From a virus: 64,000 nucleotides of DNA. The notes below the pieces were generated by a model. That model saw only the letters and a program-made list of their open reading frames with translations, ran no database searches and was not told the DNA's origin. The translations under genes were made by a program, and so were the position numbers. The DNA lies in IMG/VR virus record IMGVR_UViG_3300017786_000003, positions 32,001-96,000 of that record. One strand, written 5' to 3'. Shown here piece after piece: positions 1-64,000 of this stretch. Positions within the stretch are counted from its first letter, which is position 1. Every line of letters begins with the position of its first letter.

Positions 1-504
1 GTAAAAGTTGTAATGGTAGGCCAAGATCCATACCCACAGTTAGGAGTTGCGGATGGTATAGCATTTAGCTGTAGTAAAAAAGGTAAAGCAGAAAAGTCTT
101 TACAATATATACTAAAGCAAACTATTGGTAATTACACTGACACAGGTAGAGTTATGTATACACCAGAAGAATGTGATCTAAGACGTTGGGCTAACCAGGG
201 TGTATTATTAATTAATACAGCATTTACATGTGAAGTAAACAAAATAGGATCTCATTATGCAATATGGAAATCATTTACTGAATACCTATTTGATAATCTA
301 AATAGACATAACCAAGATCTAATATTTGTATTACTTGGTAAGAAAGCAGAAGCATGGTCTCCGTGGTTGGATAACGTTAGAAAGATTTATGTAAGTCACC
401 CAGCATCAGCTGCATATAGAGGTGGTGAATGGGACTGTAAGGATGTATTTAATTTAGTAAATGAAAAGCTAGAATACCTTGAAAAAGATAGGATAGAATG
501 GTAG
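1..504 (+). CDS. ung: Uracil-DNA glycosylase, family 1 (5'-truncated by window edge)
   Basis: Frame is open from base 1 (VKVVMVGQDPYP). Carries the GQDPY water-activating loop, GIAFS, WANQGVLLIN and SHPA motifs of family-1 UDG. Confidence 0.93.
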   Translation, partial: VKVVMVGQDPYPQLGVADGIAFSCSKKGKAEKSLQYILKQTIGNYTDTGRVMYTPEECDLRRWANQGVLLINTAFTCEVNKIGSHYAIWKSFTEYLFDNLNRHNQDLIFVLLGKKAEAWSPWLDNVRKIYVSHPASAAYRGGEWDCKDVFNLVNEKLEYLEKDRIEW

Positions 505-507
505 AAT

Positions 508-519
508 TTTGTATCTTTA
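508..519 (+). promoter_or_regulatory. Putative promoter element (TTTGTATCTTTA) upstream of the replication operon
   Basis: Intergenic, about 22 nt before ATG 542. Resembles the recurring TTTGTATATTA motif and the Bacteroidota -7 box TAnnTTTG. Confidence 0.45.
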
Positions 520-541
520 TAACCTTTAAAACCAAGCACAT

Positions 542-1132
542 ATGTGGGAACTATTCCAAAAGATATTAGCTCAAAAGCTAACACCCAATCAAGCACTTAT
601 ACTATTTTCAATGAAACAAAAAGTTGGCTTAGCGTCAATAGAAGAGTCAGATAAAAAAGCTCTTGTTGATTTAGGTTTGATAGTAAAAGAGAATGGTACA
701 TATACAATGTCTCCAGAAGCAAGAATGTTCTGTATTAGACTAGATAATTATTTTATAAAGGCCAAAAAGAAAACAGATATCCAACTAATGGGTAAGAACT
801 TTGTTGACAAGATTAATTCATATAGAGAAATATTCCCTGCTAAAAGATTACCAAGCGGTAATCCTGCACGTAATAACGTAAAAGCATTGGGAGAAAACTT
901 TAGATGGTTCTTTGAAACTTATGATTACACATGGGATGATGTTATGAAGGCTACTAAAATGTATGTTAATGAGTATAGAGATGCTGACTATTTGTATATG
1001 CAAACAAGTCAATACTTTATATCAAAGCAAGACAAGCACAAAGTAAAGCATTCAAGACTTGCTGACTACTGTGATTTAATAATAGAAGGGATCAATACAG
1101 AAGATGATCACTTTAAAGAAAAAGTTGTATGA
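542..1132 (+). CDS. Hypothetical replication-associated protein (N-terminal wHTH-like), coupled to the helicase
   Basis: 196-aa ORF with ATGA overlap onto the helicase. Function inferred from position only. Confidence 0.55.
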   Translation: MWELFQKILAQKLTPNQALILFSMKQKVGLASIEESDKKALVDLGLIVKENGTYTMSPEARMFCIRLDNYFIKAKKKTDIQLMGKNFVDKINSYREIFPAKRLPSGNPARNNVKALGENFRWFFETYDYTWDDVMKATKMYVNEYRDADYLYMQTSQYFISKQDKHKVKHSRLADYCDLIIEGINTEDDHFKEKVV

Positions 1133-2082
1133 AAAAGAAAGAATCTTGGGTTGGACAATATGCTGCTTTTAATGAAGCACTTAAATATATGTACGCTAGA
1201 TCTACCGGTGAGGAAAAATCTATATATACTCCATGGCCTAAGTTCAATGATGCAGCTACTGATGGTATAGAGTGGAACACACTCACTGTAATTGGTGGAA
1301 GACCTGGTTCAGGTAAGACATTAATTAAAGACCAGATCATTAGAGAATCGTTTGCCCTTAATCCAAATGATAAGTTTAGAGTATTAGAGTTTCAGTTTGA
1401 GATGGTAGGTAGAACATCTGCTATTAGAGAATTTAGTTCTATTACTGGTAAAACTTATAAAGAGTTATGTAGTGCTGGGTCTACTCTAAGTACAGATACA
1501 CTGAACACGTGTCATCAGTATGCTAAAGAAAGAGTAAAGCATCCAGTAGATATAATTAGTACACCTATGACTGTTAATCAGATGCGTGATCAGATAGATC
1601 AGTATATGAATAAACATAAAGGTATTAATACAATGATAACACTTGACCATACAATGTTAGTCAAGAGAGCACCATATCAGAATAGCACATTAGATATGCT
1701 ATTTGAATTAGGTGAATTCTTTACACAATGTAAAAGAGATTATCCTTGTTTATTTATTGCCTTGTCACAACTTAATAGAAACATAGATAACCCGGATAGG
1801 GCTATAGATGGTAAGTACGGTAACTATATACTTGAGTCAGACATATTTGGATCAGATGCAATGCTTCAACATGCAGATATGTTAATAGGTATTAATAGAC
1901 CCGCTAAACAAAAGATTAGGTTCTATGGACCTGATAGATATATAATAGAGAATGATAGAACATTAGTATTACACTTCTTAAAAGCAAGAAACGGTGATGC
2001 AAGAATGAGTTTCTTTAGAGCAAAGTTTGAACAGATGCAGATAGAAGAAATGGCCACACCAGGTCAACAAGAACGTAGATAA
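1129..2082 (+). CDS. dnaB: DnaB-like (SF4) replicative helicase, ATPase domain only
   Basis: Walker A GGRPGSGKT, FEM, ITLDH (Walker B), ALSQLNR, GSDAMLQHAD and KARNG. Confidence 0.92.
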   Translation: MKKKESWVGQYAAFNEALKYMYARSTGEEKSIYTPWPKFNDAATDGIEWNTLTVIGGRPGSGKTLIKDQIIRESFALNPNDKFRVLEFQFEMVGRTSAIREFSSITGKTYKELCSAGSTLSTDTLNTCHQYAKERVKHPVDIISTPMTVNQMRDQIDQYMNKHKGINTMITLDHTMLVKRAPYQNSTLDMLFELGEFFTQCKRDYPCLFIALSQLNRNIDNPDRAIDGKYGNYILESDIFGSDAMLQHADMLIGINRPAKQKIRFYGPDRYIIENDRTLVLHFLKARNGDARMSFFRAKFEQMQIEEMATPGQQERR

Positions 2083-2135
2083 CCTGCACACCCAACCACT
2101 GCTCCCCAACTATCATACGCACCATTTAAAATAAA

Positions 2136-2699
2136 ATGAATACTAAAAATATAAAAAATAAGAACATGGGATTAACACCTGCAGAACGCAAAGCAAAAGT
2201 CCTCAAATTAAGAGAAGAGCATGAAGATTACTTTCAGACAGAAGGTAAGATAAATGCACTATACATACCAAAGATGGCATACCGTCCATCAGGTAAAGAT
2301 GAATTATATGTTTCATTCTTTCCAAGTGAATTGGAAAAGGATAAAGATATATACACTGAGTTTGTAAGTATAGACTATGACTCAGAAGATCCTAAAAGAA
2401 CATTGTATTTACATAAGTATAATCCGCATTGGAAAGATGAGTATGAACTTATAACTTCAAGCTCAGGATTTCAAAGACATTTGATTCCAGTAAGTGAGCT
2501 CAAAGTAATTAATGATGTTACAGCTAGAACTAATGCAGATGGTCTTAAGATAATAGGTAAGGCTACAAAAATTGACTGGTCTAATCCTGATATCCCTAAT
2601 CCAGATGCAAAAGTTGTGGATCCTTTGATAGAAAAGCTAGAAGAAATAAACCAAACATTGATAACGTTAACTAAAGTAATAAATAAATTAATTAAATAA
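2136..2699 (+). CDS. Hypothetical protein (alternative start 2166)
   Basis: 187-aa ORF within the replication operon, with a C-terminal coiled segment. Confidence 0.7.
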   Translation: MNTKNIKNKNMGLTPAERKAKVLKLREEHEDYFQTEGKINALYIPKMAYRPSGKDELYVSFFPSELEKDKDIYTEFVSIDYDSEDPKRTLYLHKYNPHWKDEYELITSSSGFQRHLIPVSELKVINDVTARTNADGLKIIGKATKIDWSNPDIPNPDAKVVDPLIEKLEEINQTLITLTKVINKLIK

Positions 2700-2701
2700 A
2701 T

Positions 2702-3385
2702 ATGGCACAAAGCGTATTAGTAATTGCAGATTCAGGTACAGGAAAGTCAACCTCAATCAGAACATTAGATCCTAAAGAGACTTTCATTATAAATATTGCA
2801 AACAAACCTTTACCATTCAAAGGCTATAAGAGTAAGTATATTCAAATTAGCAAAGAGAATCCAAAAGGTAACATTACTTCAGCTGCATCAGCTGCAGGTA
2901 TAATTAAAGCAATGAAGCATGTTGATGAAAAGATGCCACATATCAAAACATTAGTTATAGATGACTGGCAGTACATGAGTTCATTTGAATACTTTGAAAG
3001 AGCAAATGAAAAAGGTTATGATAAATTCACTCAAATAGCAGCAAACTTAGCTATGGTAGCAAAGATGCCTAAAGATATGAGAGATGATTTAACTATTATA
3101 TTCTTAACTCACTCAGAAGATTCAACAGATATAAACGGTAATAGAAAAGTTAAAGCTAAAACTATTGGTAAAATGATAGATAATACATTAACTTTGGAAG
3201 GCTTATTTTCTATTGTACTATTTGGTAAAGTAAATAAAAATGATGATGGTGGACTTGTATATGGTTTTGAAACTCAAAACAATGGAGAGAACACATGTAA
3301 ATCACCAATGGGTATGTTTGAGGATTTATTTATCCCTAATGACCTGAAGTATGTAAAAGAGTGCATACAGAAATATGAAGAATAA
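2702..3385 (+). CDS. AAA_24/Sak4-like ATPase (putative single-strand annealing recombinase)
   Basis: Walker A ADSGTGKS, Walker B LVIDD, IFLTH, KTIGKMID and the C-terminal KSPMGMF..IPNDL typical of phage AAA_24 proteins. Confidence 0.85.
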   Translation: MAQSVLVIADSGTGKSTSIRTLDPKETFIINIANKPLPFKGYKSKYIQISKENPKGNITSAASAAGIIKAMKHVDEKMPHIKTLVIDDWQYMSSFEYFERANEKGYDKFTQIAANLAMVAKMPKDMRDDLTIIFLTHSEDSTDINGNRKVKAKTIGKMIDNTLTLEGLFSIVLFGKVNKNDDGGLVYGFETQNNGENTCKSPMGMFEDLFIPNDLKYVKECIQKYEE

Positions 3386-3412
3386 TAAATTAATTAAAAA
3401 AAAAGAAAAATT

Positions 3413-4084
3413 ATGTTAAGTACTAAAGACATGTCTGCAGGTTCAGGCAACGTAAAACCAGTTATTGGTGTAGGTAATCAAAAAGTAAAAATTAATTCTA
3501 TAACATTTGATGTAACACCATATGATGCAGATGCATACAATATTGTTTTACATGTAGAGAGTGAGCCAGTACAGGGTGAGTTCAATGGTTTCTTAAAAGA
3601 TATGAATAATCCTAATGGACCACGTTATGAAGGTCAAGTAGGTAGAGTTAGATTTTCACCATATCCATATAAAGATGCAACGTTACCAAGCGGTAGAGAA
3701 ATAAATAGAGATACAGAAGTACTAAAAAGTATGGTATATCTAAGTGAAGTTCTTAATAAAAGAGAAGAGCTTGACAAGATAGAAGCTAATACTATTGAGG
3801 TATTTATGATTGAGTGTAACAAATTATTCTCAAACAGTGAGTACTTTAACGCATGTATTGGTGGGCGTGAATGGGAAAATAAAGAAGGTTATGTAAACTA
3901 TGATTTATTCTTACCAAGAATGAGCAAAGATGGCATTCCATTAGAAGAATTGAATAAAGAAAATTCAAGACTTTTAACGTTTGATGCTAATAATACTAAT
4001 CACTTAAGAAAATTACAGAAAGAAAACACACCAGCACAAAACTTTGAGCCAGTAGGAGCAAAGGGTGATGATTTTGATCTATAA
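3413..4084 (+). CDS. Putative single-stranded DNA-binding protein
   Basis: Directly follows the Sak4-like gene, is beta-rich, and ends in an acidic/hydrophobic tail (GDDFDL) like SSB tails. Confidence 0.55.
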   Translation: MLSTKDMSAGSGNVKPVIGVGNQKVKINSITFDVTPYDADAYNIVLHVESEPVQGEFNGFLKDMNNPNGPRYEGQVGRVRFSPYPYKDATLPSGREINRDTEVLKSMVYLSEVLNKREELDKIEANTIEVFMIECNKLFSNSEYFNACIGGREWENKEGYVNYDLFLPRMSKDGIPLEELNKENSRLLTFDANNTNHLRKLQKENTPAQNFEPVGAKGDDFDL

Positions 4085-4105
4085 TTTGTTTTTGTTTGTA
4101 ATGAT

Positions 4106-4138
4106 AGGAGGGGGTTTACTAAGGATTTTCTCCCTCCT
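4106..4138 (+). terminator. Stem-loop, probable terminator after the SSB-like gene
   Basis: AGGAGGGGG (4106-4114) pairs with CTCCCTCCT (4130-4138) with one G-U pair, followed by TGATTTACTTT. Confidence 0.55.
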
Positions 4139-4161
4139 TGATTTACTTTAATACTATAAAT

Positions 4162-4218
4162 ATGGAAGAAAATGAACCAGACTTTGAATGGATGTGGGAA
4201 GTTGATAATGCTAGATAA
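4162..4218 (+). CDS. 18-aa acidic micro-ORF (MEENEPDFEWMWEVDNAR) coupled to primase
   Basis: A-rich context before the ATG. Its TAA overlaps the primase ATG (TAATG). Not in the ORF track. Confidence 0.45.
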   Translation: MEENEPDFEWMWEVDNAR

Positions 4219-5195
4219 TGTTTAATACAAAAGGTTTAGTCAGAGAAGGATCAGATGTACCAAGCTATTGGGTGTTTCAGCATTATTTAAATCTATCAGA
4301 ACCCTTAACAGGCCAGGATATAAAGATTAAATCAATCTTTAATCCTAATGAGAGAACAGCAAGTTTTTGCATTTATGTAGATAAATCACTTATGCAATAT
4401 AAATTTAAAGATTTCTCAACTGGTAAGATGGGTAATAAAGCTGACCTAGTTATGTTTATGTTTGATGTATCATATACTGATGCAATGAATAAAATAGTTA
4501 GTGACTATAATGTATACATTAAGTCTCCTGATTATAAAGAACAGCAGTTTGAACCTGTAGCTAAATGGACAATAGATTATATAAAACATAGAGGTTGGAC
4601 TATAGAAGATAGAAAATTTTGGTTGGGATTTGGTATTGGTAAAACAATATTAGATAACTATAATGTAAAGCCAATTGACTATTATACTATGGTTAAACAA
4701 GAAGGATCTCAGTATAGAAGTTTACAAGTAGGAAGCAAATGGTGTTATGGATACTTTGATAAGAACGGGGAGGTATATAAAATATATCAACCACGTAGTA
4801 AAAAACATAAGTTTCATAAAGTTAAAAGCTACCTGCAGGGTATAGATCAGCTTAAGTATAATAAGCCGTATCTTGTTATATGTTCTTCACTTAAAGATGC
4901 TATGTCTTTAAAGGGTATAGGGTATAATATAGAAGTGTTAGCACCAGATAGTGAAAACACTATGATTAAACCACATATAATAACAATATTAAAGAAGAAG
5001 TATAAAAAAATAATAACACTCTTTGATAATGATGACGCAGGCAGAAATGCAATTAATAAATATAAAGAAGTTTATAAGATTGATGGGTTATCATTACCAG
5101 TATGTAAAGATATTTCAGATGCAATAAATACTCATGGTGTTAATCATGTGCATAAAGTTCTGAAGCCTTTACTTAAAGAGATACTAAATAAATAA
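4218..5195 (+). CDS. DNA primase (TOPRIM)
   Basis: N-terminal degenerate Zn-ribbon-like region (FNPNERTASF, FKDFSTG), SSLKDAM, LFDNDDAG and KDISD. Confidence 0.88.
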   Translation: MFNTKGLVREGSDVPSYWVFQHYLNLSEPLTGQDIKIKSIFNPNERTASFCIYVDKSLMQYKFKDFSTGKMGNKADLVMFMFDVSYTDAMNKIVSDYNVYIKSPDYKEQQFEPVAKWTIDYIKHRGWTIEDRKFWLGFGIGKTILDNYNVKPIDYYTMVKQEGSQYRSLQVGSKWCYGYFDKNGEVYKIYQPRSKKHKFHKVKSYLQGIDQLKYNKPYLVICSSLKDAMSLKGIGYNIEVLAPDSENTMIKPHIITILKKKYKKIITLFDNDDAGRNAINKYKEVYKIDGLSLPVCKDISDAINTHGVNHVHKVLKPLLKEILNK

Positions 5196-5197
5196 AT

Positions 5198-5629
5198 ATG
5201 AAATGGTTTATACCAGGATCTGTACCAAGTAGTAAAAATGGTAGAAGATGGACAGGAAAATACTTTATTGCTAGCAAAGCTGTAGTTAACTATAGAAAGA
5301 TAGCAAAGAAGTATTATGCTGAATATGCTGATGAATTTAAGAAAGAATTAGCAAAAAAAACATTACCTGTTCATATATCTTTTGAGTTTATTAGGGGGAC
5401 ACGTCATAAATTTGACTATATTAATCCTGCACAGACTGTGCAAGATGATATGGTTAAGGCCGGATGGATAGAAGATGATAACGCTGAATTTATAATTCCA
5501 GTGTTCCAGAAATATACCTATAATAAATCTAATCCGGGAGTATGGATTGAAATACTAGAAGATGACAATAATCACAGCCCAAGAACTATTACGGATAATA
5601 CAAATGATAAAGAGTCAGGACAAGGATGA
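5198..5629 (+). CDS. RusA-like Holliday junction resolvase
   Basis: IPGSVPSSKN, then D..N....VQDDMVKAGWIEDDN, matching the RusA acidic catalytic pattern. Confidence 0.75.
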   Translation: MKWFIPGSVPSSKNGRRWTGKYFIASKAVVNYRKIAKKYYAEYADEFKKELAKKTLPVHISFEFIRGTRHKFDYINPAQTVQDDMVKAGWIEDDNAEFIIPVFQKYTYNKSNPGVWIEILEDDNNHSPRTITDNTNDKESGQG

Positions 5630-5861
5630 TGTTGTTCTAGGACTTGAACTATATAAAAACATAGATATTGCAGATAGAAATATTATCAATAGATTAATTG
5701 CTAAAGCATTGCTCTTTGATAATAGAAAACTATTCTACAAATCCATTGGTGTATCATACCCGTGGAAAGAATTATTATCTGATCATATAATTAAACTAAT
5801 AGATGATAATGTAACAGCTGCAAATCTGTATAAAAGTTACGTAAAATTAATATACAAATGA
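5562..5861 (+). CDS. Hypothetical protein, first gene of the vWA/MoxR cassette
   Basis: 99-aa ORF with ATGA overlap onto the vWA gene. Shares an 'MIxSxD....L..E...N' segment with 9339..10478. Confidence 0.6.
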   Translation: MTIITAQELLRIIQMIKSQDKDDVVLGLELYKNIDIADRNIINRLIAKALLFDNRKLFYKSIGVSYPWKELLSDHIIKLIDDNVTAANLYKSYVKLIYK

Positions 5862-7018
5862 TAGTACAAGATAAGGTTGCAAGGACAACCAAAACATTAA
5901 TATTTACAGAGCCCTTTTACGGGCTTTTTTTGATTGGTATAAATAAGAAATATACTGAGAATATACCCACTGCTGGTGTAAGCAAGCATGGAATAGGTGT
6001 ACAATTGACAATAAACCCTGAATTTTTTATAAATCTAAGTGAAGATCATAGGTTTGGATTAATTAAACATGAGCTATTGCATATTGCATTTGGTCATTTA
6101 ATTATGAGAGATCTATATGCAGATCATAAATTATTTAATATAGCTGCAGATTTAGAAATCAACCAGTACATACTGGAAAGTAAATTACCTGAAGGTGGTT
6201 TATTATTGTCAAGTTTTCCTGAGTTAGATTTACCCAAGAAAGCAGGTACAAAAGAATACTATAAGTTATTAGAAGAAGCCAAAGATCAAGGAACATCTCC
6301 ATCTCTAGACAGTCTAATGGATCAAATGGATGGTACATCACAGTATTGTCATGGTACATGGAATGAGTTTGATGATTTGTCAGAAGCAGATAAAAAGCTA
6401 ATACAAAAGCAGGTGGAACATCAACTTAAGGAGTCAGCAGAGCAAACAGTAAAAAAGCAAGGGAATATACCAGGGGAGTTAAAAGATCTTATTAAAAGAT
6501 TATTAAATATAGAACCTCCTAAGTTTAATTGGAAAGCATATCTAAGAAGGTTTATTGGTAATTCAAGTATTGTATATACTAAAAAGCTAAGACGTAAGTA
6601 TAATAAACGTTATGCTGCAAATCCAGGCCTAAAGATAAAATTCAAGAATCATATACTTGTTGGTGTTGACACAAGCGGATCTGTAAACAATGATGAACTT
6701 AAAGAATTTTATTCTGAGCTTGTGCATATGCATAAGACGGGTCATAAGATTACAGTAGCACAGTGTGATACTAGATTAAATAGTGTAAAAGAATTCAATC
6801 CAAAAAAAGATTGGGAAATACATGGTCGTGGTGGAACAAGTTTCCAACCAGTAATAGATCATTATAATGAGAAAAAAGGAGCATATACTGCTCTAATATA
6901 TTTAACAGATGGTGAGGCTTATACTCCAGATGACTGTCCAAACAATACGTTATGGGTACACAGTTCAAACTGTAGTATAAATGAAGAGTTACCAGGAAAG
7001 AAAATTCAACTTAATTAA
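5858..7018 (+). CDS. Metallopeptidase-like + vWA domain protein (DUF2201-type)
   Basis: HELLH zincin motif, NIAADLEINQ, MIDAS DTSGS, GRGGTSF and YLTDG. Confidence 0.9.
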   Translation: MIVQDKVARTTKTLIFTEPFYGLFLIGINKKYTENIPTAGVSKHGIGVQLTINPEFFINLSEDHRFGLIKHELLHIAFGHLIMRDLYADHKLFNIAADLEINQYILESKLPEGGLLLSSFPELDLPKKAGTKEYYKLLEEAKDQGTSPSLDSLMDQMDGTSQYCHGTWNEFDDLSEADKKLIQKQVEHQLKESAEQTVKKQGNIPGELKDLIKRLLNIEPPKFNWKAYLRRFIGNSSIVYTKKLRRKYNKRYAANPGLKIKFKNHILVGVDTSGSVNNDELKEFYSELVHMHKTGHKITVAQCDTRLNSVKEFNPKKDWEIHGRGGTSFQPVIDHYNEKKGAYTALIYLTDGEAYTPDDCPNNTLWVHSSNCSINEELPGKKIQLN

Positions 7019-7028
7019 TAAAATAAAA

Positions 7029-8303
7029 ATGGCAGAAGTAAATTTAAATGTAACAGAACTAAAAGGATTTGTAAATCATATTATATCTAACAACAGATTC
7101 TTACAAGAAGAAGGTAAGAACTCTGTATCTGTAGAGATTGTAGGTGAGTCAGGTATTGGTAAGACTTCAACTGTAGTAGAGCTAGCTAAAGAAAATAACC
7201 TAAACTATGTCAAGCTTAATTTAGCACAGATAGAAGAGTTAGGTGACTTAGTAGGTTTTCCTGTTAGACAATTTCAAATGTATAAAGAAAAAGTAATAAC
7301 CAAACCTAATAATGAATTAGCAATGGTTACTGCAACACAGAGAGCTGCAGGTTCTAGCTTAGCAAATCTAAACACAACTGTTACCAAAAAGGTAGGGCAA
7401 TGGGTAGATGAACTTGCTGTACAGGAGTATCTGAAGAATGGATACAAGATGACTGGTAAGAATAGAATGTCTTACTGTGCACCAGAGTGGATTGCAGACA
7501 AGAAAGATGGTGGTATATTATTGTTAGATGACTGGAACCGTGCAGATACAAGATTTATTCAAGCGGTTATGGAATTGATAGACCGTCAGACTTATATCTC
7601 ATGGACACTACCAAAGGACTGGCACATAATTTTGACAGCAAACCCAGACAACGGAGATTATATGGTTAATAGCATTGATTCAGCTCAGAAGACCAGATAT
7701 GTAACCGCTAACTTGAAGTTTGATGTTAATGTATGGGCACAATGGGCAGAAGGTGCAGGAATTGATACTAGATGTATCAACTTCCTGTTACTGAACCCAG
7801 AGTTAGTAACACAAGAAACTAATGCAAGATCAATTACTACATTCTTTAATGCAATATCAAGCTTTGAATCATTTGAAGATAATCTTTCTATGATCCAAAT
7901 GATTGGTGAAGGTAGTGTTGGTGATGCATTTGCATCTATGTTTACTACATTCATTAATAATAAACTAGATAAACTTGTAACTCCTAAAGATTTATTGACA
8001 CATGATAATGAGTCATATATTCTTGGAGAGTTAAAGAGTTGTATTGGTAAATTAGATGGAGATAACTATCGTGCAGATATAGCAGCAACATTAGCAACTA
8101 GACTTGGTAATTATGCTGTAGTATATTCGCAAGATAATACTATTAACCAAAAGATTACTGATAGATTAAAGTCATTGTGTACTAAAGAATACTTTACAAA
8201 TGATTTAAAGTATTTAATAGTTCGTACAATCTTTAATGGCAATAAAAAGAAGTTTAATAAACTAATGATGATTCCAGAGATCATCCAAATGACAATGAAA
8301 TAA
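7029..8303 (+). CDS. MoxR-like AAA+ ATPase
   Basis: Walker A GESGIGKT, LGDLVGFP, Walker B LLLDDWNRA, TANP and DSAQKTR. Adjacent to the vWA gene. ATG 7029 has the A-rich context and avoids an overlap. Confidence 0.88.
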   Translation: MAEVNLNVTELKGFVNHIISNNRFLQEEGKNSVSVEIVGESGIGKTSTVVELAKENNLNYVKLNLAQIEELGDLVGFPVRQFQMYKEKVITKPNNELAMVTATQRAAGSSLANLNTTVTKKVGQWVDELAVQEYLKNGYKMTGKNRMSYCAPEWIADKKDGGILLLDDWNRADTRFIQAVMELIDRQTYISWTLPKDWHIILTANPDNGDYMVNSIDSAQKTRYVTANLKFDVNVWAQWAEGAGIDTRCINFLLLNPELVTQETNARSITTFFNAISSFESFEDNLSMIQMIGEGSVGDAFASMFTTFINNKLDKLVTPKDLLTHDNESYILGELKSCIGKLDGDNYRADIAATLATRLGNYAVVYSQDNTINQKITDRLKSLCTKEYFTNDLKYLIVRTIFNGNKKKFNKLMMIPEIIQMTMK

Positions 8304-9334
8304 TGGCAAAAAAAGCAGTACATCAAAATTATGATGCAGATGCTTTGAAATTCTTTGGATTAGAAACTGACCCACAATATGGGTTGGTTTCTAGTTCCCA
8401 AAGTATTGACAAAGTATTATGTACTCAAGATGAAACAACATATAATAAAATACACAGTATATTAACTGTTCCAACAGAGGATGGTAATACTTTTAGAACA
8501 AAAAAGAAAGCTTTTGTTTTACCTAGATGCAATGTGAGTAATGATAGGATAAAAGCAGCTCTTAAAGAGCATAGTATAACTGTTACAAATGATTATGAGA
8601 AAGCTGATCTAATTGTAAGTCATGAAGATATATCTACACATAGACTAGAGAATGGTGATAATATACCAACTACAGTTATGATGAATAAGATATGGAATTA
8701 TGAAACTACTTTAGGAGATGAGCATTCTAGTGGTTTACTTGAAACTATATGGAGCTCAGGGATAGAGTGTATACTTACCCCTAAGATAACTGATATTGTA
8801 TCTTATTATAAAATTGATACCCATGTAAGTCTATATGATAATTGGATGATATCAGCATTAGCAATAAATCTTGCTCATTTAATTGAAACTACCAGTTTAG
8901 CTGTAGTGTCTGTTGATGATGTATTACATAGTTCAGCAACAAGAATAGAGCTCAGTGAAGAAGTATTAAAAGACTTGATCGCTCAGATCAATTCATATGA
9001 AAGTAAGAGTCTTGCACTTAAAATAGTTCCAACTATAAATTATAATAAGAACTATCATTTATTATGGGAATTGGCTCAGTCTTGTCCAGAAATAGAGTAT
9101 GGAGATACCAGAGATAAGGACCTAAAATATTGGGTTAAGTGCTCTAATTTTATTAGCTTTACTAGAAAAAGTGCACAAGATATGATACTCTGGTTAGAAG
9201 AACAGGAGTTACTTAATAAAGAATCATTTAAGTACTTAGAGCCTATAGTAAGAAAGGAGATAAGTATACATAATAGAGACTTATATACGTTCAAAGTAGC
9301 TGTTAAAAAAGAATATCAACAATATTTAAAATAA
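8303..9334 (+). CDS. Hypothetical protein with BRCT-like segment
   Basis: TAATG-coupled to MoxR. The segment KAFVLPRCNVSNDRIKAALKEHSITVTNDYEKADLIVS parallels the next gene. Confidence 0.65.
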   Translation: MAKKAVHQNYDADALKFFGLETDPQYGLVSSSQSIDKVLCTQDETTYNKIHSILTVPTEDGNTFRTKKKAFVLPRCNVSNDRIKAALKEHSITVTNDYEKADLIVSHEDISTHRLENGDNIPTTVMMNKIWNYETTLGDEHSSGLLETIWSSGIECILTPKITDIVSYYKIDTHVSLYDNWMISALAINLAHLIETTSLAVVSVDDVLHSSATRIELSEEVLKDLIAQINSYESKSLALKIVPTINYNKNYHLLWELAQSCPEIEYGDTRDKDLKYWVKCSNFISFTRKSAQDMILWLEEQELLNKESFKYLEPIVRKEISIHNRDLYTFKVAVKKEYQQYLK

Positions 9335-9338
9335 TAAA

Positions 9339-10478
9339 ATGTTATATAAATTAGAAATTCCAGACATAAAAGAGGGGCATACTCAAATAGAAGCAGAGGG
9401 GGTTAGTATTAACCGTCTAGGTTACCATGTAGGAGCCATTCAGGGTTGGGAAGTACAAGATAAAGATTTAACTCATTTAGGTCTTAAGTTAGATAAAGTA
9501 GATTTACAAGATAAATCAATATATAGATTTCCTAAGTTAAATTTGCCAAGAGCAAAGTTTGATTTACTAAAAGAAAAGTTCAGTTGTAAATTAATTAGAA
9601 ACAAAGATAATGCAGATGCGGCTATAGTCTCTTCTAAGTATATTAATAAACTAGTCAGTACAAATTGGTATATGTCAGTAGATTCTTCACAGTTATTTAA
9701 ATTCTTGACTCAACTTAAACAAGCTGATTTACTAGCTCAGTGTGCTGTAGATAAGTTTAATAACTTCTTTCAGGATCCAGAACAGTTTATACCTGGTTGT
9801 AGGATACAAGTAACATCATCATATAGTTATGGTCAAACTGCACCACAAAATAAATCGGTTACTCAAATTTTTAAAGATTGGAAAGAAGAGTGTGAAAAGG
9901 CAAGAGTAAAGAATAATATAAGAGATGTATATATTGAGGATACAGAAGATTTAAATAATTGGTTATATATGATTGATCCGTCTAACACGGTATATTTAGA
10001 TAGTCATGTTATGGAGAAGACAAATGAAGGTTTGGCTATTCTTCCAGATGAGGAATTCAAAAATATAAAAGATATGATAACCAGTGATGATAGATCTACT
10101 AGAACACTCTGTATAGAAATGTTAGCTAATTGTAATCTAAGTGAATCTATGAATGTTATAGCACCTCTTTACTGGTGGTATTATGAGTATTTCAAAGATA
10201 CTAATAATTGGAACTCAGTTAATGTAAAAGCTTTTCGTGAGGCTCTAAAACCATTACAAGGTGGTCATTCTTTTCAAAATATCTGGTCATATAATCAATT
10301 AATAAAAATTATGTCAGATAGAGGACAACTTACTGACTTCATATATAAACATACACGCAACTTATTGTATACTCAATTATTAGGGACACATATAGGACCT
10401 TCATCTGAGATGTGGACTATAGAGGAGAATGCAATTAGTTTAAGACCTGGGTTATTTAAAATAAATGAAGATGAATAA
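9339..10478 (+). CDS. Hypothetical protein with BRCT-like segment (paralogue of previous gene)
   Basis: Segment KSIYRFPKLNLPRAKFDLLKEKFSCKLIRNKDNADAAIVS. Confidence 0.65.
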   Translation: MLYKLEIPDIKEGHTQIEAEGVSINRLGYHVGAIQGWEVQDKDLTHLGLKLDKVDLQDKSIYRFPKLNLPRAKFDLLKEKFSCKLIRNKDNADAAIVSSKYINKLVSTNWYMSVDSSQLFKFLTQLKQADLLAQCAVDKFNNFFQDPEQFIPGCRIQVTSSYSYGQTAPQNKSVTQIFKDWKEECEKARVKNNIRDVYIEDTEDLNNWLYMIDPSNTVYLDSHVMEKTNEGLAILPDEEFKNIKDMITSDDRSTRTLCIEMLANCNLSESMNVIAPLYWWYYEYFKDTNNWNSVNVKAFREALKPLQGGHSFQNIWSYNQLIKIMSDRGQLTDFIYKHTRNLLYTQLLGTHIGPSSEMWTIEENAISLRPGLFKINEDE

Positions 10479-11460
10479 AGACCATAAAAAAGAGGAGGAG
10501 TTCTATGCAGATAAAGATTTCTGTTTTAGCTACTCCTCTTTAAATAAATTATTGTTTACACCTTCCTTATTCTATAAGGATTATATACTGCAAGATCGTG
10601 AGATCAGAACAGACAAGCATTTAATTGAAGGTAAAGCTTTACATTGTCTGATGTTTGAGCCAGAACAATTTACTTCCAAGTTTAATATTGTACCGGGTAA
10701 GTTACCTAGTGATAATATAAGAAAGGTATTAAAAGACATGTCTCTTTATACAGATGCTGAAACGCTAGACAGCTGTGAGGATTTTGTAATTTTAGATTCA
10801 CTTAAGAATTTAAACCTATATCAATCTCTTAAAGCTGATGACTCAAGACTATCTAAGGTAAGAACAGAAGAAGCTGAAACTTATTGGAGGTTCTTACAAA
10901 ATCCTAGTGTAGATGTGATAGATCAAGAAACAAATACAAGATTAGGAGAAAGCTTAACATATCTTAAGAATAATGAAGAAGTTATGGCTTTACTTAGTAA
11001 TGAAACTACTGACTTTGATTTAGATCCAATTGAAATACATTGTGAAAAGTATTTAAAATCAGAGTTAAAGGATTGTTCTTTTGGTCTACATGGTTATGTT
11101 GATTATCTTAAAATAGATAATGATAACAAGACTGCTATTATCTGTGATTTAAAAACAACAGGTAAGACTGTTGCAGACTTTAAAGAGACTGTAGATTTCT
11201 ATAATTATTGGTTACAAGCATCTATTTATATGAAGCTTGTATATGATTTCTTAGGAGATAAAGCAGATGAATATACCCTTGAGTTTAAGTTTATTGTAAT
11301 AGATAAATATAACCAAGTATATGTCTTTGATGTTAGTGAACAGAGTATGAATGACTGGTCAAATGGTCTTAGTGGTGTAATTAATACTGCAAAATTCCAT
11401 TATAATAGTAGAAATTACTCCCTTCCTATGGATTTCTTAGCAAATAAGATTAAATTATAG
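10465..11460 (+). CDS. PD-(D/E)XK exonuclease (RecE/ExoVIII-like)
   Basis: FSYSSL, GKALHCL, E...HGYVDYL...ICDLKTT and YWLQASIY. Confidence 0.85.
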   Translation: MKMNKDHKKEEEFYADKDFCFSYSSLNKLLFTPSLFYKDYILQDREIRTDKHLIEGKALHCLMFEPEQFTSKFNIVPGKLPSDNIRKVLKDMSLYTDAETLDSCEDFVILDSLKNLNLYQSLKADDSRLSKVRTEEAETYWRFLQNPSVDVIDQETNTRLGESLTYLKNNEEVMALLSNETTDFDLDPIEIHCEKYLKSELKDCSFGLHGYVDYLKIDNDNKTAIICDLKTTGKTVADFKETVDFYNYWLQASIYMKLVYDFLGDKADEYTLEFKFIVIDKYNQVYVFDVSEQSMNDWSNGLSGVINTAKFHYNSRNYSLPMDFLANKIKL

Positions 11461-11461
11461 T

Positions 11462-12046
11462 ATGAGTAAGGTTTATACTGATTATTTTCAAAAGAGTAAA
11501 GTCTTTTTATATCCTTTATTAGGAATAAAGAAAGGTATTGCATTTGTTCCTAGGCAAACTTATATTGCCTGGGAGCATGTGTATGCTTTTGATAATTATA
11601 AACTTTTATGTGAGTATCGTACTAAGATGAATGATACATTTACTAAGTTTTCTTATAGGTATCTAGAGAGTCATCCACTATATGAGGATCATATAGAACT
11701 AGAAGAAGGCAAACAATTATATATTTTTAATCTTGAGTCACATAAACCTGACCTAGTACGTTTTAAAAATGGATTGTATTCTCAATTTAGTCTTGATGCA
11801 AAAATAACTATATTAGATTTCTTTGGGGACCAAGGAAAGGTTTCTGATTATATACATACTTTTCTTACTCCGTCAGAGGGGTTTGATGATTATGCAAACT
11901 TCTTAAACATTGATGTTAAAACATTAGAAGAAATAGGAGAGTTATGTTCTAAACCAGATCTTGAAAAAGAAACTTTAGTTGATAATAATCAATTTTTATA
12001 TCAACTATTAAAAAATAGTTCCATATATTTGTCAAAATCAAAATAA
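11462..12046 (+). CDS. Hypothetical protein
   Basis: 194-aa ORF tightly packed in the operon. Confidence 0.7.
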   Translation: MSKVYTDYFQKSKVFLYPLLGIKKGIAFVPRQTYIAWEHVYAFDNYKLLCEYRTKMNDTFTKFSYRYLESHPLYEDHIELEEGKQLYIFNLESHKPDLVRFKNGLYSQFSLDAKITILDFFGDQGKVSDYIHTFLTPSEGFDDYANFLNIDVKTLEEIGELCSKPDLEKETLVDNNQFLYQLLKNSSIYLSKSK

Positions 12047-12052
12047 CAATTT

Positions 12053-12469
12053 ATGTCACAAATAGGACAAAATATGATGTTAGTAAATTCTAGCTTTAGA
12101 AATGCTAAATCATTCACATTAATTCCAGTGAGTAATGACTCACCATATGTAGAAGCTATGTTTGACCCAACGTCAGGCATCTTAGCTGTCATCAGTAAAG
12201 TGATGAAACAATCTTATCACATGGTACCTAAATTAGATGATGAAGGTCAACCTATGAGATTAAAGAAACCTAATATGCAGACGGGTAAAACTGTTAAAGA
12301 AGAAAGAAGATTGGTTGATACCTTTTCTGAGTTTTATCTTAGTGATAGAGAAGACATTGAAAGATTTATACATATGTTTGCAGTTAATGCAGACAACTTT
12401 AGTGTAGAAGAATTCTTTGTGGATCTTAAAAAAACTGAGCCATCAAAAATTATATTACCTGGACAGTAG
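12053..12469 (+). CDS. Hypothetical protein
   Basis: 138-aa ORF preceded by a TATATTTG box about 20 nt upstream and followed by a terminator. Confidence 0.7.
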   Translation: MSQIGQNMMLVNSSFRNAKSFTLIPVSNDSPYVEAMFDPTSGILAVISKVMKQSYHMVPKLDDEGQPMRLKKPNMQTGKTVKEERRLVDTFSEFYLSDREDIERFIHMFAVNADNFSVEEFFVDLKKTEPSKIILPGQ

Positions 12470-12503
12470 ATTTCGTGGTTGACTTGCTACTGACTTAAAA
12501 AGG

Positions 12504-12529
12504 AAAGCCTATTGACGTAGGCTTTTTTT
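12504..12529 (+). terminator. Rho-independent terminator
   Basis: AAAGCCTA-TTGACG-TAGGCTTT perfect stem running into a T tract. Confidence 0.8.
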
Positions 12530-12554
12530 GGCTCTAATAATTAAAAATGTAAAT

Positions 12555-14549
12555 ATGAAACACTGGGTAATGGACTATGAAACGTTATCTAATTGTTTTA
12601 CAGGTGTATTTGAACATTACAAAACTTCAGAAACTAAAGTCTTTGTGATACATGATCTGCAAAATGATTTAGATATTCTAATTGAGTTCTTAAAACAAAA
12701 TATAAAAAACAGAGAGTGGCATATATCCTATAATGGATTAGCTTTTGATGGACAGGTCACTCATTATATATTAGATAACTATAATAAGTGGGACTCTAAT
12801 CTTAGTGGATGTGATATAGCTTGTACTATATATAATTATGCACAAAGTTGTATTCAAAAATCTAGGAATAAAGAGTTTCAAGATTATCCGCAATGGAAAA
12901 TGCAAATAGGTCAGATAGATATATTTAAAATGCATCATTGGGATAACCCTGCTAAACGTTCTAGTTTAAAATGGATTCAGTATAGTATGGATTGGCAAAA
13001 TATTCTTGATATGCCTATACATCATGACACAGAGATAACTACTCAAGAAGAGATAGATACAATTCTTGAGTATTGTATTAATGATGTCAAGTCTACTAAA
13101 GAAATATACAATAGATCTAAATCACAGATTGGGCTTAGAAAAGAACTTACTAAAACATATGGAATAAATATGTTTAGTGCTTCTGAACCAAGAATAAGTA
13201 AAGATATATTTGGTTATTATCTAACTAAGATGCTAAACGTTAGTAAAAGGGATCTTAGAAATATGAAGACATATAGAGATAGTATTAAGATATCAGACAT
13301 TATCTTACCCTATATTAAGTTTACATCTCTTGAGATGAATACACTACTTAGTAGATTCAGATCTCTTGAAGTTGATGGTAAAAGCTTAAAAGGTAGTTTC
13401 AAGTATGGTCTAGACTATAAAGGTGTTAAAACCCACTTTGGTTTAGGCGGGGTACACGGTGCTGCTAGCAAAGGTGTTTATGAGAGTGATGAGGATATGG
13501 TTATAATGTCTTCAGATGTAACCAGTTTCTATCCTAATCTTGCTATAAAGAATAAGTTTGCCCCAGGTCATTTCCCTAAAGAAGAATTTTGTAATCAATA
13601 TGAATGGTTCTTTAATGAAAGAAAGAAGATACCTAAGAGTAATCCTATGAACTATGTCTATAAGATTATACTTAACAGTACCTTTGGCCTTAGTAATGAT
13701 GATAAGAGTTTCTTTTATGATCCTGAGTTATGTTTACGTATTACAATTAATGGTCAGTTAACGCTGATGATGTTGTATGAAATGATTATGGAAAGGATCC
13801 CCGGTGCATTTGCTTTATTGCAGAATACTGATGGTGTAGAAACTTTAATACCACGTTCTTATATAGAAGAGTACATGGCTATTTGTAAAGAGTGGGAAGA
13901 AATAACTAACTTACAACTGGAGCATGATGAATATCAAAAGCTTGTATTAGCTGATGTCAATAATTATATTGGTGTGAATAACTTTGTAGAAGTTGACATC
14001 ACTAAATGGAGAGAAGTTAAACAGAGTCAGCCTCATTATCTTTTTAAGGTAGAGAATGATAAGTTTAGCTTTGCTCCGGTTAAGTTAAAGGGACGTTTTG
14101 ATTTCCATAATTTACAGCTACATAAGAATAAATCCAAACTAGTTATACCAAAAGCTATTTATAATTACTTTGTTCATGATACTTTACCAGAACAATATCT
14201 AGATGAAAATAAAAACATCTTAGATTACTGTATTGGTGGCAAGTCTAAAGGACAATGGGAACAAGTAGCACGCTCTATTAAAGACGGATCTTTCTATGAA
14301 GAGAAGTTACAGAAAATTAATAGATACTTTATATCTAAAAATGGTGTCAAGATTATAAAAGTAAATAAAAATGATCAGAGAGAGATACAATTAGAATCAG
14401 GTAAATGGCTACAAACAGTATTTAATGATATGAAGGTTGAACCTAAATGGGATAACTACAATATTAATAAAGCTTACTATTTGCAGGCTATAGAAACTGA
14501 GATTAATAATATCTTATCTGTTTCAACTAATCAACTTAAACTATTTTAA
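12555..14549 (+). CDS. polB: Family B DNA polymerase with 3'-5' exonuclease
   Basis: ExoI VMDYE, ExoII YNGLAFD, ExoIII YCINDV, motif A SDVTSFYP, motif B KIILNSTFG and motif C NTDG. Confidence 0.92.
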   Translation: MKHWVMDYETLSNCFTGVFEHYKTSETKVFVIHDLQNDLDILIEFLKQNIKNREWHISYNGLAFDGQVTHYILDNYNKWDSNLSGCDIACTIYNYAQSCIQKSRNKEFQDYPQWKMQIGQIDIFKMHHWDNPAKRSSLKWIQYSMDWQNILDMPIHHDTEITTQEEIDTILEYCINDVKSTKEIYNRSKSQIGLRKELTKTYGINMFSASEPRISKDIFGYYLTKMLNVSKRDLRNMKTYRDSIKISDIILPYIKFTSLEMNTLLSRFRSLEVDGKSLKGSFKYGLDYKGVKTHFGLGGVHGAASKGVYESDEDMVIMSSDVTSFYPNLAIKNKFAPGHFPKEEFCNQYEWFFNERKKIPKSNPMNYVYKIILNSTFGLSNDDKSFFYDPELCLRITINGQLTLMMLYEMIMERIPGAFALLQNTDGVETLIPRSYIEEYMAICKEWEEITNLQLEHDEYQKLVLADVNNYIGVNNFVEVDITKWREVKQSQPHYLFKVENDKFSFAPVKLKGRFDFHNLQLHKNKSKLVIPKAIYNYFVHDTLPEQYLDENKNILDYCIGGKSKGQWEQVARSIKDGSFYEEKLQKINRYFISKNGVKIIKVNKNDQREIQLESGKWLQTVFNDMKVEPKWDNYNINKAYYLQAIETEINNILSVSTNQLKLF

Positions 14550-14785
14550 TGATAACTAAACAGCTACATGATGTACCTGTCGGGAGTAAAGTCAAGATAA
14601 TAAGACCCAAACATTATCTTGGCACTCCCCCAGCATCATTTAATATTAAAGAAGATGAAGTATTAACTTATACTTTTAAGGATGGCATGTATGCATGCTG
14701 TACAGATGAGGAAGGCAATAAATTACATGTTGCAGGCTGGACTGAAGTAGAAATTATTGAAGAACGTTTGGCTGACTCAGAATAA
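14549..14785 (+). CDS. Hypothetical protein
   Basis: 78-aa ORF, TAATG-coupled to the polymerase. Confidence 0.65.
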   Translation: MITKQLHDVPVGSKVKIIRPKHYLGTPPASFNIKEDEVLTYTFKDGMYACCTDEEGNKLHVAGWTEVEIIEERLADSE

Positions 14786-14816
14786 TTAATTATATTTACA
14801 CTTAAAAAGTTTAATT

Positions 14817-15692
14817 ATGGGATATATAAAACCAAAAGAAACCACAAGATGGCATTTAGAAAATGCACCTTTACCAAATCATGGTAAGAGTTATACAGTT
14901 ATATCACACAAACAGGTGATAGATAACACTATGAAACTGCTCAATGATAGCGGATTCATTATACAAAAATCATTTTATAGAGCTAGTACAAATGCTAGCG
15001 TAGCACAAGGTATATATTATATACATCCTGCTAATACTAAAAATGATTTAATATTAAATGAAGGTGAGCTAGGGATGATGTTTGCCTGGACAAATTCATA
15101 TGATAAGAGCACACGTTTTCAATGTGCTATTGGAGGATATGTAAAAGTATCCTCAAACGGTCTTATAGCTGGAGACTTATTAAATTATAAAAGAAAGCAC
15201 ACGGGATCTGCAGACATGGATGCTAAAGTACAAATTAGTAATCAAATAAAAAATGCAGAGAAGTATTATGAACGCATAATACAAGACCGTAATGTTATGA
15301 AAGATGTTAGAATTACTAGACAACAACAATCTGAATTGATTGGTAGATTGTTTATTGATGAAAAACTTCTTGACTCACAACAAATGAGTAATATTAAAGC
15401 AGAAATGCACAAACCTACATATCAATATGATACTAATCCTGAAACTGCATGGTGTTTTTATAATGTCATTTCTAATGCATTAAAGAAGGCCCATCCAAGA
15501 GAGTGGTTATGTGATCAACAAAACTTTCATGACTTTATGATTGCTCTTTGTCTTAGTAATAGTTACGTAACTATAGAAGAGGAAGTAGAAATTATAGGAG
15601 AAAATGAGTTTGATAATATAGTTGTGGGAGAAGATGTAGAAATATTTGATGATGGTACATGGATTAATCCTCAAGTATCTTTAGCATTATGA
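14817..15692 (+). CDS. DUF932/DUF945-like protein
   Basis: YTVISH, NSYDKS, NGL, KRKHTG and TAWCFYN pattern typical of that family. Confidence 0.65.
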   Translation: MGYIKPKETTRWHLENAPLPNHGKSYTVISHKQVIDNTMKLLNDSGFIIQKSFYRASTNASVAQGIYYIHPANTKNDLILNEGELGMMFAWTNSYDKSTRFQCAIGGYVKVSSNGLIAGDLLNYKRKHTGSADMDAKVQISNQIKNAEKYYERIIQDRNVMKDVRITRQQQSELIGRLFIDEKLLDSQQMSNIKAEMHKPTYQYDTNPETAWCFYNVISNALKKAHPREWLCDQQNFHDFMIALCLSNSYVTIEEEVEIIGENEFDNIVVGEDVEIFDDGTWINPQVSLAL

Positions 15693-15766
15693 CACTAAAC
15701 ATCATTTTATTGGGAATATTATGTTTATGTATTTACATATGTTTCTGTATGAATGAAACCAAATAA
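15689..15766 (+). CDS. 25-aa hydrophobic, Cys-rich micro-protein (MTLNIILLGILCLCIYICFCMNETK)
   Basis: ATGA overlap with the upstream stop and a single TM-like stretch. Not in the ORF track. Confidence 0.45.
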   Translation: MTLNIILLGILCLCIYICFCMNETK

Positions 15767-15784
15767 TTAGGAGACAACCAACTG

Positions 15785-15820
15785 GGGTCAAGTTTTTGCA
15801 TTCTTGGCCCTTCTCCTTTT
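15785..15820 (+). terminator. Stem-loop, possible terminator
   Basis: GGGTCAAG pairs with CTTGGCCC (one G-U pair), followed by TTCTCCTTTT. Confidence 0.45.
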
Positions 15821-15832
15821 AAATATAAACAA

Positions 15833-16255
15833 ATGAAAGATAAAGCAACTAAAAGAAAAGAAAGACCAGTATTTACTGGAGTATTAAAATATTTTCCGGA
15901 TGCTATTATGGAAATAGCACGTGTATCACTACAAGGGAACAAACAACACCATCCAAATAAACCTTTACATTGGGATCGTAGTAAATCAAATGATGATTTT
16001 GATGCATTAGCTAGACATTTAATTGATGCAGGAACTATAGATGATGATGGAATTCGTCACACATCAAAGGTTGCCTGGAGAGCGTTGGCTTGCTTACAAA
16101 AAGAGCTTGAGCTTGAGAAAGAGAAAGGTCTTCTAGGTGCTGTGGAACAATATAATAGAAACCGTGATGTTAAGGATCATATAACTTCTATTGAACAACT
16201 GCCATATGAAATTATAAGTGGAACAGAGTCAGCATATGTTGATGGAGGAGTATAG
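15833..16255 (+). CDS. DUF5664-like dATP/dGTP diphosphohydrolase domain protein
   Basis: FPDAIMEIARVS..G..H....W......DALARHL......DDDG..H...VAWRALA pattern. Confidence 0.7.
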   Translation: MKDKATKRKERPVFTGVLKYFPDAIMEIARVSLQGNKQHHPNKPLHWDRSKSNDDFDALARHLIDAGTIDDDGIRHTSKVAWRALACLQKELELEKEKGLLGAVEQYNRNRDVKDHITSIEQLPYEIISGTESAYVDGGV

Positions 16256-16260
16256 AAACT

Positions 16261-16467
16261 ATGACTAAGAAAGAAAAAAGAGAACTAGAAAGATATGCTA
16301 AAGCTGGCATTATTCCTTGTACAGAAGATAGCCAAGTGTATAGCTGGCAGAGAACAAACAAGAAAGCAACAGCTCGTGCTTCACACGGACCCAATGGTGC
16401 GTATGAAGTTAGAAAAATAGAAGATGTAATGGCTGAAAGGCGAAAAAAAAATAAAAAAAGAAAATGA
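16261..16467 (+). CDS. Hypothetical basic protein
   Basis: 68-aa ORF with ATGA overlap onto the next gene. Confidence 0.55.
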   Translation: MTKKEKRELERYAKAGIIPCTEDSQVYSWQRTNKKATARASHGPNGAYEVRKIEDVMAERRKKNKKRK

Positions 16468-16700
16468 AAAATAAAAGTATAATTCAGTGGTGTATATACG
16501 TAGGAGTATATTTAATGATATTATTTCATTTGTTAAGTTGTAAACCAACTGTATATAATCCAGATACGGATCCTGAAGTCTTAGACTGGTACATTGATAA
16601 TAATGATACTATTATATATACTAAACAGGATTCTATTAGAGATGAACGTGAAAGGTGGGAGTATATTAGAAGCCTTGAACATGATAGCTTGTGGGAATGA
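16464..16700 (+). CDS. Putative lipoprotein
   Basis: Basic N-terminus, hydrophobic stretch and lipobox LLSC. Confidence 0.6.
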   Translation: MKNKSIIQWCIYVGVYLMILFHLLSCKPTVYNPDTDPEVLDWYIDNNDTIIYTKQDSIRDERERWEYIRSLEHDSLWE

Positions 16701-16879
16701 GATACTTTAGTGTTTGGTACATACCGTATGATAAATTACTTAGTGATGACCCGCAGTATTACAGCAAATGGATGGCTGTAATGGCTGATAATAAAGGAGA
16801 TGCTAAACAAATGGGAAGACAAGATGGTCTTGTTACCAGAGTTGAGCTATTAAATAAGAATAACAAAAAGGTGTTTTAG
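16697..16879 (+). CDS. Hypothetical protein
   Basis: ATG 16697 overlaps the previous stop (ATGA). Last + strand gene before the strand switch. Confidence 0.55.
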   Translation: MRYFSVWYIPYDKLLSDDPQYYSKWMAVMADNKGDAKQMGRQDGLVTRVELLNKNNKKVF

Positions 16880-16959
16880 ATAAGGGAGGGTAGGCAATAC
16901 TGCCAAATAATTTTATAGGTGTAAGATACCTTAATATTAAATGTTTAGCCCTTCCTTAT
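16880..16959. terminator. Structured element at the convergence of early and late blocks
   Basis: ATAAGGGAGGG (16880-16890) pairs with CCCTTCCTTAT (16949-16959), enclosing hairpins GGCA-ATAC-TGCC and AGGT-GTAAGAT-ACCT. Confidence 0.55.
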
Positions 16960-17379
16960 TTAACTCCAGAATATACCACCTACAACATCACCTGCTCCTA
17001 CTGCACCAGTATTACCATCAGCAGATCCTGTAGTTAAATTCATACCTAATCCTAATTTAAATTGAAAACCAACTTCTAAAGATAGATCTAAATAACTATC
17101 TGCTGCTACACAGAAGGTTGCAACAGGAATATCTGAATTGACAGGGGCTGTAGCTTTATCAAATAATCTTAAAAACATATCAGAACTAGTATTATTATGA
17201 AGGTTTATAGCATATACACTACCTCCACCTTTTTTAATAAAATCCAGATTGGTTCCAGCTGATGAAAGTACTCTATGAATAGCTACTCCACCAAATCCAT
17301 ATTGATTTGGCATAGCCATAGACTTTGGGTATTGTGAGTTTAAGCTTGATGACTCTGATGTATTAAATTTTACTCCCAT
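16960..17379 (-). CDS. Hypothetical small beta-rich protein, probably virion-associated
   Basis: 139-aa ORF, last gene of the late block, downstream of the tail fibre. Confidence 0.6.
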   Translation of the reverse strand: MGVKFNTSESSSLNSQYPKSMAMPNQYGFGGVAIHRVLSSAGTNLDFIKKGGGSVYAINLHNNTSSDMFLRLFDKATAPVNSDIPVATFCVAADSYLDLSLEVGFQFKLGLGMNLTTGSADGNTGAVGAGDVVGGIFWS

Positions 17380-17411
17380 TTTATTTTATTTTAATTGTTT
17401 ATTATATTATA

Positions 17412-20400
17412 CTATTGATACATAGTACATGTTATTTCATAAGTTTGAGCTCCCTTAAATCCTACTACTGCACTTGTTCCATTAGTACCTATTACTTCAC
17501 CTTGGAAACCAGTTGTAGTATGATTTCTTGTTACAAATGAAAGAATAGAGGCATTACCCATACTTTTTACTATAGTACATTGAACTAAATAGTTTGCACT
17601 AGGTCTTGTTTGATTAAAAGTTATTGTAAACAATCCGGTTCCTGAATTATATGCTACTTGGTTATTTCCTGGATAAGTTGAATCACCTTGATTAACTATA
17701 CCACTAACACCAAATGAAAAATAATCACTTGGTCCTGGATCAGAAACAACTAAGTTTTTAACCTCAGTATACTTAACTTTATTGGCATCATCTACATCTT
17801 GGTATATTATTAAATCAGAACCATCAGGAATTGATCCAGATGCATTTTGTGCTGATTGGATAACAGAACTTGTACCTACATATTCTACAGCTATATCATC
17901 TGCATTAGCTTTTAAACCTGCCCCAGCTCCAACATTAAGTGTTAATGTTCCAGTAGTACCACTACCTGCTTCAGAACAACCTGTTCCTGCAGTAAGGCTT
18001 GTTACTAATGGTAATGCACTAATAGCAACTCTTTTAACAGTATTAGAATCGTCAGCATCATTAAATATTATCTCATCTGCTATGTCTGCTGAACCGGCTC
18101 CTGGTACTTTTACTAGGTTATCAGCTCCTACAAATTTAACACCTATAGTAGGGTTAACAGTACTAGATCCAGATTCTATTTCTAATGCTTCACCTGCTGT
18201 AATAGATGTAACTGTACCCGCTGGAGGTGCTGATCCTGCAGTAATTGAAGTAATATGTCCGGTTGAATTAACTGTTATGGATGCAGGATGAGCTGATGTA
18301 CCTGCTGAAATAGAGTCAGTGTGATTAACTGTAACAGTATTAGTTGTAAGTGGACCTGGACCAGTTGATGCCTCAGTAATTACTGTTGTTAAACCTGTTC
18401 CACCGGCAATATCAAAATTCTCATCAGTATTTACTACTTGAGCTGGATTTGTATCCGCTTGTAATGTAAATCCATTGTAGAACCCTGGCATTAAATAAAT
18501 CTGTTGTTTCTTAAGTGTATTACCATCAGAGGTATCACTAAACATGTAATAGTCAAGAGTAGCTGGATTTGACTCCGTAGCTCTTGCCATAATTAAGTTG
18601 TCTGATCCGGCTATATCAACACCAATTGTAATAGTATCTGTGGTTGAAGTGTTTACTGTTAGACCACCAAACGTTGAAGCTTGATTTGCAGCAGCAACTG
18701 TAAGAGTACCACCTAAATTAATAGTTTGCGGATTAGATCCATCACTTACAATAAAGTTACCAGCAGCAAAGAAGTTAGAAAGAGTATTCTTTTTTATAGT
18801 ATCACTATCACTTGCATCACTGAACCAAATAGAATCCGCATCTGTTGGAGTTTCAGTAGATGCAGCTAGTATAGCATTATCTGTACCAACATAGTCTATA
18901 TTGACAATTGGACTACTTGCTGTACCTGTAACAGTTATACCAGTTCCTGCATTAACAGTTGTACTACCACCGCCTCCACCAGCTGGGACTTGCCATGTAC
19001 CATCAGCTCTTAAGAATGTGGTTGATTGTGCTGAGCCTGATGAGTCAGGAACATATCCTACTACATTACCACCACCAAACTTATTTAAGCTAAGGTTAAG
19101 GGTGCTTCCAGAAATGCTTCCTGCAAAAGGAGTTGTATTTCCTGTAGTTAATGATAAGTTTAATGTTGTTAAGTTATTAAACGGTAAAGCAGATACTAAT
19201 GATTTCTTTACAGTATTACTATCATCTATATCAGAGAAAAGAATAAAGTCACCAGTAGCTGGTGTGCCTGCAGTTTGTACTTCTATAAAGTTATCTGTAC
19301 CGGCTATATCTAAAGCTATTTGTGCAACATTAGGTGTACCACCTGCTACACTAAAGTCTAAACCAGCTTGTCCCACAAAGTTTATAGTTTCTCCACCAGT
19401 TATTTGCTGTACTACACCACCATCTCCTTGAATACCAAAACTATCTGATCTAAGAATATCTTGAATAACTGCACGCTTTACTGTATTTCCAGCATTAACA
19501 TCATTAAATACTAAAGTATCTGTAGCAATATCTATTACTCCAGCACCTGCTGATAATATAAAGTTATCAGCACCAACATAATCTACAGCTACTGTAGCTG
19601 TTGGTCCTGTTCCATTTGTTACTGTAATACCATCTCCCTCATCTATTTGAGATATTGTACCACTTCCTGCATTAATCCATGCTGTTCCTGAACCAGTAGA
19701 ACTTAATATTTGTCCGTTAGTTCCAACAGCATTAGTTCCATCATAAAGTCCAGACCTTAGTCTTACATTACCATTAACATCTAATTTTTGTGTTGGTACA
19801 GTATTTATACCTACACCACCTTGTCTTAATATCATTGCAGTAGCAGCAACACCGTCAGTAGTTTGTATAAACTCTAGTTGAGATCCTCCTGCACCACTGC
19901 CATCCCAACCAACTTGTCTAATTTCATTTTTTATACCTGCTTGACCAACTGCATCAAAAAGCATAATTTGTGCAGTTATATCACTTACATCATTATTATT
20001 AGAATCAATTTTTATGATTGATGGTCTATCTCCAGGGTGTTTTATAGATAATGAAGTATTTGCTGTAGATTGACTTGGAACCCCTATAGCTAAACAATCA
20101 TCTGAGTTATGCCAAAATAAGTTTGCGTCACTAGATAATGTATCAGCAGCTGACCAGAATGCAACTCTTGTTGCTACACCGGTCCCTGTTACAAAACTAA
20201 GGCTTGATGCCAAGTCTCCAAGTTTAATACTTTTATTACTATCAGCTGATTCATCATATATCATTAACTTATCAGCTATAACTGCATTTGTTGAAAGGTC
20301 AGCTAAATTAAGTATGGTAGTACCAATCTCTATAGCACTACCTGTAGAAATTACATTTGATCCAAGTAAATTACCAGTAGAACTAGACCCTATAGATTTA

Positions 20401-21068
20401 TAACCTACACTTGTACCATCTGATATAATTAATTGACCAGCTGTTCCTGGTGGTAAAGGCTGTTGTATATTACTAGCGTTACCAACCCAGATGTTACCAA
20501 ATGGAAGAGTTACTACCGGGTCATCATCTGACCAAACAACTCTACCATCAGCTAAAGATCTTAATACTCTGTTAGCAGCACCTGCTGCATTACCAGCAGA
20601 ATCATGAACTTTGTTAAACAGTGTTGTAGCATTTGTTGTGTCTCCTGACGTACCTAATTCAACTCTTAATTTTAATACACTATTTTTATCAACCTCCAGA
20701 TTATCATCAACATTTAAATTTCCATTAACTATTATTGAATCAGCAACAGCATTTTGAATCATGATACTATCTTTGATAGCAGGATTTTGTACTAAACATG
20801 TTCCTACAGCTGTACTGCTATACATAGGTACTCTATGTTCTGTTGCAACACCGTCTTGTAAGACAACATTAGTTAGTATATCACATTTAATATCTCCGTA
20901 TTTAACTGCAAAAGGCTCCATTCTTGGAGCGTAAGTACCACCGTGGTTATTTAAAGTACTGGTTTGGTATAAACGTCCAATCTCTAAATAGTCTTTTTGA
21001 CTATCTAGTTTAAGCTGTTTTTTATTTCTCTTTAATAGGCCTAATACCTCTTGTATGAAAACACTCAT
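17412..21068 (-). CDS. Long tail fibre protein
   Basis: 1218 aa, G/T/S/D-rich, with fibre-type segments (GQILSSTGSGTAW, FLRADGTW), six internal repeats and an N-terminus shared with two other appendage genes. Confidence 0.8.
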   Translation of the reverse strand: MSVFIQEVLGLLKRNKKQLKLDSQKDYLEIGRLYQTSTLNNHGGTYAPRMEPFAVKYGDIKCDILTNVVLQDGVATEHRVPMYSSTAVGTCLVQNPAIKDSIMIQNAVADSIIVNGNLNVDDNLEVDKNSVLKLRVELGTSGDTTNATTLFNKVHDSAGNAAGAANRVLRSLADGRVVWSDDDPVVTLPFGNIWVGNASNIQQPLPPGTAGQLIISDGTSVGYKSIGSSSTGNLLGSNVISTGSAIEIGTTILNLADLSTNAVIADKLMIYDESADSNKSIKLGDLASSLSFVTGTGVATRVAFWSAADTLSSDANLFWHNSDDCLAIGVPSQSTANTSLSIKHPGDRPSIIKIDSNNNDVSDITAQIMLFDAVGQAGIKNEIRQVGWDGSGAGGSQLEFIQTTDGVAATAMILRQGGVGINTVPTQKLDVNGNVRLRSGLYDGTNAVGTNGQILSSTGSGTAWINAGSGTISQIDEGDGITVTNGTGPTATVAVDYVGADNFILSAGAGVIDIATDTLVFNDVNAGNTVKRAVIQDILRSDSFGIQGDGGVVQQITGGETINFVGQAGLDFSVAGGTPNVAQIALDIAGTDNFIEVQTAGTPATGDFILFSDIDDSNTVKKSLVSALPFNNLTTLNLSLTTGNTTPFAGSISGSTLNLSLNKFGGGNVVGYVPDSSGSAQSTTFLRADGTWQVPAGGGGGSTTVNAGTGITVTGTASSPIVNIDYVGTDNAILAASTETPTDADSIWFSDASDSDTIKKNTLSNFFAAGNFIVSDGSNPQTINLGGTLTVAAANQASTFGGLTVNTSTTDTITIGVDIAGSDNLIMARATESNPATLDYYMFSDTSDGNTLKKQQIYLMPGFYNGFTLQADTNPAQVVNTDENFDIAGGTGLTTVITEASTGPGPLTTNTVTVNHTDSISAGTSAHPASITVNSTGHITSITAGSAPPAGTVTSITAGEALEIESGSSTVNPTIGVKFVGADNLVKVPGAGSADIADEIIFNDADDSNTVKRVAISALPLVTSLTAGTGCSEAGSGTTGTLTLNVGAGAGLKANADDIAVEYVGTSSVIQSAQNASGSIPDGSDLIIYQDVDDANKVKYTEVKNLVVSDPGPSDYFSFGVSGIVNQGDSTYPGNNQVAYNSGTGLFTITFNQTRPSANYLVQCTIVKSMGNASILSFVTRNHTTTGFQGEVIGTNGTSAVVGFKGAQTYEITCTMYQ
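17760..19600 (-). repeat. Six degenerate protein-level repeats in the tail fibre
   Basis: DYVGADNF, DIAGTDNF, DYVGTDNA, DIAGSDNL, KFVGADNL and EYVGTSSV, each followed by D.I.F.D.DD.NTVK-like segments. Confidence 0.75.
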
Positions 21069-21079
21069 GATTTATTTTT

Positions 21080-21424
21080 TTATAAGTACAGTGCAGCTAA
21101 TTTAATGTTAGCTTGTGCTGAACAAGTTATTTTTATGTTACCATCAACATCATTAAAAGCATCAACTTCAAATGGTCCTAAGAAGCCAATTTCTCCTGCA
21201 GCTAAATTTAAAACTGCATTTTCTTTCTTTAATGTACCTAGTAAGGGATCTATAACTGTAGTAACTACCGGAACTACGGTAGCAGTAATAGCTCCACCAC
21301 TTGTATTCTGCACCCAGAAAAATTCTTTTGATGTATTCTTAAGTTTATCACCACCTGCAGCTGGAGTAACCGTGGTAGGTTCTAAACCAGCTTGTGTTAT
21401 TTGTTGTGCTGTTATTTGTGCCAT
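21080..21424 (-). CDS. Hypothetical small structural-type protein
   Basis: 114-aa T/A/G-rich beta protein in the late operon. Confidence 0.6.
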   Translation of the reverse strand: MAQITAQQITQAGLEPTTVTPAAGGDKLKNTSKEFFWVQNTSGGAITATVVPVVTTVIDPLLGTLKKENAVLNLAAGEIGFLGPFEVDAFNDVDGNIKITCSAQANIKLAALYL

Positions 21425-21434
21425 GATTTAATTT

Positions 21435-21656
21435 TTAACTATTTCTATATCCATTTTTAAAAGCTGCTGACTGAACTGGTTCTGATGCTCTTGTGGACTT
21501 CATATCACACACAATACCGGCTTTAGCCAATCTTTGTCTTTTAGCAACTTTTTTTGCATTTCTCTTTTGTTGGGACTTCTGATATTGAGAAGTAGGGTTA
21601 AAGTACCCATTAGGTACATTACCATCTCCCAGCGGGAATGATATCTTCTTTGCCAT
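21435..21656 (-). CDS. Hypothetical small basic protein
   Basis: 73-aa ORF in a tightly packed small-gene array. Confidence 0.6.
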   Translation of the reverse strand: MAKKISFPLGDGNVPNGYFNPTSQYQKSQQKRNAKKVAKRQRLAKAGIVCDMKSTRASEPVQSAAFKNGYRNS

Positions 21657-21661
21657 AATTT

Positions 21662-21745
21662 CTATTTATTAAGTAGATGTGATCCATCACAGATTCCATC
21701 AGGATTCTGAGTATTACCACATACACATTGAGTTCTATTTTTCAT
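21662..21745 (-). CDS. Minimal CDGSH iron-sulfur peptide (MKNRTQCVCGNTQNPDGICDGSHLLNK)
   Basis: Exactly fills the gap between 21747 and 21656. Carries C-x-C-x2-T...C-D-G-S-H. Below the ORF-track size cut-off. Confidence 0.75.
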   Translation of the reverse strand: MKNRTQCVCGNTQNPDGICDGSHLLNK

Positions 21746-21746
21746 A

Positions 21747-22022
21747 TTATTTTTTCATTTTACCTAAAGTTAATGCTAACCTTGCACGTTGTGCAGTCTT
21801 ACCACTACCTTTAGCTTTTTGTCTCAACCAAGACTTCTTAATAGTTCCATCAGCTTTCATTGCTCCTGCTCTTTTAGCAGTTGCTTTTAAGGCTCCTGGC
21901 TTTTTAATTGCCCCCTTGATCCAGTTCTTACCAGATTTTTTTGCACCACCTTTTTTATAAGACACTACACTCTTAGGCATAGTTCCTTTTTTCTTAGCTG
22001 GCTTAATTTTTTTTGCTGGCAT
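21747..22022 (-). CDS. Small Lys-rich protein with YKKGG motif (putative internal/DNA-condensing)
   Basis: 91 aa, highly basic, with NWIKGAIKKPGAL...RARLALTL. Confidence 0.65.
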   Translation of the reverse strand: MPAKKIKPAKKKGTMPKSVVSYKKGGAKKSGKNWIKGAIKKPGALKATAKRAGAMKADGTIKKSWLRQKAKGSGKTAQRARLALTLGKMKK

Positions 22023-22027
22023 AATTA

Positions 22028-22441
22028 CTATTTTTTACTTCTTCTTCCTTGAGCACTTGATCTGTTACCAGAATAAGCTCTTTTACCTGCAGCTCTTTTA
22101 GCTCCTTTACTTTCATTTCTTCTAGACTTCATAGATTGTTTTTTCTTACCTCTTCTCATTCCTAGAGATTCATCTAATCTAGAATTGTATCCTTGCTTTT
22201 TCTTCTTTTTAACTGCTCCTCCTTTTTTATAAACATCCATTACATCTCCTCCTTCTTGCATTCCCATGAGACCTCCCATATCTGCAAATTTTCTTTGTTT
22301 ATTCATTCTTTCTGGAGAGACAAATGGGTCTCCATCTCCGGTAGTCATACCCATTCTTGCGTACATTTTTTGACCACCCTTTTGTTTTTTCATAAGTTTA
22401 TCTAACTTTTTACTTGCTTTATAACCTGATTGTGCTGGCAT
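22028..22441 (-). CDS. Small basic protein with four xxxGG motifs
   Basis: KQKGG, ADMGG, MQEGG and YKKGG, followed by a K/R-rich tail. Confidence 0.65.
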   Translation of the reverse strand: MPAQSGYKASKKLDKLMKKQKGGQKMYARMGMTTGDGDPFVSPERMNKQRKFADMGGLMGMQEGGDVMDVYKKGGAVKKKKKQGYNSRLDESLGMRRGKKKQSMKSRRNESKGAKRAAGKRAYSGNRSSAQGRRSKK

Positions 22442-22453
22442 GATTTCTATTTT

Positions 22454-22921
22454 TTATTTGTTATTACTAATTGACTTAAATTTTTCTGCCCCTCTGCTTC
22501 CAAAGTAGGCTACATAAACGGTAATGAGAAGTGACTTGAGTAAATCTACCCAGCCAGCATCAATACCAAACTCTATGTCAAAACCATCTAACAAAATAAA
22601 TATAACTAATGAAACAGTTAAAAATATTAATGTTAAAGGTCTTGTGTTCTTACTTAGATATGAATCAGATTGCATATCCGCCTGCCATCTTTTGCTGACT
22701 TCTTGCATCTCAACCATATCCATCTCTAAAAGCTTTAATGCTTTTTCTTTATCTTCTGGTGGTAACACAGCAGGGTCTTCCTTCTCTATAAGAGATTTAA
22801 CCATGCCAAGTACACCTGCATCTGGAAGTAAGTCTCCAGCTACGCCTAACAGACTAGGAACTTTCTCAACAAGAAATTTTCCCACTCTGGTGTCTTTGAA
22901 TTTTTTCTTTCCTTTGCTCAT
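22454..22921 (-). CDS. Holin-like protein (3TM / GTA-type family)
   Basis: RWQADMQSDSYLSKNTRP, hydrophobic helices and YFGSRGAEK. Confidence 0.75.
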   Translation of the reverse strand: MSKGKKKFKDTRVGKFLVEKVPSLLGVAGDLLPDAGVLGMVKSLIEKEDPAVLPPEDKEKALKLLEMDMVEMQEVSKRWQADMQSDSYLSKNTRPLTLIFLTVSLVIFILLDGFDIEFGIDAGWVDLLKSLLITVYVAYFGSRGAEKFKSISNNK

Positions 22922-22923
22922 AA

Positions 22924-23331
22924 TTATTTTTTCTTACTTGCAGTTACTTTACTTTCACCTTTAGTTACTGTAACATCTGTGTCAGTAACATCTACCTGCA
23001 TTGGATCATCTTCTTTATCAGACAACTCTTTAATCAAGCTCTTAATTATTTCTAACTCAGGCTTCTCTTCTTTTTCTTTTGCTCCAACTATATGTTGTAA
23101 TATACCTATCAATGCCATTGCTGCTGTAGATACCAAACCAATAACTGCTGTTAGTGCTCCACCTTCTAAAGCTGTAGAACTTACTACACCTATTACTACT
23201 AATACTGTGATATAATTTATAGCATGTTTACCTAAATGTTTAGATGCTATTTCTTTAGCTGTACTTTGAGCTACAATTTTATCAATCTCAATCTTTGCTA
23301 ATACTTCTTCTTTTAATTTTTCTCTACTCAT
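22924..23331 (-). CDS. Membrane protein (2 TM) next to the holin
   Basis: YITVLVVIGVV and LTAVIGLVSTAAMALIGIL hydrophobic helices. Confidence 0.6.
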   Translation of the reverse strand: MSREKLKEEVLAKIEIDKIVAQSTAKEIASKHLGKHAINYITVLVVIGVVSSTALEGGALTAVIGLVSTAAMALIGILQHIVGAKEKEEKPELEIIKSLIKELSDKEDDPMQVDVTDTDVTVTKGESKVTASKKK

Positions 23332-23334
23332 AAC

Positions 23335-24177
23335 TTAAGGATATATTCTTATTTCTACTCCTGTTCTTATTAATTCACTGTCACCAAGACTACCATTTTC
23401 CTGGGTGCTTAACTGAAAGCTTGCAGTAGTAGCACCAAATATATTAATCACTACTGTTTGATTTTTTAAATTACCTTGTACAGGTGCAAAAAATACTTTA
23501 TCCATATCAGCTAGAGCTGTGTCCCAAGTACCTCTATACACTCCTGTAGTTATACGTGTCCAAGTAATATTATTACCTGTTGTATTTTCTAATACTGTTG
23601 CAGCTGGTGCACCGGTTCCAGATTGATTTAACAAAGCAGTGTAGCTTGTATACGGCCTTCCACCTGTGGAATTTATTGTTATTTCATTTGCACTTTGTGA
23701 CACAGTAACATTTGTACCTTGCACAATACTTCTAAAATTAAGGGTCTCCCCTACTTTATCTTTAAAAATTTGTGATCCACCACCTACATTTGCTGCAGTA
23801 TTTGGTTCACCACTTGTTGTTATCTCTACATAATCATCATCTGATGAATTAGCAAGAGTAAGGTTGCTGCTCAGAGACTTTAGTGATCTAAAATAAACAG
23901 TACATGTTTCTTCAACATCATCAGATTCTGTCTTCTGATATACTTGACCTGTGCCAGCAGCTGGATTAGCTGGAGAATTTGCGTGTGCACAATGTTCTGC
24001 AGCAACCTTAAAATCTCTCACCTTTATCACCTTTACACTTTTGTATGGTATAGGAGATGCTACACCTGTCATATCAGGCTTTTCATTCACCCCTAAAATC
24101 AATACATCGTCTAACTCAGCCTTCTTAGCAAAAACAGATCTTCTTATTAAACTTAATACATCAGTTAAAATGTTCAT
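23335..24177 (-). CDS. Short tail/head appendage protein
   Basis: N-terminus (MNILTDVLSLIRR) is similar to the two fibres. Contains fibre-like LNFRSIVQGTNVTV and a beta-rich C-terminus. Confidence 0.6.
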   Translation of the reverse strand: MNILTDVLSLIRRSVFAKKAELDDVLILGVNEKPDMTGVASPIPYKSVKVIKVRDFKVAAEHCAHANSPANPAAGTGQVYQKTESDDVEETCTVYFRSLKSLSSNLTLANSSDDDYVEITTSGEPNTAANVGGGSQIFKDKVGETLNFRSIVQGTNVTVSQSANEITINSTGGRPYTSYTALLNQSGTGAPAATVLENTTGNNITWTRITTGVYRGTWDTALADMDKVFFAPVQGNLKNQTVVINIFGATTASFQLSTQENGSLGDSELIRTGVEIRIYP

Positions 24178-24479
24178 TTTTTCTTCTTCTTATTCTTTTT
24201 CTTATAAGAAGATGTCCATCCCCCTATCTTGTATGGTTGTTTTGATTCAGTACCATCTGCTCTTTTTGCATTCCTTAAAGCATTGCCTCCCTTTTGCATC
24301 TTATTTATTAAAGAGTTAAGAGATACATCTGCTAGGTCTAGTTCACCACCAAGCATTTTACCAGATACGTCCATTGATCCTTCTTTAAGCATATCATCTA
24401 TTGCGGCTGCTTGAGCCCCATGCATTTTAGATGCTTTCTTTAATGCACCAGATATTTCTTTTAACTTCTTCTTTGCCAT
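24174..24479 (-). CDS. Small basic protein with xxxGG motifs
   Basis: KMLGG, MQKGG and YKIGG, plus a poly-Lys tail. Confidence 0.65.
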   Translation of the reverse strand: MAKKKLKEISGALKKASKMHGAQAAAIDDMLKEGSMDVSGKMLGGELDLADVSLNSLINKMQKGGNALRNAKRADGTESKQPYKIGGWTSSYKKKNKKKKK

Positions 24480-24484
24480 GTCTT

Positions 24485-24586
24485 TTACTTTTTACAATCC
24501 TTTTTTTTACATACCCCTTCTTTACACCAGCCTAAGCAAACGTATCCAAAGGTTATCCATTTTATAAATACACAAATATTTCTCAT
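24485..24586 (-). CDS. 33-aa Cys-rich micro-protein (MRNICVFIKWITFGYVCLGWCKEGVCKKKDCKK)
   Basis: ATGA overlap with the upstream stop and fills the gap before 24479. Not in the ORF track. Confidence 0.55.
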   Translation of the reverse strand: MRNICVFIKWITFGYVCLGWCKEGVCKKKDCKK

Positions 24587-24717
24587 TTTCCTTGTCCTCT
24601 ATAGAGTTTTTTATAATTTTTACTTGACATCACACTTGAGTGTTTTGTCTTTGCATGAATCCCAGGTCTTTTTCTTCTTCTAGGTTTCTCATAAGTTGAA
24701 GGGAGAATCCGTGCCAT
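24583..24717 (-). CDS. 44-aa basic micro-protein (MARILPSTYEKPRRRKRPGIHAKTKHSSVMSSKNYKKLYRGQGK)
   Basis: TAATG-coupled to the upstream gene and ATGA-coupled to the downstream gene. Not in the ORF track. Confidence 0.65.
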   Translation of the reverse strand: MARILPSTYEKPRRRKRPGIHAKTKHSSVMSSKNYKKLYRGQGK

Positions 24718-24965
24718 TACTTCTTAGGCTTTCTTCCTTTACGCTTCTTTCCTGTTATTGCACCTGGTACGTCTCCAAGCTGATTACCTACTTCTTTTAT
24801 TGCTCTAGCAACATCCGCTAGTTCAGCTTTAGTTAGTTGGTAATGTTCTAAACTTTTTTTCATAGCTGCAACAACTTTTTCATCTACTTCTGTCTTAGAC
24901 CATAATTTTACCCAGTAATCTTGTGGGCTATAAGTCCATAATACATTTATAATTTTCTTAAACAT
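24717..24965 (-). CDS. Hypothetical protein
   Basis: 82-aa first gene of the small-gene operon, downstream of a TTTGTATATTA box. Confidence 0.65.
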   Translation of the reverse strand: MFKKIINVLWTYSPQDYWVKLWSKTEVDEKVVAAMKKSLEHYQLTKAELADVARAIKEVGNQLGDVPGAITGKKRKGRKPKK

Positions 24966-24992
24966 AATAAATTGTTTTACTCTTTATATAAA

Positions 24993-25077
24993 TAATATAC
25001 AAATTTTGTCTCACTTTAGCAACAGAATCCGTTATATATGTGCTATCTTTGTTAGCCTTGTATCTATAATATACAAA
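24993..25077. promoter_or_regulatory. Divergent promoter region
   Basis: Two minus-strand TTTGTATATTA copies (24993-25003, 25067-25077) and a plus-strand TATCTTTG (25044-25051) lie between divergent genes. Confidence 0.55.
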
Positions 25078-25107
25078 AATAAATTCACTAAAATAAATTA
25101 AATCAAC

Positions 25108-25296
25108 ATGGAAGAAACCGCAAATAAATCTAATTCATATACATTTAGTATAGATTTACTCCCTAAAGAAACTTTACTTGGAATACATACTGTAGATTGT
25201 CAAGTAGACTTAAATGAAGATGGAGTTTTACATGATATGAAAGGAATACAATTTGGTTTTATATTTTTAACCATAAACTGTATGAAAATATATTAA
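25108..25296 (+). CDS. Hypothetical protein leading the RNR island
   Basis: 62-aa ORF with A-rich start context. Confidence 0.55.
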   Translation: MEETANKSNSYTFSIDLLPKETLLGIHTVDCQVDLNEDGVLHDMKGIQFGFIFLTINCMKIY

Positions 25297-25322
25297 TTTT
25301 TCATACATTATAATTACTTGAC

Positions 25323-25358
25323 AGCTGCACTGCTCACTAGCAGGAGTGCAGCTATTTT
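25323..25358 (+). terminator. GC-rich hairpin upstream of nrdB
   Basis: AGCTGCACT (25323-25331) and AGTGCAGCT (25345-25353) form a perfect inverted repeat followed by ATTTT. Confidence 0.55.
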
Positions 25359-25384
25359 ATCTATAACAAATAAACATCCTTAAT

Positions 25385-26362
25385 ATGAAAGACATCTTTA
25401 AACCTAGACTCAATATTCTACCCTATGAATACCCACAATTATTAGCATATAAAGATGCCATTAGACATTCCTATTGGATTGATACAGAATTTAATTTTAC
25501 TGAAGATATACAGGACTTTAAAGTGACTATTAATCCTAGAGAAAGAGATGTTATAAAAAAGACTATGTTAGCTATTGCACAAATAGAAGTTAATGTTAAA
25601 ACTTTCTGGGCTGACATATATAAACGTATGCCTATTACAGAGATAGGAGATGTAGGAATGACATTTGCTGAGTCAGAAGTAAGACATAAAGATGCTTATG
25701 CTAGACTGTTGAGAATCTTAGGTTTAGAAGAAGAATTTAAAAATGTTGTTGAGGTACCAGCAATAAAAGGAAGGCTTAAATATTTAAAAAAATATTTAGA
25801 TGGTACAAGATCTAAAGACAACAAAATGTATACTAAATCTGTTTTACTATTCTCTTTATTTATAGAGCATGTTAGTTTGTTTAGCCAGTTCTTAATTATG
25901 ATGAGCTTTAATAAAGAAAAGAATGTACTAAAGGGTATATCTAATGTTGTAGAAGCAACAAGCAAAGAAGAAGAAATACACGGTAACTTTGGAGCAGAGT
26001 TAATTAATATTATTAAAGAAGAAAACCCGGAATGGTTTGACAAAGACTTTGAAGATCTAATACACTCAGCATGCAATAAAGCATATAAAGCAGAGTGTTG
26101 TATATTGGACTGGATATTTGAAAAAGGAGAACTAGACTTCTTACCAAAAGAAACTATAAAGAATTTTATCAAGAATAGATTCAATAATTCACTTGAAAAA
26201 ATTGGGATGCCAACTTTATTTATTGTAGATTTGGATCTGTTAGAGTCTACAGAATGGTTTGACATTGAGGTTACTGCAACAAAAGAAGGAGACTTCTTCT
26301 ACAAGAAAAGTGTTGACTATAATAAAAAGAGTAAAAGCATAACTGAAGATGACTTATTTTAA
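25385..26362 (+). CDS. nrdB: Ribonucleotide reductase class I beta subunit (class Id-like)
   Basis: Ferritin-like ligands E68, E98/H101, E161 and E196/H199, plus Y105 and K72. C-terminal DFFYKKSVDY. Confidence 0.93.
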   Translation: MKDIFKPRLNILPYEYPQLLAYKDAIRHSYWIDTEFNFTEDIQDFKVTINPRERDVIKKTMLAIAQIEVNVKTFWADIYKRMPITEIGDVGMTFAESEVRHKDAYARLLRILGLEEEFKNVVEVPAIKGRLKYLKKYLDGTRSKDNKMYTKSVLLFSLFIEHVSLFSQFLIMMSFNKEKNVLKGISNVVEATSKEEEIHGNFGAELINIIKEENPEWFDKDFEDLIHSACNKAYKAECCILDWIFEKGELDFLPKETIKNFIKNRFNNSLEKIGMPTLFIVDLDLLESTEWFDIEVTATKEGDFFYKKSVDYNKKSKSITEDDLF

Positions 26363-26364
26363 TT

Positions 26365-27990
26365 ATGGAATATAAAAAATACTACTGGCTAAATGAAAAT
26401 AGTAGAACCTTTTTATCTAGAGGTTATATAACAGAATCACCAGAACAAAGAATAAAAGACATAGCTAATAAAGCAGAGAAATATCTTCATATGCCTGGCT
26501 TTGCTGAAAAGTTTGAGAACTATATGTCTAAAGGATTTTACTCACTATCTACTCCTGTATGGATAAACTTTGGTAAACCAAAAGGTTTGCCTATTAGTTG
26601 TTACGGATCCAATATAGATGATAACTTAAATAGTATACTTAATGCAGGACGTGAGATTGGAATGATGTCAAAATATGGTGGAGGTACAAGTTGCTTTTTA
26701 GGGAATATAAGACCTAGAGGATCAAAGATATCTACAGGAGGCTTAGCTGATGGACCAGTACACTATGCTAGAATATATGATACAGTTGTAGATGTATGTA
26801 AACAATCTGAAGCAAGGCGTGGAGCCTGTGCAGCATATCTACCATTAGAGCATCCAGACATAGATGAGTTCTTAGATATAGGTACTGAGGGAAATCCAAT
26901 ACAAAACTTACAGTATGGTATTACAGTTTCTGATGCTTGGTTGAGATCTATGAAAGCAGGTAGTAAAGATAAACGTAAGATATGGGCTAAAGTAATTCAA
27001 AGAAGATCTGAGTTTGGATATCCTTATATAATGTTCAAAGACAATTCTAATAAGAACACTCCATACAATGAGATAGGAATGGAAATCACAGCATCAAACT
27101 TATGTTCAGAAATCCAACTACCAACAGACACCTATAACTCCTTTGTGTGTTGTTTGGGTTCTATTAACTTACTACACTGGGATGAGATAATAAAGACTGA
27201 TGCAATAGAAACGTATGTATTCTTTTTGAATGCTGTTATGGATGAGTTCATTAAGAAAGCGGAAGTAAAAGCTGGCCTTAAAAGAGCATATAACTTTGCT
27301 AGCAAACATAGAGCTATTGGTTTAGGTGTGTTAGGTTATCACAGTTTGTTTCAGTCAAAGCTAATAGAGTTTGAATCATTAGCTGCTAAACAACTAAACA
27401 ATCATATATTTAAACATTTAAAAGAAGTATCAGATGAAGCATCAAGATGGTTATATGAACACAGGGGATATAGATCCCTACGAGAAGGCTATGCAAACAC
27501 AACTCTTATGGCTATTGCTCCTACTAAATCAAGTTCATTTATCCACGGTGCTGTATCTATGGGTATTGAGCCAATAAAATCTAACTACTTTATCAAAGAT
27601 CTTGCTAAGTCTAAGACGGTGTATAAGAACCCATTCTTAGTAGAAGAGTTAGAAAAGTATGGTCTTAATAATAAAAAGACATGGGATAGTATATTAAAGA
27701 AAGATGGATCTGTACAGCACTTAAACTTCCCAACAAAAGAAGTATTTAAATCATTCATTGAAATAAGTCCTAAAGAACTAGTACTACAAGCAGCACAAAG
27801 ACAAAAGTATATTGATCAGTCACAGTCATTAAACTTAATGATTGACCCGTCTGTATCAGCTAAAGATATTAATAAGCTTTATTTATATGCACATGAAGAA
27901 GGAGTAAAAACACTATACTATCAGTTTAGTATAAGTTCTGCTCAAGACTTTGCTAGAAACATATTAGAGTGTGCAAGCTGTGAAGGATAA
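26365..27990 (+). CDS. nrdA: Ribonucleotide reductase class I alpha subunit, no ATP cone
   Basis: PISC, GGGT, RRGA, SNLCSEI, AIAPTKSSS, DQSQS, KTLYY and C-terminal CASC. Confidence 0.95.
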   Translation: MEYKKYYWLNENSRTFLSRGYITESPEQRIKDIANKAEKYLHMPGFAEKFENYMSKGFYSLSTPVWINFGKPKGLPISCYGSNIDDNLNSILNAGREIGMMSKYGGGTSCFLGNIRPRGSKISTGGLADGPVHYARIYDTVVDVCKQSEARRGACAAYLPLEHPDIDEFLDIGTEGNPIQNLQYGITVSDAWLRSMKAGSKDKRKIWAKVIQRRSEFGYPYIMFKDNSNKNTPYNEIGMEITASNLCSEIQLPTDTYNSFVCCLGSINLLHWDEIIKTDAIETYVFFLNAVMDEFIKKAEVKAGLKRAYNFASKHRAIGLGVLGYHSLFQSKLIEFESLAAKQLNNHIFKHLKEVSDEASRWLYEHRGYRSLREGYANTTLMAIAPTKSSSFIHGAVSMGIEPIKSNYFIKDLAKSKTVYKNPFLVEELEKYGLNNKKTWDSILKKDGSVQHLNFPTKEVFKSFIEISPKELVLQAAQRQKYIDQSQSLNLMIDPSVSAKDINKLYLYAHEEGVKTLYYQFSISSAQDFARNILECASCEG

Positions 27991-27991
27991 T

Positions 27992-29542
27992 TTATGAGTT
28001 TTCTAATGCTTTTACTTTAGCTGATAAATCTTGTATTGCTTTTACTAGAACAGGTATTAATCTACCATATGTAGCTTCTAGTTTTTCCGGATTAACATCA
28101 TATACTAATCTTGTATATTCATCATCAACTTCTTGTAAGTCTTGAGCTACAAAACCTACATCTTTTAAACCTTTTTTAGCACCATCTCTTCTATCCCACT
28201 CAAACGTTACTGGTTTTAAATTATCTACAAAGTCTAATCCATATACAGAATCTTTAATATCTTTTTTATCACGCTTATCTGATAAAGCTGTTATGCTTGT
28301 TACTTGACATCTTAAAGCAGCTGTACTAGAATTACCTAAAGTTATTTCATTACTTACAGTTAAACTACTAGGCTCAGCTTGATCACCTATAACTATATTG
28401 TTATTACCTGTAGTGGCTCCATCATTTGCTTTCCAACCAATTGCTATGTTTTGATTAGCTGAGATAAGTCCTTCTAATGCATAAGCACCTAAAGCTATAT
28501 TAAAATTACCATCTTGTAAGTTTTTTAAACAAGATCTACCAACACCAACATTATTAGTACTTTGGCCTGGATTTACACTTTTAATTTCTGCACCTACAAA
28601 TGTATCAGCTAAACTTAATGTACATTCCATACCAGCTTCAAAACCTATAGCAGTGTTTGATGGTACCGCAAACATTGCAGATACATTTTGTTTGGCTAAT
28701 GCTTTATAACCTACAGCTGTACATTGAACTTCATTATTTTCTAAATTTAAAGCATTAAACCCAAAAGCTGTATTACCACTATCTCCTGGTACTCCACCAC
28801 CTTGACCAAGTAGGCTTGCTCCAGCCCCTATACCAAAAGCTGTAACACCTGCTTGAGTTGTTGCTGGATTTGCTCCTTGCATAAAAGTTCCTGAAGCTGG
28901 TGAATATTGAATTGGATTTGTCTCAATAATATTACCAGTACTATTAACAGATAAATTAAATGTAGGTGTACCAGTTTTGCTACCAGACCCATAATCTACA
29001 AACTTTACAGATTTATGCAAATCTATTTCTTCTGCTCCTGACGTAGTCTTAATCTCAAGCATTGGATTATTTCCAGCAGCTCCAAACTTTAAACCTAGCC
29101 CAGCCCAGTTATATAAAAATCCAAAACCTCCCCCGTCATCATCCCATCCGAATGAAACTTTAGCAACTTTATCTTGTTGTATCACAAATTCAGGATCACC
29201 AAGAGTTACACTACTAGGTTTATTTATAATAAATCTATCACAATCGTTAACTCTCATTTGATACAAACCAGTAGATAACTGTGGAGATTGCTCTAACTTA
29301 CTATCTGCTAAAGTTCCCTTTGGGCCGTCTGACCATAGAGGAACAAAGTTTGTTGTACCAGAGTTTAATGAAGTTCTAAATTCTTCAAAAGTAATAAGTC
29401 TATTCTCCATCTTAGGATCATATGCATAAATACCTTCTGGCCCTTGTATTCTTCCTAAAATTATATAGTTGTTTGGATCTACTTTCTTTGCTACTTTCTT
29501 TCTAGAAAGTAATCCCATCATATCTTGTAAAATATTTCCCAT
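27992..29542 (-). CDS. Tail fibre/spike with C-terminal intramolecular chaperone (peptidase S74)
   Basis: NTAxGxxAL beta-roll repeats, then SDKRDKKDI, LKPVTFEW, GFVAQDL and LIPVLVKAIQDL. Confidence 0.85.
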   Translation of the reverse strand: MGNILQDMMGLLSRKKVAKKVDPNNYIILGRIQGPEGIYAYDPKMENRLITFEEFRTSLNSGTTNFVPLWSDGPKGTLADSKLEQSPQLSTGLYQMRVNDCDRFIINKPSSVTLGDPEFVIQQDKVAKVSFGWDDDGGGFGFLYNWAGLGLKFGAAGNNPMLEIKTTSGAEEIDLHKSVKFVDYGSGSKTGTPTFNLSVNSTGNIIETNPIQYSPASGTFMQGANPATTQAGVTAFGIGAGASLLGQGGGVPGDSGNTAFGFNALNLENNEVQCTAVGYKALAKQNVSAMFAVPSNTAIGFEAGMECTLSLADTFVGAEIKSVNPGQSTNNVGVGRSCLKNLQDGNFNIALGAYALEGLISANQNIAIGWKANDGATTGNNNIVIGDQAEPSSLTVSNEITLGNSSTAALRCQVTSITALSDKRDKKDIKDSVYGLDFVDNLKPVTFEWDRRDGAKKGLKDVGFVAQDLQEVDDEYTRLVYDVNPEKLEATYGRLIPVLVKAIQDLSAKVKALENS

Positions 29543-29554
29543 TGGTTTGTGGTT

Positions 29555-29959
29555 TTAAAATTGTGATTCTCTTTTGCAATCATCAATAGAAAGCTGCAAC
29601 TCTTCTAGTGTCACTGGACATACAAGATCAAGCCCTGCTTTGAATGCAGCATACTTAAATCCATCCTTATCAAATACAATGATTGTTGGAGCCATTCGTA
29701 CTCTATACTTTTTCTTTGCTTTTAGGTTCTCTGATATATCCGCCCTATAGTATTTTACACCTGTTAGTTTTCCCCAGTCCTTAAAAGAGTTATCGTCATT
29801 AAATTCTGCCCAAAACTCTACTACAACCAAAACATCTAAATCGTCAAATGCAGAATTACCTACTACAGACTTTTCAAAATCTTTATCCGTTAACCAATCT
29901 TGTCCATTAACTGTAGTACTAAACAGTAAAAAAAAGAAACATAATACTGCTCTTTTCAT
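29555..29959 (-). CDS. Exported thioredoxin-fold protein lacking CxxC
   Basis: Signal peptide, VVVEFWAEFN at the FxAxWCxxC position, and KYRVRMAPTIIVF (cis-Pro loop). Confidence 0.7.
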   Translation of the reverse strand: MKRAVLCFFFLLFSTTVNGQDWLTDKDFEKSVVGNSAFDDLDVLVVVEFWAEFNDDNSFKDWGKLTGVKYYRADISENLKAKKKYRVRMAPTIIVFDKDGFKYAAFKAGLDLVCPVTLEELQLSIDDCKRESQF

Positions 29960-29962
29960 AGT

Positions 29963-30244
29963 TTATTTTTTAGTTAAATCATAGATTCTCTCTTCCATTT
30001 TCTCAAACTTCTCAAGGAGCATCTCTACATCCTCTTGGGTATCCATAATTGTTTGTCTTACTAGTTCATCTTTTAGATCATACTCAACCCTGTCTATAAC
30101 TGGCTTGGGCATTTCCATTGCATGAGCTATATCTGCTTGGAGTGTAAACCACATTGTTGCTAATGTGATAGTAAATCCTACAATCATACCTATTGTTTTT
30201 AAGTCTAATGTTACCTGAGTTTCTTCTCCTATTTTCTGTGCCAT
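29963..30244 (-). CDS. Single-TM coiled-coil protein
   Basis: TIGMIVGFTITLATMWF followed by a heptad-like C-terminus. Confidence 0.65.
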   Translation of the reverse strand: MAQKIGEETQVTLDLKTIGMIVGFTITLATMWFTLQADIAHAMEMPKPVIDRVEYDLKDELVRQTIMDTQEDVEMLLEKFEKMEERIYDLTKK

Positions 30245-30250
30245 TTTATT

Positions 30251-31459
30251 TTATTTAAAACTGAAATTTAATCCAAATGATGTAAGGAATAATTCACTAT
30301 CCCACATTTTAGAATACTCACCTTCAACAAATACTCCAAAGTTTTTACTGAGCTTCCAACCTAAACTAAGTCCAGCAGAATAATCATCCCACTGTTCTAG
30401 ATCTGCGTCTTCTCTTAATCCACCTTTACCCCAGTTGTTTCTATTTAGATAAGACACTTCTTCATCTCCTTTAATATATCTATGGTAAGGTAATATATAG
30501 TTTGCATATGCATGAACCCAAAATTTGCTTTCATAATGATAAAAATCCATTCCTACAATTGGTGCAATCTCACCAAAAGCATCAAGCATATCCCACTGCT
30601 CATTATTATAACGGTTCATAAGATCAGTAAATACTGTTTCTCTAAACTCTAAGTCTGTATCAGCTACTCTATTTCCTTGAGGATCTACCCAATACCAGTC
30701 ACTTGTTTGGTTCCCTAGCTCATCTTCTGAAGTATAATATATATCATCATACCCATATTCAAACCCTAGCTCATACCAATAGTTTACAGGATACTCTTCA
30801 CCGTTTATAACTTGTGTTTCATTTAACCATATTTCAATTGGATTATATCCATAAGCACGGTCATGAGTACGGTAGATTGCTCCAGCTGATATACTAAACT
30901 TTTCACCTAATGGTAACCTAGCTCTTAACTCTGCTGACTGATAATCAAGATTTATCTTTCCTACTTCTCTTGATTCAACTTTTACTATGTGATATTTTCC
31001 ACTATGTTTTAAAAAGAATCTATGATTTTTAAAGTCTTCTCCTCTCCATCTTTCTTTTTCAAAATGGAATTGATATTCTAATCCTTGTAGTGCAGAAGAA
31101 GGTGCAGTAAAAGCAAGCTGTTGTTCTGTGCCATCATACCAGTTTCTTGGCTTTCTTTCATAATCAAATCTTGCTAGCTTTCTAATACCAAATCCATATC
31201 TATAGTCAAAAGGAAATACTTCCGTATTATCTACTACATCTGGAATAGAATATAAGCCACCATCTGGGTTTGTTCTTACAAAATAAGTTTGTTGTCTTGC
31301 TTCTATAGAATTTTTTACATCACCGGCACCATATACAGTACCATACTGTAGAAAATCAGAAACTAAATCCTTTACAAAACTACGTTCTTTAATAGAATCT
31401 TGTGCTAGTAATGTAGTGTAAGAGAGCATACATACCAACACTAAAAAATATTTTCTCAT
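30251..31459 (-). CDS. Putative outer-membrane beta-barrel protein
   Basis: Signal peptide (MRKYFLVLVCMLSYTTLLAQ), aromatic-rich amphipathic strands and C-terminal FGLNFSFK resembling a beta-signal. Confidence 0.6.
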   Translation of the reverse strand: MRKYFLVLVCMLSYTTLLAQDSIKERSFVKDLVSDFLQYGTVYGAGDVKNSIEARQQTYFVRTNPDGGLYSIPDVVDNTEVFPFDYRYGFGIRKLARFDYERKPRNWYDGTEQQLAFTAPSSALQGLEYQFHFEKERWRGEDFKNHRFFLKHSGKYHIVKVESREVGKINLDYQSAELRARLPLGEKFSISAGAIYRTHDRAYGYNPIEIWLNETQVINGEEYPVNYWYELGFEYGYDDIYYTSEDELGNQTSDWYWVDPQGNRVADTDLEFRETVFTDLMNRYNNEQWDMLDAFGEIAPIVGMDFYHYESKFWVHAYANYILPYHRYIKGDEEVSYLNRNNWGKGGLREDADLEQWDDYSAGLSLGWKLSKNFGVFVEGEYSKMWDSELFLTSFGLNFSFK

Positions 31460-31530
31460 ATTTTAAATGTATTATATTAATAAGCTGTGCATTGGTTTGT
31501 ATACTAATAATATAAGAATTTTTTACTAAA

Positions 31531-34500
31531 TTATTTAATAAAGAAGTCACTATTTTTAAGATAGCTATCCCATTTTTGGAATGTATACCAAATAGGAACA
31601 ACATCTTTCCAATTTTTAGCAAGTTTCAGTTCTCCTTTTCTAGGCTTATTTTGATATACATACTCAGAGTTCTCTCTAAATTCTTTATCACTATAATATA
31701 CATAAGCTATTGGAGTTCTAAAAGATAAAGATAAAGCCTCACCCAGTTCTCCTAATGTTCTTGTAGCTGCTATAGGTGACTTAAACATTTGATACTGTTG
31801 TTTTAATCCAGAAGGATGCGGTGTAAATAATACTAATTCTTTATATGTTCTATCTGCTTGATATTTAGCAATATTTTTAAATCTTTTTGTTAGTTCTGAG
31901 TCATCATCATCACCAGCTAACATTACTTGCATTAACTCACTAAGTAAAAATACTGATATCATAATTCCTATTTCACCTGCAGTTCTGTAGAAACCATATA
32001 GTTTGTTCTCTGCTCTCTGATCAATATTACCTCCTTCTCCAGTCCAATCATGATCTTTTAAAAATCCTTCTTTATAAGTATTAAACTGTAGATTACCTGT
32101 TGCTGCTGTTTTTAAAGCATAGTTTATAAACTTCAAAGCGGATATATATCTACCTTCCATCCATCCAAGGTTTTCATCAAAGTATTCTCTTTGATATCTT
32201 GCTCTAAATGCTGGCATAACCCATTTATGAAACTGTGCTGCTAAGTTACCAAGCGTTGTACTTTGAATAACCATTCTATCTTCTTTAGCATAGTTACCAT
32301 GAATTTGTTTATTAACCTCTCTTATTTTATTTCTTAAGTCATATCTATACTCATCAGTATAAGCCACTTCTCTACCACCTTTTTCAACTACAGTATCAAA
32401 TCCTTCTTTAAGTTCATTCTTATGTGTTTTAGGATTATAGGTAAATGCATCATATAAAGAGAGTGTCTCACCTGTTGTACTATTTTTAATTGTAGTATCC
32501 ATCAACATGGCCATACCTACTTTAGTTTGTACATTGTATTCTGCTGCATCCTGAAGAACATATCCCCACTCAGCTGCTTTAGCAAACCAACTTTGGCCTG
32601 TAGTAGTATCTGCTCCCTGTTCACGTATGTCTGTCATTTTATCCATCATCCTAAACATATCTACAAAAGCTTCATATTTACTATTAGCTTTCTCAGGATC
32701 ATAATCAACTTTACCAACACCTTTAGCTGCACCAAAAGTAGCAACATAACCTAAATCTTTCATATAATAACTAGTTCTAGAAACAATATCAGGAATAGCT
32801 CTTTGATTAAAAACTTTTACAGCTCTTAGATATGATGATCTATTAAAGAATCTTTGACCAAGCATTTCTATATTATTGTTCACTCTACCAATAACATAGT
32901 TGTTAAAGTTACCAAACGGGTTAAAGGCAACATAAGTAAGAGAAGAAACTTGAATTAGCTTATCTGCTATTTTATCAAACATTCCTTTGGATATTTTGTG
33001 GTTATCATAAAAGGTCATAGACATCCACTTCTTAGCTCGTCTAACAGCATTTGCTTCTAACTTGTTACTACTTATTTTTTGTCCAACCTTTTTAACAGCA
33101 CCTTCTACCACACTGAAAGATTCTATATCTGTTTCAGGTGAACCATATTCTCTTTGTTCTAGTACCTTTACCATAGAATTTAATGTGTCTTCTACAGTAC
33201 TCATTGTCTCATAGTTTTGAGCCATTGCAATAAACTTTAAAAGACTATCAGTAAGATCTTTACTAATCTGACCTACAGTTGGAGTAGCTCTTAACCTTGC
33301 TATCTTACCATTAAGTTTTTTTAATTCTATATCATACTCACGTGCTCTAATTTTATTTTTCTTTCTTTTACTTTTTAATTCTGTTCTTTCTGCTTCAAGC
33401 TTTTCTAGTTCTCCTTCAACTCTTGCATTACCAGTAAAGTAAATTGGTAAAGTGCTTACCACATTACCAAGCTCATCAGTAGTAACACCCTTTTGCTGAG
33501 ATGTACCTTGAGTAAACATAGAAACATTTTCAACTGTTTCTGCCCACTTTCTAGCTATAAAGTTCTTTTTGCCTTTTACTTCAGCTAACATTTTTTGTTG
33601 AACTACAGGAAGTCTACCAAGCATATTAGTTATATGTCCAGGAGGAAGCTTTTCCAATTGCTGTTTATAAACTGCAGTCCACATCTCATAATATTCTTTT
33701 TGTGCTTGTCCTAGTGCATCTGTAGGATTCATAATCTTAAGATACTCCGGACTTAAAACACTTTCACCATCTATTAGTGCATCATCTTTTATCTCTCTAT
33801 ACTCTGTTTTTGGAAAAGCATTGCTACCCTCATTAAATACTGTAGCACCAGTAGGTTGACCCTTAAAATATACTGGTCTAAGCTTTTCTTCATTAGGCAT
33901 AAAGTACTTAGCTTTATATTGGATGTACTCTGCTTCAGAAACAGTGGCTCTTTTTTTCCACTTTATAAATCCTATCTCAGTATTTACAATTGCATATTCA
34001 TGAATATCTCTAGCATCTTTAAACTCTTGAGTATATCTGTGGATATCACCATCTATTATATTCCCAGCATCATCAACTTGTTCAGCCTTAAAAAAGTTAC
34101 CTAAAGCTGCTTTGTCTTCTGCAAGTTGTTTATTATGTTCTAATTCCTCTGGCTTAGCCTTAAATGTATTAGGTATGTCATAATATAAACGTGGTTTACC
34201 ATCACTATCAAAAGTCTTTTGTCTTAACTCATGTTGTTTATTTTTATAGTTTGGTCCTATCTTTTCTACATATGTACCATCATCCTTAGCCATAAAATTA
34301 TATATCTTCTGAGGATCAGTTTCTGCAGATAACTTAATTAATTTATCAGCAGCTTGAAGTACCATATCTTTTTGAACAGATATTTTATCAAGCATCTTTT
34401 GCATAGCTGCTTTATATATCTTGTCCATTATAGCTAATATTACATCAGGAGATGTTGCCATATCTCTAGTTTGATAGTCCATATCAGTAATGTCAGGAGC

Positions 34501-37251
34501 ATAAACTAATAACTCTTCTAAGTCTTCTTCAGTAAATACACTGTTTTCACCACCAAAATCTCTGTTAGATCTAGCTCTAATCTGTTCTTTTACAAAATTC
34601 ATAAGTGCATTATCAATAAGTCCTGGCTCACCTTTTAATAGTGCAGATCCTCCAGTAAGTTTATTAAGTTCAATTTGAATATTAGATATAAGCTTTAGTT
34701 GAGAGTTATTTAACTCTCCTGCATCTTTAATACTGTAAAGACCCTCAAAGGTTTTTATAAATCTATTAAAGTTTAGAACAGCAGTTATATATTCAACGTC
34801 TTGTACATTATTAGGATCTTCTATATATTCTGTAAACTCTTGGATTTGTTTTAATGCATCACGTAGTAGGCCTGTATATATAGTAGACCTACCAGCAGAT
34901 CCTACCTCATCACTAAGTGCATAGGTAATATAAGCTGCCTGAGATGCTAGCTCTTCTAATTTTTCTTTCTTAGTACCTTTCATAAAAACTTTACTCTTAA
35001 TCATCTGTAAAGCTTTTTGTTTATCTATAATACCAATACGGTAATCTCTAAGTGCAGAAATAATAGTTTCTGTCTCAGGATTATCAAGTCTGTTTACTTC
35101 TTCTCCTGCTGGATCATTTTCTTGTTCAACATCTTTACCTTCAAAGTCTGCTTCAGGTTCATTCTTATTTAACTCTGCTTGTCTTTGACGTTCAATAGAG
35201 TTATCTACTTTAATTAATTTATTTAAGTTACCTTCTGTTGTATTATCTAAATCATGTTGTTGCCATGAGTCAAATTCAATCTTACCATTAAACTTTTGAT
35301 TTTTTCCTTTGCCTGATATATCTGCAGTAAAGTGTAATGTAGATGCTCCATAAGAGCCATTATCAACCTTGAACCCCATATTCTCAAGCATTCTTCTATA
35401 CATGTTTACTTGAAGACTATGTTGAGCTCTTGTAGATAATTTTGATACACCTCTTTGTTTTAATAGACTATCTGCCTTTAAACTGTTATTAAATTCTTCA
35501 TCATATAATTTTATTCTTCCTCTACCTTTTGCTTTTTCTGCTAAACTTTTTGGTGAGTTAGATAACTTACTCAATGAGTTTTTAGAAGTTTTTAAATCTA
35601 AAACCATGAACTCTCCATTCTTCTTTAGAATTAATAGATCAGCTGTCCCAGCTATTTCTGATGCTGTATCATATAAAATGACTTGAGGTATTAGTATAGA
35701 ACCTGGTGGTGCAATATATCTTAATGCATCACTCAGACTGGTCCATACTTCAGCAGCTTGTTCTTGAGTAAGTAAAGTTAATTGAGATACTGCACTAGAG
35801 AACGGTTGATCACTTGCTATTGTATTTAATAGAGTATCTACATCATTACCTAAATCTAAATTTAGTTGTATTTCTTCTTGGTTTGCAAGTGTACCTTTTA
35901 TTGCTGTAGTAGCAGATGTCATTTTTTTACCTGTAGTAATATTTCTATACTGGTGATCCTTTTCATTAAAAGTTATAATAGGTGAAGTTAGCTCTGGGTC
36001 ATTAAGATTAGCAACTAAAGCATCTTGTTCATAGGTCTCTGGATCCGCAGTCATATGAAATAATCTATCAAGAGCTGCTAGTTGTATTTTGTTTCCTGCA
36101 GCTTGTTGTTTCAAACTATCTACAACTTTTTGTTTTTCTGGAGTTAATGAAAATCTAATACTTCCATCTACTCTAGACTCTAGCTTAAACTGTATACCTT
36201 CTGTATTTAAAAGTTTTGCTATATCACTCATAGATGTGTTAGCATTTATATCTGAAACTAGTATGGGTCTTCCTGTTAAATATTCATTAAGATTATTGAT
36301 CACAGTTGCTAACCATTGTAAAAATTCTTTAACTCTATTTAAAAAACCTTGTGATGGCCCGTTCTCATACTCTTTATTAAAGTGTCTAGACAATGCTTGT
36401 GTTACAATTTCTAAGTCTCTATCTTTTTGTGAAAAGGATCTTTCTGCACTATTGTAAGAGTCTTGTATCTCTTGACTAAGTTCAGGAAAAGTTCTTATTG
36501 ATTCAATCAACAAGTTATCAAATAACTCAGGATTATCTACAGCTATGGCATCTATAAAAGGATGAAGCATTTCTTCTATAGCCATTTCATCTGTTATTCT
36601 CCCTTTGATTAGGTAAGCTACTCCATCAACATAAAATGAATTTACTTTGTTGAATGGTGTATTTTTTTTCTTCCAGTCAGGCATTGAGTCAAATAAAGCA
36701 GACGCTTCTGATACAGACAGCATTTGTATATTAACTTGGGGAAACATTCTTTTAAGGTGCATTACAACGGCTCTAGCTCTTGGTGTATCCCATGATCTTG
36801 ACTCTGGTAATATATCTTTTTCACTAAATAAGTTTTCATTTACAACTACTCTAAATGTTTTAGGAGTTCTTTCTAATGATACTCTATCAGCAGGTATGTT
36901 ATTAATCTGCAAATATCTTTGTAATCTTATTCTATTAGTATTTAAAGTGGATTCATCATACTCTCTTGTATTGGCATTAGAATTATTTATATAGTAATTG
37001 TTTTGGTATTGATGTATTATTCTTTCTCTACGTAAATTATTTAACAGACTTTCTTTAAAGCTTCTTTTTTTCAAATTAAAGGCTAAACTTTTGTTCCTTA
37101 AATAATCAGCCGCTTCTACAACTGTAGGAAAAGTATCTACATTGTTAGCATCTTGCCATGCATTTATAATATTATTAGTCTGCAACTCTGTTTTATAAAC
37201 TGATTGTAGTACTTTATACTCTGCTGTATTTTTATTTGGACATCTAGCCAT
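31531..37251 (-). CDS. Large virion cargo protein with degenerate zincin-like and PD-(D/E)XK nuclease domains
   Basis: 1906 aa directly downstream of the vRNAP. Contains AIEEMLHPF, and FNEKDHQY...IAGTADLL...VLDLKTS...QVNMYRRML. Confidence 0.75.
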   Translation of the reverse strand: MARCPNKNTAEYKVLQSVYKTELQTNNIINAWQDANNVDTFPTVVEAADYLRNKSLAFNLKKRSFKESLLNNLRRERIIHQYQNNYYINNSNANTREYDESTLNTNRIRLQRYLQINNIPADRVSLERTPKTFRVVVNENLFSEKDILPESRSWDTPRARAVVMHLKRMFPQVNIQMLSVSEASALFDSMPDWKKKNTPFNKVNSFYVDGVAYLIKGRITDEMAIEEMLHPFIDAIAVDNPELFDNLLIESIRTFPELSQEIQDSYNSAERSFSQKDRDLEIVTQALSRHFNKEYENGPSQGFLNRVKEFLQWLATVINNLNEYLTGRPILVSDINANTSMSDIAKLLNTEGIQFKLESRVDGSIRFSLTPEKQKVVDSLKQQAAGNKIQLAALDRLFHMTADPETYEQDALVANLNDPELTSPIITFNEKDHQYRNITTGKKMTSATTAIKGTLANQEEIQLNLDLGNDVDTLLNTIASDQPFSSAVSQLTLLTQEQAAEVWTSLSDALRYIAPPGSILIPQVILYDTASEIAGTADLLILKKNGEFMVLDLKTSKNSLSKLSNSPKSLAEKAKGRGRIKLYDEEFNNSLKADSLLKQRGVSKLSTRAQHSLQVNMYRRMLENMGFKVDNGSYGASTLHFTADISGKGKNQKFNGKIEFDSWQQHDLDNTTEGNLNKLIKVDNSIERQRQAELNKNEPEADFEGKDVEQENDPAGEEVNRLDNPETETIISALRDYRIGIIDKQKALQMIKSKVFMKGTKKEKLEELASQAAYITYALSDEVGSAGRSTIYTGLLRDALKQIQEFTEYIEDPNNVQDVEYITAVLNFNRFIKTFEGLYSIKDAGELNNSQLKLISNIQIELNKLTGGSALLKGEPGLIDNALMNFVKEQIRARSNRDFGGENSVFTEEDLEELLVYAPDITDMDYQTRDMATSPDVILAIMDKIYKAAMQKMLDKISVQKDMVLQAADKLIKLSAETDPQKIYNFMAKDDGTYVEKIGPNYKNKQHELRQKTFDSDGKPRLYYDIPNTFKAKPEELEHNKQLAEDKAALGNFFKAEQVDDAGNIIDGDIHRYTQEFKDARDIHEYAIVNTEIGFIKWKKRATVSEAEYIQYKAKYFMPNEEKLRPVYFKGQPTGATVFNEGSNAFPKTEYREIKDDALIDGESVLSPEYLKIMNPTDALGQAQKEYYEMWTAVYKQQLEKLPPGHITNMLGRLPVVQQKMLAEVKGKKNFIARKWAETVENVSMFTQGTSQQKGVTTDELGNVVSTLPIYFTGNARVEGELEKLEAERTELKSKRKKNKIRAREYDIELKKLNGKIARLRATPTVGQISKDLTDSLLKFIAMAQNYETMSTVEDTLNSMVKVLEQREYGSPETDIESFSVVEGAVKKVGQKISSNKLEANAVRRAKKWMSMTFYDNHKISKGMFDKIADKLIQVSSLTYVAFNPFGNFNNYVIGRVNNNIEMLGQRFFNRSSYLRAVKVFNQRAIPDIVSRTSYYMKDLGYVATFGAAKGVGKVDYDPEKANSKYEAFVDMFRMMDKMTDIREQGADTTTGQSWFAKAAEWGYVLQDAAEYNVQTKVGMAMLMDTTIKNSTTGETLSLYDAFTYNPKTHKNELKEGFDTVVEKGGREVAYTDEYRYDLRNKIREVNKQIHGNYAKEDRMVIQSTTLGNLAAQFHKWVMPAFRARYQREYFDENLGWMEGRYISALKFINYALKTAATGNLQFNTYKEGFLKDHDWTGEGGNIDQRAENKLYGFYRTAGEIGIMISVFLLSELMQVMLAGDDDDSELTKRFKNIAKYQADRTYKELVLFTPHPSGLKQQYQMFKSPIAATRTLGELGEALSLSFRTPIAYVYYSDKEFRENSEYVYQNKPRKGELKLAKNWKDVVPIWYTFQKWDSYLKNSDFFIK

Positions 37252-37262
37252 ATCTTAATCTA

Positions 37263-40200
37263 TTAATTTAATCCTAAACATTTTAAATGTTCTTTGAACT
37301 CTTCTTCTGTAAGGTTCACATTAATCTTTCTCATTTCTTCATATTGTTCTATCATAGAGTCTAATGGGAAAAGTTTCTCTTGTTGCAAGATAGGAATATT
37401 ATTTTTGTTTTCTAATAACCTATCATACTCATTTGCTATATCAGGATACTGTTCTTCAACTTCTTCTTCAAACTGAAACTCCATTTGTTCATAAACTATA
37501 TTATCTAAATTACCAGGATCAGATGGAATATACTCTTCTTCCATAGCTTTAAGGACAAGAGCCTCACGTTCATCATTATCCATAACTTCTTGATTATCAA
37601 ATAATTGTTGTTGTATTTCTTGTGTATCAGCAATATTAACAGGTGTAGATTCAGGTCCAGCAGCTTGAACTGTTACAGACCTTTCTGTAGCTTCAACAAT
37701 ACTGCTTTCAGTTTTTATTGCTTCTTCAACTGGATCAAAAGCTATATCTGTTGTTTGAACAGGTGCATCTATTTGATTTTCTTCAGAATAATTCTGAGCA
37801 TTTTTTCTATCTATAAAATTATTATTTTCTGATAGTGTTGGTCTATCTCCAAATATAAATCCAATAGGAGTTTGTTGCTTAGATCCCATAGGTTGAACTC
37901 TTTTATATACAACCTCCTTTTTAGATGCAAGATCACGTGTAAATAAAAAGTAATCTATATTTCCAAATTCATTTATATTACCTAATCTTACAAAAGCAAA
38001 ACTTTTTTCCTGATTTTCTTCTGTATTAAATACTAAATTTCCATCTTTAAATGAGTATCCTTCTGGCAGGCTTCTTCTTTCCTGTGCTGGACCACCTTGA
38101 TATATTGTTTTAACATATTCTTGAGAAGAAGTAGATAACAAATAATTGTCTAATAATGTTTTTTCTAAGTCAGCCTGTGATAAACCAAAAACAGACTCAA
38201 ATGTAGCTTTTCCATTTAAAGCCTTTTGCACATTGTTTACTTGATTCAAATAAGTATTTAAGGTATACGGACTAATTGCTTCTAATAAACTTGCATAACC
38301 TAATTCTAAACCATCCTTAACCATTATGTAATTAATAATAGCTTCAGCAGACTTGCGTGTTTCAATTGTATTATATAACTGAGCAAAGCTGGTTTGTAGA
38401 TCTATTTTTTGTGAAGATGAAAGATTTCTAAATGTATTAGCTTGTGCTAAATTCATTCCTGTTTTATTATTTGAGTTATCTGCAGACAGTAAAAGCACAA
38501 AGTTTTGTAAAAAGAAATTATCTGCTAGACTTTCTCTTTTTTGTAAATCTTGTACAACTGAAATAATAGACTGAACTGATTGTCCATCTATTACTGGTTG
38601 AGGATAAACAAAACTATTAGATAATGTTGCGGCTAGTTGACCATCTGTTTGTAAAGCATTATGTAAATAAGCTTGCAGTGTCAAATAAGATACAATATTC
38701 AATGAGATATCATTTTGTATTTTAGTTATCTCTGGAGTTACTGGTATATCCATCCCATCTAAGAGTTTGGTGTACATACCTACAAAAGGCTTTGTAGAAG
38801 ATATAAAGACTTCAGGAAGTAAAACATCTGTTAGCTGATTAACTATATTTACATATGTACCCCTCCATGTATCATTATATAAATCACTTACGGAAATTAA
38901 TCCCTGGGTTTTAAGTTCTTGAATTGTTCTTTTTAAGTTATTTAGTTCTACTATGCTACTAGGTAATCCTTTAGTAAGGCTTGTTATCGCACCCATTTTA
39001 CTAGTAACTTCAACCAAACCAGAAATCTTAATTAGTTCTTCTAAAGCAGACTTTGTAACATCTTGACTATCCACTAGGTTACCATCAATAAAATCATACA
39101 TCAACTCTTTAGTTAACTTAGTAGATTTTATAGATTTATATTCGTCTGACCTTAATATCTTTTCTGCATAAGTTGTAAGCTTTATTCCTGAATCTACTCT
39201 TGCATTAAAAGCATCTTGAATTACTGGAAGATTAATAAATAAAGTAGCTACTTCTAAAGGTACTCCTAATGCAATCATGTTAGCCATTACACTCATTGCT
39301 GGTTTACTTAAACCAAGTTTAGATATATAACGGTCTTTAGCATTATCTACTGCAATAGATATTAAAGCAGAAAGTGTATCCTGCTTTCTTTGGAGACCAC
39401 CTACTTCAGTTGACTCAGCAAAACTATCATACTTAATACCATCTAATTCAAAGGCTCCATTTACAAGCTTGTTACTTTTGAGCCAGAAGTCCCAATCTAG
39501 TTTCTTTTTACTTTCAGTTAATAAACTCAAATATAAATTAGGTAATACCACTGCACCAATAGATGCACCTTTATTAGATTTAAATGCTTTTGTCTTTCCT
39601 AGTAAATTATCTACATCAACATTATCTTCTTGTAATCTATCACTAAATACCTGAGATTTTCCTGCTAACACATCTAATGTAGTTTTTACAATATTGTCAT
39701 TTGCTGGAGAATAAGCTATAGGTATTCCTGTGCTTGATTCTGTCATACCTCTGTTACCTACTAAAGCATATCTATAATCTAATACTTCATTATTATAAGG
39801 AGCTTCATATGGAAAACCATGATCTTCTTTATATTTTGCGTACTGTGCTTTAGTTACAGGTAAACCTAACATCATTAATGCTTTTCTACTTTCTTCACTA
39901 ACAGGACCATCCGGAATAGTTACTAAATCTACTTCAGCATCACTAAGTTGGTGTTCTGGTTTTACAGCATTATCTTTATATTGCTCTAAAGATTCAGAAT
40001 AAATAGTTCCTGGCTTAGTAACTTTTTCATTTACATAATTAATATATGCATTATACTCTTCAGTTAAAGAAGCCTCTTTACCATATTCTACAAATTGACC
40101 ATCTTTAATATAGTACTCTTTCATCAATGCAAATACTTTATCTATGTCAAAATCAGCACCAGAAGTTTCTATTAGTTCTTGAGCAAACATTGCTGAAGAC

Positions 40201-43200
40201 CCATAATAGACAGGCATAAAGTCTACTAATTTCATATTTACAGAAGAGTGTTTATCCTGAGAAGGTATTCTCACACCAAAAAACTTAGATATAACACTTG
40301 GCATTGATGCATCAACTTTATCTTCTATCATTTCCATAACATCTTTGTCATGTGCTGGCATCATAAACTCAGTATATCTTTGTCCAGTCAAACTTTCTGG
40401 GTCTTTAGGATCAGTATACTCCATTAATCCAGATCTTAATCTGTCTAGAATAACTACACCGTCTTTGCCTGGATCTACACCTAACCAACTCTGTGGTTTA
40501 TTTGAGTCAGTATCATTTGTTGACTCAAATATTTCTGGTTTTGTAGACATAGCTTCCCATTGCTTTTGTCTTATTATTTCTGATCTTAATGGCAAACCGT
40601 TTTCATCAAACTCATACACACGTCTATATACTTTATTACCATAATCAGATACCAGATTTACAGTAACACCAGGAACACGTTCTGCTAATACACCTCTACT
40701 AAAGTATGACATGAATAATGATTCTGCTTTTCTTACAGAAATAGCATTATTTAAATTGTAAGATATACCAGCATCATCAGCAAAAAATTCTAATAGATTA
40801 GATGAAGCTTGAGATGCTTTTAGACCAGCTGTTGCATACCTTAAAAATGCTGCTAACTTTGGAGTAATAACATTATCCTTTTTAGATAAAGTAAACTCAT
40901 CCATTGCAGTTTGAAAATCAAAGACTAAGTTTCTTCTATTCTTATATTTAAATAATACTCTATTAGATAATGCATCACTGTATGCTTTTCTAACATCCGC
41001 AATGGTCATAGTAGTACCATCAGGATTTTTTAATCCTTCAACTTTGACTGAGTCATCTTGTTCAGAAGTAACTAATTCTTTTATCTGAGACATGTCTACT
41101 ATGTCCATTTTATTAGATGGACTTACAACTTGAAGACCCATATATCTTGCATCTAAATCAGTAAACTGTTCAGATTTTAATTCTGTTTCATTATTAAATT
41201 CAGATATATCAACAACATTCCTTTTTTCCATTTTCACAGCAGACACAGGAGCAGCAATAGATATTGTTTGTTCTCTTGCCTCTTGTGCTTCCATCTTAAC
41301 TCTAAGATTATGTAACTCTACTCTGTTAGGTTTTGCAACCCAAACACCTTTATCAGCATTCCAATCAGAAGTATAATCTTTGGTTAGTACAAAAGCAGAC
41401 ATCTTTAGATATGTTTTACCATCTCCATAAACTAATTTCTTAGAATTAATTAATGCTTGTGCTTTAGCTAAACCGGCTTTATTATCATAACCAAAGACTC
41501 TATTTCCAGTTATTGGCTCAAGACCTACATCTAAATGATCAAGCAGTTCAACTTGTTCAGGTTTTAAAAGACCCATACCAAACCATAAATATCTAAACGC
41601 TTTAGTAGTCATATACATTTGAGCATCTGCCTTATCAATTGAAGCGTTAGAGAAAGAAGATACACCTTGTGGCTCAGTAAAGCTTATTAATGATATTTTT
41701 TCTACGCTGTGTAGTACCCCTTGATCAGGTGATGGAAATGCACTATAAGCATTATAATAAGATGCATTTTGCATTTTGGCTCTCTTTATCTTATCAACAG
41801 GATCCTTTAATGATGTTGCTTGATCTCCTAGTAATATCTCATTTATACTGAATGTATTTATATAATCATTAACAAAAATCTGTTTTAGATTATAATCAAA
41901 GTTATCTGTAAGATTTAATAGTTCATTAGATCTTTGCAAATCTGGTGTACTAAATCCTTGAGCTCTTACTAAACCTTGCTTGACCTTCTTAGAAATTAAG
42001 TCTGATGCATTTTCTGATTCTATTACCTCTTTAAACTCTGTAACTTGGTTTTCAAGATTATCAACAACAACCTTTCTTAATGCTGTCATTCCTGCTGCAT
42101 TTTCTAATGCTTGATCAAGAGTTATAGTATTACCTTGTTCACCTTGTAGTTTAGCAATAGATATAAGTTTATTTTTTAGTTCTTCAGATAATAAAACTCC
42201 TGTATTAAAAAATGTATATGCTCTACCACCTTCTGTATTATAACCTCCTACTGTATCTTTGGTTGCAGTATCTGGGTTAAATTCTCTGTTAATCCTTGCA
42301 AACTCATTTCTGATATTATTAACTATAATGTCTACAGCTTCTTCAGTAAGTTTAACTTCATTCCCAACAAGCTCAACAGCTTTAATTACAGGTAAGTCAA
42401 TTTGATCTCCTGTATTAGATGCTTCCATTACTCTAATGAGCACGGATGCAATAGCACGCTCTTGAGTATTACCTTCTTCATCAAGGTATTCTACTGTACT
42501 AACTTTACCACTTTTAGTATTAACGTTTGCAGTATAGTTATTTAATAAAGTTGATAAAAACTGTCTAGGACTAAAGTCACCATAAGTATCAGTACCTAAT
42601 ACATTACCTGAAATATCTTCTCCTGTTATTCTATCTTTTTGTTTAAGACCTGCTACTCTAAGAACTTTTAGTCTATTAGTAAGAGAAAGTTTTAAGAACG
42701 CAGGATCATTTAATAAATAATTATTTTCTAAAGCAGGATCCTCAAGTTTTCTTTGTATGTTATTTGGATCATTAAGTTCTGCTATTGATGTTAAATGATA
42801 TGTACCATTTTGATGTGCATAAACCAAATCACCATTAGCATTTCTAAATACAGAAGCACCTATTGTCTCATCAAACATAGCATTACTTTCTGCCATAGCT
42901 CTAAGTCTACTATTCATGCCCATTTCACCTGTATCAAATATGTCTTGATTTCTTTGAATTTGTCTAGACATTTGCTCTATATCTTCAAGTACCAGTCTTT
43001 GTCCATTAGGATTTAAATTTAATAATGCAATCTGAGATGGTTTCAAAGCATCAGTAGACTTAGCTGCAATAAAATTATATTTTAAATAAAGCGGACTAAA
43101 TCTAATACCTACATACTGATATATTTGTTCAGATAGCTCTTTTGCTTTGTTACTTAATACCTCATCTGTTTCTGTTTCACTATTCAATGATATAGCATCA

Positions 43201-46200
43201 TACAAATCTTGTATTGCATCAACAGCTTGATTTTTTCTTTTCTTATCAGATATAAGTTTTTCTTGTTTATATAAAAACGCTTGTGCCCATCTATCCATTT
43301 GTGAATTAATATCATCACGTTGGGCAGCAGAATAAACTAAGCTATTACCTTGTTGGTCTATCTCAGTAAATATATACTCAACTCTAAAGTTTGAGAAACC
43401 TTTTATAATTTGTTGTAAGAGTAAAGGATCTTTAATTGGCAATGACAATGCTGACCCATCAAGTATTGCTTGTGGATTTATTTCTCCAAAAGTATCTAAT
43501 AATATTCTATCTATTACTGCACCAGAGTTCACATTAGACTGTCCAAATAAATATAAACTTTTTAATATGTCTATAGGAGCAGTAAGATTCTTAACTGATT
43601 TTAAAATACCATTATATGCCTCATTAAAATTAACAGGAACTATTAATGGCTCACCTTCTACCAATATAGTATTACCAAAATAATCTTGTTCTGTTACAGT
43701 AGTAGTTGCTAAGTAAGCTCTTAAGAAACCAGGTATACTATTTATTCCTCCTATGTTTGAAGCATCTGTATCAAATTGTGATGCAGATCTAATACCTGTT
43801 ATATCTGAAAAGTATTCTTCATTATACACAGCATCTACTAATTGACCATTAATGATATTTAAATATTCAAATACTTGTTCTTGAATAACATCTTCAAACC
43901 TATCAAAGGCTAAACTTATTTCTGTTAGTCTTTGTTTTTGTATGTCTGATCTTTCTGCATTAATTGGATTTTCAATATTATATAAATTTCTAAAGTTATC
44001 TAATACCTCATTCATTACTTCTCTAGGACTATATGGTCCTTCTGATGCAGCCTTGCGTTCAGCTTGAATATAATGTGCAGCAATACCATGTATAAGTGGA
44101 TTGGCAATATTGTTACTTAAATACAAGTTTCCTTTTACACCATTTTGAGTAATCTCAGCATATGGTACTAATGCATTTGCCTCAGAAGCAATACCAACTT
44201 GCATATCTGCAGTGAATTGATTTCTAACCAATGATGCTCCTTTAAACTTACCAGCATCTATAGATTCAAATAAACTATCTAAAGAAGCAAGTTCTGTCTT
44301 AGCACCTAACACAGATTTAATCCATTCCATTATTCTATTAAAGAAAGACTTTATAATACTATTAGTCTTTGTACTCTTAGGATTCATTTTAAATTTTTCA
44401 AATTCATCTGCTAAGTACTCTTCGTAATATTCTCTTTCTAATTCTGCTCTAGTCATATTTGCATATGTATCAGCAGAGTTCTTAAATTTCTGAAGTTCAA
44501 TTTCTAAACTCTTTCCTTCAGATCTAAGTTTTGCTCTCACTTCTTTTTTAGCTATACCAATATACTGGTTTATTTGCTCATCAGTTAACAACATTCTAAA
44601 CACACCGTGAAAAGCCTCATGATATTTAAATGGAGAATTTGCTCCTGTGTATATTGTACCATTAATCTTTAGTTCACCTGCAATCTCCTTAAGCACCATT
44701 ACAAAAGCACCTACTCTAACCCCTCCTGCTTTCAGGTTATTACCTAAAGTCTCTATATCAGCTGTAGTTATAAAATCAGGTAATGCTCCTTCTGCCCATG
44801 TAGTAAAAGTATTTATATCTTCAATATCTTCTGGTTTGAGTTCTGAAGTATCTCTTACAACTTTATTAGCACCTTTATCTAATTTTTTTCTAAGCTTTAA
44901 AAGGTTTTGGTATTTCTTACTTTCTCTTAGGACTTTACCTTTTTCTTTAAAAGGCACGCCTTGTGTAAGTTCTTCTTTTAATTTATCTAGTTCAATTATT
45001 ACATCTGATAAAGATGCTACTTCATTAGTTGGATTTTCTATTTCAGAAGTATCTATTCCTTGTTTCTGTTTAGAATTAACTAATAAAGTTATTTCAGTAA
45101 TCCTAGCTGATTCAAGTTCAGTTTCTCTTTCCGTAAGTTCTTCTCCAGCAACTCTTTTCTGTACTATCTTATTTATATATTCAACAGGTACTGATGCAAA
45201 TCCTTCATCTTTATAATCAGCAAAGTCTTGATCAGAAATTTCTTCTAGTTCTACAAAAACAGTGCTTGATGCTGGAGCCCGTGGTACTGATACATCTTGT
45301 TCTGGTGCATCTTCTGTTTGTGTATTAACACTATTAATAACTTTAGTTAATTGTAATGCTTGTAAAACACTTTGACTACTTGCATTCAGTAAAAGCTTCT
45401 GTGGCACAATTACATTATTAGCCACAGGTGTTGTTGTATTATTTATAATAGTATTTACATCTGTATTCCTAGGCAAGTGTTCTCTAAAGTTTTTACTACC
45501 TAATACAACAGTTTTTCCTTTGAATTTTATTTCTTTATTAACTTCATCATTATTAAACTTTTCTATTAAGTTACTTAGTTTCTTTGCAGGAGTAAGACCC
45601 TCTTCAACTTTATTTACTTCATCTTTATCTAATTCATAAAATGTTCTTTCTTTAGTAAGCTTATTATATTTTAATAACTGAACTTTACCAAACTTATCTA
45701 CTTTTAATTCTAAATCATATCCTTGAGCAAAACTAATAAATAAAGAATTCTCTAAATCTATATTGAATTGTTTTGGATATTTATTATTTTTTTGTACCTC
45801 TTGAGCTTTTGTTATTAAGCTTATTGCTAAATCATTCATTTGCTGAGGAGTATAAGATCTAGCCTTTAAAGGAACTAATACATAGGTACCATTAGGTAAA
45901 AGAACTGCAGCTCTATATCTATCACTATTTTGTCTAATACCTGAAGAATTACCTTTGCTTTGTTCAACCATCTCTGACCATTGTCCAGACTTTTCTAATC
46001 CTGCTTTAACTTCTTCTCTTAGTTTTTTCTGTTCTGCAAGAGTCTTTTTATTTGTTACTGGTACAACAGTCCCTGCTTGTATATCATAGATTATTAACCC
46101 ACCGGAGTTATCAGAAGTGTTATACTGTAGAGTATCAAATGAGTTGAGTATACCTTTCTGCATATCTAGTTTAACACCTTGCAAACTAAAACTCATACCA

Positions 46201-49200
46201 TAAGGTAACTGCTTTGCATTAAGAGTAAATACATCCCCCTCAAAGGTTCTATCTATAAATTCTGTCAATAAAGAATTGATACCAAATACTTGCGTAAAGT
46301 ATTTAACTATTTCTTCCTTTGGTACCCCTTTAAAGTCACTTAAATCTACCAGATTAAATAACTGATCATAAGTAAGATTAACTTGATCAGGTAATGCTAC
46401 ACCTTTAGTATCTGTATATATATTTCTATTATTTGGTAAATATGCAAAAATACCATCTGCCTGATCGCTTGGTTTAATCCCTGCTCCTTCTAAAACACTA
46501 TTAATTTTTTCTTTTGTAGTTTGAAAATCTTCTGGACTTGAACCAATAAAGCGTAGACCTATTGTATATTTTTCTCTTACTTGTTTAATACTTGAGTTAG
46601 CTTCTTTCCCTGGGATAACAAAGTTGTTTCTTTTTTTACCTGCATCTTCATTAAGTTTAATTACAAGCTCTAAACTATTTATTTGCTCAGGTGTCAATAC
46701 AGAAAGGATCAACTTCAGTCTTTGCTTTCCTGTAGCATAATCTGCGTTATCTCTTTCATCTATATTAATATGTGGATAAAAGCCTAATAAATCTTCTACC
46801 GTTAGTCTACTAACATCAGTTGTATATTTAGTTAGGTCTAAAGGTTTTTGTAAAAACTTTCTTTCTATATTTTCTGCTAATACTTCTTCTGTTTCATCTA
46901 TCTTATTTTTAGGTGCTACAATGATTGAACCAACTCTAACTGCTTTAGGAGTACTCAATACTATATATTCTACACCTGTAATTTTATCAAATAATGATGA
47001 ACCTTGATTAACTGTAAACCCACCAATTGAATATGATGTAGAATCAGGTGCAGCATCCTCTAGTTGTTCAAACACTTTTCTTGCTGCAGCCTTAGTCTTG
47101 TATGTAGATTCTGGATTATTATTTTCAGGGTCTACTAAAGATCTAAGAGTAGAGCTAATAGGATTACCTTTTTTATCTGTAACCATATAAAACGCACCAA
47201 CATCTGGATCAGTTACTTTAACAACATTTACAGTAGAGCCAGATATTAAAATCTCTGTATTAGCTTTACCTGCTACTTGTTCACCTGGTTCATTATATTC
47301 TATACCAGTATCAAAAATATCATTATAAGATAAATTAGATATAGCTAATACTTGTCCTACTAAATCATTCTCACGCCCATCTCTACTATTTAGCCATTCC
47401 TGTAATCCTACTTCTGATTGTATATCTTCTGGAGATGCATTTGTTTCATCAGCCCAAATCTTTTTTATAGCATTAAAGGTGTTTTTATAATTTAATCCTT
47501 CTTCTGTGTTTCTCCATTCTTGGAAACCAATCTTTGATTTCTTACTACCTTGTTTCATAGAAGCTAGCATCTCTGCTTCATATTTTTTATATTGTGTCAT
47601 TAATAATTCATCCAACATAGGAGAATTATTTTCATTTTCAACAATAACTTCTACTCCACTTTTGTCTAATACTTCATCTTGTTTTGTTTTATTTTCATCT
47701 GCTACTTTTGCAGCCTGCTTTTCTTCTTGAGTTTCAGCCTTAGTAGATTGTGTTTCTGTTTGTTTTCTATAAGCTTTTAGTTTTTCTTGTATTAGATTCC
47801 ATGTTACTTCATCTTGTAATGGTGTTACAGATCCATCAGCATTATAAAAAGTTTTAAGTACATCAACAACTCCTGTCTGTAAGAATACTTTTGTCTGGTT
47901 TATATCAGCATAGATACCTAAAGCTGCTAACTGGTTTAATAACTCATTAGCTTTGACAACACCTACATAATTTTCAATAACACTCTTAAAGTTCTTTTGT
48001 ATATTTCTGTATGCTTGCTTATTAAACTCAAATGTTCTATCAACAATTTCCTGAAATTTAGTTGGATCCTGTAAATATTCAATAGCCTTATAGTATGTCT
48101 TTGCAGAACCTTTTAAAGCCATATAATCTACCATCATCTTAAGAGCATTTTCTACTTTGGCTTCATTTATAAAACCGTCAGAAGATTCACTAGCCATAAA
48201 TCTCATATAATTAAAAAACTCTTTTCTTAGTTTCTCTATTTTACGTCTATCAAAAGCACCCTTTCTGCCACCTTTAGTACTAGTAGCATTTTTCGGGTCA
48301 GTTACAATCTTATAGATAGCTTGTAACCTTTTCATTCTTTCATTCTTAGATTTTATTTCTGCTCTTGCTGCTGAGGTAGCACCAATAGGAACACCTTTGT
48401 TATCTCTTTGAAGGTTGCCATTTTCATCTTGCTTTATATCACTATTGTTTATTTCAGCAAGCAACAAGTTAATTTCTTTTTGAATGCTTGCAGGATCTAA
48501 TAATACGGTAATATCTTTTGCTGCCATATTTTGAAACAGAGGCTCTTGAGACAAGTTACTAAATATGGAGTCAGCTCTTTTTAATGCTGCACTAAAACTA
48601 TCTTGTGTAAATAAATATAAATACCTTGCATGCTCATATCCCATGTAGGCTAATGTTTCTTTTATATACTCTCTACTACCTGGTTTAAATGATTTTGGAT
48701 CATGCGGGTTTTGATATCTGTCCTTTGCTTCATTATAAAAATCTTGTGTCTCACCAATTTGATTAATCATTTTTTGCAACCTGTGTCTGAGCTTCCCGTT
48801 TTTTATATCTTTTTTAGTTGATGGAAAAGCTTCTGCAAGTTCTTCATCAGAAAGATTCATAAAATCTTTAAGTTGTTCTTGAAAATAGAAAGAACTTTGG
48901 TTATTCATTATAGTATAAATCTGCTGAAACTTAGCATAGTCTTGTTTATTTTTAAAATTAAACATGTCATCTTGAAACATGTCCTCCTTCATTCCATCTT
49001 TTATTTGCTTTTGTATTAAGAAGTTAAACTTAGTTGGATCAAACATTGAGTTAGGATCATTTATTTGATTGTTCCATGCTGTATTATGCACCTCAACCAA
49101 CTTACTAATCATATCTTCTTCTGCTTGTTTTAGATCTTTGTATGCTTGAGGATCATTAATTCTTTGATATATAGCAGGTACACCTTGGAAAAATAATTTT

Positions 49201-50960
49201 TGTGGTCCTTGTACTACTCCACCCATTAAGAATCCAGACATAAAAACATCAAACCCTTCTTCTGAAAATTGTGAGCCTATAGCAGAGTTGACCATTTCTT
49301 TTTGTAGCTCAAATCCTCCTGCCATTGGATCTCTAGTTACAGCAGTAAAGTACCCTGTAGTTGCAGCAGATATTGCTTCTTGTGTAACCTCTTGAATACC
49401 TTCAGAAATATTAGCAGCAAAATATCTTAGTGTAGCACCTGCAGCCATTCCTGCATTACCTTTTATACCACCTGCTTTTACTTTATTTAACCAACCTGAA
49501 AAACCTTTACCAGCATCACTAAATGGACTTTCATTAAAACCTCCTGATTTTTTTCTAGTTGGTTTACTTTTAATTAACCTTCTTCCTATTCCTCTATATG
49601 AATCATTAAACATTCTGCCAATAGATCTATTAAATCCACCCAGTGCATTGCCTAATACAAATTTGTTACTTAAGTATATAACAGGAACATTAGCTAATGT
49701 AGTTGCAAATGCACCTTTAGCTGCTTTTTCAGATATAGAGGCCATATCACCTTCTTGGATTTCTCCAAAGTTTTGTGCAGCTGTTATACTAGAAAGTTCA
49801 TTAATTAATTTATTGTAAACCATTCCGCCTTCTAGCTTACCTTCTGCAAGAGCGTAGTTTAGAGCTCTTATGTCTCTATAGAATCCTCCAAATAATGAAG
49901 ATCCTTTTCCCATATTAAATACATTTTGGGTTCCGTTCTTTGCTGTTTTAAGTTTACGTATAGCATACATAGTTTCTGGAGCTATAAAATCTAAAAACAT
50001 ATTTGTTCCTCTCCCTAATCCTTGAGTACCATAATATACATCTTTTGCATTACCAACGTTATTAAGGCTTTTCATCATGTTTCTAGTGCCTTTAAATAAC
50101 TTAGTACCGGTAAACACATTACCAATCTTTCTTAAAATATTTGCTTGACCTATTGCCCAAGCTCCTGCTGCTGGTATAGCACCAACACCAGTTGAAGCAG
50201 CCGCTGCAGCACCTAACGTTAAAGCTAGTTCTTCAACAGCAATAGACCCAATTATACCAAATGTATAACCACTGTTTAATAATAAGTTATTAGTCCATGC
50301 TAATGCACCGTCTCTAGTAGAATTACCAATAGCCATAGCATCTTCAAATTCTCTAGCAGATTCTACATCTGCACCAGAAAAGTCTCCTGTAAATATATCT
50401 CCCATAGATCTATATACACTTTTAAAACCTGCTCCTACAAGACTACCAAATTGACCTCTCATTCTAGCCATGTCATCCCATACAGTAGAATTAGCATTAT
50501 ATGATGCTTCTATATTTGAATAAGGAGTATAACCAATATCTGCAAACTTAGGGTGCTCATAATATCTCATAAAGTTTCCTGCTCTTATACCAGAGTAAGT
50601 AGAATCTACTCTGTTCTGTCCAGGACCTGCATCATATGCTGGAGTGCTGTCAATTCGGTCAATCCATCTTTGTGCAGGGTTTTGCTGTTTAACAGGGTCA
50701 TATGTATCTGTAGCTAATGTGGGATCTGGATTTGCCATATTACCATAAGCATTTATAGCATACTTATTAATAGATGGTGCATATGCATCAAGTTGCTGTA
50801 CAGCAGCTATGTTAGCAGTATTAACAAATTGATCAGTTTCAGGTGTTTCAAATAGTTTATCTACAGGAACAAACATAAATTGACTAGGAGGTATTACACT
50901 ACCCTGCCTTTGATTATTCTGTATAGTAGTTTCAAGAGTTGGATTATTTTTCTTTTCCAT
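37263..50960 (-). CDS. Virion-packaged DNA-dependent RNA polymerase (crAss-type, single polypeptide)
   Basis: 4565 aa. RIPSQ...SGADFDIDK two-barrel catalytic DxDxD variant (about 40137-40160), DKIKR, DAQMY and VDNAKD. Zincin motif HEAFH...EEYLAD at about 44410-44620. Confidence 0.9.
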   Translation of the reverse strand: MEKKNNPTLETTIQNNQRQGSVIPPSQFMFVPVDKLFETPETDQFVNTANIAAVQQLDAYAPSINKYAINAYGNMANPDPTLATDTYDPVKQQNPAQRWIDRIDSTPAYDAGPGQNRVDSTYSGIRAGNFMRYYEHPKFADIGYTPYSNIEASYNANSTVWDDMARMRGQFGSLVGAGFKSVYRSMGDIFTGDFSGADVESAREFEDAMAIGNSTRDGALAWTNNLLLNSGYTFGIIGSIAVEELALTLGAAAAASTGVGAIPAAGAWAIGQANILRKIGNVFTGTKLFKGTRNMMKSLNNVGNAKDVYYGTQGLGRGTNMFLDFIAPETMYAIRKLKTAKNGTQNVFNMGKGSSLFGGFYRDIRALNYALAEGKLEGGMVYNKLINELSSITAAQNFGEIQEGDMASISEKAAKGAFATTLANVPVIYLSNKFVLGNALGGFNRSIGRMFNDSYRGIGRRLIKSKPTRKKSGGFNESPFSDAGKGFSGWLNKVKAGGIKGNAGMAAGATLRYFAANISEGIQEVTQEAISAATTGYFTAVTRDPMAGGFELQKEMVNSAIGSQFSEEGFDVFMSGFLMGGVVQGPQKLFFQGVPAIYQRINDPQAYKDLKQAEEDMISKLVEVHNTAWNNQINDPNSMFDPTKFNFLIQKQIKDGMKEDMFQDDMFNFKNKQDYAKFQQIYTIMNNQSSFYFQEQLKDFMNLSDEELAEAFPSTKKDIKNGKLRHRLQKMINQIGETQDFYNEAKDRYQNPHDPKSFKPGSREYIKETLAYMGYEHARYLYLFTQDSFSAALKRADSIFSNLSQEPLFQNMAAKDITVLLDPASIQKEINLLLAEINNSDIKQDENGNLQRDNKGVPIGATSAARAEIKSKNERMKRLQAIYKIVTDPKNATSTKGGRKGAFDRRKIEKLRKEFFNYMRFMASESSDGFINEAKVENALKMMVDYMALKGSAKTYYKAIEYLQDPTKFQEIVDRTFEFNKQAYRNIQKNFKSVIENYVGVVKANELLNQLAALGIYADINQTKVFLQTGVVDVLKTFYNADGSVTPLQDEVTWNLIQEKLKAYRKQTETQSTKAETQEEKQAAKVADENKTKQDEVLDKSGVEVIVENENNSPMLDELLMTQYKKYEAEMLASMKQGSKKSKIGFQEWRNTEEGLNYKNTFNAIKKIWADETNASPEDIQSEVGLQEWLNSRDGRENDLVGQVLAISNLSYNDIFDTGIEYNEPGEQVAGKANTEILISGSTVNVVKVTDPDVGAFYMVTDKKGNPISSTLRSLVDPENNNPESTYKTKAAARKVFEQLEDAAPDSTSYSIGGFTVNQGSSLFDKITGVEYIVLSTPKAVRVGSIIVAPKNKIDETEEVLAENIERKFLQKPLDLTKYTTDVSRLTVEDLLGFYPHINIDERDNADYATGKQRLKLILSVLTPEQINSLELVIKLNEDAGKKRNNFVIPGKEANSSIKQVREKYTIGLRFIGSSPEDFQTTKEKINSVLEGAGIKPSDQADGIFAYLPNNRNIYTDTKGVALPDQVNLTYDQLFNLVDLSDFKGVPKEEIVKYFTQVFGINSLLTEFIDRTFEGDVFTLNAKQLPYGMSFSLQGVKLDMQKGILNSFDTLQYNTSDNSGGLIIYDIQAGTVVPVTNKKTLAEQKKLREEVKAGLEKSGQWSEMVEQSKGNSSGIRQNSDRYRAAVLLPNGTYVLVPLKARSYTPQQMNDLAISLITKAQEVQKNNKYPKQFNIDLENSLFISFAQGYDLELKVDKFGKVQLLKYNKLTKERTFYELDKDEVNKVEEGLTPAKKLSNLIEKFNNDEVNKEIKFKGKTVVLGSKNFREHLPRNTDVNTIINNTTTPVANNVIVPQKLLLNASSQSVLQALQLTKVINSVNTQTEDAPEQDVSVPRAPASSTVFVELEEISDQDFADYKDEGFASVPVEYINKIVQKRVAGEELTERETELESARITEITLLVNSKQKQGIDTSEIENPTNEVASLSDVIIELDKLKEELTQGVPFKEKGKVLRESKKYQNLLKLRKKLDKGANKVVRDTSELKPEDIEDINTFTTWAEGALPDFITTADIETLGNNLKAGGVRVGAFVMVLKEIAGELKINGTIYTGANSPFKYHEAFHGVFRMLLTDEQINQYIGIAKKEVRAKLRSEGKSLEIELQKFKNSADTYANMTRAELEREYYEEYLADEFEKFKMNPKSTKTNSIIKSFFNRIMEWIKSVLGAKTELASLDSLFESIDAGKFKGASLVRNQFTADMQVGIASEANALVPYAEITQNGVKGNLYLSNNIANPLIHGIAAHYIQAERKAASEGPYSPREVMNEVLDNFRNLYNIENPINAERSDIQKQRLTEISLAFDRFEDVIQEQVFEYLNIINGQLVDAVYNEEYFSDITGIRSASQFDTDASNIGGINSIPGFLRAYLATTTVTEQDYFGNTILVEGEPLIVPVNFNEAYNGILKSVKNLTAPIDILKSLYLFGQSNVNSGAVIDRILLDTFGEINPQAILDGSALSLPIKDPLLLQQIIKGFSNFRVEYIFTEIDQQGNSLVYSAAQRDDINSQMDRWAQAFLYKQEKLISDKKRKNQAVDAIQDLYDAISLNSETETDEVLSNKAKELSEQIYQYVGIRFSPLYLKYNFIAAKSTDALKPSQIALLNLNPNGQRLVLEDIEQMSRQIQRNQDIFDTGEMGMNSRLRAMAESNAMFDETIGASVFRNANGDLVYAHQNGTYHLTSIAELNDPNNIQRKLEDPALENNYLLNDPAFLKLSLTNRLKVLRVAGLKQKDRITGEDISGNVLGTDTYGDFSPRQFLSTLLNNYTANVNTKSGKVSTVEYLDEEGNTQERAIASVLIRVMEASNTGDQIDLPVIKAVELVGNEVKLTEEAVDIIVNNIRNEFARINREFNPDTATKDTVGGYNTEGGRAYTFFNTGVLLSEELKNKLISIAKLQGEQGNTITLDQALENAAGMTALRKVVVDNLENQVTEFKEVIESENASDLISKKVKQGLVRAQGFSTPDLQRSNELLNLTDNFDYNLKQIFVNDYINTFSINEILLGDQATSLKDPVDKIKRAKMQNASYYNAYSAFPSPDQGVLHSVEKISLISFTEPQGVSSFSNASIDKADAQMYMTTKAFRYLWFGMGLLKPEQVELLDHLDVGLEPITGNRVFGYDNKAGLAKAQALINSKKLVYGDGKTYLKMSAFVLTKDYTSDWNADKGVWVAKPNRVELHNLRVKMEAQEAREQTISIAAPVSAVKMEKRNVVDISEFNNETELKSEQFTDLDARYMGLQVVSPSNKMDIVDMSQIKELVTSEQDDSVKVEGLKNPDGTTMTIADVRKAYSDALSNRVLFKYKNRRNLVFDFQTAMDEFTLSKKDNVITPKLAAFLRYATAGLKASQASSNLLEFFADDAGISYNLNNAISVRKAESLFMSYFSRGVLAERVPGVTVNLVSDYGNKVYRRVYEFDENGLPLRSEIIRQKQWEAMSTKPEIFESTNDTDSNKPQSWLGVDPGKDGVVILDRLRSGLMEYTDPKDPESLTGQRYTEFMMPAHDKDVMEMIEDKVDASMPSVISKFFGVRIPSQDKHSSVNMKLVDFMPVYYGSSAMFAQELIETSGADFDIDKVFALMKEYYIKDGQFVEYGKEASLTEEYNAYINYVNEKVTKPGTIYSESLEQYKDNAVKPEHQLSDAEVDLVTIPDGPVSEESRKALMMLGLPVTKAQYAKYKEDHGFPYEAPYNNEVLDYRYALVGNRGMTESSTGIPIAYSPANDNIVKTTLDVLAGKSQVFSDRLQEDNVDVDNLLGKTKAFKSNKGASIGAVVLPNLYLSLLTESKKKLDWDFWLKSNKLVNGAFELDGIKYDSFAESTEVGGLQRKQDTLSALISIAVDNAKDRYISKLGLSKPAMSVMANMIALGVPLEVATLFINLPVIQDAFNARVDSGIKLTTYAEKILRSDEYKSIKSTKLTKELMYDFIDGNLVDSQDVTKSALEELIKISGLVEVTSKMGAITSLTKGLPSSIVELNNLKRTIQELKTQGLISVSDLYNDTWRGTYVNIVNQLTDVLLPEVFISSTKPFVGMYTKLLDGMDIPVTPEITKIQNDISLNIVSYLTLQAYLHNALQTDGQLAATLSNSFVYPQPVIDGQSVQSIISVVQDLQKRESLADNFFLQNFVLLLSADNSNNKTGMNLAQANTFRNLSSSQKIDLQTSFAQLYNTIETRKSAEAIINYIMVKDGLELGYASLLEAISPYTLNTYLNQVNNVQKALNGKATFESVFGLSQADLEKTLLDNYLLSTSSQEYVKTIYQGGPAQERRSLPEGYSFKDGNLVFNTEENQEKSFAFVRLGNINEFGNIDYFLFTRDLASKKEVVYKRVQPMGSKQQTPIGFIFGDRPTLSENNNFIDRKNAQNYSEENQIDAPVQTTDIAFDPVEEAIKTESSIVEATERSVTVQAAGPESTPVNIADTQEIQQQLFDNQEVMDNDEREALVLKAMEEEYIPSDPGNLDNIVYEQMEFQFEEEVEEQYPDIANEYDRLLENKNNIPILQQEKLFPLDSMIEQYEEMRKINVNLTEEEFKEHLKCLGLN

Positions 50961-50979
50961 TTTTTATGTATTGTTACAC

Positions 50980-53900
50980 CTATTGGTTTGTTCTTTCATT
51001 TGCTATGGAAGCTGCATTATTTGTAGCTACATCTGCTGCTTCAGCTAATGCGTTTGAATCTCTTAATTCATCAAAAACTGCTTTTATACTTTTATATTCA
51101 TAATCTAAAGCTCCTAAACCATTTGTCATATCTATATCCTTAGTTATTAAAGGAGACTTTAAATAAGTACCACCAGGTTGATATGTATTTAAATAATAAT
51201 TCATAGTATAGTCATAACCATCACCACTAGCAATTCTGTTAAATCTTACATTACCAACTTCATAGTCACCACCTTGGAAAACATATTCTTTATAATCACC
51301 TCCCTGAGCATTTATATCATTCATTACTTGAGATACTACTGTTGCACCAGCTCTTCTTGGATTTTGATCAAACTCTTGTGGAAAAACAAAAGATAACTTT
51401 CCATCATATTTATTAATAAATCTATTTATATCTGCCTGTGACAATGCACCATATTGACTATCTGGATCTTCACCAGCTTTCTTAGTTGACAACCATTCTT
51501 TTGGTAAACTAAGTTGATAACCAGCAAAGTCTTTATTAGGGTCACCTGGTGCTCCATAAACAGAAAGGTATGAAAGATTTATTTTAGGAACAAGTTTTGA
51601 ACTGTTACTTGCTTTAGGGTTCCTTGCAAAATAAGTATGATCATTTTTATAAATATTATATATTTTTAAAGCAAGAGGATCTTTTTCTAAATACTTTTCT
51701 ATATCTCTTTCTTGATTAGCATTTCTACCAGCAGTTGTCATGTCTCCCATAAATAAACCATACTGATCAGGATTTTGTCTATCCATTTTTGCAATCTGAT
51801 TTCCAAACTGTTGAAACAACATCATAGATTCATTAGATGTCATACCTGGCTTAGGTATTATTACTCCTGTATAAATTGGATTACTTAATAAATCTGCATA
51901 GGTTTCAGTATTTTTACCCATTGCTATAGAATTATAAGTTGCAGTAGGTATTACCATTGCTTTTCCATCTTGATTAGTAATCTGTCCTGTCATACCTTGG
52001 TTTAATTTCTTTTTTAATCCATCATATACAATACTTGCATCTGTAGCAAAGTCTCCCCAATTCAATCTTACCATTTGTCCTTTTAATTTACCTTCAGTTG
52101 CTCTTATAAATTCTGGAAGGTCGGGTCTTTCAGAAGAACCTCCACTAACAGTACTAGGAATCATTGTTGATGAACTAGAACTAGTATAACTACCACCATA
52201 AGTTGGATTTTGGTCTACATGTAAATAACTATTTACTACTTCTCCATCTATCATATAGTCATCATCATCTTGAGAGTAGGATCCATCAAAATTGTCCTCA
52301 AAATCATATCTATCAGTATTAGTTATCTGAAGATTTGCAGCTTTTAATGCCATTTCATTAATGTATTCTTGTTTAGTTTTTATACTGCCATCACTGTTCA
52401 TTATTCCACCAAAGCCATCATCCATTAATAACTTTACATTCTGTCTACCATTGTTTTCTGATCTAGCTAGTTCTTCTGTTATAGCATAAGCATCTTTATA
52501 TACTTGTCTTAATGCTGTTACATTTGATCCTACCGCTTCCTTTTCTACTACTGCACCATTCAATCCATAATAATTATTATACAAACTATTAAAACTTTTT
52601 GAGTTGACACCTTTAGTTATATTTGGATCATTTGAACCTGTTATAGAATTTTTATAATCTTTTATAATTAATGATGAAGCATCAAAATTTGCAGAAATAT
52701 CATCTGCATATTTAAAACCTAAGTCTACACCCTTCTTATCCGTTTCTCTAAAAGATAATTTATTGAATATTGTATTTATATCTCCAACTACTTTTTCTCC
52801 TCCAATCATCATACTATAATTTCCGTCAGGCTCATTACCTCTAGGATGTAATTTTTGGTAGTACTCTTTAAGAAGAGCTAGTTGTCTTTTTTCACTTGCT
52901 TGATAAGCTTTATCTTCTTGTATAAAATTACTATCAACAAGATCACTATCAGGAGTAAACTCTGCTATACCATCTTCTACTTCTACATCCATTTGTATAG
53001 TCTGTGCATCACCTGACACTATAGTATTATCAAATACATCTAATCCAGTAGATGTATTTTCTCCAATTTTTTCTAATGCTATTTCTGCTCTTTTATTTCT
53101 AGAACGTAAATTTTCTAATGATACTTTAGCATCTCTTTCTCTTTGATTTTCTTTAAGTTGATTTATACGCATTGTAACTTCTCTATCTCTGTTACCATAC
53201 TCAATAGCAGCCTTTTGCATATCACCACTTATATTAAAGCTCATTAACATATTATAAGCTCTATTAAGTTTACCTAGATCTGTATTAGAAGGAGTACTTC
53301 CTGTTGTACGTATTTTTAGTTTAGCATCTAATGCAGCTTGTGTTGCTTCAGCAGCAGACATGTTTTCTCTATATAGCTTATCCATATTAGAACCAGGAAT
53401 AACTCCATTAGCTGCAATCCAATTATCCCAATTAACATTAGCATCTTCTAGAGTTTTTAAAAGCTTTGTATCTTCTTCAATAAGTGCCTCATTAATATTA
53501 TTTATTCTCTCAATTGTTTCATCAGCCCACGCAGCTTGTCCTTGTTCAACACTACTGAACCTTCCAGCATCTATTCCTGCCTTAGCAAAATTTCTACTTT
53601 TTACATATGCATCTGTTTGGTATGCATTTATAACTTGTGGATCATCTAGTAATCTACTTTGTATTACTTGTAAAGCTGCTCCTGTTACTAACTCACCATT
53701 TTGTGTTGTTATGATCCAGTCAGTATTTACTGAACCATCAGCATTTTGACCATAATGATCAATCTTTGCTTTTAGTGGAGGATCCATTTCAGATAATATA
53801 TCAGATGCTAGTTCAAACAAATTAGCATTTTCAACATAAGTAGGTAATTTCATTTGCAATGCCTTGTCTGGAGATGCATTTATAAAATCATCCATTTGAT

Positions 53901-54339
53901 ATTGCATTGCTGTCACACCTGTTTGCCAATATCTTTCTCTTTGATCATTGATAGGTGACTGTTCAAGCTGTCTTGCAAAGTTCATTTCTTTTCTATATTG
54001 TGAAGTAAACACAACATCTTTTACAATTTCATCATCTTGGTAAAAGGGAGCAAAGACACTCTTGGCAGCATCAACATTTTGTTGCACAGACAAATCCATA
54101 CCAGATATCTTTTCTATTTGAGGTGCAATAGTCTCTGAGAACTGATCTCTTTTTTGTTTATTGTCTTCTCTTGATAGATCAGCATATACTACTTTATTAT
54201 ATAAATCATTTGCTGCTTGGAAATTAGCATCATATTTAGATGTTCTTGTATCCAAAACAGCAGATAAAAATTTATAATCTGGTGTGAAAGGTTGTATGTC
54301 TGGTAAATAACTATTTACTCCTTTTATATATGTTGCCAT
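50980..54339 (-). CDS. Virion cargo/ejection protein
   Basis: 1119 aa, helical N-terminus, directly upstream of the vRNAP as in crAss-like gene order. Confidence 0.6.
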   Translation of the reverse strand: MATYIKGVNSYLPDIQPFTPDYKFLSAVLDTRTSKYDANFQAANDLYNKVVYADLSREDNKQKRDQFSETIAPQIEKISGMDLSVQQNVDAAKSVFAPFYQDDEIVKDVVFTSQYRKEMNFARQLEQSPINDQRERYWQTGVTAMQYQMDDFINASPDKALQMKLPTYVENANLFELASDILSEMDPPLKAKIDHYGQNADGSVNTDWIITTQNGELVTGAALQVIQSRLLDDPQVINAYQTDAYVKSRNFAKAGIDAGRFSSVEQGQAAWADETIERINNINEALIEEDTKLLKTLEDANVNWDNWIAANGVIPGSNMDKLYRENMSAAEATQAALDAKLKIRTTGSTPSNTDLGKLNRAYNMLMSFNISGDMQKAAIEYGNRDREVTMRINQLKENQRERDAKVSLENLRSRNKRAEIALEKIGENTSTGLDVFDNTIVSGDAQTIQMDVEVEDGIAEFTPDSDLVDSNFIQEDKAYQASEKRQLALLKEYYQKLHPRGNEPDGNYSMMIGGEKVVGDINTIFNKLSFRETDKKGVDLGFKYADDISANFDASSLIIKDYKNSITGSNDPNITKGVNSKSFNSLYNNYYGLNGAVVEKEAVGSNVTALRQVYKDAYAITEELARSENNGRQNVKLLMDDGFGGIMNSDGSIKTKQEYINEMALKAANLQITNTDRYDFEDNFDGSYSQDDDDYMIDGEVVNSYLHVDQNPTYGGSYTSSSSSTMIPSTVSGGSSERPDLPEFIRATEGKLKGQMVRLNWGDFATDASIVYDGLKKKLNQGMTGQITNQDGKAMVIPTATYNSIAMGKNTETYADLLSNPIYTGVIIPKPGMTSNESMMLFQQFGNQIAKMDRQNPDQYGLFMGDMTTAGRNANQERDIEKYLEKDPLALKIYNIYKNDHTYFARNPKASNSSKLVPKINLSYLSVYGAPGDPNKDFAGYQLSLPKEWLSTKKAGEDPDSQYGALSQADINRFINKYDGKLSFVFPQEFDQNPRRAGATVVSQVMNDINAQGGDYKEYVFQGGDYEVGNVRFNRIASGDGYDYTMNYYLNTYQPGGTYLKSPLITKDIDMTNGLGALDYEYKSIKAVFDELRDSNALAEAADVATNNAASIANERTNQ

Positions 54340-54398
54340 AGTTCAAAAATACTTTAATTTATTAAGTTTACAAAGTGGATGAAATAAACTCTTTAAGT

Positions 54399-57300
54399 TT
54401 ACATTCCCATTTTTCCACTATAAAATGGCATTACCCATTTTTTAATTTTTTTCTCCATACCATGTTTACCCTCATCTACTGAGACATTTGATCCAGGATA
54501 TCCCGGTATACCTCTTGATTGTAACTCTTGCTGTCCATATGTGGTACCTCCAACATTAGGTAAACCTGAGTGAGTATCCTGATATATTCTATTCTCTATT
54601 TCTTTTGTAGGTTGTACACCAGTTATTCTTGTATACTCTGCAATTTTTCTAAAGTATGCTTGATCAGCATCTTCCTTGTTTTGTTTAAAGAACTGTTTAC
54701 CTTGGTCAGTAAATTCTATTTTTCCATACTCATCTGGATTTATACCATAATAATCATATAAACTATTCAAGTTAGCAGTATTAGCTTTATTTGTTTGAGC
54801 AGTATTCATTAATTCAACAGCTTTATTTATATAAGCATTATCAAAGTTATCTGCATCTTGTAGTGCTTTTACCGTACCATCATATGCATTCTGATCAATA
54901 TCAGCTTGTGCTAAATTAAATTTATAATCTAACTGAGGCTGCATCATTCCTACTTGGTTCATTGTTCTAACATTATTCTGATTAACTAAATTAATAGCTT
55001 TTGCATTAGCCGCCATTGTTTTACCTTGTATATTACTACGTGCAATCTGTTGCGGTCCATAAGTAGACAAAGCCTCAGCCATAGTATTTTGTGCACCTAA
55101 GTTTGCATTTATTGCCTGTGTTGGATCATCTAATACATAATCTATAACAGGTCTTTCTAATTGTGGAGCATAAGGTAAATATAAATTATCCTCCATCATT
55201 CCTAAAGCTCTTAGATTATTTAAATCTTGTTGCCAGAATCTATCAATAGGTGGATCAGCTTCTTCTATAGGGTTTGGTTCTATTGGATCATCTGGAATAT
55301 CAAAAAATTGTTCATCATCAGAACCAAAATCTATATCTAATCTTGGTGCATTAAATGTATGGAAACCAAATTTACTATCAAAACCTTCTCCTTTTATATA
55401 ACCTTCACTACCCTTTTCTTTAAAGTAGGGCACATATAACTTATTATATAACTCTTCATTAAATACTCCATTAGCGTCTGTAGCTAATTTTCTAGCTTCT
55501 TCTTGTCTTGTTTTTTCTGCAAGTTTTTGGAACTCACCCCACTGCTTATTATCTCTACCAGCGTCATAATCAAACCCTTCTATTTGTTCTACTACATCTC
55601 CCCATCTTTCCATGAAGTCAGCTTCACCTTCTTCACTCATAAATACACTAGAACCATAACTACCTTCACCTGCTTTAAACTGTTTCAATGGTCTTGAACC
55701 TTTTGAATATCTGCCGTATCTATACTGACCTATAGGAGAACCTTCAAGTACTTGCCCTTGTGTCTCTATATCATCTGAGTATATAACAGTTGATCCAGTT
55801 CCTTCACCTTCTATTTCTTCTCTTACTCTTTCATGACTTTTATCAAATCTACCTTGATATGGTCTGTATGCTCTAAGTCTACCATCAGAAGTTAAACTAA
55901 AAGTATATCCTTCTCTTCTATACTTTTCCATTTTATCATAGTTTTCACTACCTTTTGGAAATGGATTCTTATAGTTATCTACATTCTCATCAACAGTCTC
56001 TTCAACAGTAGATACTACATCTGCTGAGCCTTCAGTATTATCTGATTCTATAATTTCACTTGTAGAAACAGATAAATCTTCTGGATATGTTGGTTTATTA
56101 AATATATCATAATTATCTATATCTGTTAATGCTTTACCATACATTTGTTTTTCTTCATTGGTTAAGTCATCTAAAAATTTCTTAGGTATTGTACCATCTA
56201 TACTTCTATGCAAATCTTGTCTAATAACATAATCAATATATTCAGCTCTTCCTACTGGCCTTCCCTGAATCTCATACATAGAGCTAGTAGTTACTCCAGC
56301 ACGTGCTCCTGTATTCTCACCACCATCTTGCATCTTTCTAAAATTTGGTAACTCAAAGTTTTCTGATTGTTCTGGTAACTCACTTAGCTGTAATGATTTA
56401 AATAATCTAGTAACAACTGGTTCACTAAATGTAGATTTTTGATCAAAATTTGGTAATTGAAAATCTACTGATTGACTAGGCAATGAAGATAGATAATTAT
56501 ATTGTGGAGTGTTTGGTACAAAAGGTATTTTATTAGCTCCTGTAATAGCATCTAATTGTGATTTTGTAGGCATACCCGGTATTTGTTGTCCAGGAACACC
56601 GCCCTGTTGAGCTTTCTTCATAGATTCTTTGATGGCAGCATCTCTTCTTGCTAAATATACATCTTCTCCTTTTGGTCCTCCATATGCTGCTGTTTGCATC
56701 ATATCCATGTCTGCCTGTGCTAGTTGCATTTGGTCAGCAGGGTTTGGCTGTTGAGGTTGTACTGGCATTGCTTCAGCTTGTTGTAACATTGCTTGAAGCA
56801 TCATAAGTTTTTCTTGTTCTCCTGGAGGCATAGCGTCAATTGTATTTTGTTGTGCTTGTTGTTGAGATATATTTTCTATTTTTGCTGTAAACTCTAAAGG
56901 GTCTACTCCCACACTCAATAAAAAAGGATGTGCTATTAAAGGTACACCTTCTTCAAAATTCTTTTTATTTTCTTGCATGAATCCTAATTTAGATAAATCC
57001 ATCATATTTTTCTTTAACATAAGCTCTGCACTTCTTGATGATATGTCATCAGCATATTGAGAATCTAATTCAGCATAAAAATCATTAATATCAAACTTCT
57101 TTGAAATTGCAGCTGGTGTTTTTTTCTTTTTACTTTCAATACCAAACTCTGCCATCTCATCTCTATCAAATTTCATCTTTGCTGTATCAGAAAAAATAAA
57201 TGATTGCTCAGGTAAAAACATAGGTGTTCCCCCTTTAGAGTGTCTTTTACCCCCTATATCATATAAACCAAACATACCATCACCTGACAAATCTGTTAGG

Positions 57301-57560
57301 ACTGTTTCTCCACGTTCTGCTTCTACGTTTGCATTTTCTCTAGGTACACTAGATAAACTATATCTAACGTTCTCATCACGTGTATTATTAAAACTAGTTT
57401 CTCCATAGTATTCCTGTGGAACTGAAACCAAACCATAATCAGCTTGATCACCAGTAGTATACATATCACCACCAGTACGCATAAATTTGTCTTCTACAAC
57501 TTTACCGTTTACTAATTTAAATCCTTTAGGTAATTTACCTTTTAGTTTTATTTTTGCCAT
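54399..57560 (-). CDS. Virion cargo protein with xxxGG motifs
   Basis: 1053 aa. N-terminal NVEAERGETV...GKRHSKGG...FIFSD segment and Q-rich linkers with AAYGG, AQQGG and MQDGG. Confidence 0.6.
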   Translation of the reverse strand: MAKIKLKGKLPKGFKLVNGKVVEDKFMRTGGDMYTTGDQADYGLVSVPQEYYGETSFNNTRDENVRYSLSSVPRENANVEAERGETVLTDLSGDGMFGLYDIGGKRHSKGGTPMFLPEQSFIFSDTAKMKFDRDEMAEFGIESKKKKTPAAISKKFDINDFYAELDSQYADDISSRSAELMLKKNMMDLSKLGFMQENKKNFEEGVPLIAHPFLLSVGVDPLEFTAKIENISQQQAQQNTIDAMPPGEQEKLMMLQAMLQQAEAMPVQPQQPNPADQMQLAQADMDMMQTAAYGGPKGEDVYLARRDAAIKESMKKAQQGGVPGQQIPGMPTKSQLDAITGANKIPFVPNTPQYNYLSSLPSQSVDFQLPNFDQKSTFSEPVVTRLFKSLQLSELPEQSENFELPNFRKMQDGGENTGARAGVTTSSMYEIQGRPVGRAEYIDYVIRQDLHRSIDGTIPKKFLDDLTNEEKQMYGKALTDIDNYDIFNKPTYPEDLSVSTSEIIESDNTEGSADVVSTVEETVDENVDNYKNPFPKGSENYDKMEKYRREGYTFSLTSDGRLRAYRPYQGRFDKSHERVREEIEGEGTGSTVIYSDDIETQGQVLEGSPIGQYRYGRYSKGSRPLKQFKAGEGSYGSSVFMSEEGEADFMERWGDVVEQIEGFDYDAGRDNKQWGEFQKLAEKTRQEEARKLATDANGVFNEELYNKLYVPYFKEKGSEGYIKGEGFDSKFGFHTFNAPRLDIDFGSDDEQFFDIPDDPIEPNPIEEADPPIDRFWQQDLNNLRALGMMEDNLYLPYAPQLERPVIDYVLDDPTQAINANLGAQNTMAEALSTYGPQQIARSNIQGKTMAANAKAINLVNQNNVRTMNQVGMMQPQLDYKFNLAQADIDQNAYDGTVKALQDADNFDNAYINKAVELMNTAQTNKANTANLNSLYDYYGINPDEYGKIEFTDQGKQFFKQNKEDADQAYFRKIAEYTRITGVQPTKEIENRIYQDTHSGLPNVGGTTYGQQELQSRGIPGYPGSNVSVDEGKHGMEKKIKKWVMPFYSGKMGM

Positions 57561-57562
57561 AA

Positions 57563-60500
57563 TTATAACATTTCTATATCAGCTCCCGCTGCAATTAATT
57601 TTGCTAATATTGATGAGTCAACATTAACAGTCTCACCACCCTCTTGTCTTCTGGTTCCAGTTTGTCCTAAATCTAAACCTGAAACAAAGTTTAACGGATA
57701 TCCTTCAACATCTGAAGATACTGATTGTATTGGTTGTGACTCAATAACAGAAGCTGCAGGAATGTTGTATTGCTTAAGTAAATTCCTAGCTTCATCTAAC
57801 TGAGTTTGTATCTTAGGTAGTTGTCCAACATATCTTAAAAATTGTGGATCTTCTCCTCTTATTGCATTTGGATCATTTTGATCATATGGCCCATCTACCA
57901 TTGGAAAATTACCTTCATTAAAATCTAATCTAGTTCCACTATCTGCTTGATATGCGTTAAATGTTGGTTGCATCACAGGCATACCATCTTCATCATAAGT
58001 ACCAGAAGTTGTTTCTTCTCCAGGACCAGAATAAATACCTGTATGATGAGGTCTCCAAGATTCTCTATTACTATGCTTTCCTCTATATGTAGTTGGTGCG
58101 TAGCTATACATAGATACCATATCACCTAATTCTGCCTCATCATCACTAATTAACTCAAATGGTATTGAACCTGCACCAGGAAACTTAGAGCCATAAGCTT
58201 TTTCAGTTAAACTATAATTACCACCCAAAGTTGGCATATCATATGCTCCTGCTTGTTGGTATGCAAAACAACCATATGGAGTACAATATAATTCATCATC
58301 GTTACTACCAGTAGTACCAAGTGTACTATAAGGTGTATCACTACCTGCTCTAGTTTTTGGTAATGCATCCTTTATCATTTGAGGTAACTTCTCATATGCA
58401 CTCATCATTTCTTTTCGGCTAGTTGCTAGTTGAAAGTCTCTGTATAATTGGTAATCTTCGTCAGACATTCCTCCCTCACTTGGACTTAAAAACATCCTAT
58501 CATCTGCTTGATCCAAAAATTCTGATGTACCTAGTATATTATCTCTTACTTCATTAACTCTTGTTTCTTCTGTATTATATAAGTTTTTAATGTAATTATA
58601 ATAAGCACGAGCTGATGCACTATCTTTTACACTTTCACTAGTAAGACTCCCGCCATCTTGGGCTTTAGCCATTTCTCTTTTTATAACTTTATCTCTATTA
58701 GCTAGATAAGCTGCTTCTCCTTTCTCACCACCATATTCAGATACTGAATTCATATATAAACCAGTTACATAGTCTGAGTCAGCACCAGTTCTTCCTGTGT
58801 TTATATCAGTAGTACCTTTATAATTAAATGGTTGTGTGTATGTATTAAATCTTTCATCTGCTATTGCACCCATTCTATTATCTACTTGTGCATCAAAAAT
58901 ATCATCTCTTTTAGCAAACTTAGTTAATTCTGGAGCTAACTGAACAGCTACGTCACTTACATCTTCAAAACCTCTCATAAAGTTACTATCCCTAAATCTA
59001 TTATAAGCTCCTTCTATTCCTCCAGTATTTATATTTATTTCTGGTGGTGTAATTTCATCAAAAGCAGCTTGAGCTTCAGCTTGAGCCTTTTCTTGCATTC
59101 CTTGTTGATTCTGTTCATTTAAAGAATCTAACGTTGCTTGGTTCTGTTGTTGTGCTGGTGTTGGACCTACTAATGGATTTCTTTGTCTGAATTCTTCATC
59201 TTCTACCATTTGCACAGATGTGCTGTAATCTAAAAAAGGTACATTAAAATCAAAGATATCAGAACTATCTTGTTGTGGAAACATAGCACCTCCATCTTGT
59301 TTTTGTGGAAACATTTTTTGTAATGCTTCTAATGTTGCATTACCTACATTACCTAAATTTTCTTTTTGAGTAGCTGCCCAGTCTTTGAAATCTTTTTGTA
59401 AGTTACTAATCATTCTTTCAGTGCCAAGCCCTCCACCTGTAACTGTCTCATTAAAATTACCTACATCAATATTAGAAGCAATTTCATTTGCATTTTCTGA
59501 TGACTTTAGTAAGTCTACATACTTTTGCATTGCAGCCATATTATCTTCAGATAAAAATTCATCCATATTCTTTATTGAATACTCTGCATCTTTAAATTTA
59601 TTAGATCTATTTATATCTTTTTTTGCCTGCCAATCTCTGAATGTTCCATCTTTAACACCATCTTTATTTAGATCTTTGCCACTAAACATATCTTCATATC
59701 CAGTACGTAGAGTATTAAAAATATTAGCATAGTTGACATCTCCATCTTCAAATGCAACTGGGTTAATGTAAAATGGCTTAGCATTTATAACATCATAATT
59801 ATAATTCTTATCAATCTTATACGTTGGGTTTGGGTCTGCAATTGTTCCCATACCACCATATTGCATTTGGGGTGCTTGCTCTTTTAATTTTTTTAAACCT
59901 GCTCTTCTATATGCATCAAATTTACCAACACCGTTCATATCACGGCTATATGCTCCAGTATTAATTGGTACTAAAACATTATCTATTATAGCTTGAACAC
60001 GTTCTGGATCTTCCAAACCAGTATAAAAATCTGAACCTCTTAAATCTTCTAGGGTCAAATTAAGTTGAGTAGTCATATCTATTTCCTCACCACCTTCTTG
60101 TTTTTTAAACTTAGCAGCATTACGTGCAAAATTAGCCATTTTTACTACTTCGGTAGAATACTTCTCTTTATTAGCTAAAACCTTTCTAGCAGCTTCTTGT
60201 ACACCCATACCACGTGCCTTAGCCCATTTAGTAAACTTACCTCTATTTTCTTTTTTAATTTCTATGCCTGATTTAGCATACTCATCTATTACATCTACAT
60301 TAAGATCAACAGGATCCATTTCACTTTCTACTGATTCATTTCTTGCTAGCTCTTGAGGATTTTGATTTACTTGTGCAGGAGTAGCAAGTTCAGGTTGCAT
60401 TCTTTTAACAACTTCTTGAAAGACCTGTTGTATTTGGACTTCTTCCATACCACCCATCATAAGTGCTTGAGCTATAACTTGTTGATCTATTTCTTGTGTA

Positions 60501-60670
60501 GAAAGTTCTGTTACTACATCAACTATATCTTTTCCTTGTTTAACTGACTCACTAATCATCATAGTAACTTTCTGAATCATAGGATCCGGTTGCTGATTAT
60601 TTTGCATACCAGGTTGCGTTGGAATCATTTGTCCTCCTTGTTGTTTTAAACTTTTTTTGTTTAATTGCAT
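57563..60670 (-). CDS. Modular cargo protein with small basic domain and C-terminal NlpC/P60-like domain
   Basis: 1035 aa with seven or more xxxGG motifs. Contains GIEIKKENRGKFT...ANFARNA and YCTPYG...GDMV...HHTGIY. Confidence 0.65.
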   Translation of the reverse strand: MQLNKKSLKQQGGQMIPTQPGMQNNQQPDPMIQKVTMMISESVKQGKDIVDVVTELSTQEIDQQVIAQALMMGGMEEVQIQQVFQEVVKRMQPELATPAQVNQNPQELARNESVESEMDPVDLNVDVIDEYAKSGIEIKKENRGKFTKWAKARGMGVQEAARKVLANKEKYSTEVVKMANFARNAAKFKKQEGGEEIDMTTQLNLTLEDLRGSDFYTGLEDPERVQAIIDNVLVPINTGAYSRDMNGVGKFDAYRRAGLKKLKEQAPQMQYGGMGTIADPNPTYKIDKNYNYDVINAKPFYINPVAFEDGDVNYANIFNTLRTGYEDMFSGKDLNKDGVKDGTFRDWQAKKDINRSNKFKDAEYSIKNMDEFLSEDNMAAMQKYVDLLKSSENANEIASNIDVGNFNETVTGGGLGTERMISNLQKDFKDWAATQKENLGNVGNATLEALQKMFPQKQDGGAMFPQQDSSDIFDFNVPFLDYSTSVQMVEDEEFRQRNPLVGPTPAQQQNQATLDSLNEQNQQGMQEKAQAEAQAAFDEITPPEININTGGIEGAYNRFRDSNFMRGFEDVSDVAVQLAPELTKFAKRDDIFDAQVDNRMGAIADERFNTYTQPFNYKGTTDINTGRTGADSDYVTGLYMNSVSEYGGEKGEAAYLANRDKVIKREMAKAQDGGSLTSESVKDSASARAYYNYIKNLYNTEETRVNEVRDNILGTSEFLDQADDRMFLSPSEGGMSDEDYQLYRDFQLATSRKEMMSAYEKLPQMIKDALPKTRAGSDTPYSTLGTTGSNDDELYCTPYGCFAYQQAGAYDMPTLGGNYSLTEKAYGSKFPGAGSIPFELISDDEAELGDMVSMYSYAPTTYRGKHSNRESWRPHHTGIYSGPGEETTSGTYDEDGMPVMQPTFNAYQADSGTRLDFNEGNFPMVDGPYDQNDPNAIRGEDPQFLRYVGQLPKIQTQLDEARNLLKQYNIPAASVIESQPIQSVSSDVEGYPLNFVSGLDLGQTGTRRQEGGETVNVDSSILAKLIAAGADIEML

Positions 60671-60689
60671 GATGATTATATTATAATAT

Positions 60690-60700
60690 TAATATACAAA
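60690..60700 (-). promoter_or_regulatory. Putative promoter element TTTGTATATTA
   Basis: Exact copy of the 24993/25067 motif, 19 nt upstream of ATG 60670. Confidence 0.55.
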
Positions 60701-60730
60701 TAATTAGGGAGAATCACTAATCTTTTAGGT

Positions 60731-63508
60731 TTAAGAATTGCCTGCAACATAAGTCATAATGTAATTAGCAGGACTCATATTCATAGCTTTAGCATCTCTA
60801 TAATAAACTCTATTAAGTTTATCATATACTTTTTGACCAATTATTTCTTCTTGTTTTGTTTTGAAATTACCATTTATATAATGTTTATAAATAGCATGTG
60901 GATTACTCATACTTCCACCATCTTGACCTTTAGGTAATGTTTTAATTTTACCGTTCTCAGTTCTAGCATATCTGTTCTTTTCATTTTCCATGCTAGGAAT
61001 AAGTGTGCCTGAATAAGTTTTACCTTTCCATTGCCAGCTAACTGATCCACCTTTTTTATATTCAGGTCCTTTTACATTTCCATCTTTATCTTTAAAGTAT
61101 ACGTTTTCTGAAAGACCTTCTGTTTCTCCTTGTTTAGTTCTTACATACCCGTCTGGCAAAAGATTGTTATATGAAAGGTATTTTATAACCTCATCTTTTT
61201 TAGAATCATCTATATTTAATGATCCAACAATTGATCCAACATAATTATTAAATGTGTCTTCTCCCATTTCTAGAAGCTTTGCTAAGAATGGTCTTTCATC
61301 TCCGCCAAATATAGTTCTTAACTCATGTCCTACACCTAATAGATTTGAACCTATAAAACCAGCTGCTTTGTCTACACCAACAGAATCTAATAGTCCACCA
61401 ACATAAGGTATATCTTTAACTTTTTGTTGTATTGCTTCTGCTGCATATCTACCTCCTGCAGCATGTCTCATATTATCAATACTATTTTCTTCACCAGGAT
61501 TCTCAGCAAAAGCTTGAGCTCTATCATTTACATTATCTAAAGATGCATTAATTAATTTTTCTAGATCAGAAAGAAAACTGGTTTTAGGATTTGACCTCTG
61601 AATTGCATTTACATCACCACCTTCTTGAAAACCTAATTTGTCTTTCCAGTAATTTGGTATATTTTTAATACCTTCCATAGAGATGTCTATATTAGGAACA
61701 TCTATACCTAATTTTTCAATTGCAAATCTATTTGCTTTATCTTTAGCCATATCTAAAAGCTCAGGTGCCCACTTATCTCTTTCATAAATTACTGTTTTTA
61801 ATGCAGCTGGTATTGTTCCATCTGGAAGGATATTATATATCTCTTTTGCATCAGAACCTACCTGACGTAATCTTTTTGCTGCTTTATCCTGTCTGCGTTC
61901 ACTGGGCTCATCACCAAAAGGAAGGAAGCCAGATATAACTGTATCAAGATCTTTTAATGTTTGATCTGTTATGTCACCAATACCCTTATCTTTTATTGCT
62001 TCTATTGCTGTAGGATTATGTAATACTGTTTCTACTACATCATTTATTTCATCTCTATCTAAACCATCTAAATAATTTGTAAGAAGATTAATAGTAGTAG
62101 CATTAAGATCTACTTTTGCTTCTTCTTTTACTAATTTTGTTAACCCCTCAAATCTACTTGTCCTTTTTCCTTTTACACTTCCTGGAACTATTTTATCACT
62201 ATAATTTTCTAAAATATTATCCATAACAAAATTAGGATCAGTAATACCCCCTCTACTATTTTCTGGTGAATTAGGATCCATACCTAAAGCCAAACATACC
62301 CCAGTAGCACAATTAGAATCTAAAAAGTCATAATTATATATGCTTTCATCCTCCAATGATATAGGAAGTTTTTCTGGTCTCAATCTTACATCATCATGAA
62401 TAGAACTTCTTTCAGTACCTTCAAATAATTGTGCTTGATTTATAAAACCTTTTATTTCATCATCAGATAAATCTAAATCTAAAACTCTTACGTCATCTTT
62501 CCCTTTATAATCTCTTTCACTAACACGTTTATTTCCTGAACCAGTTGACCATCTATTTACACGGCCAACTAACTTAGTACCAGGTATTACATTTACTTGA
62601 TCACCTGTATCAGTATTAATTAGTACAGCTTCAATATGTCCAGGACTAAACTTTTTACTTCCATAAGGATATTGTATAACTCTTACATTATATTTTGAAT
62701 AATCTATATCATTAATTCCTTTAGATCTTTCTGGGTCACCACCGTCTTGTAACTGACTTGCTTTGGAACCTTTGTTTATTGTTTTAGCTGCCAACTTAGC
62801 CTGGAGAGGAGTTACACCTTTAATTGCTTTGAGGGGTTTAGCAAAAGGTATTATACTTAATGCATTTAGTGCTGCGTTACTATAATCACCACTATCTAAA
62901 CTATCAGCTGATTTATACGCAGCATTAATTGGATTAAAAAAATCTATTGCACTTGTAAAAGAATCTTTTTCAACTTGTCCAGCATCTATACCCTTATCAA
63001 AATTATATGGTACATTTCCAGTATTAAATTTTTCTTTAATAGTTGCAAAAGGATATCTAACAAATGATCTTATGTCACTTTTAAAATTATCAAGCATGCT
63101 AGGTGCTTGTGTTATTGTACCTCCTTGTTGAAATTGTTCTGGTTGTTCTAACTCAGGTTGCATTCTATAGTTAGTAGTAAGTTCTTCTCCTTCTTTTAAA
63201 TCTTTCAATGCATATACAAATCTTTGATCACCTACCTTTTTACTCATCATAGTTGGTGATTCTTCATTATGATTATGCATCTTACCTAACTGAGTAACAG
63301 GTTGTCCACCTTTATGTGCTAAACCTATTAGCTCACCCTGTTTAAAAGATCTTCCTGCAAACATACCATCTCCTTCTATATCAGAAGGGGCTTGAAATAT
63401 ATCACTCATAGGTGCATTAGAACTAAACACACCAGTTACATAGGTAAACATTTCATTAGGTCCACCAGGTAATCCTCGTCTTTCTTTCTCTTCAAAATAT
63501 TCTTTCAT
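60731..63508 (-). CDS. Multidomain cargo protein: SET + permuted papain-like + DUF6973-like + Tudor-like
   Basis: 925 aa with domains separated by FQQGG, LQDGG, FQEGG, YKKGG and GQDGG (see findings). Confidence 0.7.
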   Translation of the reverse strand: MKEYFEEKERRGLPGGPNEMFTYVTGVFSSNAPMSDIFQAPSDIEGDGMFAGRSFKQGELIGLAHKGGQPVTQLGKMHNHNEESPTMMSKKVGDQRFVYALKDLKEGEELTTNYRMQPELEQPEQFQQGGTITQAPSMLDNFKSDIRSFVRYPFATIKEKFNTGNVPYNFDKGIDAGQVEKDSFTSAIDFFNPINAAYKSADSLDSGDYSNAALNALSIIPFAKPLKAIKGVTPLQAKLAAKTINKGSKASQLQDGGDPERSKGINDIDYSKYNVRVIQYPYGSKKFSPGHIEAVLINTDTGDQVNVIPGTKLVGRVNRWSTGSGNKRVSERDYKGKDDVRVLDLDLSDDEIKGFINQAQLFEGTERSSIHDDVRLRPEKLPISLEDESIYNYDFLDSNCATGVCLALGMDPNSPENSRGGITDPNFVMDNILENYSDKIVPGSVKGKRTSRFEGLTKLVKEEAKVDLNATTINLLTNYLDGLDRDEINDVVETVLHNPTAIEAIKDKGIGDITDQTLKDLDTVISGFLPFGDEPSERRQDKAAKRLRQVGSDAKEIYNILPDGTIPAALKTVIYERDKWAPELLDMAKDKANRFAIEKLGIDVPNIDISMEGIKNIPNYWKDKLGFQEGGDVNAIQRSNPKTSFLSDLEKLINASLDNVNDRAQAFAENPGEENSIDNMRHAAGGRYAAEAIQQKVKDIPYVGGLLDSVGVDKAAGFIGSNLLGVGHELRTIFGGDERPFLAKLLEMGEDTFNNYVGSIVGSLNIDDSKKDEVIKYLSYNNLLPDGYVRTKQGETEGLSENVYFKDKDGNVKGPEYKKGGSVSWQWKGKTYSGTLIPSMENEKNRYARTENGKIKTLPKGQDGGSMSNPHAIYKHYINGNFKTKQEEIIGQKVYDKLNRVYYRDAKAMNMSPANYIMTYVAGNS

Positions 63509-63999
63509 TAGCGTTTAGATAATAATAGTTTAGTATTGTTTAATCTTAGTAACATTTTTCTATCTCCTGATCTATTTTTTCTTAATATTAATTGGTTAGA
63601 ATAATGTCTAAATTTTTTGCGTTGTGTAGGAGACTTATCATAATTAAGATTAAGTGCATTTAAAGGTCTAATATAACCATTACACTGTGTATTAAATATA
63701 GGTTGTTCAACATTAGTAAATTCACCTCTATCATTTGTTATATCAAAAAATTGATTAAATCTAAATTTATGTTCTACTTTAGATGATAGTATGTCTATGC
63801 TACTATTATTTATTATTGGATAATTTAATTCACCCCACGGATCATTGTAAGGTTGCATATTTAGATTTAATAATCCAGATACTTGATCATTATTATAAAC
63901 TATAGCATGATCAAAATTAAATTCTAAATCTTCCCACTTATCTTCTCCACAAGCGTTACCAAGTGTATTATTTTTATAGACGTATGTTTCAAGTTGATA
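63508..63999 (-). CDS. C-terminal part of tail stabilisation (muzzle-type) protein, truncated by window edge
   Basis: Frame is open to the window end (...FNFDHAIVYNNDQVSGLLNL...FRFNQFFD...KKFRH) and TAATG-coupled to the 925-aa gene. Position precedes the cargo genes. Confidence 0.55.
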   Translation of the reverse strand, partial: YQLETYVYKNNTLGNACGEDKWEDLEFNFDHAIVYNNDQVSGLLNLNMQPYNDPWGELNYPIINNSSIDILSSKVEHKFRFNQFFDITNDRGEFTNVEQPIFNTQCNGYIRPLNALNLNYDKSPTQRKKFRHYSNQLILRKNRSGDRKMLLRLNNTKLLLSKR

Positions 64000-64000
64000 T

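What the first reader, a model, noticed from the sequence alone, without database searches (positions are those of the whole stretch)
21662..21745. Unannotated 27-aa CDGSH [2Fe-2S] micro-protein in the late operon
Seen: the minus-strand ORF MKNRTQCVCGNTQNPDGICDGSHLLNK starts 1 nt after the previous stop and ends 5 nt before the next start. Established: C-x-C-x2-(S/T)-x3-P-x-C-D-G-(S/A/T)-H binds a labile 3Cys-1His [2Fe-2S] cluster in NEET proteins. Here all four ligands are present with one extra residue in the loop, and the peptide is nothing but the motif. Inference: a stand-alone Fe-S or metal carrier/sensor expressed late among small basic and lysis genes, perhaps packaging iron or sensing redox state.
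Basis: partly seen in the sequence, partly recalled or inferred. Interest (0 to 1): 0.75.

Follow-up and report, generated by a model that had tools for sequence, protein, structure and literature searches.

The report
Motif-only CDGSH micro-gene in marine phage
A real, conserved 27-codon phage gene encodes little more than the metal-binding loop of CDGSH (mitoNEET-type) iron-sulfur proteins. It belongs to a large, unnamed family shared by marine flavobacteria and their phages. If it holds an iron-sulfur cluster it would be among the smallest such proteins known, but its metal and its role are untested.

Summary
The ORF at 21662-21745 (-) is exactly as described. It is a real gene. It sits in the same slot in 17 of 45 related IMG/VR loci, as 11 distinct sequences. 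All four ligands and five further residues are invariant there, with synonymous codon changes, and pooled pN/pS is 0.34.

It fails Pfam zf-CDGSH (13.6 vs 29.5 bits). A family profile nevertheless aligns to flavobacterial CDGSH domains at 96% hhalign probability with one inserted residue. The same one-residue-longer loop also occurs as the second module of a few tandem CDGSH proteins that pass Pfam.

The family is large and unnamed.
- In bacteria the gene follows a YceI lipocalin gene in 54 of 93 contexts, or is fused to it.
- In phages it lies within 3 kb of the same holin family in 45 of 73 contexts.

It lacks the beta-sandwich of every described CDGSH protein. Which metal it binds ([2Fe-2S] or zinc/iron) and what it does are untested. 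"Iron packaging" has no support.

This scan reported the same family before on other genomes. New here are the tandem-CDGSH intermediates, rare redox-domain fusions and RNA-library contigs that span the gene.

The parts
21662..21745 (-). 27-codon micro-gene (stop included): motif-only, one-residue-longer CDGSH loop
   Evidence: Kept in the same slot in 17 of 45 related loci as 11 distinct sequences. Pooled pN/pS 0.34, with synonymous changes in invariant codons.
21677..21727 (-). Codons Cys7..His23: C-x-C-G-x-T-x4-G-x-C-D-G-S-H, the putative 3Cys-1His metal site
   Evidence: Aligns to flavobacterial CISD loops with a single 1-residue gap.
21747..22022 (-). Upstream 91-aa very basic protein (phrog_20603, function unknown). 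Its stop is 1 nt before the micro-gene ATG.
21435..21656 (-). Downstream 73-aa protein. Its ATG is 5 nt after the micro-gene stop. It is the constant right-hand neighbour of the slot in relatives.
22028..22441 (-). 137-aa basic Gly-rich protein between the holin and the 91-aa gene
   Evidence: cluster 'basic82'.
22454..22921 (-). Holin-family protein (phrog_3427): long N-terminal soluble part, hydrophobic helix near residues 96-114
   Evidence: (E 1.2e-17). The same family lies within 3 kb of the micro-gene in 45 of 73 context-unbiased viral loci.
21080..21424 (-). 114-aa tail protein (phrog_16194), used as the synteny anchor

Best explanation
The ORF is a real protein-coding micro-gene of a roughly 108-kb marine phage.

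What it encodes: a free-standing, motif-only derivative of the CDGSH iron-sulfur loop. It keeps three Cys, one His, and the Gly, Thr/Ser and Asp-Gly-Ser residues that frame the cluster in CISD proteins. It has one extra loop residue and none of the beta-sandwich.

Where it comes from: the gene is shared with marine Flavobacteriia and was probably taken from them. There the same micro-protein is encoded directly behind, or fused through one membrane helix to, a YceI-type lipocalin gene, often with MarR and FMN-reductase genes nearby.

Most likely mechanism (inferred): the four ligands hold a redox-active metal centre, most plausibly a [2Fe-2S] cluster shared in a pair of knuckles as in all CISDs. 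The peptide would act at the cytoplasmic face of the inner membrane as a small electron carrier or redox/pH-labile sensor. In phages the stand-alone form sits mainly in lysis cassettes. It would then either tie the host's membrane redox or energy state to holin-dependent lysis, or keep the host's YceI-linked membrane redox chemistry running until lysis.

My odds:
- Real gene: 0.95.
- Descended from CISD loops: 0.85.
- Binds a metal through these four residues: 0.8.
- That metal centre is [2Fe-2S]: about 0.5.
- Role tied to lysis or membrane redox: about 0.3.
For: Real gene:
- It occupies the same slot (between a variable basic protein and the 73-80-aa gene) in 17 of 45 loci found through the neighbouring tail protein, and is cleanly absent from the rest.
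- These loci were picked with only CDG[SAT]H required. Across 11 distinct sequences, C7, C9, G10, T12, G17 and C19-D-G-S-H23 never change. T12, G17, G21 and S22 each use 3 codons, and C7 and H23 use 2.
- Pooled pN/pS is 0.34, and length changes are whole codons.
- Contigs from RNA libraries of two studies span the gene together with its neighbours: 21340-22761 and 21396-22682.

Relation to CISD:
- The best PDB profile hit is the type 4 CISD 3TBM, though at E 0.43, which is not significant on its own.
- hhalign against Flavobacteriaceae CISD domains gives Prob 96%, E 4.9e-9 (a single pairwise comparison), 25 columns and one 1-residue gap.
- The same longer loop is the second module of tandem CISDs that pass Pfam: P0114 at 51 bits, P0064 at 53 bits and P0115 at 46.5 bits.
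- It occurs in 4 of 120 relatives of P0114; 112 have canonical 8/8 spacing and 4 show only one module.
- A model of one such protein matches type 6 CISD 3TBN (Foldseek E 4e-6, target TM 0.77) and human CISD3 6AVJ.

Redox and membrane flavour:
- A YceI gene (PF04264) lies directly upstream in 54 of 93 bacterial contexts. MarR is present in 17 and FMN_red in 14.
- A knuckle-membrane helix-YceI fusion forms a cluster of 130 members.
- Rare fusions exist to rubredoxin, FMN_red and a 2OG-Fe(II) oxygenase.
- Tandem double knuckles occur in Opitutaceae.
- From the literature: mitoNEET passes electrons from FMNH2 to ubiquinone or oxygen (PMC9490426). A YceI-family lipocalin works with a membrane cytochrome b561 against lipid peroxyl radicals (PMC9113575).

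Link to lysis: in viral loci found by the motif alone, 45 of 73 non-redundant contexts hold the window's holin family within 3 kb, 35 hold an M15 peptidase and 34 hold a 136-aa membrane protein. The typical order is membrane protein, micro-gene, small membrane protein, M15, holin.
Against: - No measurement of any metal or any function exists.
- The peptide scores below Pfam's threshold.
- It lacks the beta-sandwich dimerization module and lid proline that all seven CISD types share. The smallest described CISD has 53 residues (PMC3174974).
- The loop Pro is not conserved in this phage clade (P/S/A).
- A 3Cys-1His site in a tiny terminal knuckle is also typical of zinc sites.
- The knuckle is fused to non-redox partners too: ribosomal protein S16, an XkdF-type head protease, and proteins with a weak N-terminal match to phrog_8608.
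- In this window the gene is separated from the holin by two basic-protein genes and abuts tail genes. No endolysin was recognised nearby, and the whole record has no M15_3 peptidase.
- The holin association is inflated by relatedness among the phages counted.
- The rubredoxin and FMN_red fusions are singletons, and the FMN_red one is truncated.
- RNA-library contigs cannot exclude carried-over DNA and give no strand.
Confidence: 0.5

Rival explanations
1. It is a zinc (or mononuclear iron) knuckle. The CDGSH-like loop has become a tiny structural metal-binding module that mediates protein-protein or protein-nucleic acid contacts, like the SEC-C/SecA metal-binding tail or retroviral-type knuckles, and has no Fe-S chemistry.
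For: It has only 27 residues and no hydrophobic core. 3Cys-1His is a common zinc site (established knowledge). The module sits at the very ends of unrelated proteins, as zinc knuckles do: ribosomal protein S16, XkdF-type protease, a 109-aa phage protein, and proteins with a weak match to phrog_8608. Some 38-45-aa forms end in short docking-like tails. AlphaFold2 without metal gives no stable fold for the tandem form, pLDDT 52.
Against: Asp, Gly, Ser and the Thr/Ser of the CISD second shell are strictly kept, which a plain zinc site does not need. The same longer loop replaces a canonical module inside Pfam-passing tandem CISDs. Partners and fusions lean to redox or iron proteins. There is no match to SEC-C or any zinc-finger family at E<=10.
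Confidence: 0.3
2. It is a host-derived auxiliary gene unrelated to lysis. The phage copy simply boosts the host's YceI-linked membrane redox or anti-peroxidation pathway, or donates clusters or electrons to other enzymes during infection. Its place near holins reflects the accessory-gene hot spot that lysis cassettes often are.
For: The gene is present or absent in a fixed slot, like a moron. Its nearest bacterial counterpart matches 17 of 22 positions around the loop in a Flavobacteriaceae MAG. The bacterial context is YceI/MarR/FMN_red. In this window it is two genes away from the holin, among basic and tail genes.
Against: Two or more different gene orders keep the micro-gene within 3 kb of the same holin family. 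No phage locus examined carries a YceI gene beside it.
Confidence: 0.25
3. It is a virion-associated iron carrier. The peptide would be packaged with the small basic proteins or tail parts and deliver or hold iron in the particle.
For: It lies between small basic proteins and tail genes here. The knuckle forms the C-terminal end of XkdF-type head proteases in five viral loci.
Against: There is no virion data. Most stand-alone phage copies sit in lysis cassettes, not structural modules. The bacterial members have no virion to enter.
Confidence: 0.05
4. It is not a gene: a chance ORF, or a region conserved for a reason other than its protein.
For: It is very short, below gene callers' usual minimum, and has no Pfam or PHROG assignment.
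Against: pN/pS is 0.34 with synonymous variation at invariant residues. The same peptide family occurs in hundreds of unrelated genomic contexts and as a fused domain.
Confidence: 0.02

Closest known systems
Prokaryotic single-motif CDGSH iron-sulfur domains, types 4 and 7 (e.g. RsCISD, PDB 3TBM; Pfam PF09360)
   Same: Same order of three Cys and one His. Same C-x-C-G-x-(S/T)-x-N start and C-D-G-S-H end. It is the best PDB profile hit, and hhalign gives 96% against Flavobacteriaceae members. Canonical CISDs are common in the likely host family, in 55 of 81 genomes.
   Different: One extra residue between the second and third Cys. The Pro-hydrophobic pair is replaced by x-(D/N/E)-G-x. There is no five-stranded beta-sandwich, no N-strand and no lid proline. 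The length is 27 aa against about 60-150. It scores below the Pfam cut-off (PMC3174974).
Tandem CDGSH proteins, types 5 and 6 (MmCISD 3TBN; human CISD3/MiNT 6AVJ)
   Same: A minority of these (4 of 120 relatives of P0114, plus P0064 and P0115) carry exactly this longer loop as one of their two modules. One models onto 3TBN and 6AVJ. Opitutaceae double-knuckle micro-proteins echo the two-module design.
   Different: Those proteins keep the beta-strands that pair the two modules. The phage peptide and the double knuckles have only short linkers.
Canonical-spacing CDGSH tails without a beta-sandwich (C-terminus of DUF1801+OmdA proteins; repeated C-T-C-G-K-T-K-T-P-P-Y-C-D-G-S-H units)
   Same: They show that a bare CDGSH loop can exist as an appended mini-module, here just passing Pfam at 30.5 bits.
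   Different: They have canonical spacing, and they are attached to larger proteins or repeated rather than free-standing single loops.
SEC-C / SecA C-terminal metal-binding domain (Pfam PF02810)
   Same: A roughly 20-residue Cys/His knuckle that starts C-x-C-G, sits at protein termini or in tiny proteins, and binds zinc or iron (my knowledge of the family).
   Different: Its pattern is C-x-C-x8-C-(C/H), not C-x-C-x9-C-x3-H. There is no sequence match at E<=10.
Phage T4 antiholins RI/RIII (lysis inhibition)
   Same: Small phage proteins encoded to modulate holin timing in response to a signal. This is only a functional analogy for the boldest reading.
   Different: There is no sequence or structural relation, and no evidence here of binding to the holin.

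Membership tests
CDGSH iron-sulfur domain (CISD/NEET; PF09360) | Three Cys and one His in the order C-x-C ... C-D-G-(S/A/T)-H | tested here: met
   Cys7, Cys9, Cys19 and His23 are present and invariant in 11 syntenic variants.
CDGSH iron-sulfur domain (CISD/NEET; PF09360) | Canonical 17-residue motif spacing: hydrophobic-C-x-C-x2-(S/T)-x3-P-hydrophobic-C-D-G-(S/T/A)-H (PMC3174974) | tested here: not met
   There are nine rather than eight residues between Cys2 and Cys3. The Pro is displaced and varies (P/S/A). The residue before the first Cys is polar.
CDGSH iron-sulfur domain (CISD/NEET; PF09360) | Score at or above Pfam's gathering threshold | tested here: not met
   13.6 bits against 29.5, covering only profile positions 32-47 of 48.
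CDGSH iron-sulfur domain (CISD/NEET; PF09360) | Detectable homology of the loop to bona fide CISDs | tested here: met
   hhalign Prob 96%, E 4.9e-9 for a single pairwise comparison. The same longer loop occurs inside Pfam-passing tandem CISDs.
CDGSH iron-sulfur domain (CISD/NEET; PF09360) | Beta-sandwich dimerization module with N-strand and lid-proline motif | tested here: not met
   Only 6 residues precede the first Cys and 4 follow the His. PMC3174974 describes this module in all seven types.
CDGSH iron-sulfur domain (CISD/NEET; PF09360) | Binds a redox-active, pH-labile [2Fe-2S] cluster | not testable with these tools
   Needs reconstitution with UV-vis, EPR and metal analysis.
Unnamed motif-only '+1' CDGSH micro-protein family (this scan; no published name found) | 22-45 aa; C-x-C-G-x-T-x4-G-x-C-D-G-S-H with only a few flanking, mostly polar or basic residues | tested here: met
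   A 27-aa near-relative is P0080.
SEC-C / SecA metal-binding domain (PF02810) | C-x-C-x8-C-(C/H) and a match to the family profile | tested here: not met
   The spacing differs. Pfam at E<=10 returns only zf-CDGSH.

The most novel reading that the evidence does not exclude
The 27-residue peptide, as a dimer, holds CDGSH-type [2Fe-2S] clusters without any supporting fold, which would make it among the smallest natural iron-sulfur proteins known. The phage would use its redox- and pH-labile cluster as an antiholin-like timer that reads the host's membrane redox or energy state and gates holin triggering.
Probability: 0.12. Interest if true: 0.85.

Novelty: new variant of a known kind. Interest (0 to 1): 0.6.

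Why it matters
- If the peptide binds [2Fe-2S], it defines the minimal natural CDGSH unit. It would be a tractable model of about 25 residues for a cluster type linked to diabetes, cancer and ferroptosis research.
- The family is abundant in marine Flavobacteriia and their phages. Most members fall below the length at which gene callers usually report genes, and no paper in the searched library describes them.
- Its tie to YceI lipocalins points to an unstudied piece of bacterial membrane redox or lipid-peroxidation defence.
- Its place in phage lysis cassettes offers a testable idea for how lysis timing could sense host redox or iron state in iron-poor seas.

Tried and rejected
- **Phage reference set:** megablast of 19000-25000 and tblastn of the peptide against the INPHARED phages found no match.
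- **Length limits:** I worked through neighbouring genes and a degenerate DNA pattern instead.
- **PHROGs:** no family for the peptide.
- **Pfam on the ten surrounding proteins:** nothing.
- **Complex prediction:** two copies of the peptide with two 2Fe-2S clusters scored 0.20 against a mark of 0.42. The verdict was 'no answer'. This is neither support nor evidence against.
- **AlphaFold2 of the Opitutaceae double-knuckle protein:** pLDDT 52, unusable and not searched.
- **Zinc chaperone for an M15 endolysin:** rejected for this phage, because the whole record has no Peptidase_M15_3 although the micro-gene is present.
- **SEC-C membership:** rejected on spacing and lack of a profile match.
- **P0008 (1308 aa, nine 'stretches'):** a false positive, an animal-type repeat protein without the motif.
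- **RNA contig gaps and ends:** gaps in RNA-contig cover and the similar contig ends in two studies are not interpreted.
- **Literature:** searches for CDGSH with phage, virus, YceI or small proteins found no description of this family.

Full report
**Observation.** The window is bases 32001-96000 of a 107,860-bp IMG/VR virus record estimated 94% complete. It has about 32% G+C. Replication genes lie on the plus strand. Tail, holin and giant structural genes lie on the minus strand.

Its ATG lies 1 nt after the stop of a 91-aa basic protein gene. Its stop lies 5 nt before the ATG of a 73-aa gene. The ligand stretch (21677-21727) reads C-x-C-G-x-T-x2-P-x-G-x-C-D-G-S-H. That is nine residues between the second and third Cys, where canonical CDGSH motifs have eight.

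The motif occurs once in the record and is not expected by chance. Pfam zf-CDGSH matches only its last 16 profile positions, at 13.6 bits against a 29.5-bit cut-off. PHROGs has nothing. The exact peptide is absent from a collection of about 15 billion predicted proteins.

**Is it a gene?** The peptide is too short for the homology tools, so I fetched IMG/VR loci through its neighbours.
- Of the 47 loci anchored on the 114-aa tail protein, 45 cover the slot and 17 carry a 26-28-codon ORF there. It lies directly upstream of the 73-80-aa gene.
- In the others the flanking genes abut cleanly.
- With three further loci found through the 91-aa gene, this gives 11 distinct peptide sequences including the window's.
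- These were picked with only CDG[SAT]H required. Even so, C7, C9, G10, T12, G17, C19, D20, G21, S22 and H23 never change, while the positions between them do.
- Invariant residues use up to three synonymous codons. Third codon positions vary in 17 of 21 columns, against 9 for second positions. Pooled pN/pS is 0.34.
- The loop Pro is not invariant (P/S/A).

Contigs assembled from RNA libraries of two independent marine studies span the micro-gene together with the 73-, 91- and 137-aa genes (21340-22761 and 21396-22682). This fits a polycistronic message. It cannot exclude carried-over DNA and gives no strand.

**A large family.** A degenerate DNA pattern for C-x-C-G-x-T-x4-G-x-C-D-G-S-H hit at least 119 stretches in IMG/VR and at least 120 in GTDB species genomes. 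Residues fixed by the pattern are invariant in these sets by construction.

The viral hits are mostly 22-45-aa stand-alone ORFs. The module also forms:
- the N-terminus of a 109-aa phage protein (a cluster of 102 members);
- the C-terminus of XkdF-type head proteases;
- part of proteins whose N-terminus weakly matches phrog_8608 (annotated prohead protease inhibitor);
- 38-45-aa forms with short C-terminal tails.

The bacterial hits fall into several groups:
- 25-33-aa ORFs in marine Flavobacteriaceae, Polaribacter and Cryomorphaceae;
- 25-aa ORFs in Paenibacillus;
- 54-63-aa double knuckles in Opitutaceae and other Verrucomicrobiota;
- a fusion to ribosomal protein S16;
- 220-aa proteins made of knuckle, one hydrophobic helix and a YceI domain.

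A profile search of 1.84 billion cluster representatives gave 279 clusters at E<=1e-3. Of the best 150, 134 carry only the longer loop and 79 of those are 50 aa or shorter. ESM Atlas look-alike clusters of 184, 128 and 109 members are all labelled 'hypothetical protein'. Four literature searches found no description.

**Relation to CDGSH proteins.**
- A profile of 51 micro-proteins has the type 4 CISD 3TBM as its best PDB hit, with a single one-residue gap. At E 0.43 that is not significant alone.
- Canonical CISDs pass Pfam in 55 of 81 Flavobacteriaceae genomes sampled. A profile of 21 CISD domains, 20 of them from those genomes, aligns to the micro-protein profile with hhalign probability 96% and E 4.9e-9 over 25 columns, again with one gap.
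- Tandem CISDs that pass Pfam (P0064 at 53 bits, P0114 at 51 bits, P0115 at 46.5 bits) carry this same longer loop as one of their two modules.
- Among 120 relatives of P0114, 112 have 8/8 spacing, 4 have 8/9 with a C-S-C-G-H-T...G-x-C-D-G-S-H second module, and 4 show only one module.
- An AlphaFold2 model of one of the 8/9 proteins has pLDDT in the 70s-80s through the core, with similar values over both loops. It matches type 6 CISD 3TBN (E 4e-6, target TM 0.77, 1.9 Å over 81 columns) and human CISD3.
- The longer loop is therefore a natural CISD module variant.
- Bare loops with canonical spacing also exist, as C-terminal tails of DUF1801+OmdA proteins (30.5 bits) and as short repeats.

What the phage peptide lacks is everything else. 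Lin et al. (PMC3174974) describe a beta-sandwich dimerization module with an N-strand and a lid proline in all seven CISD types. The smallest type has 53 residues.

**Context and likely mechanism.** I clustered the ORFs within 3 kb of each stand-alone micro-gene and named cluster representatives with Pfam and PHROGs.
- *Bacteria, 93 non-redundant contexts:* 54 have a YceI-domain gene immediately upstream on the same strand. Seventeen have MarR, 16 a rhodanese, and 14 an NADPH-dependent FMN reductase just downstream.
- *YceI fusion:* the knuckle-helix-YceI fusion (a cluster of 130 members) would place the knuckle on the cytoplasmic side of the membrane, if the YceI domain is periplasmic as in other bacteria. 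This topology is my inference.
- *Rare fusions:* rubredoxin, FMN reductase and a 2OG-Fe(II) oxygenase. The first two are singletons, and the FMN reductase one is truncated.
- *Literature:* mitoNEET's cluster is reduced by FMNH2 made by flavin reductase and re-oxidised by ubiquinone or oxygen (PMC9490426). A YceI-family lipocalin works with a membrane cytochrome b561 against lipid peroxyl radicals (PMC9113575). mitoNEET gates the VDAC channel in a redox-dependent way (PMC6778226).
- *Viral loci found by the motif alone, 73 non-redundant contexts:* 45 hold the same holin family as the window's 22454-22921 (phrog_3427). Thirty-five hold an M15 peptidase and 34 a 136-aa membrane protein. The usual order is membrane protein, micro-gene, small membrane protein, M15, holin. 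The window's clade has another order: holin, basic proteins, micro-gene, 73-aa gene, tail protein.

My best reading is a host-derived, free-standing CDGSH-type metal knuckle. It is probably paired, as the Opitutaceae double knuckles suggest, and probably redox-active. It would act at the inner face of the membrane, and phages would use it in or beside their lysis programme. The steps from 'conserved loop' to '[2Fe-2S]', and from 'near the holin' to 'times lysis', are inferences.

**Rivals.**
- *Zinc or mononuclear-iron knuckle (0.3).* This fits the size, the terminal placement on unrelated proteins (S16, head protease) and the lack of a core. It explains less well the strict retention of the CISD second-shell residues, the tandem-CISD intermediates and the redox partners.
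- *Pure auxiliary role unrelated to lysis (0.25).* This fits the presence/absence pattern and the distance from the holin in this window.
- *Virion iron carrier (0.05).* The only support is the head-protease fusions and the neighbouring basic and tail genes.
- *Not a gene (0.02).* This is contradicted by the comparative data.
- *Zinc chaperone for M15 endolysins.* Rejected here, because this record has the micro-gene but no M15_3 peptidase.

**Earlier notes of this scan.** Several earlier notes reported the same micro-protein family on other genomes, with the same flavobacterial YceI and phage lysis-cassette contexts. I found the viral family before reading them. I then tested the bacterial and context claims myself, and they hold. 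New here are the profile-profile statistic, the longer loop inside Pfam-passing tandem CISDs with a fold match, the redox-domain fusions, the selection analysis of this phage clade and the RNA-library contigs.

**Verdict.** This is a new variant of a known kind: a motif-only, one-residue-longer CDGSH module. It is widespread and undescribed in the literature searched, and its metal and function are untested. Interest 0.6.

Noticed in passing
L205:3130-3417:+: A 96-aa viral protein carries two different Cys3-His knuckles. An N-terminal C-G-C-G-R-S-P-T-G-K-C-I-G-W-H is two residues shorter than the CDGSH-type loop at its C-terminus. This links two micro-knuckle families that earlier notes of this scan treated separately.
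   Followed up: no
L305:957-1511:+ and L337:7221-7820:+: Ribosomal protein S16 (PF00886) of Coraliomargaritaceae MAGs has a long acidic, Ala-rich extension that contains one CDGSH-type knuckle. Separately, the fold search returned a CISD-like protein chain of the Tetrahymena mitoribosome (6z1p_AV).
   Followed up: partly
P0002 (94 aa): This protein has an N-terminus that looks like an organelle transit peptide, followed by three consecutive knuckles joined by very short linkers. It may be an algal member of the family.
   Followed up: no
L151:3845-3958:-, L141:506-634:+, L166:430-555:+, L234:6568-6699:-: Viral forms of 38-45 aa add conserved C-terminal tails to the knuckle: L-F-D-M-N-N-L-P-F-P-Y-L, or an acidic N-E-D-V-P-F-A-D-K-F reminiscent of SSB tails. 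These may be docking motifs.
   Followed up: no
window 21747-22022, 22028-22441, 24174-24479 (-): Three very basic, Gly-rich small proteins surround the micro-gene. The 91-aa one has 188 relatives in IMG/VR and matches only PHROGs of unknown function. The protein between the holin and the micro-gene slot differs widely among related phages.
   Followed up: partly
window 37263-50960 and 31531-37251 (-): Giant ORFs of 4565 and 1906 aa, followed by four ORFs of about 1000 aa, fill the minus strand. They were not analysed here.
   Followed up: no
window 25385-27990 (+): Genes for the small and large subunits of ribonucleotide reductase lie on the plus strand, wedged between two minus-strand structural and lysis blocks.
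   Followed up: partly
window 21340-22761: RNA-library contigs from two studies begin and end at similar places (21340/21396 and 22761/22682). They cover the 73-, 27-, 91- and 137-aa genes and the holin's 3' part. This might mark an abundant transcript segment, but contigs cannot show ends.
   Followed up: no
L411:452-1093:+, L412:1529-2173:-, L413:1501-2142:-: Flavobacteriaceae DUF1801+OmdA (YdeI-like) proteins end in a canonical-spacing CDGSH loop with no beta-sandwich. They just pass Pfam's threshold.
   Followed up: partly

Follow-up and report, generated by a model that had tools for sequence, protein, structure and literature searches.

We examined three consecutive giant proteins, encoded by an uncultured marine crAss-like phage, that contain a five-residue peptide ending in Gly-Gly. 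Crassviruses rank among the most abundant phages known. The window, meaning the whole stretch of 64,000 nucleotides that was analysed, carries the three genes as large open reading frames on the minus strand. The original prediction was that these are cargo proteins built like beads on a string, with swappable effector domains that are either freed by cleavage after Gly-Gly or loaded into the capsid by means of the motif. The proteins are as follows.

60731 to 63508, minus strand: P0001 (925 aa), which its translation and homologues mark as a modular protein of cargo or polyvalent type
57563 to 60670, minus strand: P0002, 1035 aa, an apparent relative of crassvirus cargo protein C1 (gp45) and the protein richest in the motif here
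54399 to 57560, minus strand: P0003, 1053 aa, conserved in its N-terminal 235 aa and its C-terminal half

P0001 begins with a constant handle (residues 1-30, with GLPGGP), followed by a SET module, a helical stretch and a His-Cys hydrolase with a helical module. Next come another helical module and a small beta module, and the chain closes with a constant handle of 60 aa. The middle of P0003 is variable and bears cassettes.

The phage genome encodes Crass_capsid, CrAss_Ring_1 and CrAss_Ring_2. Upstream of the cargo genes, a 2118-aa protein gives a weak but collinear match to gp44, and the 4565-aa virion RNA polymerase (vRNAP) matches both gp47 and gp50 of phage crAss001. P0001 to P0004 lie between the muzzle-like (gp44-like) gene and the vRNAP gene, which is the position of crassvirus cargo proteins. 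The same order, muzzle-P1-P2-P3-P4-vRNAP, is kept in 74 related IMG/VR loci. Note that these loci, our comparison set, were gathered with a P0003 alignment as the query; P0002 alone, used as the query, found no relative. Homology points the same way. In crAss001, gp45 is cargo protein C1 (Bayfield et al. 2023, PMC10172136; PDB 7QOG, 7QOI, 7QOJ, 7QOL, 8CKB). At the level of sequence, P0002 and gp45 convincingly share a module of the form NKGKFT...ANFAxNA...GG. A P2-family HMM matched gp45 residues 357-637 with 19.1 bits and an E value of 1e-7, calculated against only 4 sequences. Pfam family PF25725 (crAss_CARG1) had no match in the genome at E values up to 10. In the crAss_CARG1 comparison, residues 1-240 of P0003 gave an ESM-Atlas feature match of 0.92, which is a lead only. 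Because of the gene order and the crAss001 C1 homology, we infer that P0001, P0002 and, in part, P0003 are probably packed in the particle and injected, in line with the virion-cargo role first proposed.

No cultured relative was identified, since searches of GenBank phages gave none. Briefly, megablast of the region and tblastn of P0003 found no match, and tblastn of P0002 found a single 40-aa module, in gut phage cr127_1. The motif recurs in hundreds of homologues, all from uncultured sources. Every one of the 16 Gly-Gly pentapeptides listed in the original prediction was found in its place.

63119 to 63133, minus strand: FQQGG, P0001 126-130, seam after the SET module; 38 homology breakpoints at 130-139; pLDDT 26-29
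62738 to 62752, minus strand: LQDGG, P0001 253-257, seam before the His-Cys module; confident fold from about residue 258
61616 to 61630, minus strand: FQEGG, P0001 627-631, seam closing an optional 370-aa module
61046 to 61060, minus strand: YKKGG, P0001 817-821, seam; many alignments begin at 817 and a low-pLDDT segment stops at 822
60914 to 60928, minus strand: GQDGG, P0001 861-865, seam before the conserved C-terminal handle; 25 breakpoints at 860-869
60632 to 60646, minus strand: KQQGG, P0002 9-13, near the N terminus
60089 to 60103, minus strand: KQEGG, P0002 190-194, follows the NKGKFT module as a seam; its counterpart in the crAss001 gp45 alignment is NAFGG
59852 to 59866, minus strand: MQYGG, P0002 269-273
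59288 to 59302, minus strand: KQDGG, P0002 457-461
58649 to 58741, minus strand: 31-aa cassette from SEYGG to AQDGG, P0002 644-674 (SEYGG at 644, AQDGG at 670), common to P0003
57566 to 57649, minus strand: RQEGG (P0002 1008-1012) with the 23-aa C-terminal tail, ETVNVDSSILAKLIAAGADIEML
57468 to 57482, minus strand: MRTGG, P0003 27-31
56319 to 56690, minus strand: P0003 cassette region, with AAYGG at 291-295, the 31-aa cassette, AQQGG at 317-321, a 93-aa cassette and MQDGG at 410-414

The consensus of the seam peptide is [F/Y/M/K/A]-[Q/K/E]-x-G-G, often followed by E or S, and Q two residues before GG is 3.5- to 6.7-fold enriched. Its positions recur within families. A motif lies inside the first 25 residues in 97 of 120 P0002 homologues, and KEEGGE is found near residue 190 in most P0002 homologues among the matches listed. 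The P2-family tail beyond the last motif is nearly invariant, with a median of 23 aa; the equivalent P1 median is 58 aa. Residues 27-31 of the P0003 family read MRDGG, with M27, G30 and G31 invariant in 30 homologues.

Gly- and Gln-rich proteins might yield such pentapeptides by chance. For each protein, [QKE]xGG counts were compared with those in 300 residue shuffles. P0002 has seven where 1.27 are expected, and none of the 300 shuffles reached seven. P0001 has five, where 1.44 are expected (P about 0.01). The two in P0003 (1.48 expected) are not significant, and the four in the 4565-aa vRNAP (3.3 expected) represent no enrichment. Neither the 4565-aa nor the 1906-aa protein contains the form xQxGG. 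Across the 74 loci, [QKE]xGG and QxGG are enriched 2.3- and 4.3-fold in the P1 class, and 3.7- and 4.9-fold in the P2 class. No enrichment is apparent for P3 (0.87-fold), P4 (1.05-fold) or the muzzle protein (0.91-fold), and the vRNAP stands at 0.98-fold for [QKE]xGG and 0.44-fold for QxGG. Because enrichment across the loci is confined to P1 and P2, we regard the motif as genuine in two of the three proteins. The claim that it marks all three holds for P0001 and P0002; P0003 is at expectation, and carries the motif only at residues 27-31 and in its cassette-bearing middle. The lack of enrichment in P0003 would fit a compositional origin. Small basic Gly-rich ORFs at 21747-24479 may also have KKGG from composition alone. 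For P0001 and P0002, the shuffles and the family-wide enrichment (QxGG four- to fivefold, against 0.44-fold in the vRNAP) refute chance, the positions being conserved as well. As a general account of the motif, we consider chance exceedingly improbable.

The motifs were predicted to sit at module boundaries, and they do. Internal BLAST breakpoints fall within 10 aa of a motif in 53% of cases for P0001 and 58% for P0002, compared with 12-13% for random positions; note that these breakpoints derive from related sequences and so are not independent. In the AlphaFold model of P0001, all five motifs are within low-pLDDT segments, and confident folds start just past residues 257, 822 and 867. Modules come and go at the same places. 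Two orthologues of P0001, P0127 and P0128 (87-93% identical), lack exactly residues 258-627, the module between two motifs. The stretch missing from P0130 is longer and starts at the same seam (LQDGG). Similarly, P0009 and P0010 are 99% identical save for one 98-aa cassette, which has xxEGGE at both flanks. Cassettes are common to paralogous genes, and retain their GG ends. The 31-aa cassette of P0002 recurs at P0003 293-321 (19 of 29 residues identical, BLASTP E 4e-10). The 93-aa cassette of P0003 has a counterpart on another contig, at residues 800-885 of the P0002-family protein P0019 (69% identity), and both copies end in KMQxGG. Homologues of P0001 have residues 1-30 and 862-925 in common, while the middle varies between SET, SLT, LysM, ART-PolyVal, Amidase_2 and YkuD. 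These comparisons strongly support a picture in which the cargo chains are swappable modules bounded by the motif. The beads-on-a-string part of the prediction, with domains gained or lost between motifs, is borne out by breakpoints, indels and cassette transfers alike.

Two candidate relationships were rejected. Split P2 genes, in loci L014 and L029, are not products of gene fission at a seam; the genes break away from any GG motif. Likewise, the 31-aa cassette does not correspond to the gp45 tail-barrel helix (214-245), the alignment past AYGG(P) being no better than shuffles.

Alternatively, the peptide might do nothing for the protein and be a by-product of recombination, with repeated short stretches of coding DNA (CAA-NNN-GGT-GGT-GAA, for example) serving as microhomologies for cassette shuffling and travelling with each cassette. 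Indels and cassette transfers exactly at the motif are consistent with this, and codon bias (GGT 59-68%, CAA 84-87%) makes identical 12-mers frequent. However, motif codons are no more uniform than those elsewhere, so there is no sign of nucleotide constraint. Furthermore, the pattern survives in families at 30-40% identity, as well as where module content never varies (the P2 N terminus, and M27, G30 and G31 of P3). Unrelated folds also share the same end peptide. We regard a recombination by-product as distinctly improbable. Since Gly and Gln codons at the motif match background usage, we conclude that the motif is selected at the protein level.

Two effector-type domains are recognisable in P0001, a SET domain and a permuted NlpC/P60-like hydrolase; homologues add others, Phage_lysozyme2 among them.

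63167 to 63283, minus strand: SET domain core, P0001 76-114; Pfam PF00856, E 7e-5, 23.6 bits against a cut-off of 22.4
62098 to 62737, minus strand: His-Cys domain, P0001 258-470; circularly permuted NlpC/P60, papain-like fold in the AlphaFold model, pLDDT 86

PF00856 is present in many P0001 homologues. Of the domain names first suggested, SET and the His-Cys fold stand; the DUF6973-like and Tudor-like labels in P0001 found no support in sequence searches, nor did NlpC/P60 in P0002 675-1007 (Pfam, NCBIfam and PDB sequences). The His-Cys domain has the invariants GH.E (G-H-x-E), N..W, Y and NCA, and shows the permuted papain fold with a His...Cys dyad that is a trait of PPPDE/DeSI proteins. 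Its top structural neighbours are all permuted papain-like folds. VIA-align Z scores are 7.8 for TseH, 7.4 for YiiX, 6.9 for MARTX RID, 6.8 for 3kw0 and 5.6 for Aichivirus 2A, and only 3.9 for deSUMOylase 2wp7. The best viral neighbour is a LysM protein, and a profile of the domain found nothing meaningful among PDB sequences. Specific kinship with PPPDE/DeSI (C97) was not detected, PF05903 giving no match and the deSUMOylase Z score being low. The domain occurs in 4 of the 74 loci and in one of 13 near-complete genomes. It is thus an optional passenger module, and its modelled fold is more like cell-wall or effector hydrolases than deSUMOylases.

Multi-effector mosaics of this sort resemble polyvalent proteins (Iyer, Burroughs, Anand, de Souza and Aravind 2017, PMC5512222), in which many unrelated effector domains share one polypeptide that enters together with the DNA. 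The P0001 family is extensively mosaic, and has ART-PolyVal (PF18760), SLT, LysM, Amidase_2, YkuD, SET and a peptidase-like domain. What sets the phage chains apart from the polyvalent proteins described there is that both ends are constant handles and almost every joint carries a defined seam peptide. PMC5512222 names no junction motif, and the words 'linker', 'glycine', 'crAss' and 'SET domain' are absent from it.

Members of the P0001 family join, in one chain, modules directed at different compartments, with peptidoglycan enzymes (SLT, LysM, Amidase_2, YkuD) alongside SET and ART-PolyVal. This favours an explanation in which the seams are protease sites, and the cargo proteins are polyproteins cut after Gly-Gly in the capsid or post-injection. 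Such cuts would free cell-wall hydrolases, SET, ART enzymes and other modules, and would strip terminal targeting peptides. The pattern is specific, is selected at the protein level and covers three residues before GG and one after. Motifs near the termini mark off conserved end peptides, which is what a processing site would do. T4 internal proteins are arranged in a similar way, with a targeting peptide and a processing site.

Processing at Gly-Gly/X, where the slash marks the cut, is established for ubiquitin-like proteins and two groups of virus. Clan-CE cysteine proteases carry out this maturation in adenovirus (adenain) and ASFV (pS273R), and Ulp/SENP enzymes act on SUMO at QTGG. As in the phage, the viral sites end in Gly-Gly and lie in capsid-packed proteins, and Gln two residues before GG recalls the Q-T-G-G of SUMO. 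The phage motif and the adenain consensus differ two residues before GG (Q, K or E in the former; Met, Ile or Leu in the latter). In MARTX toxins, and for internal head proteins of T4 and phiKZ, a dedicated protease releases effectors or packaged proteins at a short motif. These systems share the beads-on-a-string or packaged arrangement, short conserved boundary motifs and terminal targeting peptides. They differ in that their proteases (CPD, gp21, gp175) are identified, and in their motifs (Leu/X, LxE/, AxE/).

For the phage, cleavage is a candidate process whose enzyme was sought in the genome. Among the clan-CE families, the one searched individually, Ulp1 (C48, PF02902), gave no match, and neither did PPPDE (C97, PF05903). 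Prohead proteases of families S77 (PF03420) and S78 (PF04586), which belong to T4 gp21- and HK97-type processing, gave no genome match at E values up to 10. Similarly, no clan-CE (Ulp1), PPPDE or prohead protease is among the Pfam families listed (25 of 34) for 78 other ORFs. The His-Cys domain was rejected as a general GG protease because it is missing from 70 of the 74 loci and from 12 of the 13 near-complete relatives, which keep the motifs. Its fold is also nearer to TseH and YiiX than to deSUMOylases. The cutter would more plausibly be a host enzyme or a conserved packaged protease, and a region of the vRNAP has been considered for the latter.

44607 to 44621, minus strand: HEAFH in the 4565-aa vRNAP (2114-2118), conserved and matching the zincin-like HEXXH signature

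YHEAFH is retained in 60 of 70 related vRNAP loci. It also occurs at residue 2157 of gp47, which is known to be part of the crAss001 virion, and HEAFH is followed downstream by invariant Glu residues. Embedded or linked zincin-like peptidases have been predicted to process polyvalent proteins (PMC5512222). HEXXH is absent from P0001 to P0004. Matches of the vRNAP region to Pfam and PDB profiles were all non-significant, whatever the peptidase family or structure, one being a Pro-Pro endopeptidase at E 0.93. The region is a candidate packaged peptidase, and only a lead. Note also that some seams are just 6-25 residues apart, where cuts would give tiny peptides.

Structural data are available for one homologous joint. 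In crAss001 gp45, NAFGG (424-428, with GG at 427-428) is homologous to the KQEGG seam of P0002. It falls within segment 425-552, which the authors describe as one ordered, portal-bound domain (PMC10172136). The protein is modelled as a single chain bridging tail and capsid, and proteolysis is unmentioned (PMC10172136). Other features are shared with our proteins. The gp45 gene lies between the muzzle gene and RNAP-associated genes, and its Gly-rich product has 20 GG dipeptides. Ordered segments of gp45 begin at or just past GG, such that SAYGG (206-210) is ahead of helix 214-245 and NAFGG opens domain 425-552. Unlike the phage proteins, gp45 is without dense, regular [QKE]xGG punctuation or long strings of swappable enzyme modules; overall similarity to P0002 is weak (19 bits), and neither the motif nor cassette exchange is described in PMC10172136.

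Because of this crAss001 joint, and because no conserved protease was found, the seams appear to be left uncut. No test supported the proposed release after Gly-Gly, or the alternative of a loading tag. We judge protease sites to be an unlikely explanation, if one still worth entertaining. Note that the structural argument against it concerns one joint, in a distant gut phage, and that NAFGG is off consensus.

Our preferred explanation, towards which we lean with modest confidence, treats P0001, P0002 and the middle of P0003 as polyvalent-type cargo proteins of a crassvirus, with constant terminal handles and exchangeable cassettes. The motif would be a seam left uncut in the virion, serving as the hinge and exchange point of these modular proteins. 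The seam peptide may cap the preceding element and supply a flexible Gly-Gly hinge. Each bead could then fold, unfold and pass separately, N terminus first, through portal and tail. The seam would be the sole place where in-frame gain, loss or transfer of a cassette is tolerated or occurs. Conserved side chains before GG may, in addition, dock weakly to the inner wall of the particle. Certain observations sit uneasily with a hinge. Unrelated modules (SET, NKGKFT, His-Cys plus helical) share one five-residue end pattern, which a hinge leaves unexplained. Motifs of the P0002 family lie 9-16 residues from the N terminus, with no domain before them. The motif also sets off strongly conserved terminal peptides, namely the P2 23-aa tail, the P1 58-aa tail and the P3 31-aa head.

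We found no description of the motif. Cargo proteins of this type are giants that otherwise defy annotation. In two cargo families almost all module borders carry a seam peptide, which provides a simple rule for parsing them. It shows that payloads evolve by cassette exchange at fixed points, and offers experimenters a defined five-residue target. If the seams are uncut, they would give insight into how strings of enzymes are threaded via a narrow tail. Cut seams would amount to a form of polyprotein delivery new to phages. On that reading, no tailed phage before these marine crassviruses would be known to deliver a programmable effector polyprotein, each swappable cassette having its own release signal. 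In either case, anyone wishing to load foreign modules into phage particles in the laboratory could take the seam as a design rule.

The virus record carrying the window spans 107,860 bp, with a completeness estimate of 94%. A Pfam scan of the genome identified the major capsid protein of a crassvirus, along with ring proteins 1 and 2 of the tail. On the minus strand, the gene order is a 2118-aa muzzle-like protein, P0001, P0002, P0003, P0004 (925, 1035, 1053 and 1119 aa) and a 4565-aa vRNAP. The same order is conserved across 74 related viral contigs. Similarity between the 2118-aa protein and the muzzle protein of phage crAss001, gp44, is weak but collinear, and the vRNAP matches gp47 and gp50. 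In crAss001, gp45 and gp46 are cargo held in the capsid and tail (PMC10172136). By position, P0001 to P0004 are predicted to be crassvirus cargo genes. Other products of the genome include ribonucleotide reductase subunits, a Cpn10 (GroES-like) protein, DUF4846, a DUF2201_N and VWA-like pair, and a Peptidase_S74 tail-fibre chaperone domain.

The original prediction was that P0001, P0002 and P0003 are enriched for a short peptide ending in Gly-Gly, serving as a cleavage or packaging signal. All 16 pentapeptides that it listed are present, each at the position given. Against residue shuffles of each protein (n=300), [QKE]xGG occurs 7 times in P0002 (1.27 expected; 0 of 300 shuffles as high) and 5 times in P0001 (1.44 expected, P about 0.01). 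Counts were 2 for P0003 (1.48 expected) and 4 for the vRNAP (3.3 expected). Across 74 loci, whose sequences are related by descent so that counts are not independent events, [QKE]xGG and QxGG are enriched 2.3- and 4.3-fold in the P0001 family, and 3.7- and 4.9-fold in the P0002 family. No excess was found in the families of P0003 (0.87-fold) and P0004, the vRNAP (QxGG 0.44-fold) or the muzzle protein. Hence, the motif is a genuine feature of P0001 and P0002, where a chance origin is excluded; for the third protein, P0003, enrichment did not hold. In P0003, the motif occurs only at an invariant M27..G30-G31 and in the variable middle.

The sequence around GG follows a pattern: K, Y, F, A or M at the third position upstream; at the second, an excess of Q (3.5- to 6.7-fold) and frequent K or E; at the first, K, D, E or Q; and directly downstream, E or S. 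Since Gly and Gln codon usage at the motif matches background, the constraint is on the peptide, not the DNA. No description of the motif was found in the literature searched. MQEGG, MQKGG and YKKGG also appear in three small ORFs (91, 137 and 101 aa), and homologues with similar K-x-GG sites occur in 5 of 13 related genomes. The ORFs may encode internal proteins that associate with DNA, or composition alone may account for the motif there.

21747-22022, 22028-22441 and 24174-24479, minus strand: small, very basic Lys-/Gly-rich ORFs.
57050-57482, minus strand: highly conserved P0003 N-terminal domain (residues 27-170).

Among 30 homologues, invariant residues of the latter are E80, E82, E85, D90, G104-x-R106-H107..G110-G111, S120, S124 and D125. 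It has no family match; an ESM-Atlas feature search placed it near clusters carrying crAss_CARG1.

As proposed, motifs mark module boundaries. Of the homology breakpoints, 53% (P0001) and 58% (P0002) lie no more than 10 aa from a motif, compared with 12-13% for random positions. Whole cassettes are gained or lost between motifs. P0127 and P0128, orthologues of P0001 (87-93% identical), lack residues 258-627, the module from LQDGG to FQEGG; a further homologue, P0130, lacks a longer stretch, also beginning at LQDGG. Homologues P0009 and P0010 are 99% identical except for a single 98-aa insert between NMQEGGE and NFKEGGE. P0002 and P0003 share a 31-aa cassette (E 4e-10), and a 93-aa P0003 cassette recurs, with 69% identity, in a P0002-family protein on another contig, ending with KMQxGG in both. 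Such exact indels fit a motif that is purely a by-product of recombination. This is improbable, because it fails to fit conservation at fixed positions.

Constant in the P0001 family are handles at the N terminus (residues 1-30, GLPGGP) and the C terminus (~58 aa). Between these are interchangeable SET, SLT, LysM, ART-PolyVal, Amidase_2, YkuD and other modules. In the P0002 family, 97/120 proteins have a motif in their first 25 residues, and the 23-aa tail past the last motif is nearly invariant.

57566-57634, minus strand: P0002 C-terminal tail, ETVNVDSSILAKLIAAGADIEML (residues 1013-1035), the most conserved stretch of the entire family.
63167-63283, minus strand: minimal SET-domain methyltransferase module, P0001 residues 76-114 (Pfam E 7e-5).

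WLDTLAKSGV, near the gp45 C terminus, faintly resembles the P0002 tail, which suggests a common C-terminal element with a putative partner. The SET module is widespread at the N-terminal end of P0001-family cargo proteins, and F-x-x-GG always follows. Several mini-modules between seams are recurrent in relatives (P0193, P0186, P0180), among them GG-Y-[IV]-D-x-E-L-x-x-E-E-I-E-x-Y-x-K-GG-Y-[IV]-V-E-E, a four-Cys zinc ribbon, KKVTCKKCGWKWDAxDGG...CHxCGG, and a Pro-rich start, (V/I)PG(E/Q)QIPGMPTK, immediately past GG. In two related contigs, L014 (6345-9928) and L029 (7339-9998), the P0002-like gene is two overlapping ORFs, split soon after the NKGKFT module and not at a seam; this may be a frameshift or assembly error.

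AlphaFold modelling of P0001 (mean pLDDT 54) placed every one of the five motifs in a low-confidence segment, with confident folds starting directly past residues 257, 822 and 867. The positions are consistent with linkers, though this is weak evidence alone because 56% of residues have pLDDT below 50.

Cleavage after GG is a serious rival, but an unlikely one. Unrelated folds reach the same five-residue ending, and the conserved terminal peptides are bounded by the motif, as at processing sites. Against this, Pfam families C48, C97, S77 and S78 have no match in the genome, and the P0001 His-Cys domain is sporadic, being found at 4/74 loci and in 1/13 near-complete related genomes. This distribution rules it out as a general GG protease; it is an optional passenger. 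The domain folds confidently (pLDDT 86). Its structural neighbours are permuted papain-like enzymes, namely T6SS effector TseH (Z 7.8), YiiX (7.4), MARTX RID (6.9), 3kw0 (6.8) and Aichivirus 2A (5.6), with only 3.9 for a deSUMOylase, a range in which shared fold alone is safely claimed. Among viral proteins, the best neighbour of the domain is a LysM protein. Most likely, the domain is a cell-wall or effector hydrolase. Among matches listed for 78 other ORFs, the only peptidase-like families were DUF2201_N and Peptidase_S74.

44607-44621, minus strand: YHEAFH (HEXXH), vRNAP residues 2114-2118, the sole conserved protease candidate.

YHEAFH is conserved in 60/70 related loci, and at residue 2157 of crAss001 gp47. 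Downstream of it, the vRNAP has invariant Glu residues. Comparison of the region with peptidase families and structures gave no significant match. It may be a zincin-like peptidase that is packaged, which would fit the prediction of such an activity in virion RNAP and polyvalent proteins by Iyer et al. (PMC5512222).

The only structural datum also bears on cleavage. The P0002-family profile aligns to gp45 via a module, NKGKFT...ANFAxNA...GG, that, again GG-ended, opens a C1-like protein of gut phage cr127_1. The P0002 seam KQEGG aligns with NAFGG of gp45. The GG of the latter (427-428) lies within residues 425-552, described as a single compact portal-bound domain (PMC10172136). The same paper presents gp45 as a single chain from tail barrel to capsid and nowhere mentions proteolysis. 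Although limited to a single joint, off-consensus in sequence and from a distant phage, this comparison suggests that the joint is not cut.

Our best reading, which we narrowly favour, is that the motifs form seams, left uncut, within modular proteins of the cargo or polyvalent kind. Each seam would consist of a helix cap and a Gly-Gly hinge, allowing beads to fold and thread independently. The seam would also be a site of in-frame cassette exchange, and might add a docking contact.

Follow-up and report, generated by a model that had tools for sequence, protein, structure and literature searches.

A compact SET-domain module heads a predicted virion cargo protein of an uncultured crAss-like phage

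Introduction

ADP-ribosyltransferases, RNA polymerases and anti-restriction proteins are among the proteins known to be injected by phages, and the cargo proteins of crAss-like phages are still largely unexplained. The window analysed here, a stretch of 64,000 nucleotides in which no tRNA genes were found, derives from an uncultured, distant crAss-like phage. Close to its end, an earlier note made from the letters alone had read a minimal SET-domain lysine methyltransferase at the N-terminus of a phage cargo protein. This locus raises the question whether the domain is a true SET domain, whether it can act as an enzyme, and whether the protein that carries it leaves the virion with the phage DNA. 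A search of the open literature returned no paper on a phage protein-lysine methyltransferase as virion cargo; the single paper containing both "SET domain" and "crAss-like" meant immunoglobulin C2-set domains and was discarded.

Results

Identity and fold of the SET module

The residues quoted in the earlier note are present on the minus strand, in an open reading frame for a protein of 925 aa, and the span 63165-63400 proposed for the domain corresponds to residues 37-115, in which the motifs G46-D-G48-M-F-A, H78-N79-H80 and G-E-E-L-T-T-N-Y114 are found (Table 1). The profile and structure checks that the note had proposed were both passed. The Pfam SET profile (PF00856) scored 29.5 bits (E 1.1e-6) with the first 136 aa and 23.6 bits with the whole 925-aa protein, the curated cut-off (gathering score) being 22.4 bits; the match spans only profile positions 63-104 of 105. 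In a scan of the phage's own genome with the same profile, the SET module reached 29.9 bits, neighbouring matches included. The AlphaFold2 model of the 94-aa module (residues 37-130; pLDDT 83.5, pTM 0.73) matched nothing but SET domains in the PDB, every match listed by Foldseek being a SET or a SET-related PR domain, with vSET in first place. Structural alignment with VIA-align gave Z 11.0-11.7 and an rmsd of 1.1-2.1 A over 70-80 residues to EZH2 (Z 11.7), vSET, MLL1 and SMYD2; vSET (3kma) aligned with Z 11.4 and an rmsd of 1.6 A over 76 residues at 26% identity, and 205 chains gave Z of at least 8. Residues 37-130 are almost certainly a genuine SET fold. Prediction of a complex of two SET modules with two S-adenosylmethionine (SAM) molecules scored 0.00, a result with no bearing on a homodimer either way.

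Table 1. Features of the 925-aa gene and its surroundings (positions in the window)
Feature	Positions	Strand	Basis or remarks
925-aa ORF: leader, SET module, then five more x-x-GG-bounded segments	60731..63508	-	ORF list
N-terminal leader, residues 1-36, R-G-L-P-G-G-P-N-E-M-F-T-Y-V-T-G-V-F	63401..63508	-	80-95% identical between proteins whose downstream parts are unrelated
SET core, residues 37-114	63167..63400	-	Pfam SET above cut-off; AlphaFold2 pLDDT 85-96 here; matches to vSET 3kma and EZH2
Motif I, G46-D47-G48, cofactor-binding turn	63365..63373	-	Aligns to G-x-G of vSET and MLL1
Motif III, H78-N79-H80, N-H of canonical NHSxxPN	63269..63277	-	Aligns to NHS of MLL1 and vSET
Motif IV, E109-L-T-T-N-Y114, catalytic Tyr position	63167..63184	-	Aligns to ELTYDY (MLL1) and EITISY (vSET)
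Acidic tail, R-M-Q-P-E-L-E-Q-P-E-Q-F126 to Q-Q-G-G130	63119..63166	-	92-100% conserved per position (182 modules)
Third segment, residues 258-631, permuted papain-like domain, invariant His and Cys	61616..62737	-	Alignment and structure match
3' end of gene for 2118-aa muzzle-like virion protein	63508..64000	-	Directly upstream of the 925-aa gene; extends past the window
Genes for the 4565-aa and 1906-aa proteins, last in the cargo block	31531..50960	-	Homologues of crAss001 virion RNA polymerase-associated proteins

Across 182 distinct modules, N79, H80, E109, the first Thr of motif IV and Y114 are invariant, as is the second Gly of motif I (G48), the first being 84% conserved. Motif III of the relatives reads N-H-S-D-E-P-N, the canonical form. 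The stretch G-L-A-H65, with an invariant His, appears to take the place of motif II, whose Tyr lines the lysine channel, its register relative to the canonical motif (YxG) being uncertain; vSET likewise has no Tyr at this position. The core of about 78 residues is followed by a conserved acidic tail of 16 residues with an aromatic residue, F126, at its end, and a GG stands directly after the module in 156 of the 198 modules that have sequence beyond them. Since the monomer model shows this tail as disordered (pLDDT < 50), a pocket-closing (post-SET) role may be ascribed to it only tentatively.

The earlier description of a domain of about 80 aa with almost no insert was accurate. In HMMER alignments the SET-I region counts 12 residues against 33 in vSET (vSET 31-63), and 11 against 45 in MLL1. 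The SET-I insert with its adjoining strands, which walls the peptide groove on one side in solved SET enzymes, is thus missing from the phage module, so that substrate binding must differ or the module may be no enzyme. We lean towards a catalytically active module.

A cassette in a mosaic protein

The ATG start codon of the 925-aa ORF at 63508 overlaps the upstream stop codon as TAATG. The G-L-P-G-G-P-N motif of its leader recurs in 61 of 78 relatives' genes that come after the muzzle-like gene. Near relatives gain or lose whole segments at x-x-GG boundaries; the SET module is their best-conserved segment, with 96-98% identity as compared to 88-95% in the next one, and it is exchanged between proteins whose flanking segments are unrelated. 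It behaves as a cassette, in most cases x-x-Gly-Gly-bounded, that heads mosaic proteins. Polypeptides of its homologues also carry ART-PolyVal, LysM and SLT, Amidase_2, or Phage_lysozyme and PG_binding domains, a composition typical of polyvalent or ejection proteins (PMC5512222).

The papain-like segment (model residues 12-191) aligned structurally with YiiX (Z 7.8), 3kw0 (Z 7.5), the cell-wall hydrolase TseH (Z 7.2) and the RID domain of MARTX (Z 7.2). We considered this segment as an obligatory protease acting in cis on the GG motifs and rejected the idea, because near relatives (P0003-P0005) are devoid of it and keep both the SET module and the GG motifs.

Genomic setting

The same strand and gene series hold terminase, portal, major head protein, muzzle-like and RNA polymerase homologues. 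The 2118-aa muzzle-like protein is a homologue of gp042 of Cellulophaga phage phi4:1, a virion protein by MS/MS, and shows a weak collinear match (E 9e-4) to the crAss001 muzzle gp44. At the other end of the block, the 4565-aa protein matches crAss001 gp50 (8e-13) and gp47 (1e-5), and the 1906-aa protein matches gp49 (6e-32). The order of the genes (2118, 925, 1035, 1053, 1119, 4565 and 1906 aa) is collinear with crAss001 gp44-gp50 and also with phi4:1 gp042-gp038. Proteins at the corresponding positions of crAss001 and phi4:1 all gave virion peptides by mass spectrometry (PMC10172136). Within the block, the 1035-aa neighbour matches crAss001 gp45 only at E 0.02, and the 925-aa protein has no match to gp45 or gp46 at E<=1 with BLASTP or phmmer. 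A muzzle-like gene lies directly upstream in eight of nine SET-bearing loci, from seven different contigs. The proteins of the block contain 0-2 Cys per 925-4565 residues, as compared to 32 in the muzzle-like protein, which fits proteins that would be threaded out unfolded.

With its gene placed between the muzzle-like gene and the RNA polymerase homologues, in a nearly Cys-free block, the 925-aa protein is probably virion cargo, a prediction made purely by synteny. Of the original reading, a SET methyltransferase on a phage cargo protein, the SET identity is therefore upheld by profile and predicted fold, and the cargo part by gene position.

Distribution of the family

A profile search with the SET module retrieved 948 clusters at E<=1e-3, of which 117 at E<=1e-30, and this large family is almost confined to uncultured phages. 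The module was missing from cultured phages (none of 50,697 phage records); the whole 925-aa protein found no match in these records by tblastn, and the module alone just one at E 0.6, in cyanophage P-RSM6. Among 185,579 bacterial species genomes there was a single match, on a 4.4-kb contig of a metagenome-assembled genome; this contig also bears the end of a muzzle-like gene and is thus most likely binned phage DNA. In PHROGs, only two unnamed families match the SET module, and none matches the other cargo proteins or the 4565-aa protein.

Only three of the 78 nearest relatives have a SET module at this position, and no SET module was found anywhere in four complete relatives. The module is optional and dispensable, a rare cassette; in this phage it stands where the usual first module, characterised by E-G-Y-K...D-N-L-G-N...F-P-G-D, would be. 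That the usual module might be a decayed SET domain was dismissed (hhalign probability 0.2%). It was not found elsewhere in this genome, where the leader alone matches, at the SET gene itself.

Discussion

We propose that the 925-aa protein would most likely be virion-packaged and would be ejected into the host cell either before the DNA or together with it. The SET module, possibly released by a predicted cleavage after Q-Q-G-G130, would then use host SAM to methylate lysines of a protein, probably of the host, and would be an accessory weapon and no structural part. For the whole chain, an active virion-delivered lysine methyltransferase with a probable host target, the chances appear to us about even. 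A bolder version is possible and, in our view, rather doubtful: with a core of some 80-90 residues without SET-I and a groove completed by the acidic tail or the substrate, no natural SET enzyme would be smaller. The module would then come out of a crAss-like virion before any other, would open the list of protein lysine methyltransferases delivered by phages, and might methylate a host nucleoid, RNA polymerase, ribosome or defence protein in order to take over or disarm the cell.

Many PR/SET-like domains are binding or docking domains, and the phage module might have kept the SET fold without catalysis, gripping a host protein or a virion partner. The deleted groove wall would suit such a role, as would the slot that the module fills, taken in most relatives by a default first module of non-enzymatic appearance, and the acidic tail, the most strongly conserved stretch, which has no counterpart in canonical SET motifs. 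Pure binding, however, needs none of the cofactor and catalytic residues that stay invariant in the 182 modules while surrounding positions vary, and the default first module is unrelated to SET; we therefore consider a mere docking function unlikely. An active enzyme could instead be directed at the phage's own proteins, before or during assembly in the infected cell, where methylation could tune DNA condensation or shield from proteases. Candidate substrates would be Lys-rich cargo segments or the Lys-rich small proteins encoded at 21.4-24.7 kb, which the earlier note had put forward and which do exist (18-29% Lys, 21-33% Lys+Arg); minus-strand genes at 21747-22022, 22028-22441 and 24174-24479 encode some of them. 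Several late-region proteins reach this Lys content, some of them sharing the x-x-GG motifs, the segment behind SET is Lys-rich in many relatives, and SAM is confined to the cytoplasm, that of the assembling cell included. Co-occurrence nevertheless lends the pairing of SET with the phage's basic proteins no support: three of four complete relatives without SET still encode a homologue of the 137-aa Lys-rich protein, whereas none was detected in the SET-bearing relative G005, a weak test since proteins of low complexity easily escape detection. The module is moreover swapped between proteins whose neighbouring segments are unrelated, and methylation of the phage's own proteins seems to us quite unlikely.

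The 925-aa protein might also never be packaged and serve instead as a late enzyme of the cytoplasm or of lysis whose gene lies by chance within the structural operon, SET acting late in infection. Packaging is deduced from gene order, the protein resembles neither crAss001 gp45 nor gp46 to a significant degree, and the peptidoglycan hydrolase domains of its homologues could serve lysis as well. Against this stand the virion peptides obtained for all genes at corresponding positions in phi4:1 and crAss001 (PMC10172136), the translational coupling of the gene to the muzzle-like gene, the conserved leader common to otherwise unrelated proteins and the nearly Cys-free block, so that an unpackaged enzyme appears very unlikely.

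Should the preferred reading, a phage-delivered and active methyltransferase, hold, lysine methylation would join the chemistry that phages deploy at the first moment of infection, in the crAss-like lineage. An active module would also lower the size at which a SET enzyme is known to work and show the SET fold functioning without SET-I, which bears on substrate recognition and protein engineering. Since the family is large (948 clusters) and cassette-built, a single biochemical result would allow hundreds of genes in environmental phages to be annotated.

The closest known counterpart is vSET, which has been called the smallest histone methyltransferase. Like the phage module, vSET (A612L of chlorovirus PBCV-1; PDB 1N3J / 3KMA) is a virus-encoded minimal SET domain, and both have the GxG, NH and E-x-T-x-x-Y motifs in common. 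Unlike the phage module, one cassette in a 925-aa mosaic, vSET stands on its own as a 119-aa protein, encoded by a eukaryotic virus; it methylates Lys27 of histone H3, a protein that the hosts of the phage do not have. The phage module has 21 residues fewer between motifs II and III, and differs in its C-terminal tail, which is acidic. vSET is packaged in the PBCV-1 virion and acts early on host proteins (PMC7019647); a phage-delivered SET enzyme would be its bacterial-virus counterpart. The same logic is met in T4 Alt, a virion-packaged ADP-ribosyltransferase that the particle injects so as to modify host proteins as infection begins (PMC5512222), although fold and chemistry differ (ART fold, ADP-ribosylation) and the activity and targets of Alt were shown experimentally, whereas the SET module is known from sequence and model.

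The cargo proteins gp45 (C1) and gp46 (C2) of crAss001 occupy the same slot, between the muzzle gene and the genes for the virion RNA polymerase, and are of a similar size range; like them, the 925-aa protein is expected to be partly unfolded on ejection. The text of the crAss001 paper has no "methyltransferase", and "SET domain" occurs there only within immunoglobulin "C2-set domains" (PMC10172136). Polyvalent proteins of phages and conjugative elements, large polypeptides of virion context that string unrelated enzymatic domains together for delivery to the host (Iyer et al. 2017; PMC5512222), offer an architectural parallel, and the text of their survey contains none of the terms "SET domain", "lysine methyl" or "protein methyl". 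Relatives of the 925-aa protein carry the ART-PolyVal domain of that protein family and cell-wall hydrolases, and the 925-aa protein itself, encoded among virion and packaging genes, joins SET and a permuted papain-like domain in one polypeptide.

Identity of the SET module

The IMG/VR source record (107,860 bp, 94% complete, 32% G+C), of which the window comprises bases 32001-96000, encodes a 925-aa protein for which an earlier note had claimed a minimal SET lysine methyltransferase carried on phage cargo. The span assigned to this domain, 63165-63400, corresponds to residues 37-115 of the protein, and the SET-like motifs are all present in its ORF. On residues 1-136 the Pfam SET profile (PF00856) scores 29.5 bits (E 1.1e-6) and on the entire protein 23.6 bits, the curated cut-off being 22.4 bits; the match takes in only profile positions 63-104 of 105, the C-terminal half. 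An AlphaFold2 model, based on an alignment of nine modules (window plus eight viral contigs), reached a mean pLDDT of 83.5 and a pTM of 0.73, with disorder limited to the final 12 residues. Searched against the PDB with Foldseek, it retrieved SET and SET-related PR domains only, with chlorovirus vSET (3kma) as the top match. VIA-align superposed the module on vSET with Z 11.4 (rmsd 1.6 A, 76 residues, 26% identity), on EZH2 with Z 11.7, on MLL1 with Z 11.0-11.2 and on SMYD2 with Z up to 11.1; Z was at least 8 for 205 chains. The GxG turn, the N-H of NHSxxPN and E-L-T-x-x-Y are all in register in HMMER alignments with MLL1 and vSET, and canonical N-H-S-D-E-P-N is found in some relatives of the module. 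Profile search and structure prediction, two of the checks proposed in the earlier note, both agree with its SET assignment, and on profile and predicted fold we regard the module as a SET domain.

Judged by the alignments, one structural element of canonical enzymes, SET-I, is lacking. For the stretch that runs from the strand following GxG to the NH motif, HMMER gives the module 12 residues versus 33 in vSET (vSET 31-63), and 11 versus 45 in the comparison with MLL1; the module therefore has neither the SET-I insert nor the strands next to it. In SET enzymes the peptide groove has SET-I as one of its walls, and the cofactor is bound through GxG, NH, the Tyr of motif IV and an aromatic residue on the C-terminal flank. 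Since the SET-I wall is missing and GxG, NH and the motif IV Tyr are kept, the cofactor side looks complete and the substrate side incomplete. The phage core S42-Y114 comprises 73 residues, or 85 with the tail to F126, whereas vSET, described as the smallest histone methyltransferase, has 119 (PMC7019647).

A profile search covering 1.84 billion representative proteins yielded 948 clusters with the SET module at E <= 1e-3, 304 at 1e-10 and 117 at 1e-30. Among 182 distinct modules taken from 224 proteins, S42, I44, G48, G62, H65, N79, H80, E109, T111, Y114 and P118 are invariant, the tail consensus Q-P-E-L-E-Q-P-E-D-F is conserved at 92-100% and many surface positions vary freely. No other part of the 925-aa protein is as well conserved among its closest relatives as the SET segment (96-98% identical). 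Purifying selection on an enzyme would be expected to leave such a pattern, which in itself does not prove activity. None of 50,697 cultured or deposited phage records contains the module; among 185,579 species genomes of bacteria and archaea there is a single occurrence, and the 4.4-kb contig that carries it looks like binned phage DNA.

Features of the SET-bearing protein and its surroundings (window positions)
Feature	Location	Strand	Remark
925-aa protein ORF	60731..63508	-	ATG overlaps stop of upstream gene as TAATG
Leader (R/I)-G-L-P-G-G-P-N-E	63401-63508	-	also at loci L015-L093 of muzzle-gene relatives, directly after the muzzle-like gene
Motif G46-D-G48-M-F-A	925-aa protein	-	GxG turn
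Motif H78-N79-H80	925-aa protein	-	N-H of NHSxxPN
Motif G-E-E-L-T-T-N-Y114	925-aa protein	-	aligned with E-L-T-x-x-Y
Tail R-M-Q-P-E-L-E-Q-P-E-Q-F126-Q-Q-G-G130	925-aa protein	-	C-terminal side of Y114
Permuted papain-like third segment, residues 258-631 of 925-aa protein	61616-62737	-	fold matches; invariant His, Cys
Hydrophobic-Q/K/R-x-G-G borders	54399-63508	-	cargo-block segments; near relatives gain or lose segments exactly there
4565-aa protein	37263-50960	-	gp50 match at residues 3528-3719, gp47 match at 2054-2242
Small, very basic proteins (18-29% Lys)	21435-24965	-	several with cargo-like K-Q-K-G-G, Q-E-G-G, Y-K-K-G-G or M-Q-K-G-G

Phage type and cargo position

Terminase, portal and major head protein, assigned by PHROGs, are encoded on the same strand as the SET gene. 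Matches to the portal, at 23-33% identity, come from Crassvirales (IAS virus, PhiCrAssBcn, crAss-like gut phages) and from Cellulophaga phages phi4:1 and phi17:2, Flavobacterium phage FpV4 and Leptolyngbya phage Lbo-JY46. The SET gene is directly preceded by a gene whose 2118-aa product is homologous to phi4:1 gp042, a virion protein by MS/MS, and aligns weakly but collinearly with gp44, the muzzle protein of crAss001 (E 9e-4); this muzzle-like gene immediately precedes eight of nine SET-bearing loci from seven different contigs. Proteins of 1035, 1053, 1119, 4565 and 1906 aa follow downstream. The 4565-aa protein, which has no PHROGs family, matches crAss001 gp50 (8e-13) and gp47 (1e-5) and resembles two virion RNA polymerase-associated proteins fused into one; the 1906-aa protein matches gp49 (6e-32). 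Detected in crAss001 virions were gp45, gp46, gp47, gp49 and gp50, all of them termed cargo proteins (PMC10172136). All four phi4:1 genes after gp042 encode MS/MS-verified virion proteins. From the 925-aa to the 1906-aa protein, the cargo block (31531-63508, -) contains 2, 2, 0, 0, 1 and 1 Cys, versus 32 in the 2118 residues of the muzzle-like protein, and this near-absence fits threading out unfolded. The muzzle-like gene upstream and the gp50, gp47 and gp49 homologues downstream make the term cargo well supported by position. The 925-aa protein occupies the same gene position as crAss001 cargo, but no similarity of its sequence to gp45 or gp46 could be detected. Its cargo status, as assumed in the earlier note, is likely from the gene order shared with crAss001 and with the phi4:1 virion genes. 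The interpretation given in that note is supported in part, methyl transfer and injection into the host being putative functions.

The module is optional at this position. Of 268 viral contigs with a close muzzle-gene homologue (42-65% identity), the best 80 were taken, 78 of them with enough downstream sequence, and only three of the 78 carry a SET module within the next 4 kb; four complete relatives (CheckV 100%) have none in six frames. The leader G-L-P-G-G-P-N, a candidate signal for packaging or docking of the first cargo protein, opens the next gene on 61 of these 78 contigs. In its longer form, (R/I)-G-L-P-G-G-P-N-E, the leader precedes otherwise differing proteins in these 61. Most of them continue with a non-SET first module of the pattern E-G-Y-K...S-P-D...N-N-P...D-N-L-G-N...F-P-G-D; comparison shows no relation to SET, and it was rejected as a SET relative. 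As this default module is common in relatives and absent from the present genome, SET has replaced it here; in other phages SET is placed after it.

A cassette with G-G borders

Among 209 hits the module begins within the first 15 residues in 103, follows a short leader in 62 and is internal in 44. G-G follows a few residues downstream in 156 of the 198 modules with sequence beyond, and precedes 32 of the 44 internal modules by 14 residues or fewer, the module often starting directly after. Relatives with 96-98% identical SET gain or lose entire downstream segments exactly at the x-x-GG borders of the 925-aa protein. The SET module is a cassette. Module-bearing proteins are unrelated outside SET and carry ART-PolyVal, LysM plus SLT, Amidase_2, or phage lysozyme plus a peptidoglycan-binding domain, some of them with two SET copies. 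This is the multi-domain architecture of polyvalent proteins (Iyer et al. 2017, PMC5512222); the text of that paper mentions neither SET nor protein lysine methylation. Tandem pairs occur in the metagenome relatives P0031-P0033, P0093 and P0094, where the second copy is divergent and ends in D-Y-D-M-V-P-I-E-G-L-Q-D-S-S-S-F-x-D-G-G, not in the acidic Q-P-E-L-E-Q-P-E-D-F tail. P0032 scores 51.6 bits with Pfam SET, the best-matching stretch lying within this second copy.

The border motif (hydrophobic residue, Q/K/R, any residue, G, G) resembles a protease site. Proteases that cut after G-G include those of adenovirus, ASFV (pS273R) and coronavirus (PLpro) and those acting on ubiquitin-like proteins. 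The MS-verified virion protein gp040 of phi4:1 (L013:22737-25424) has F-Q-A-G-G, Y-Q-N-G-G, F-Q-I-G-G and F-Q-S-G-G. The motif may mark points where a protease cuts or where segments are exchanged; on the former reading, cleavage would be expected at G130. The third segment of the 925-aa protein, in which a Cys and a His preceding it are invariant in 11 homologues, matches YiiX (Z 7.8), 3kw0 (Z 7.5), the T6SS effector TseH (Z 7.2) and MARTX RID (Z 7.2), the next match having Z 5.2. It was ruled out as the general G-G processing enzyme because near relatives that keep SET and the G-G motifs are without it; it could be a cell-wall hydrolase, protease or acyltransferase.

Candidate substrates

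The Lys-rich small phage proteins put forward as substrates in the earlier note do exist (91 aa with 29% Lys, 137 aa with 19%, 101 aa with 22%). Several carry x-x-GG motifs, and they may condense DNA inside the virion or be virion proteins that undergo processing. Their pairing with SET found no support in co-occurrence: of the four complete relatives without SET, three have a homologue of the 137-aa protein (E 1.8e-7 to 6.3e-5), and none was found in the SET-bearing relative genome G005, low-complexity proteins being easily missed. SET and the Lys-rich protein are therefore not coupled, so that a host protein is the more economical guess for the target.
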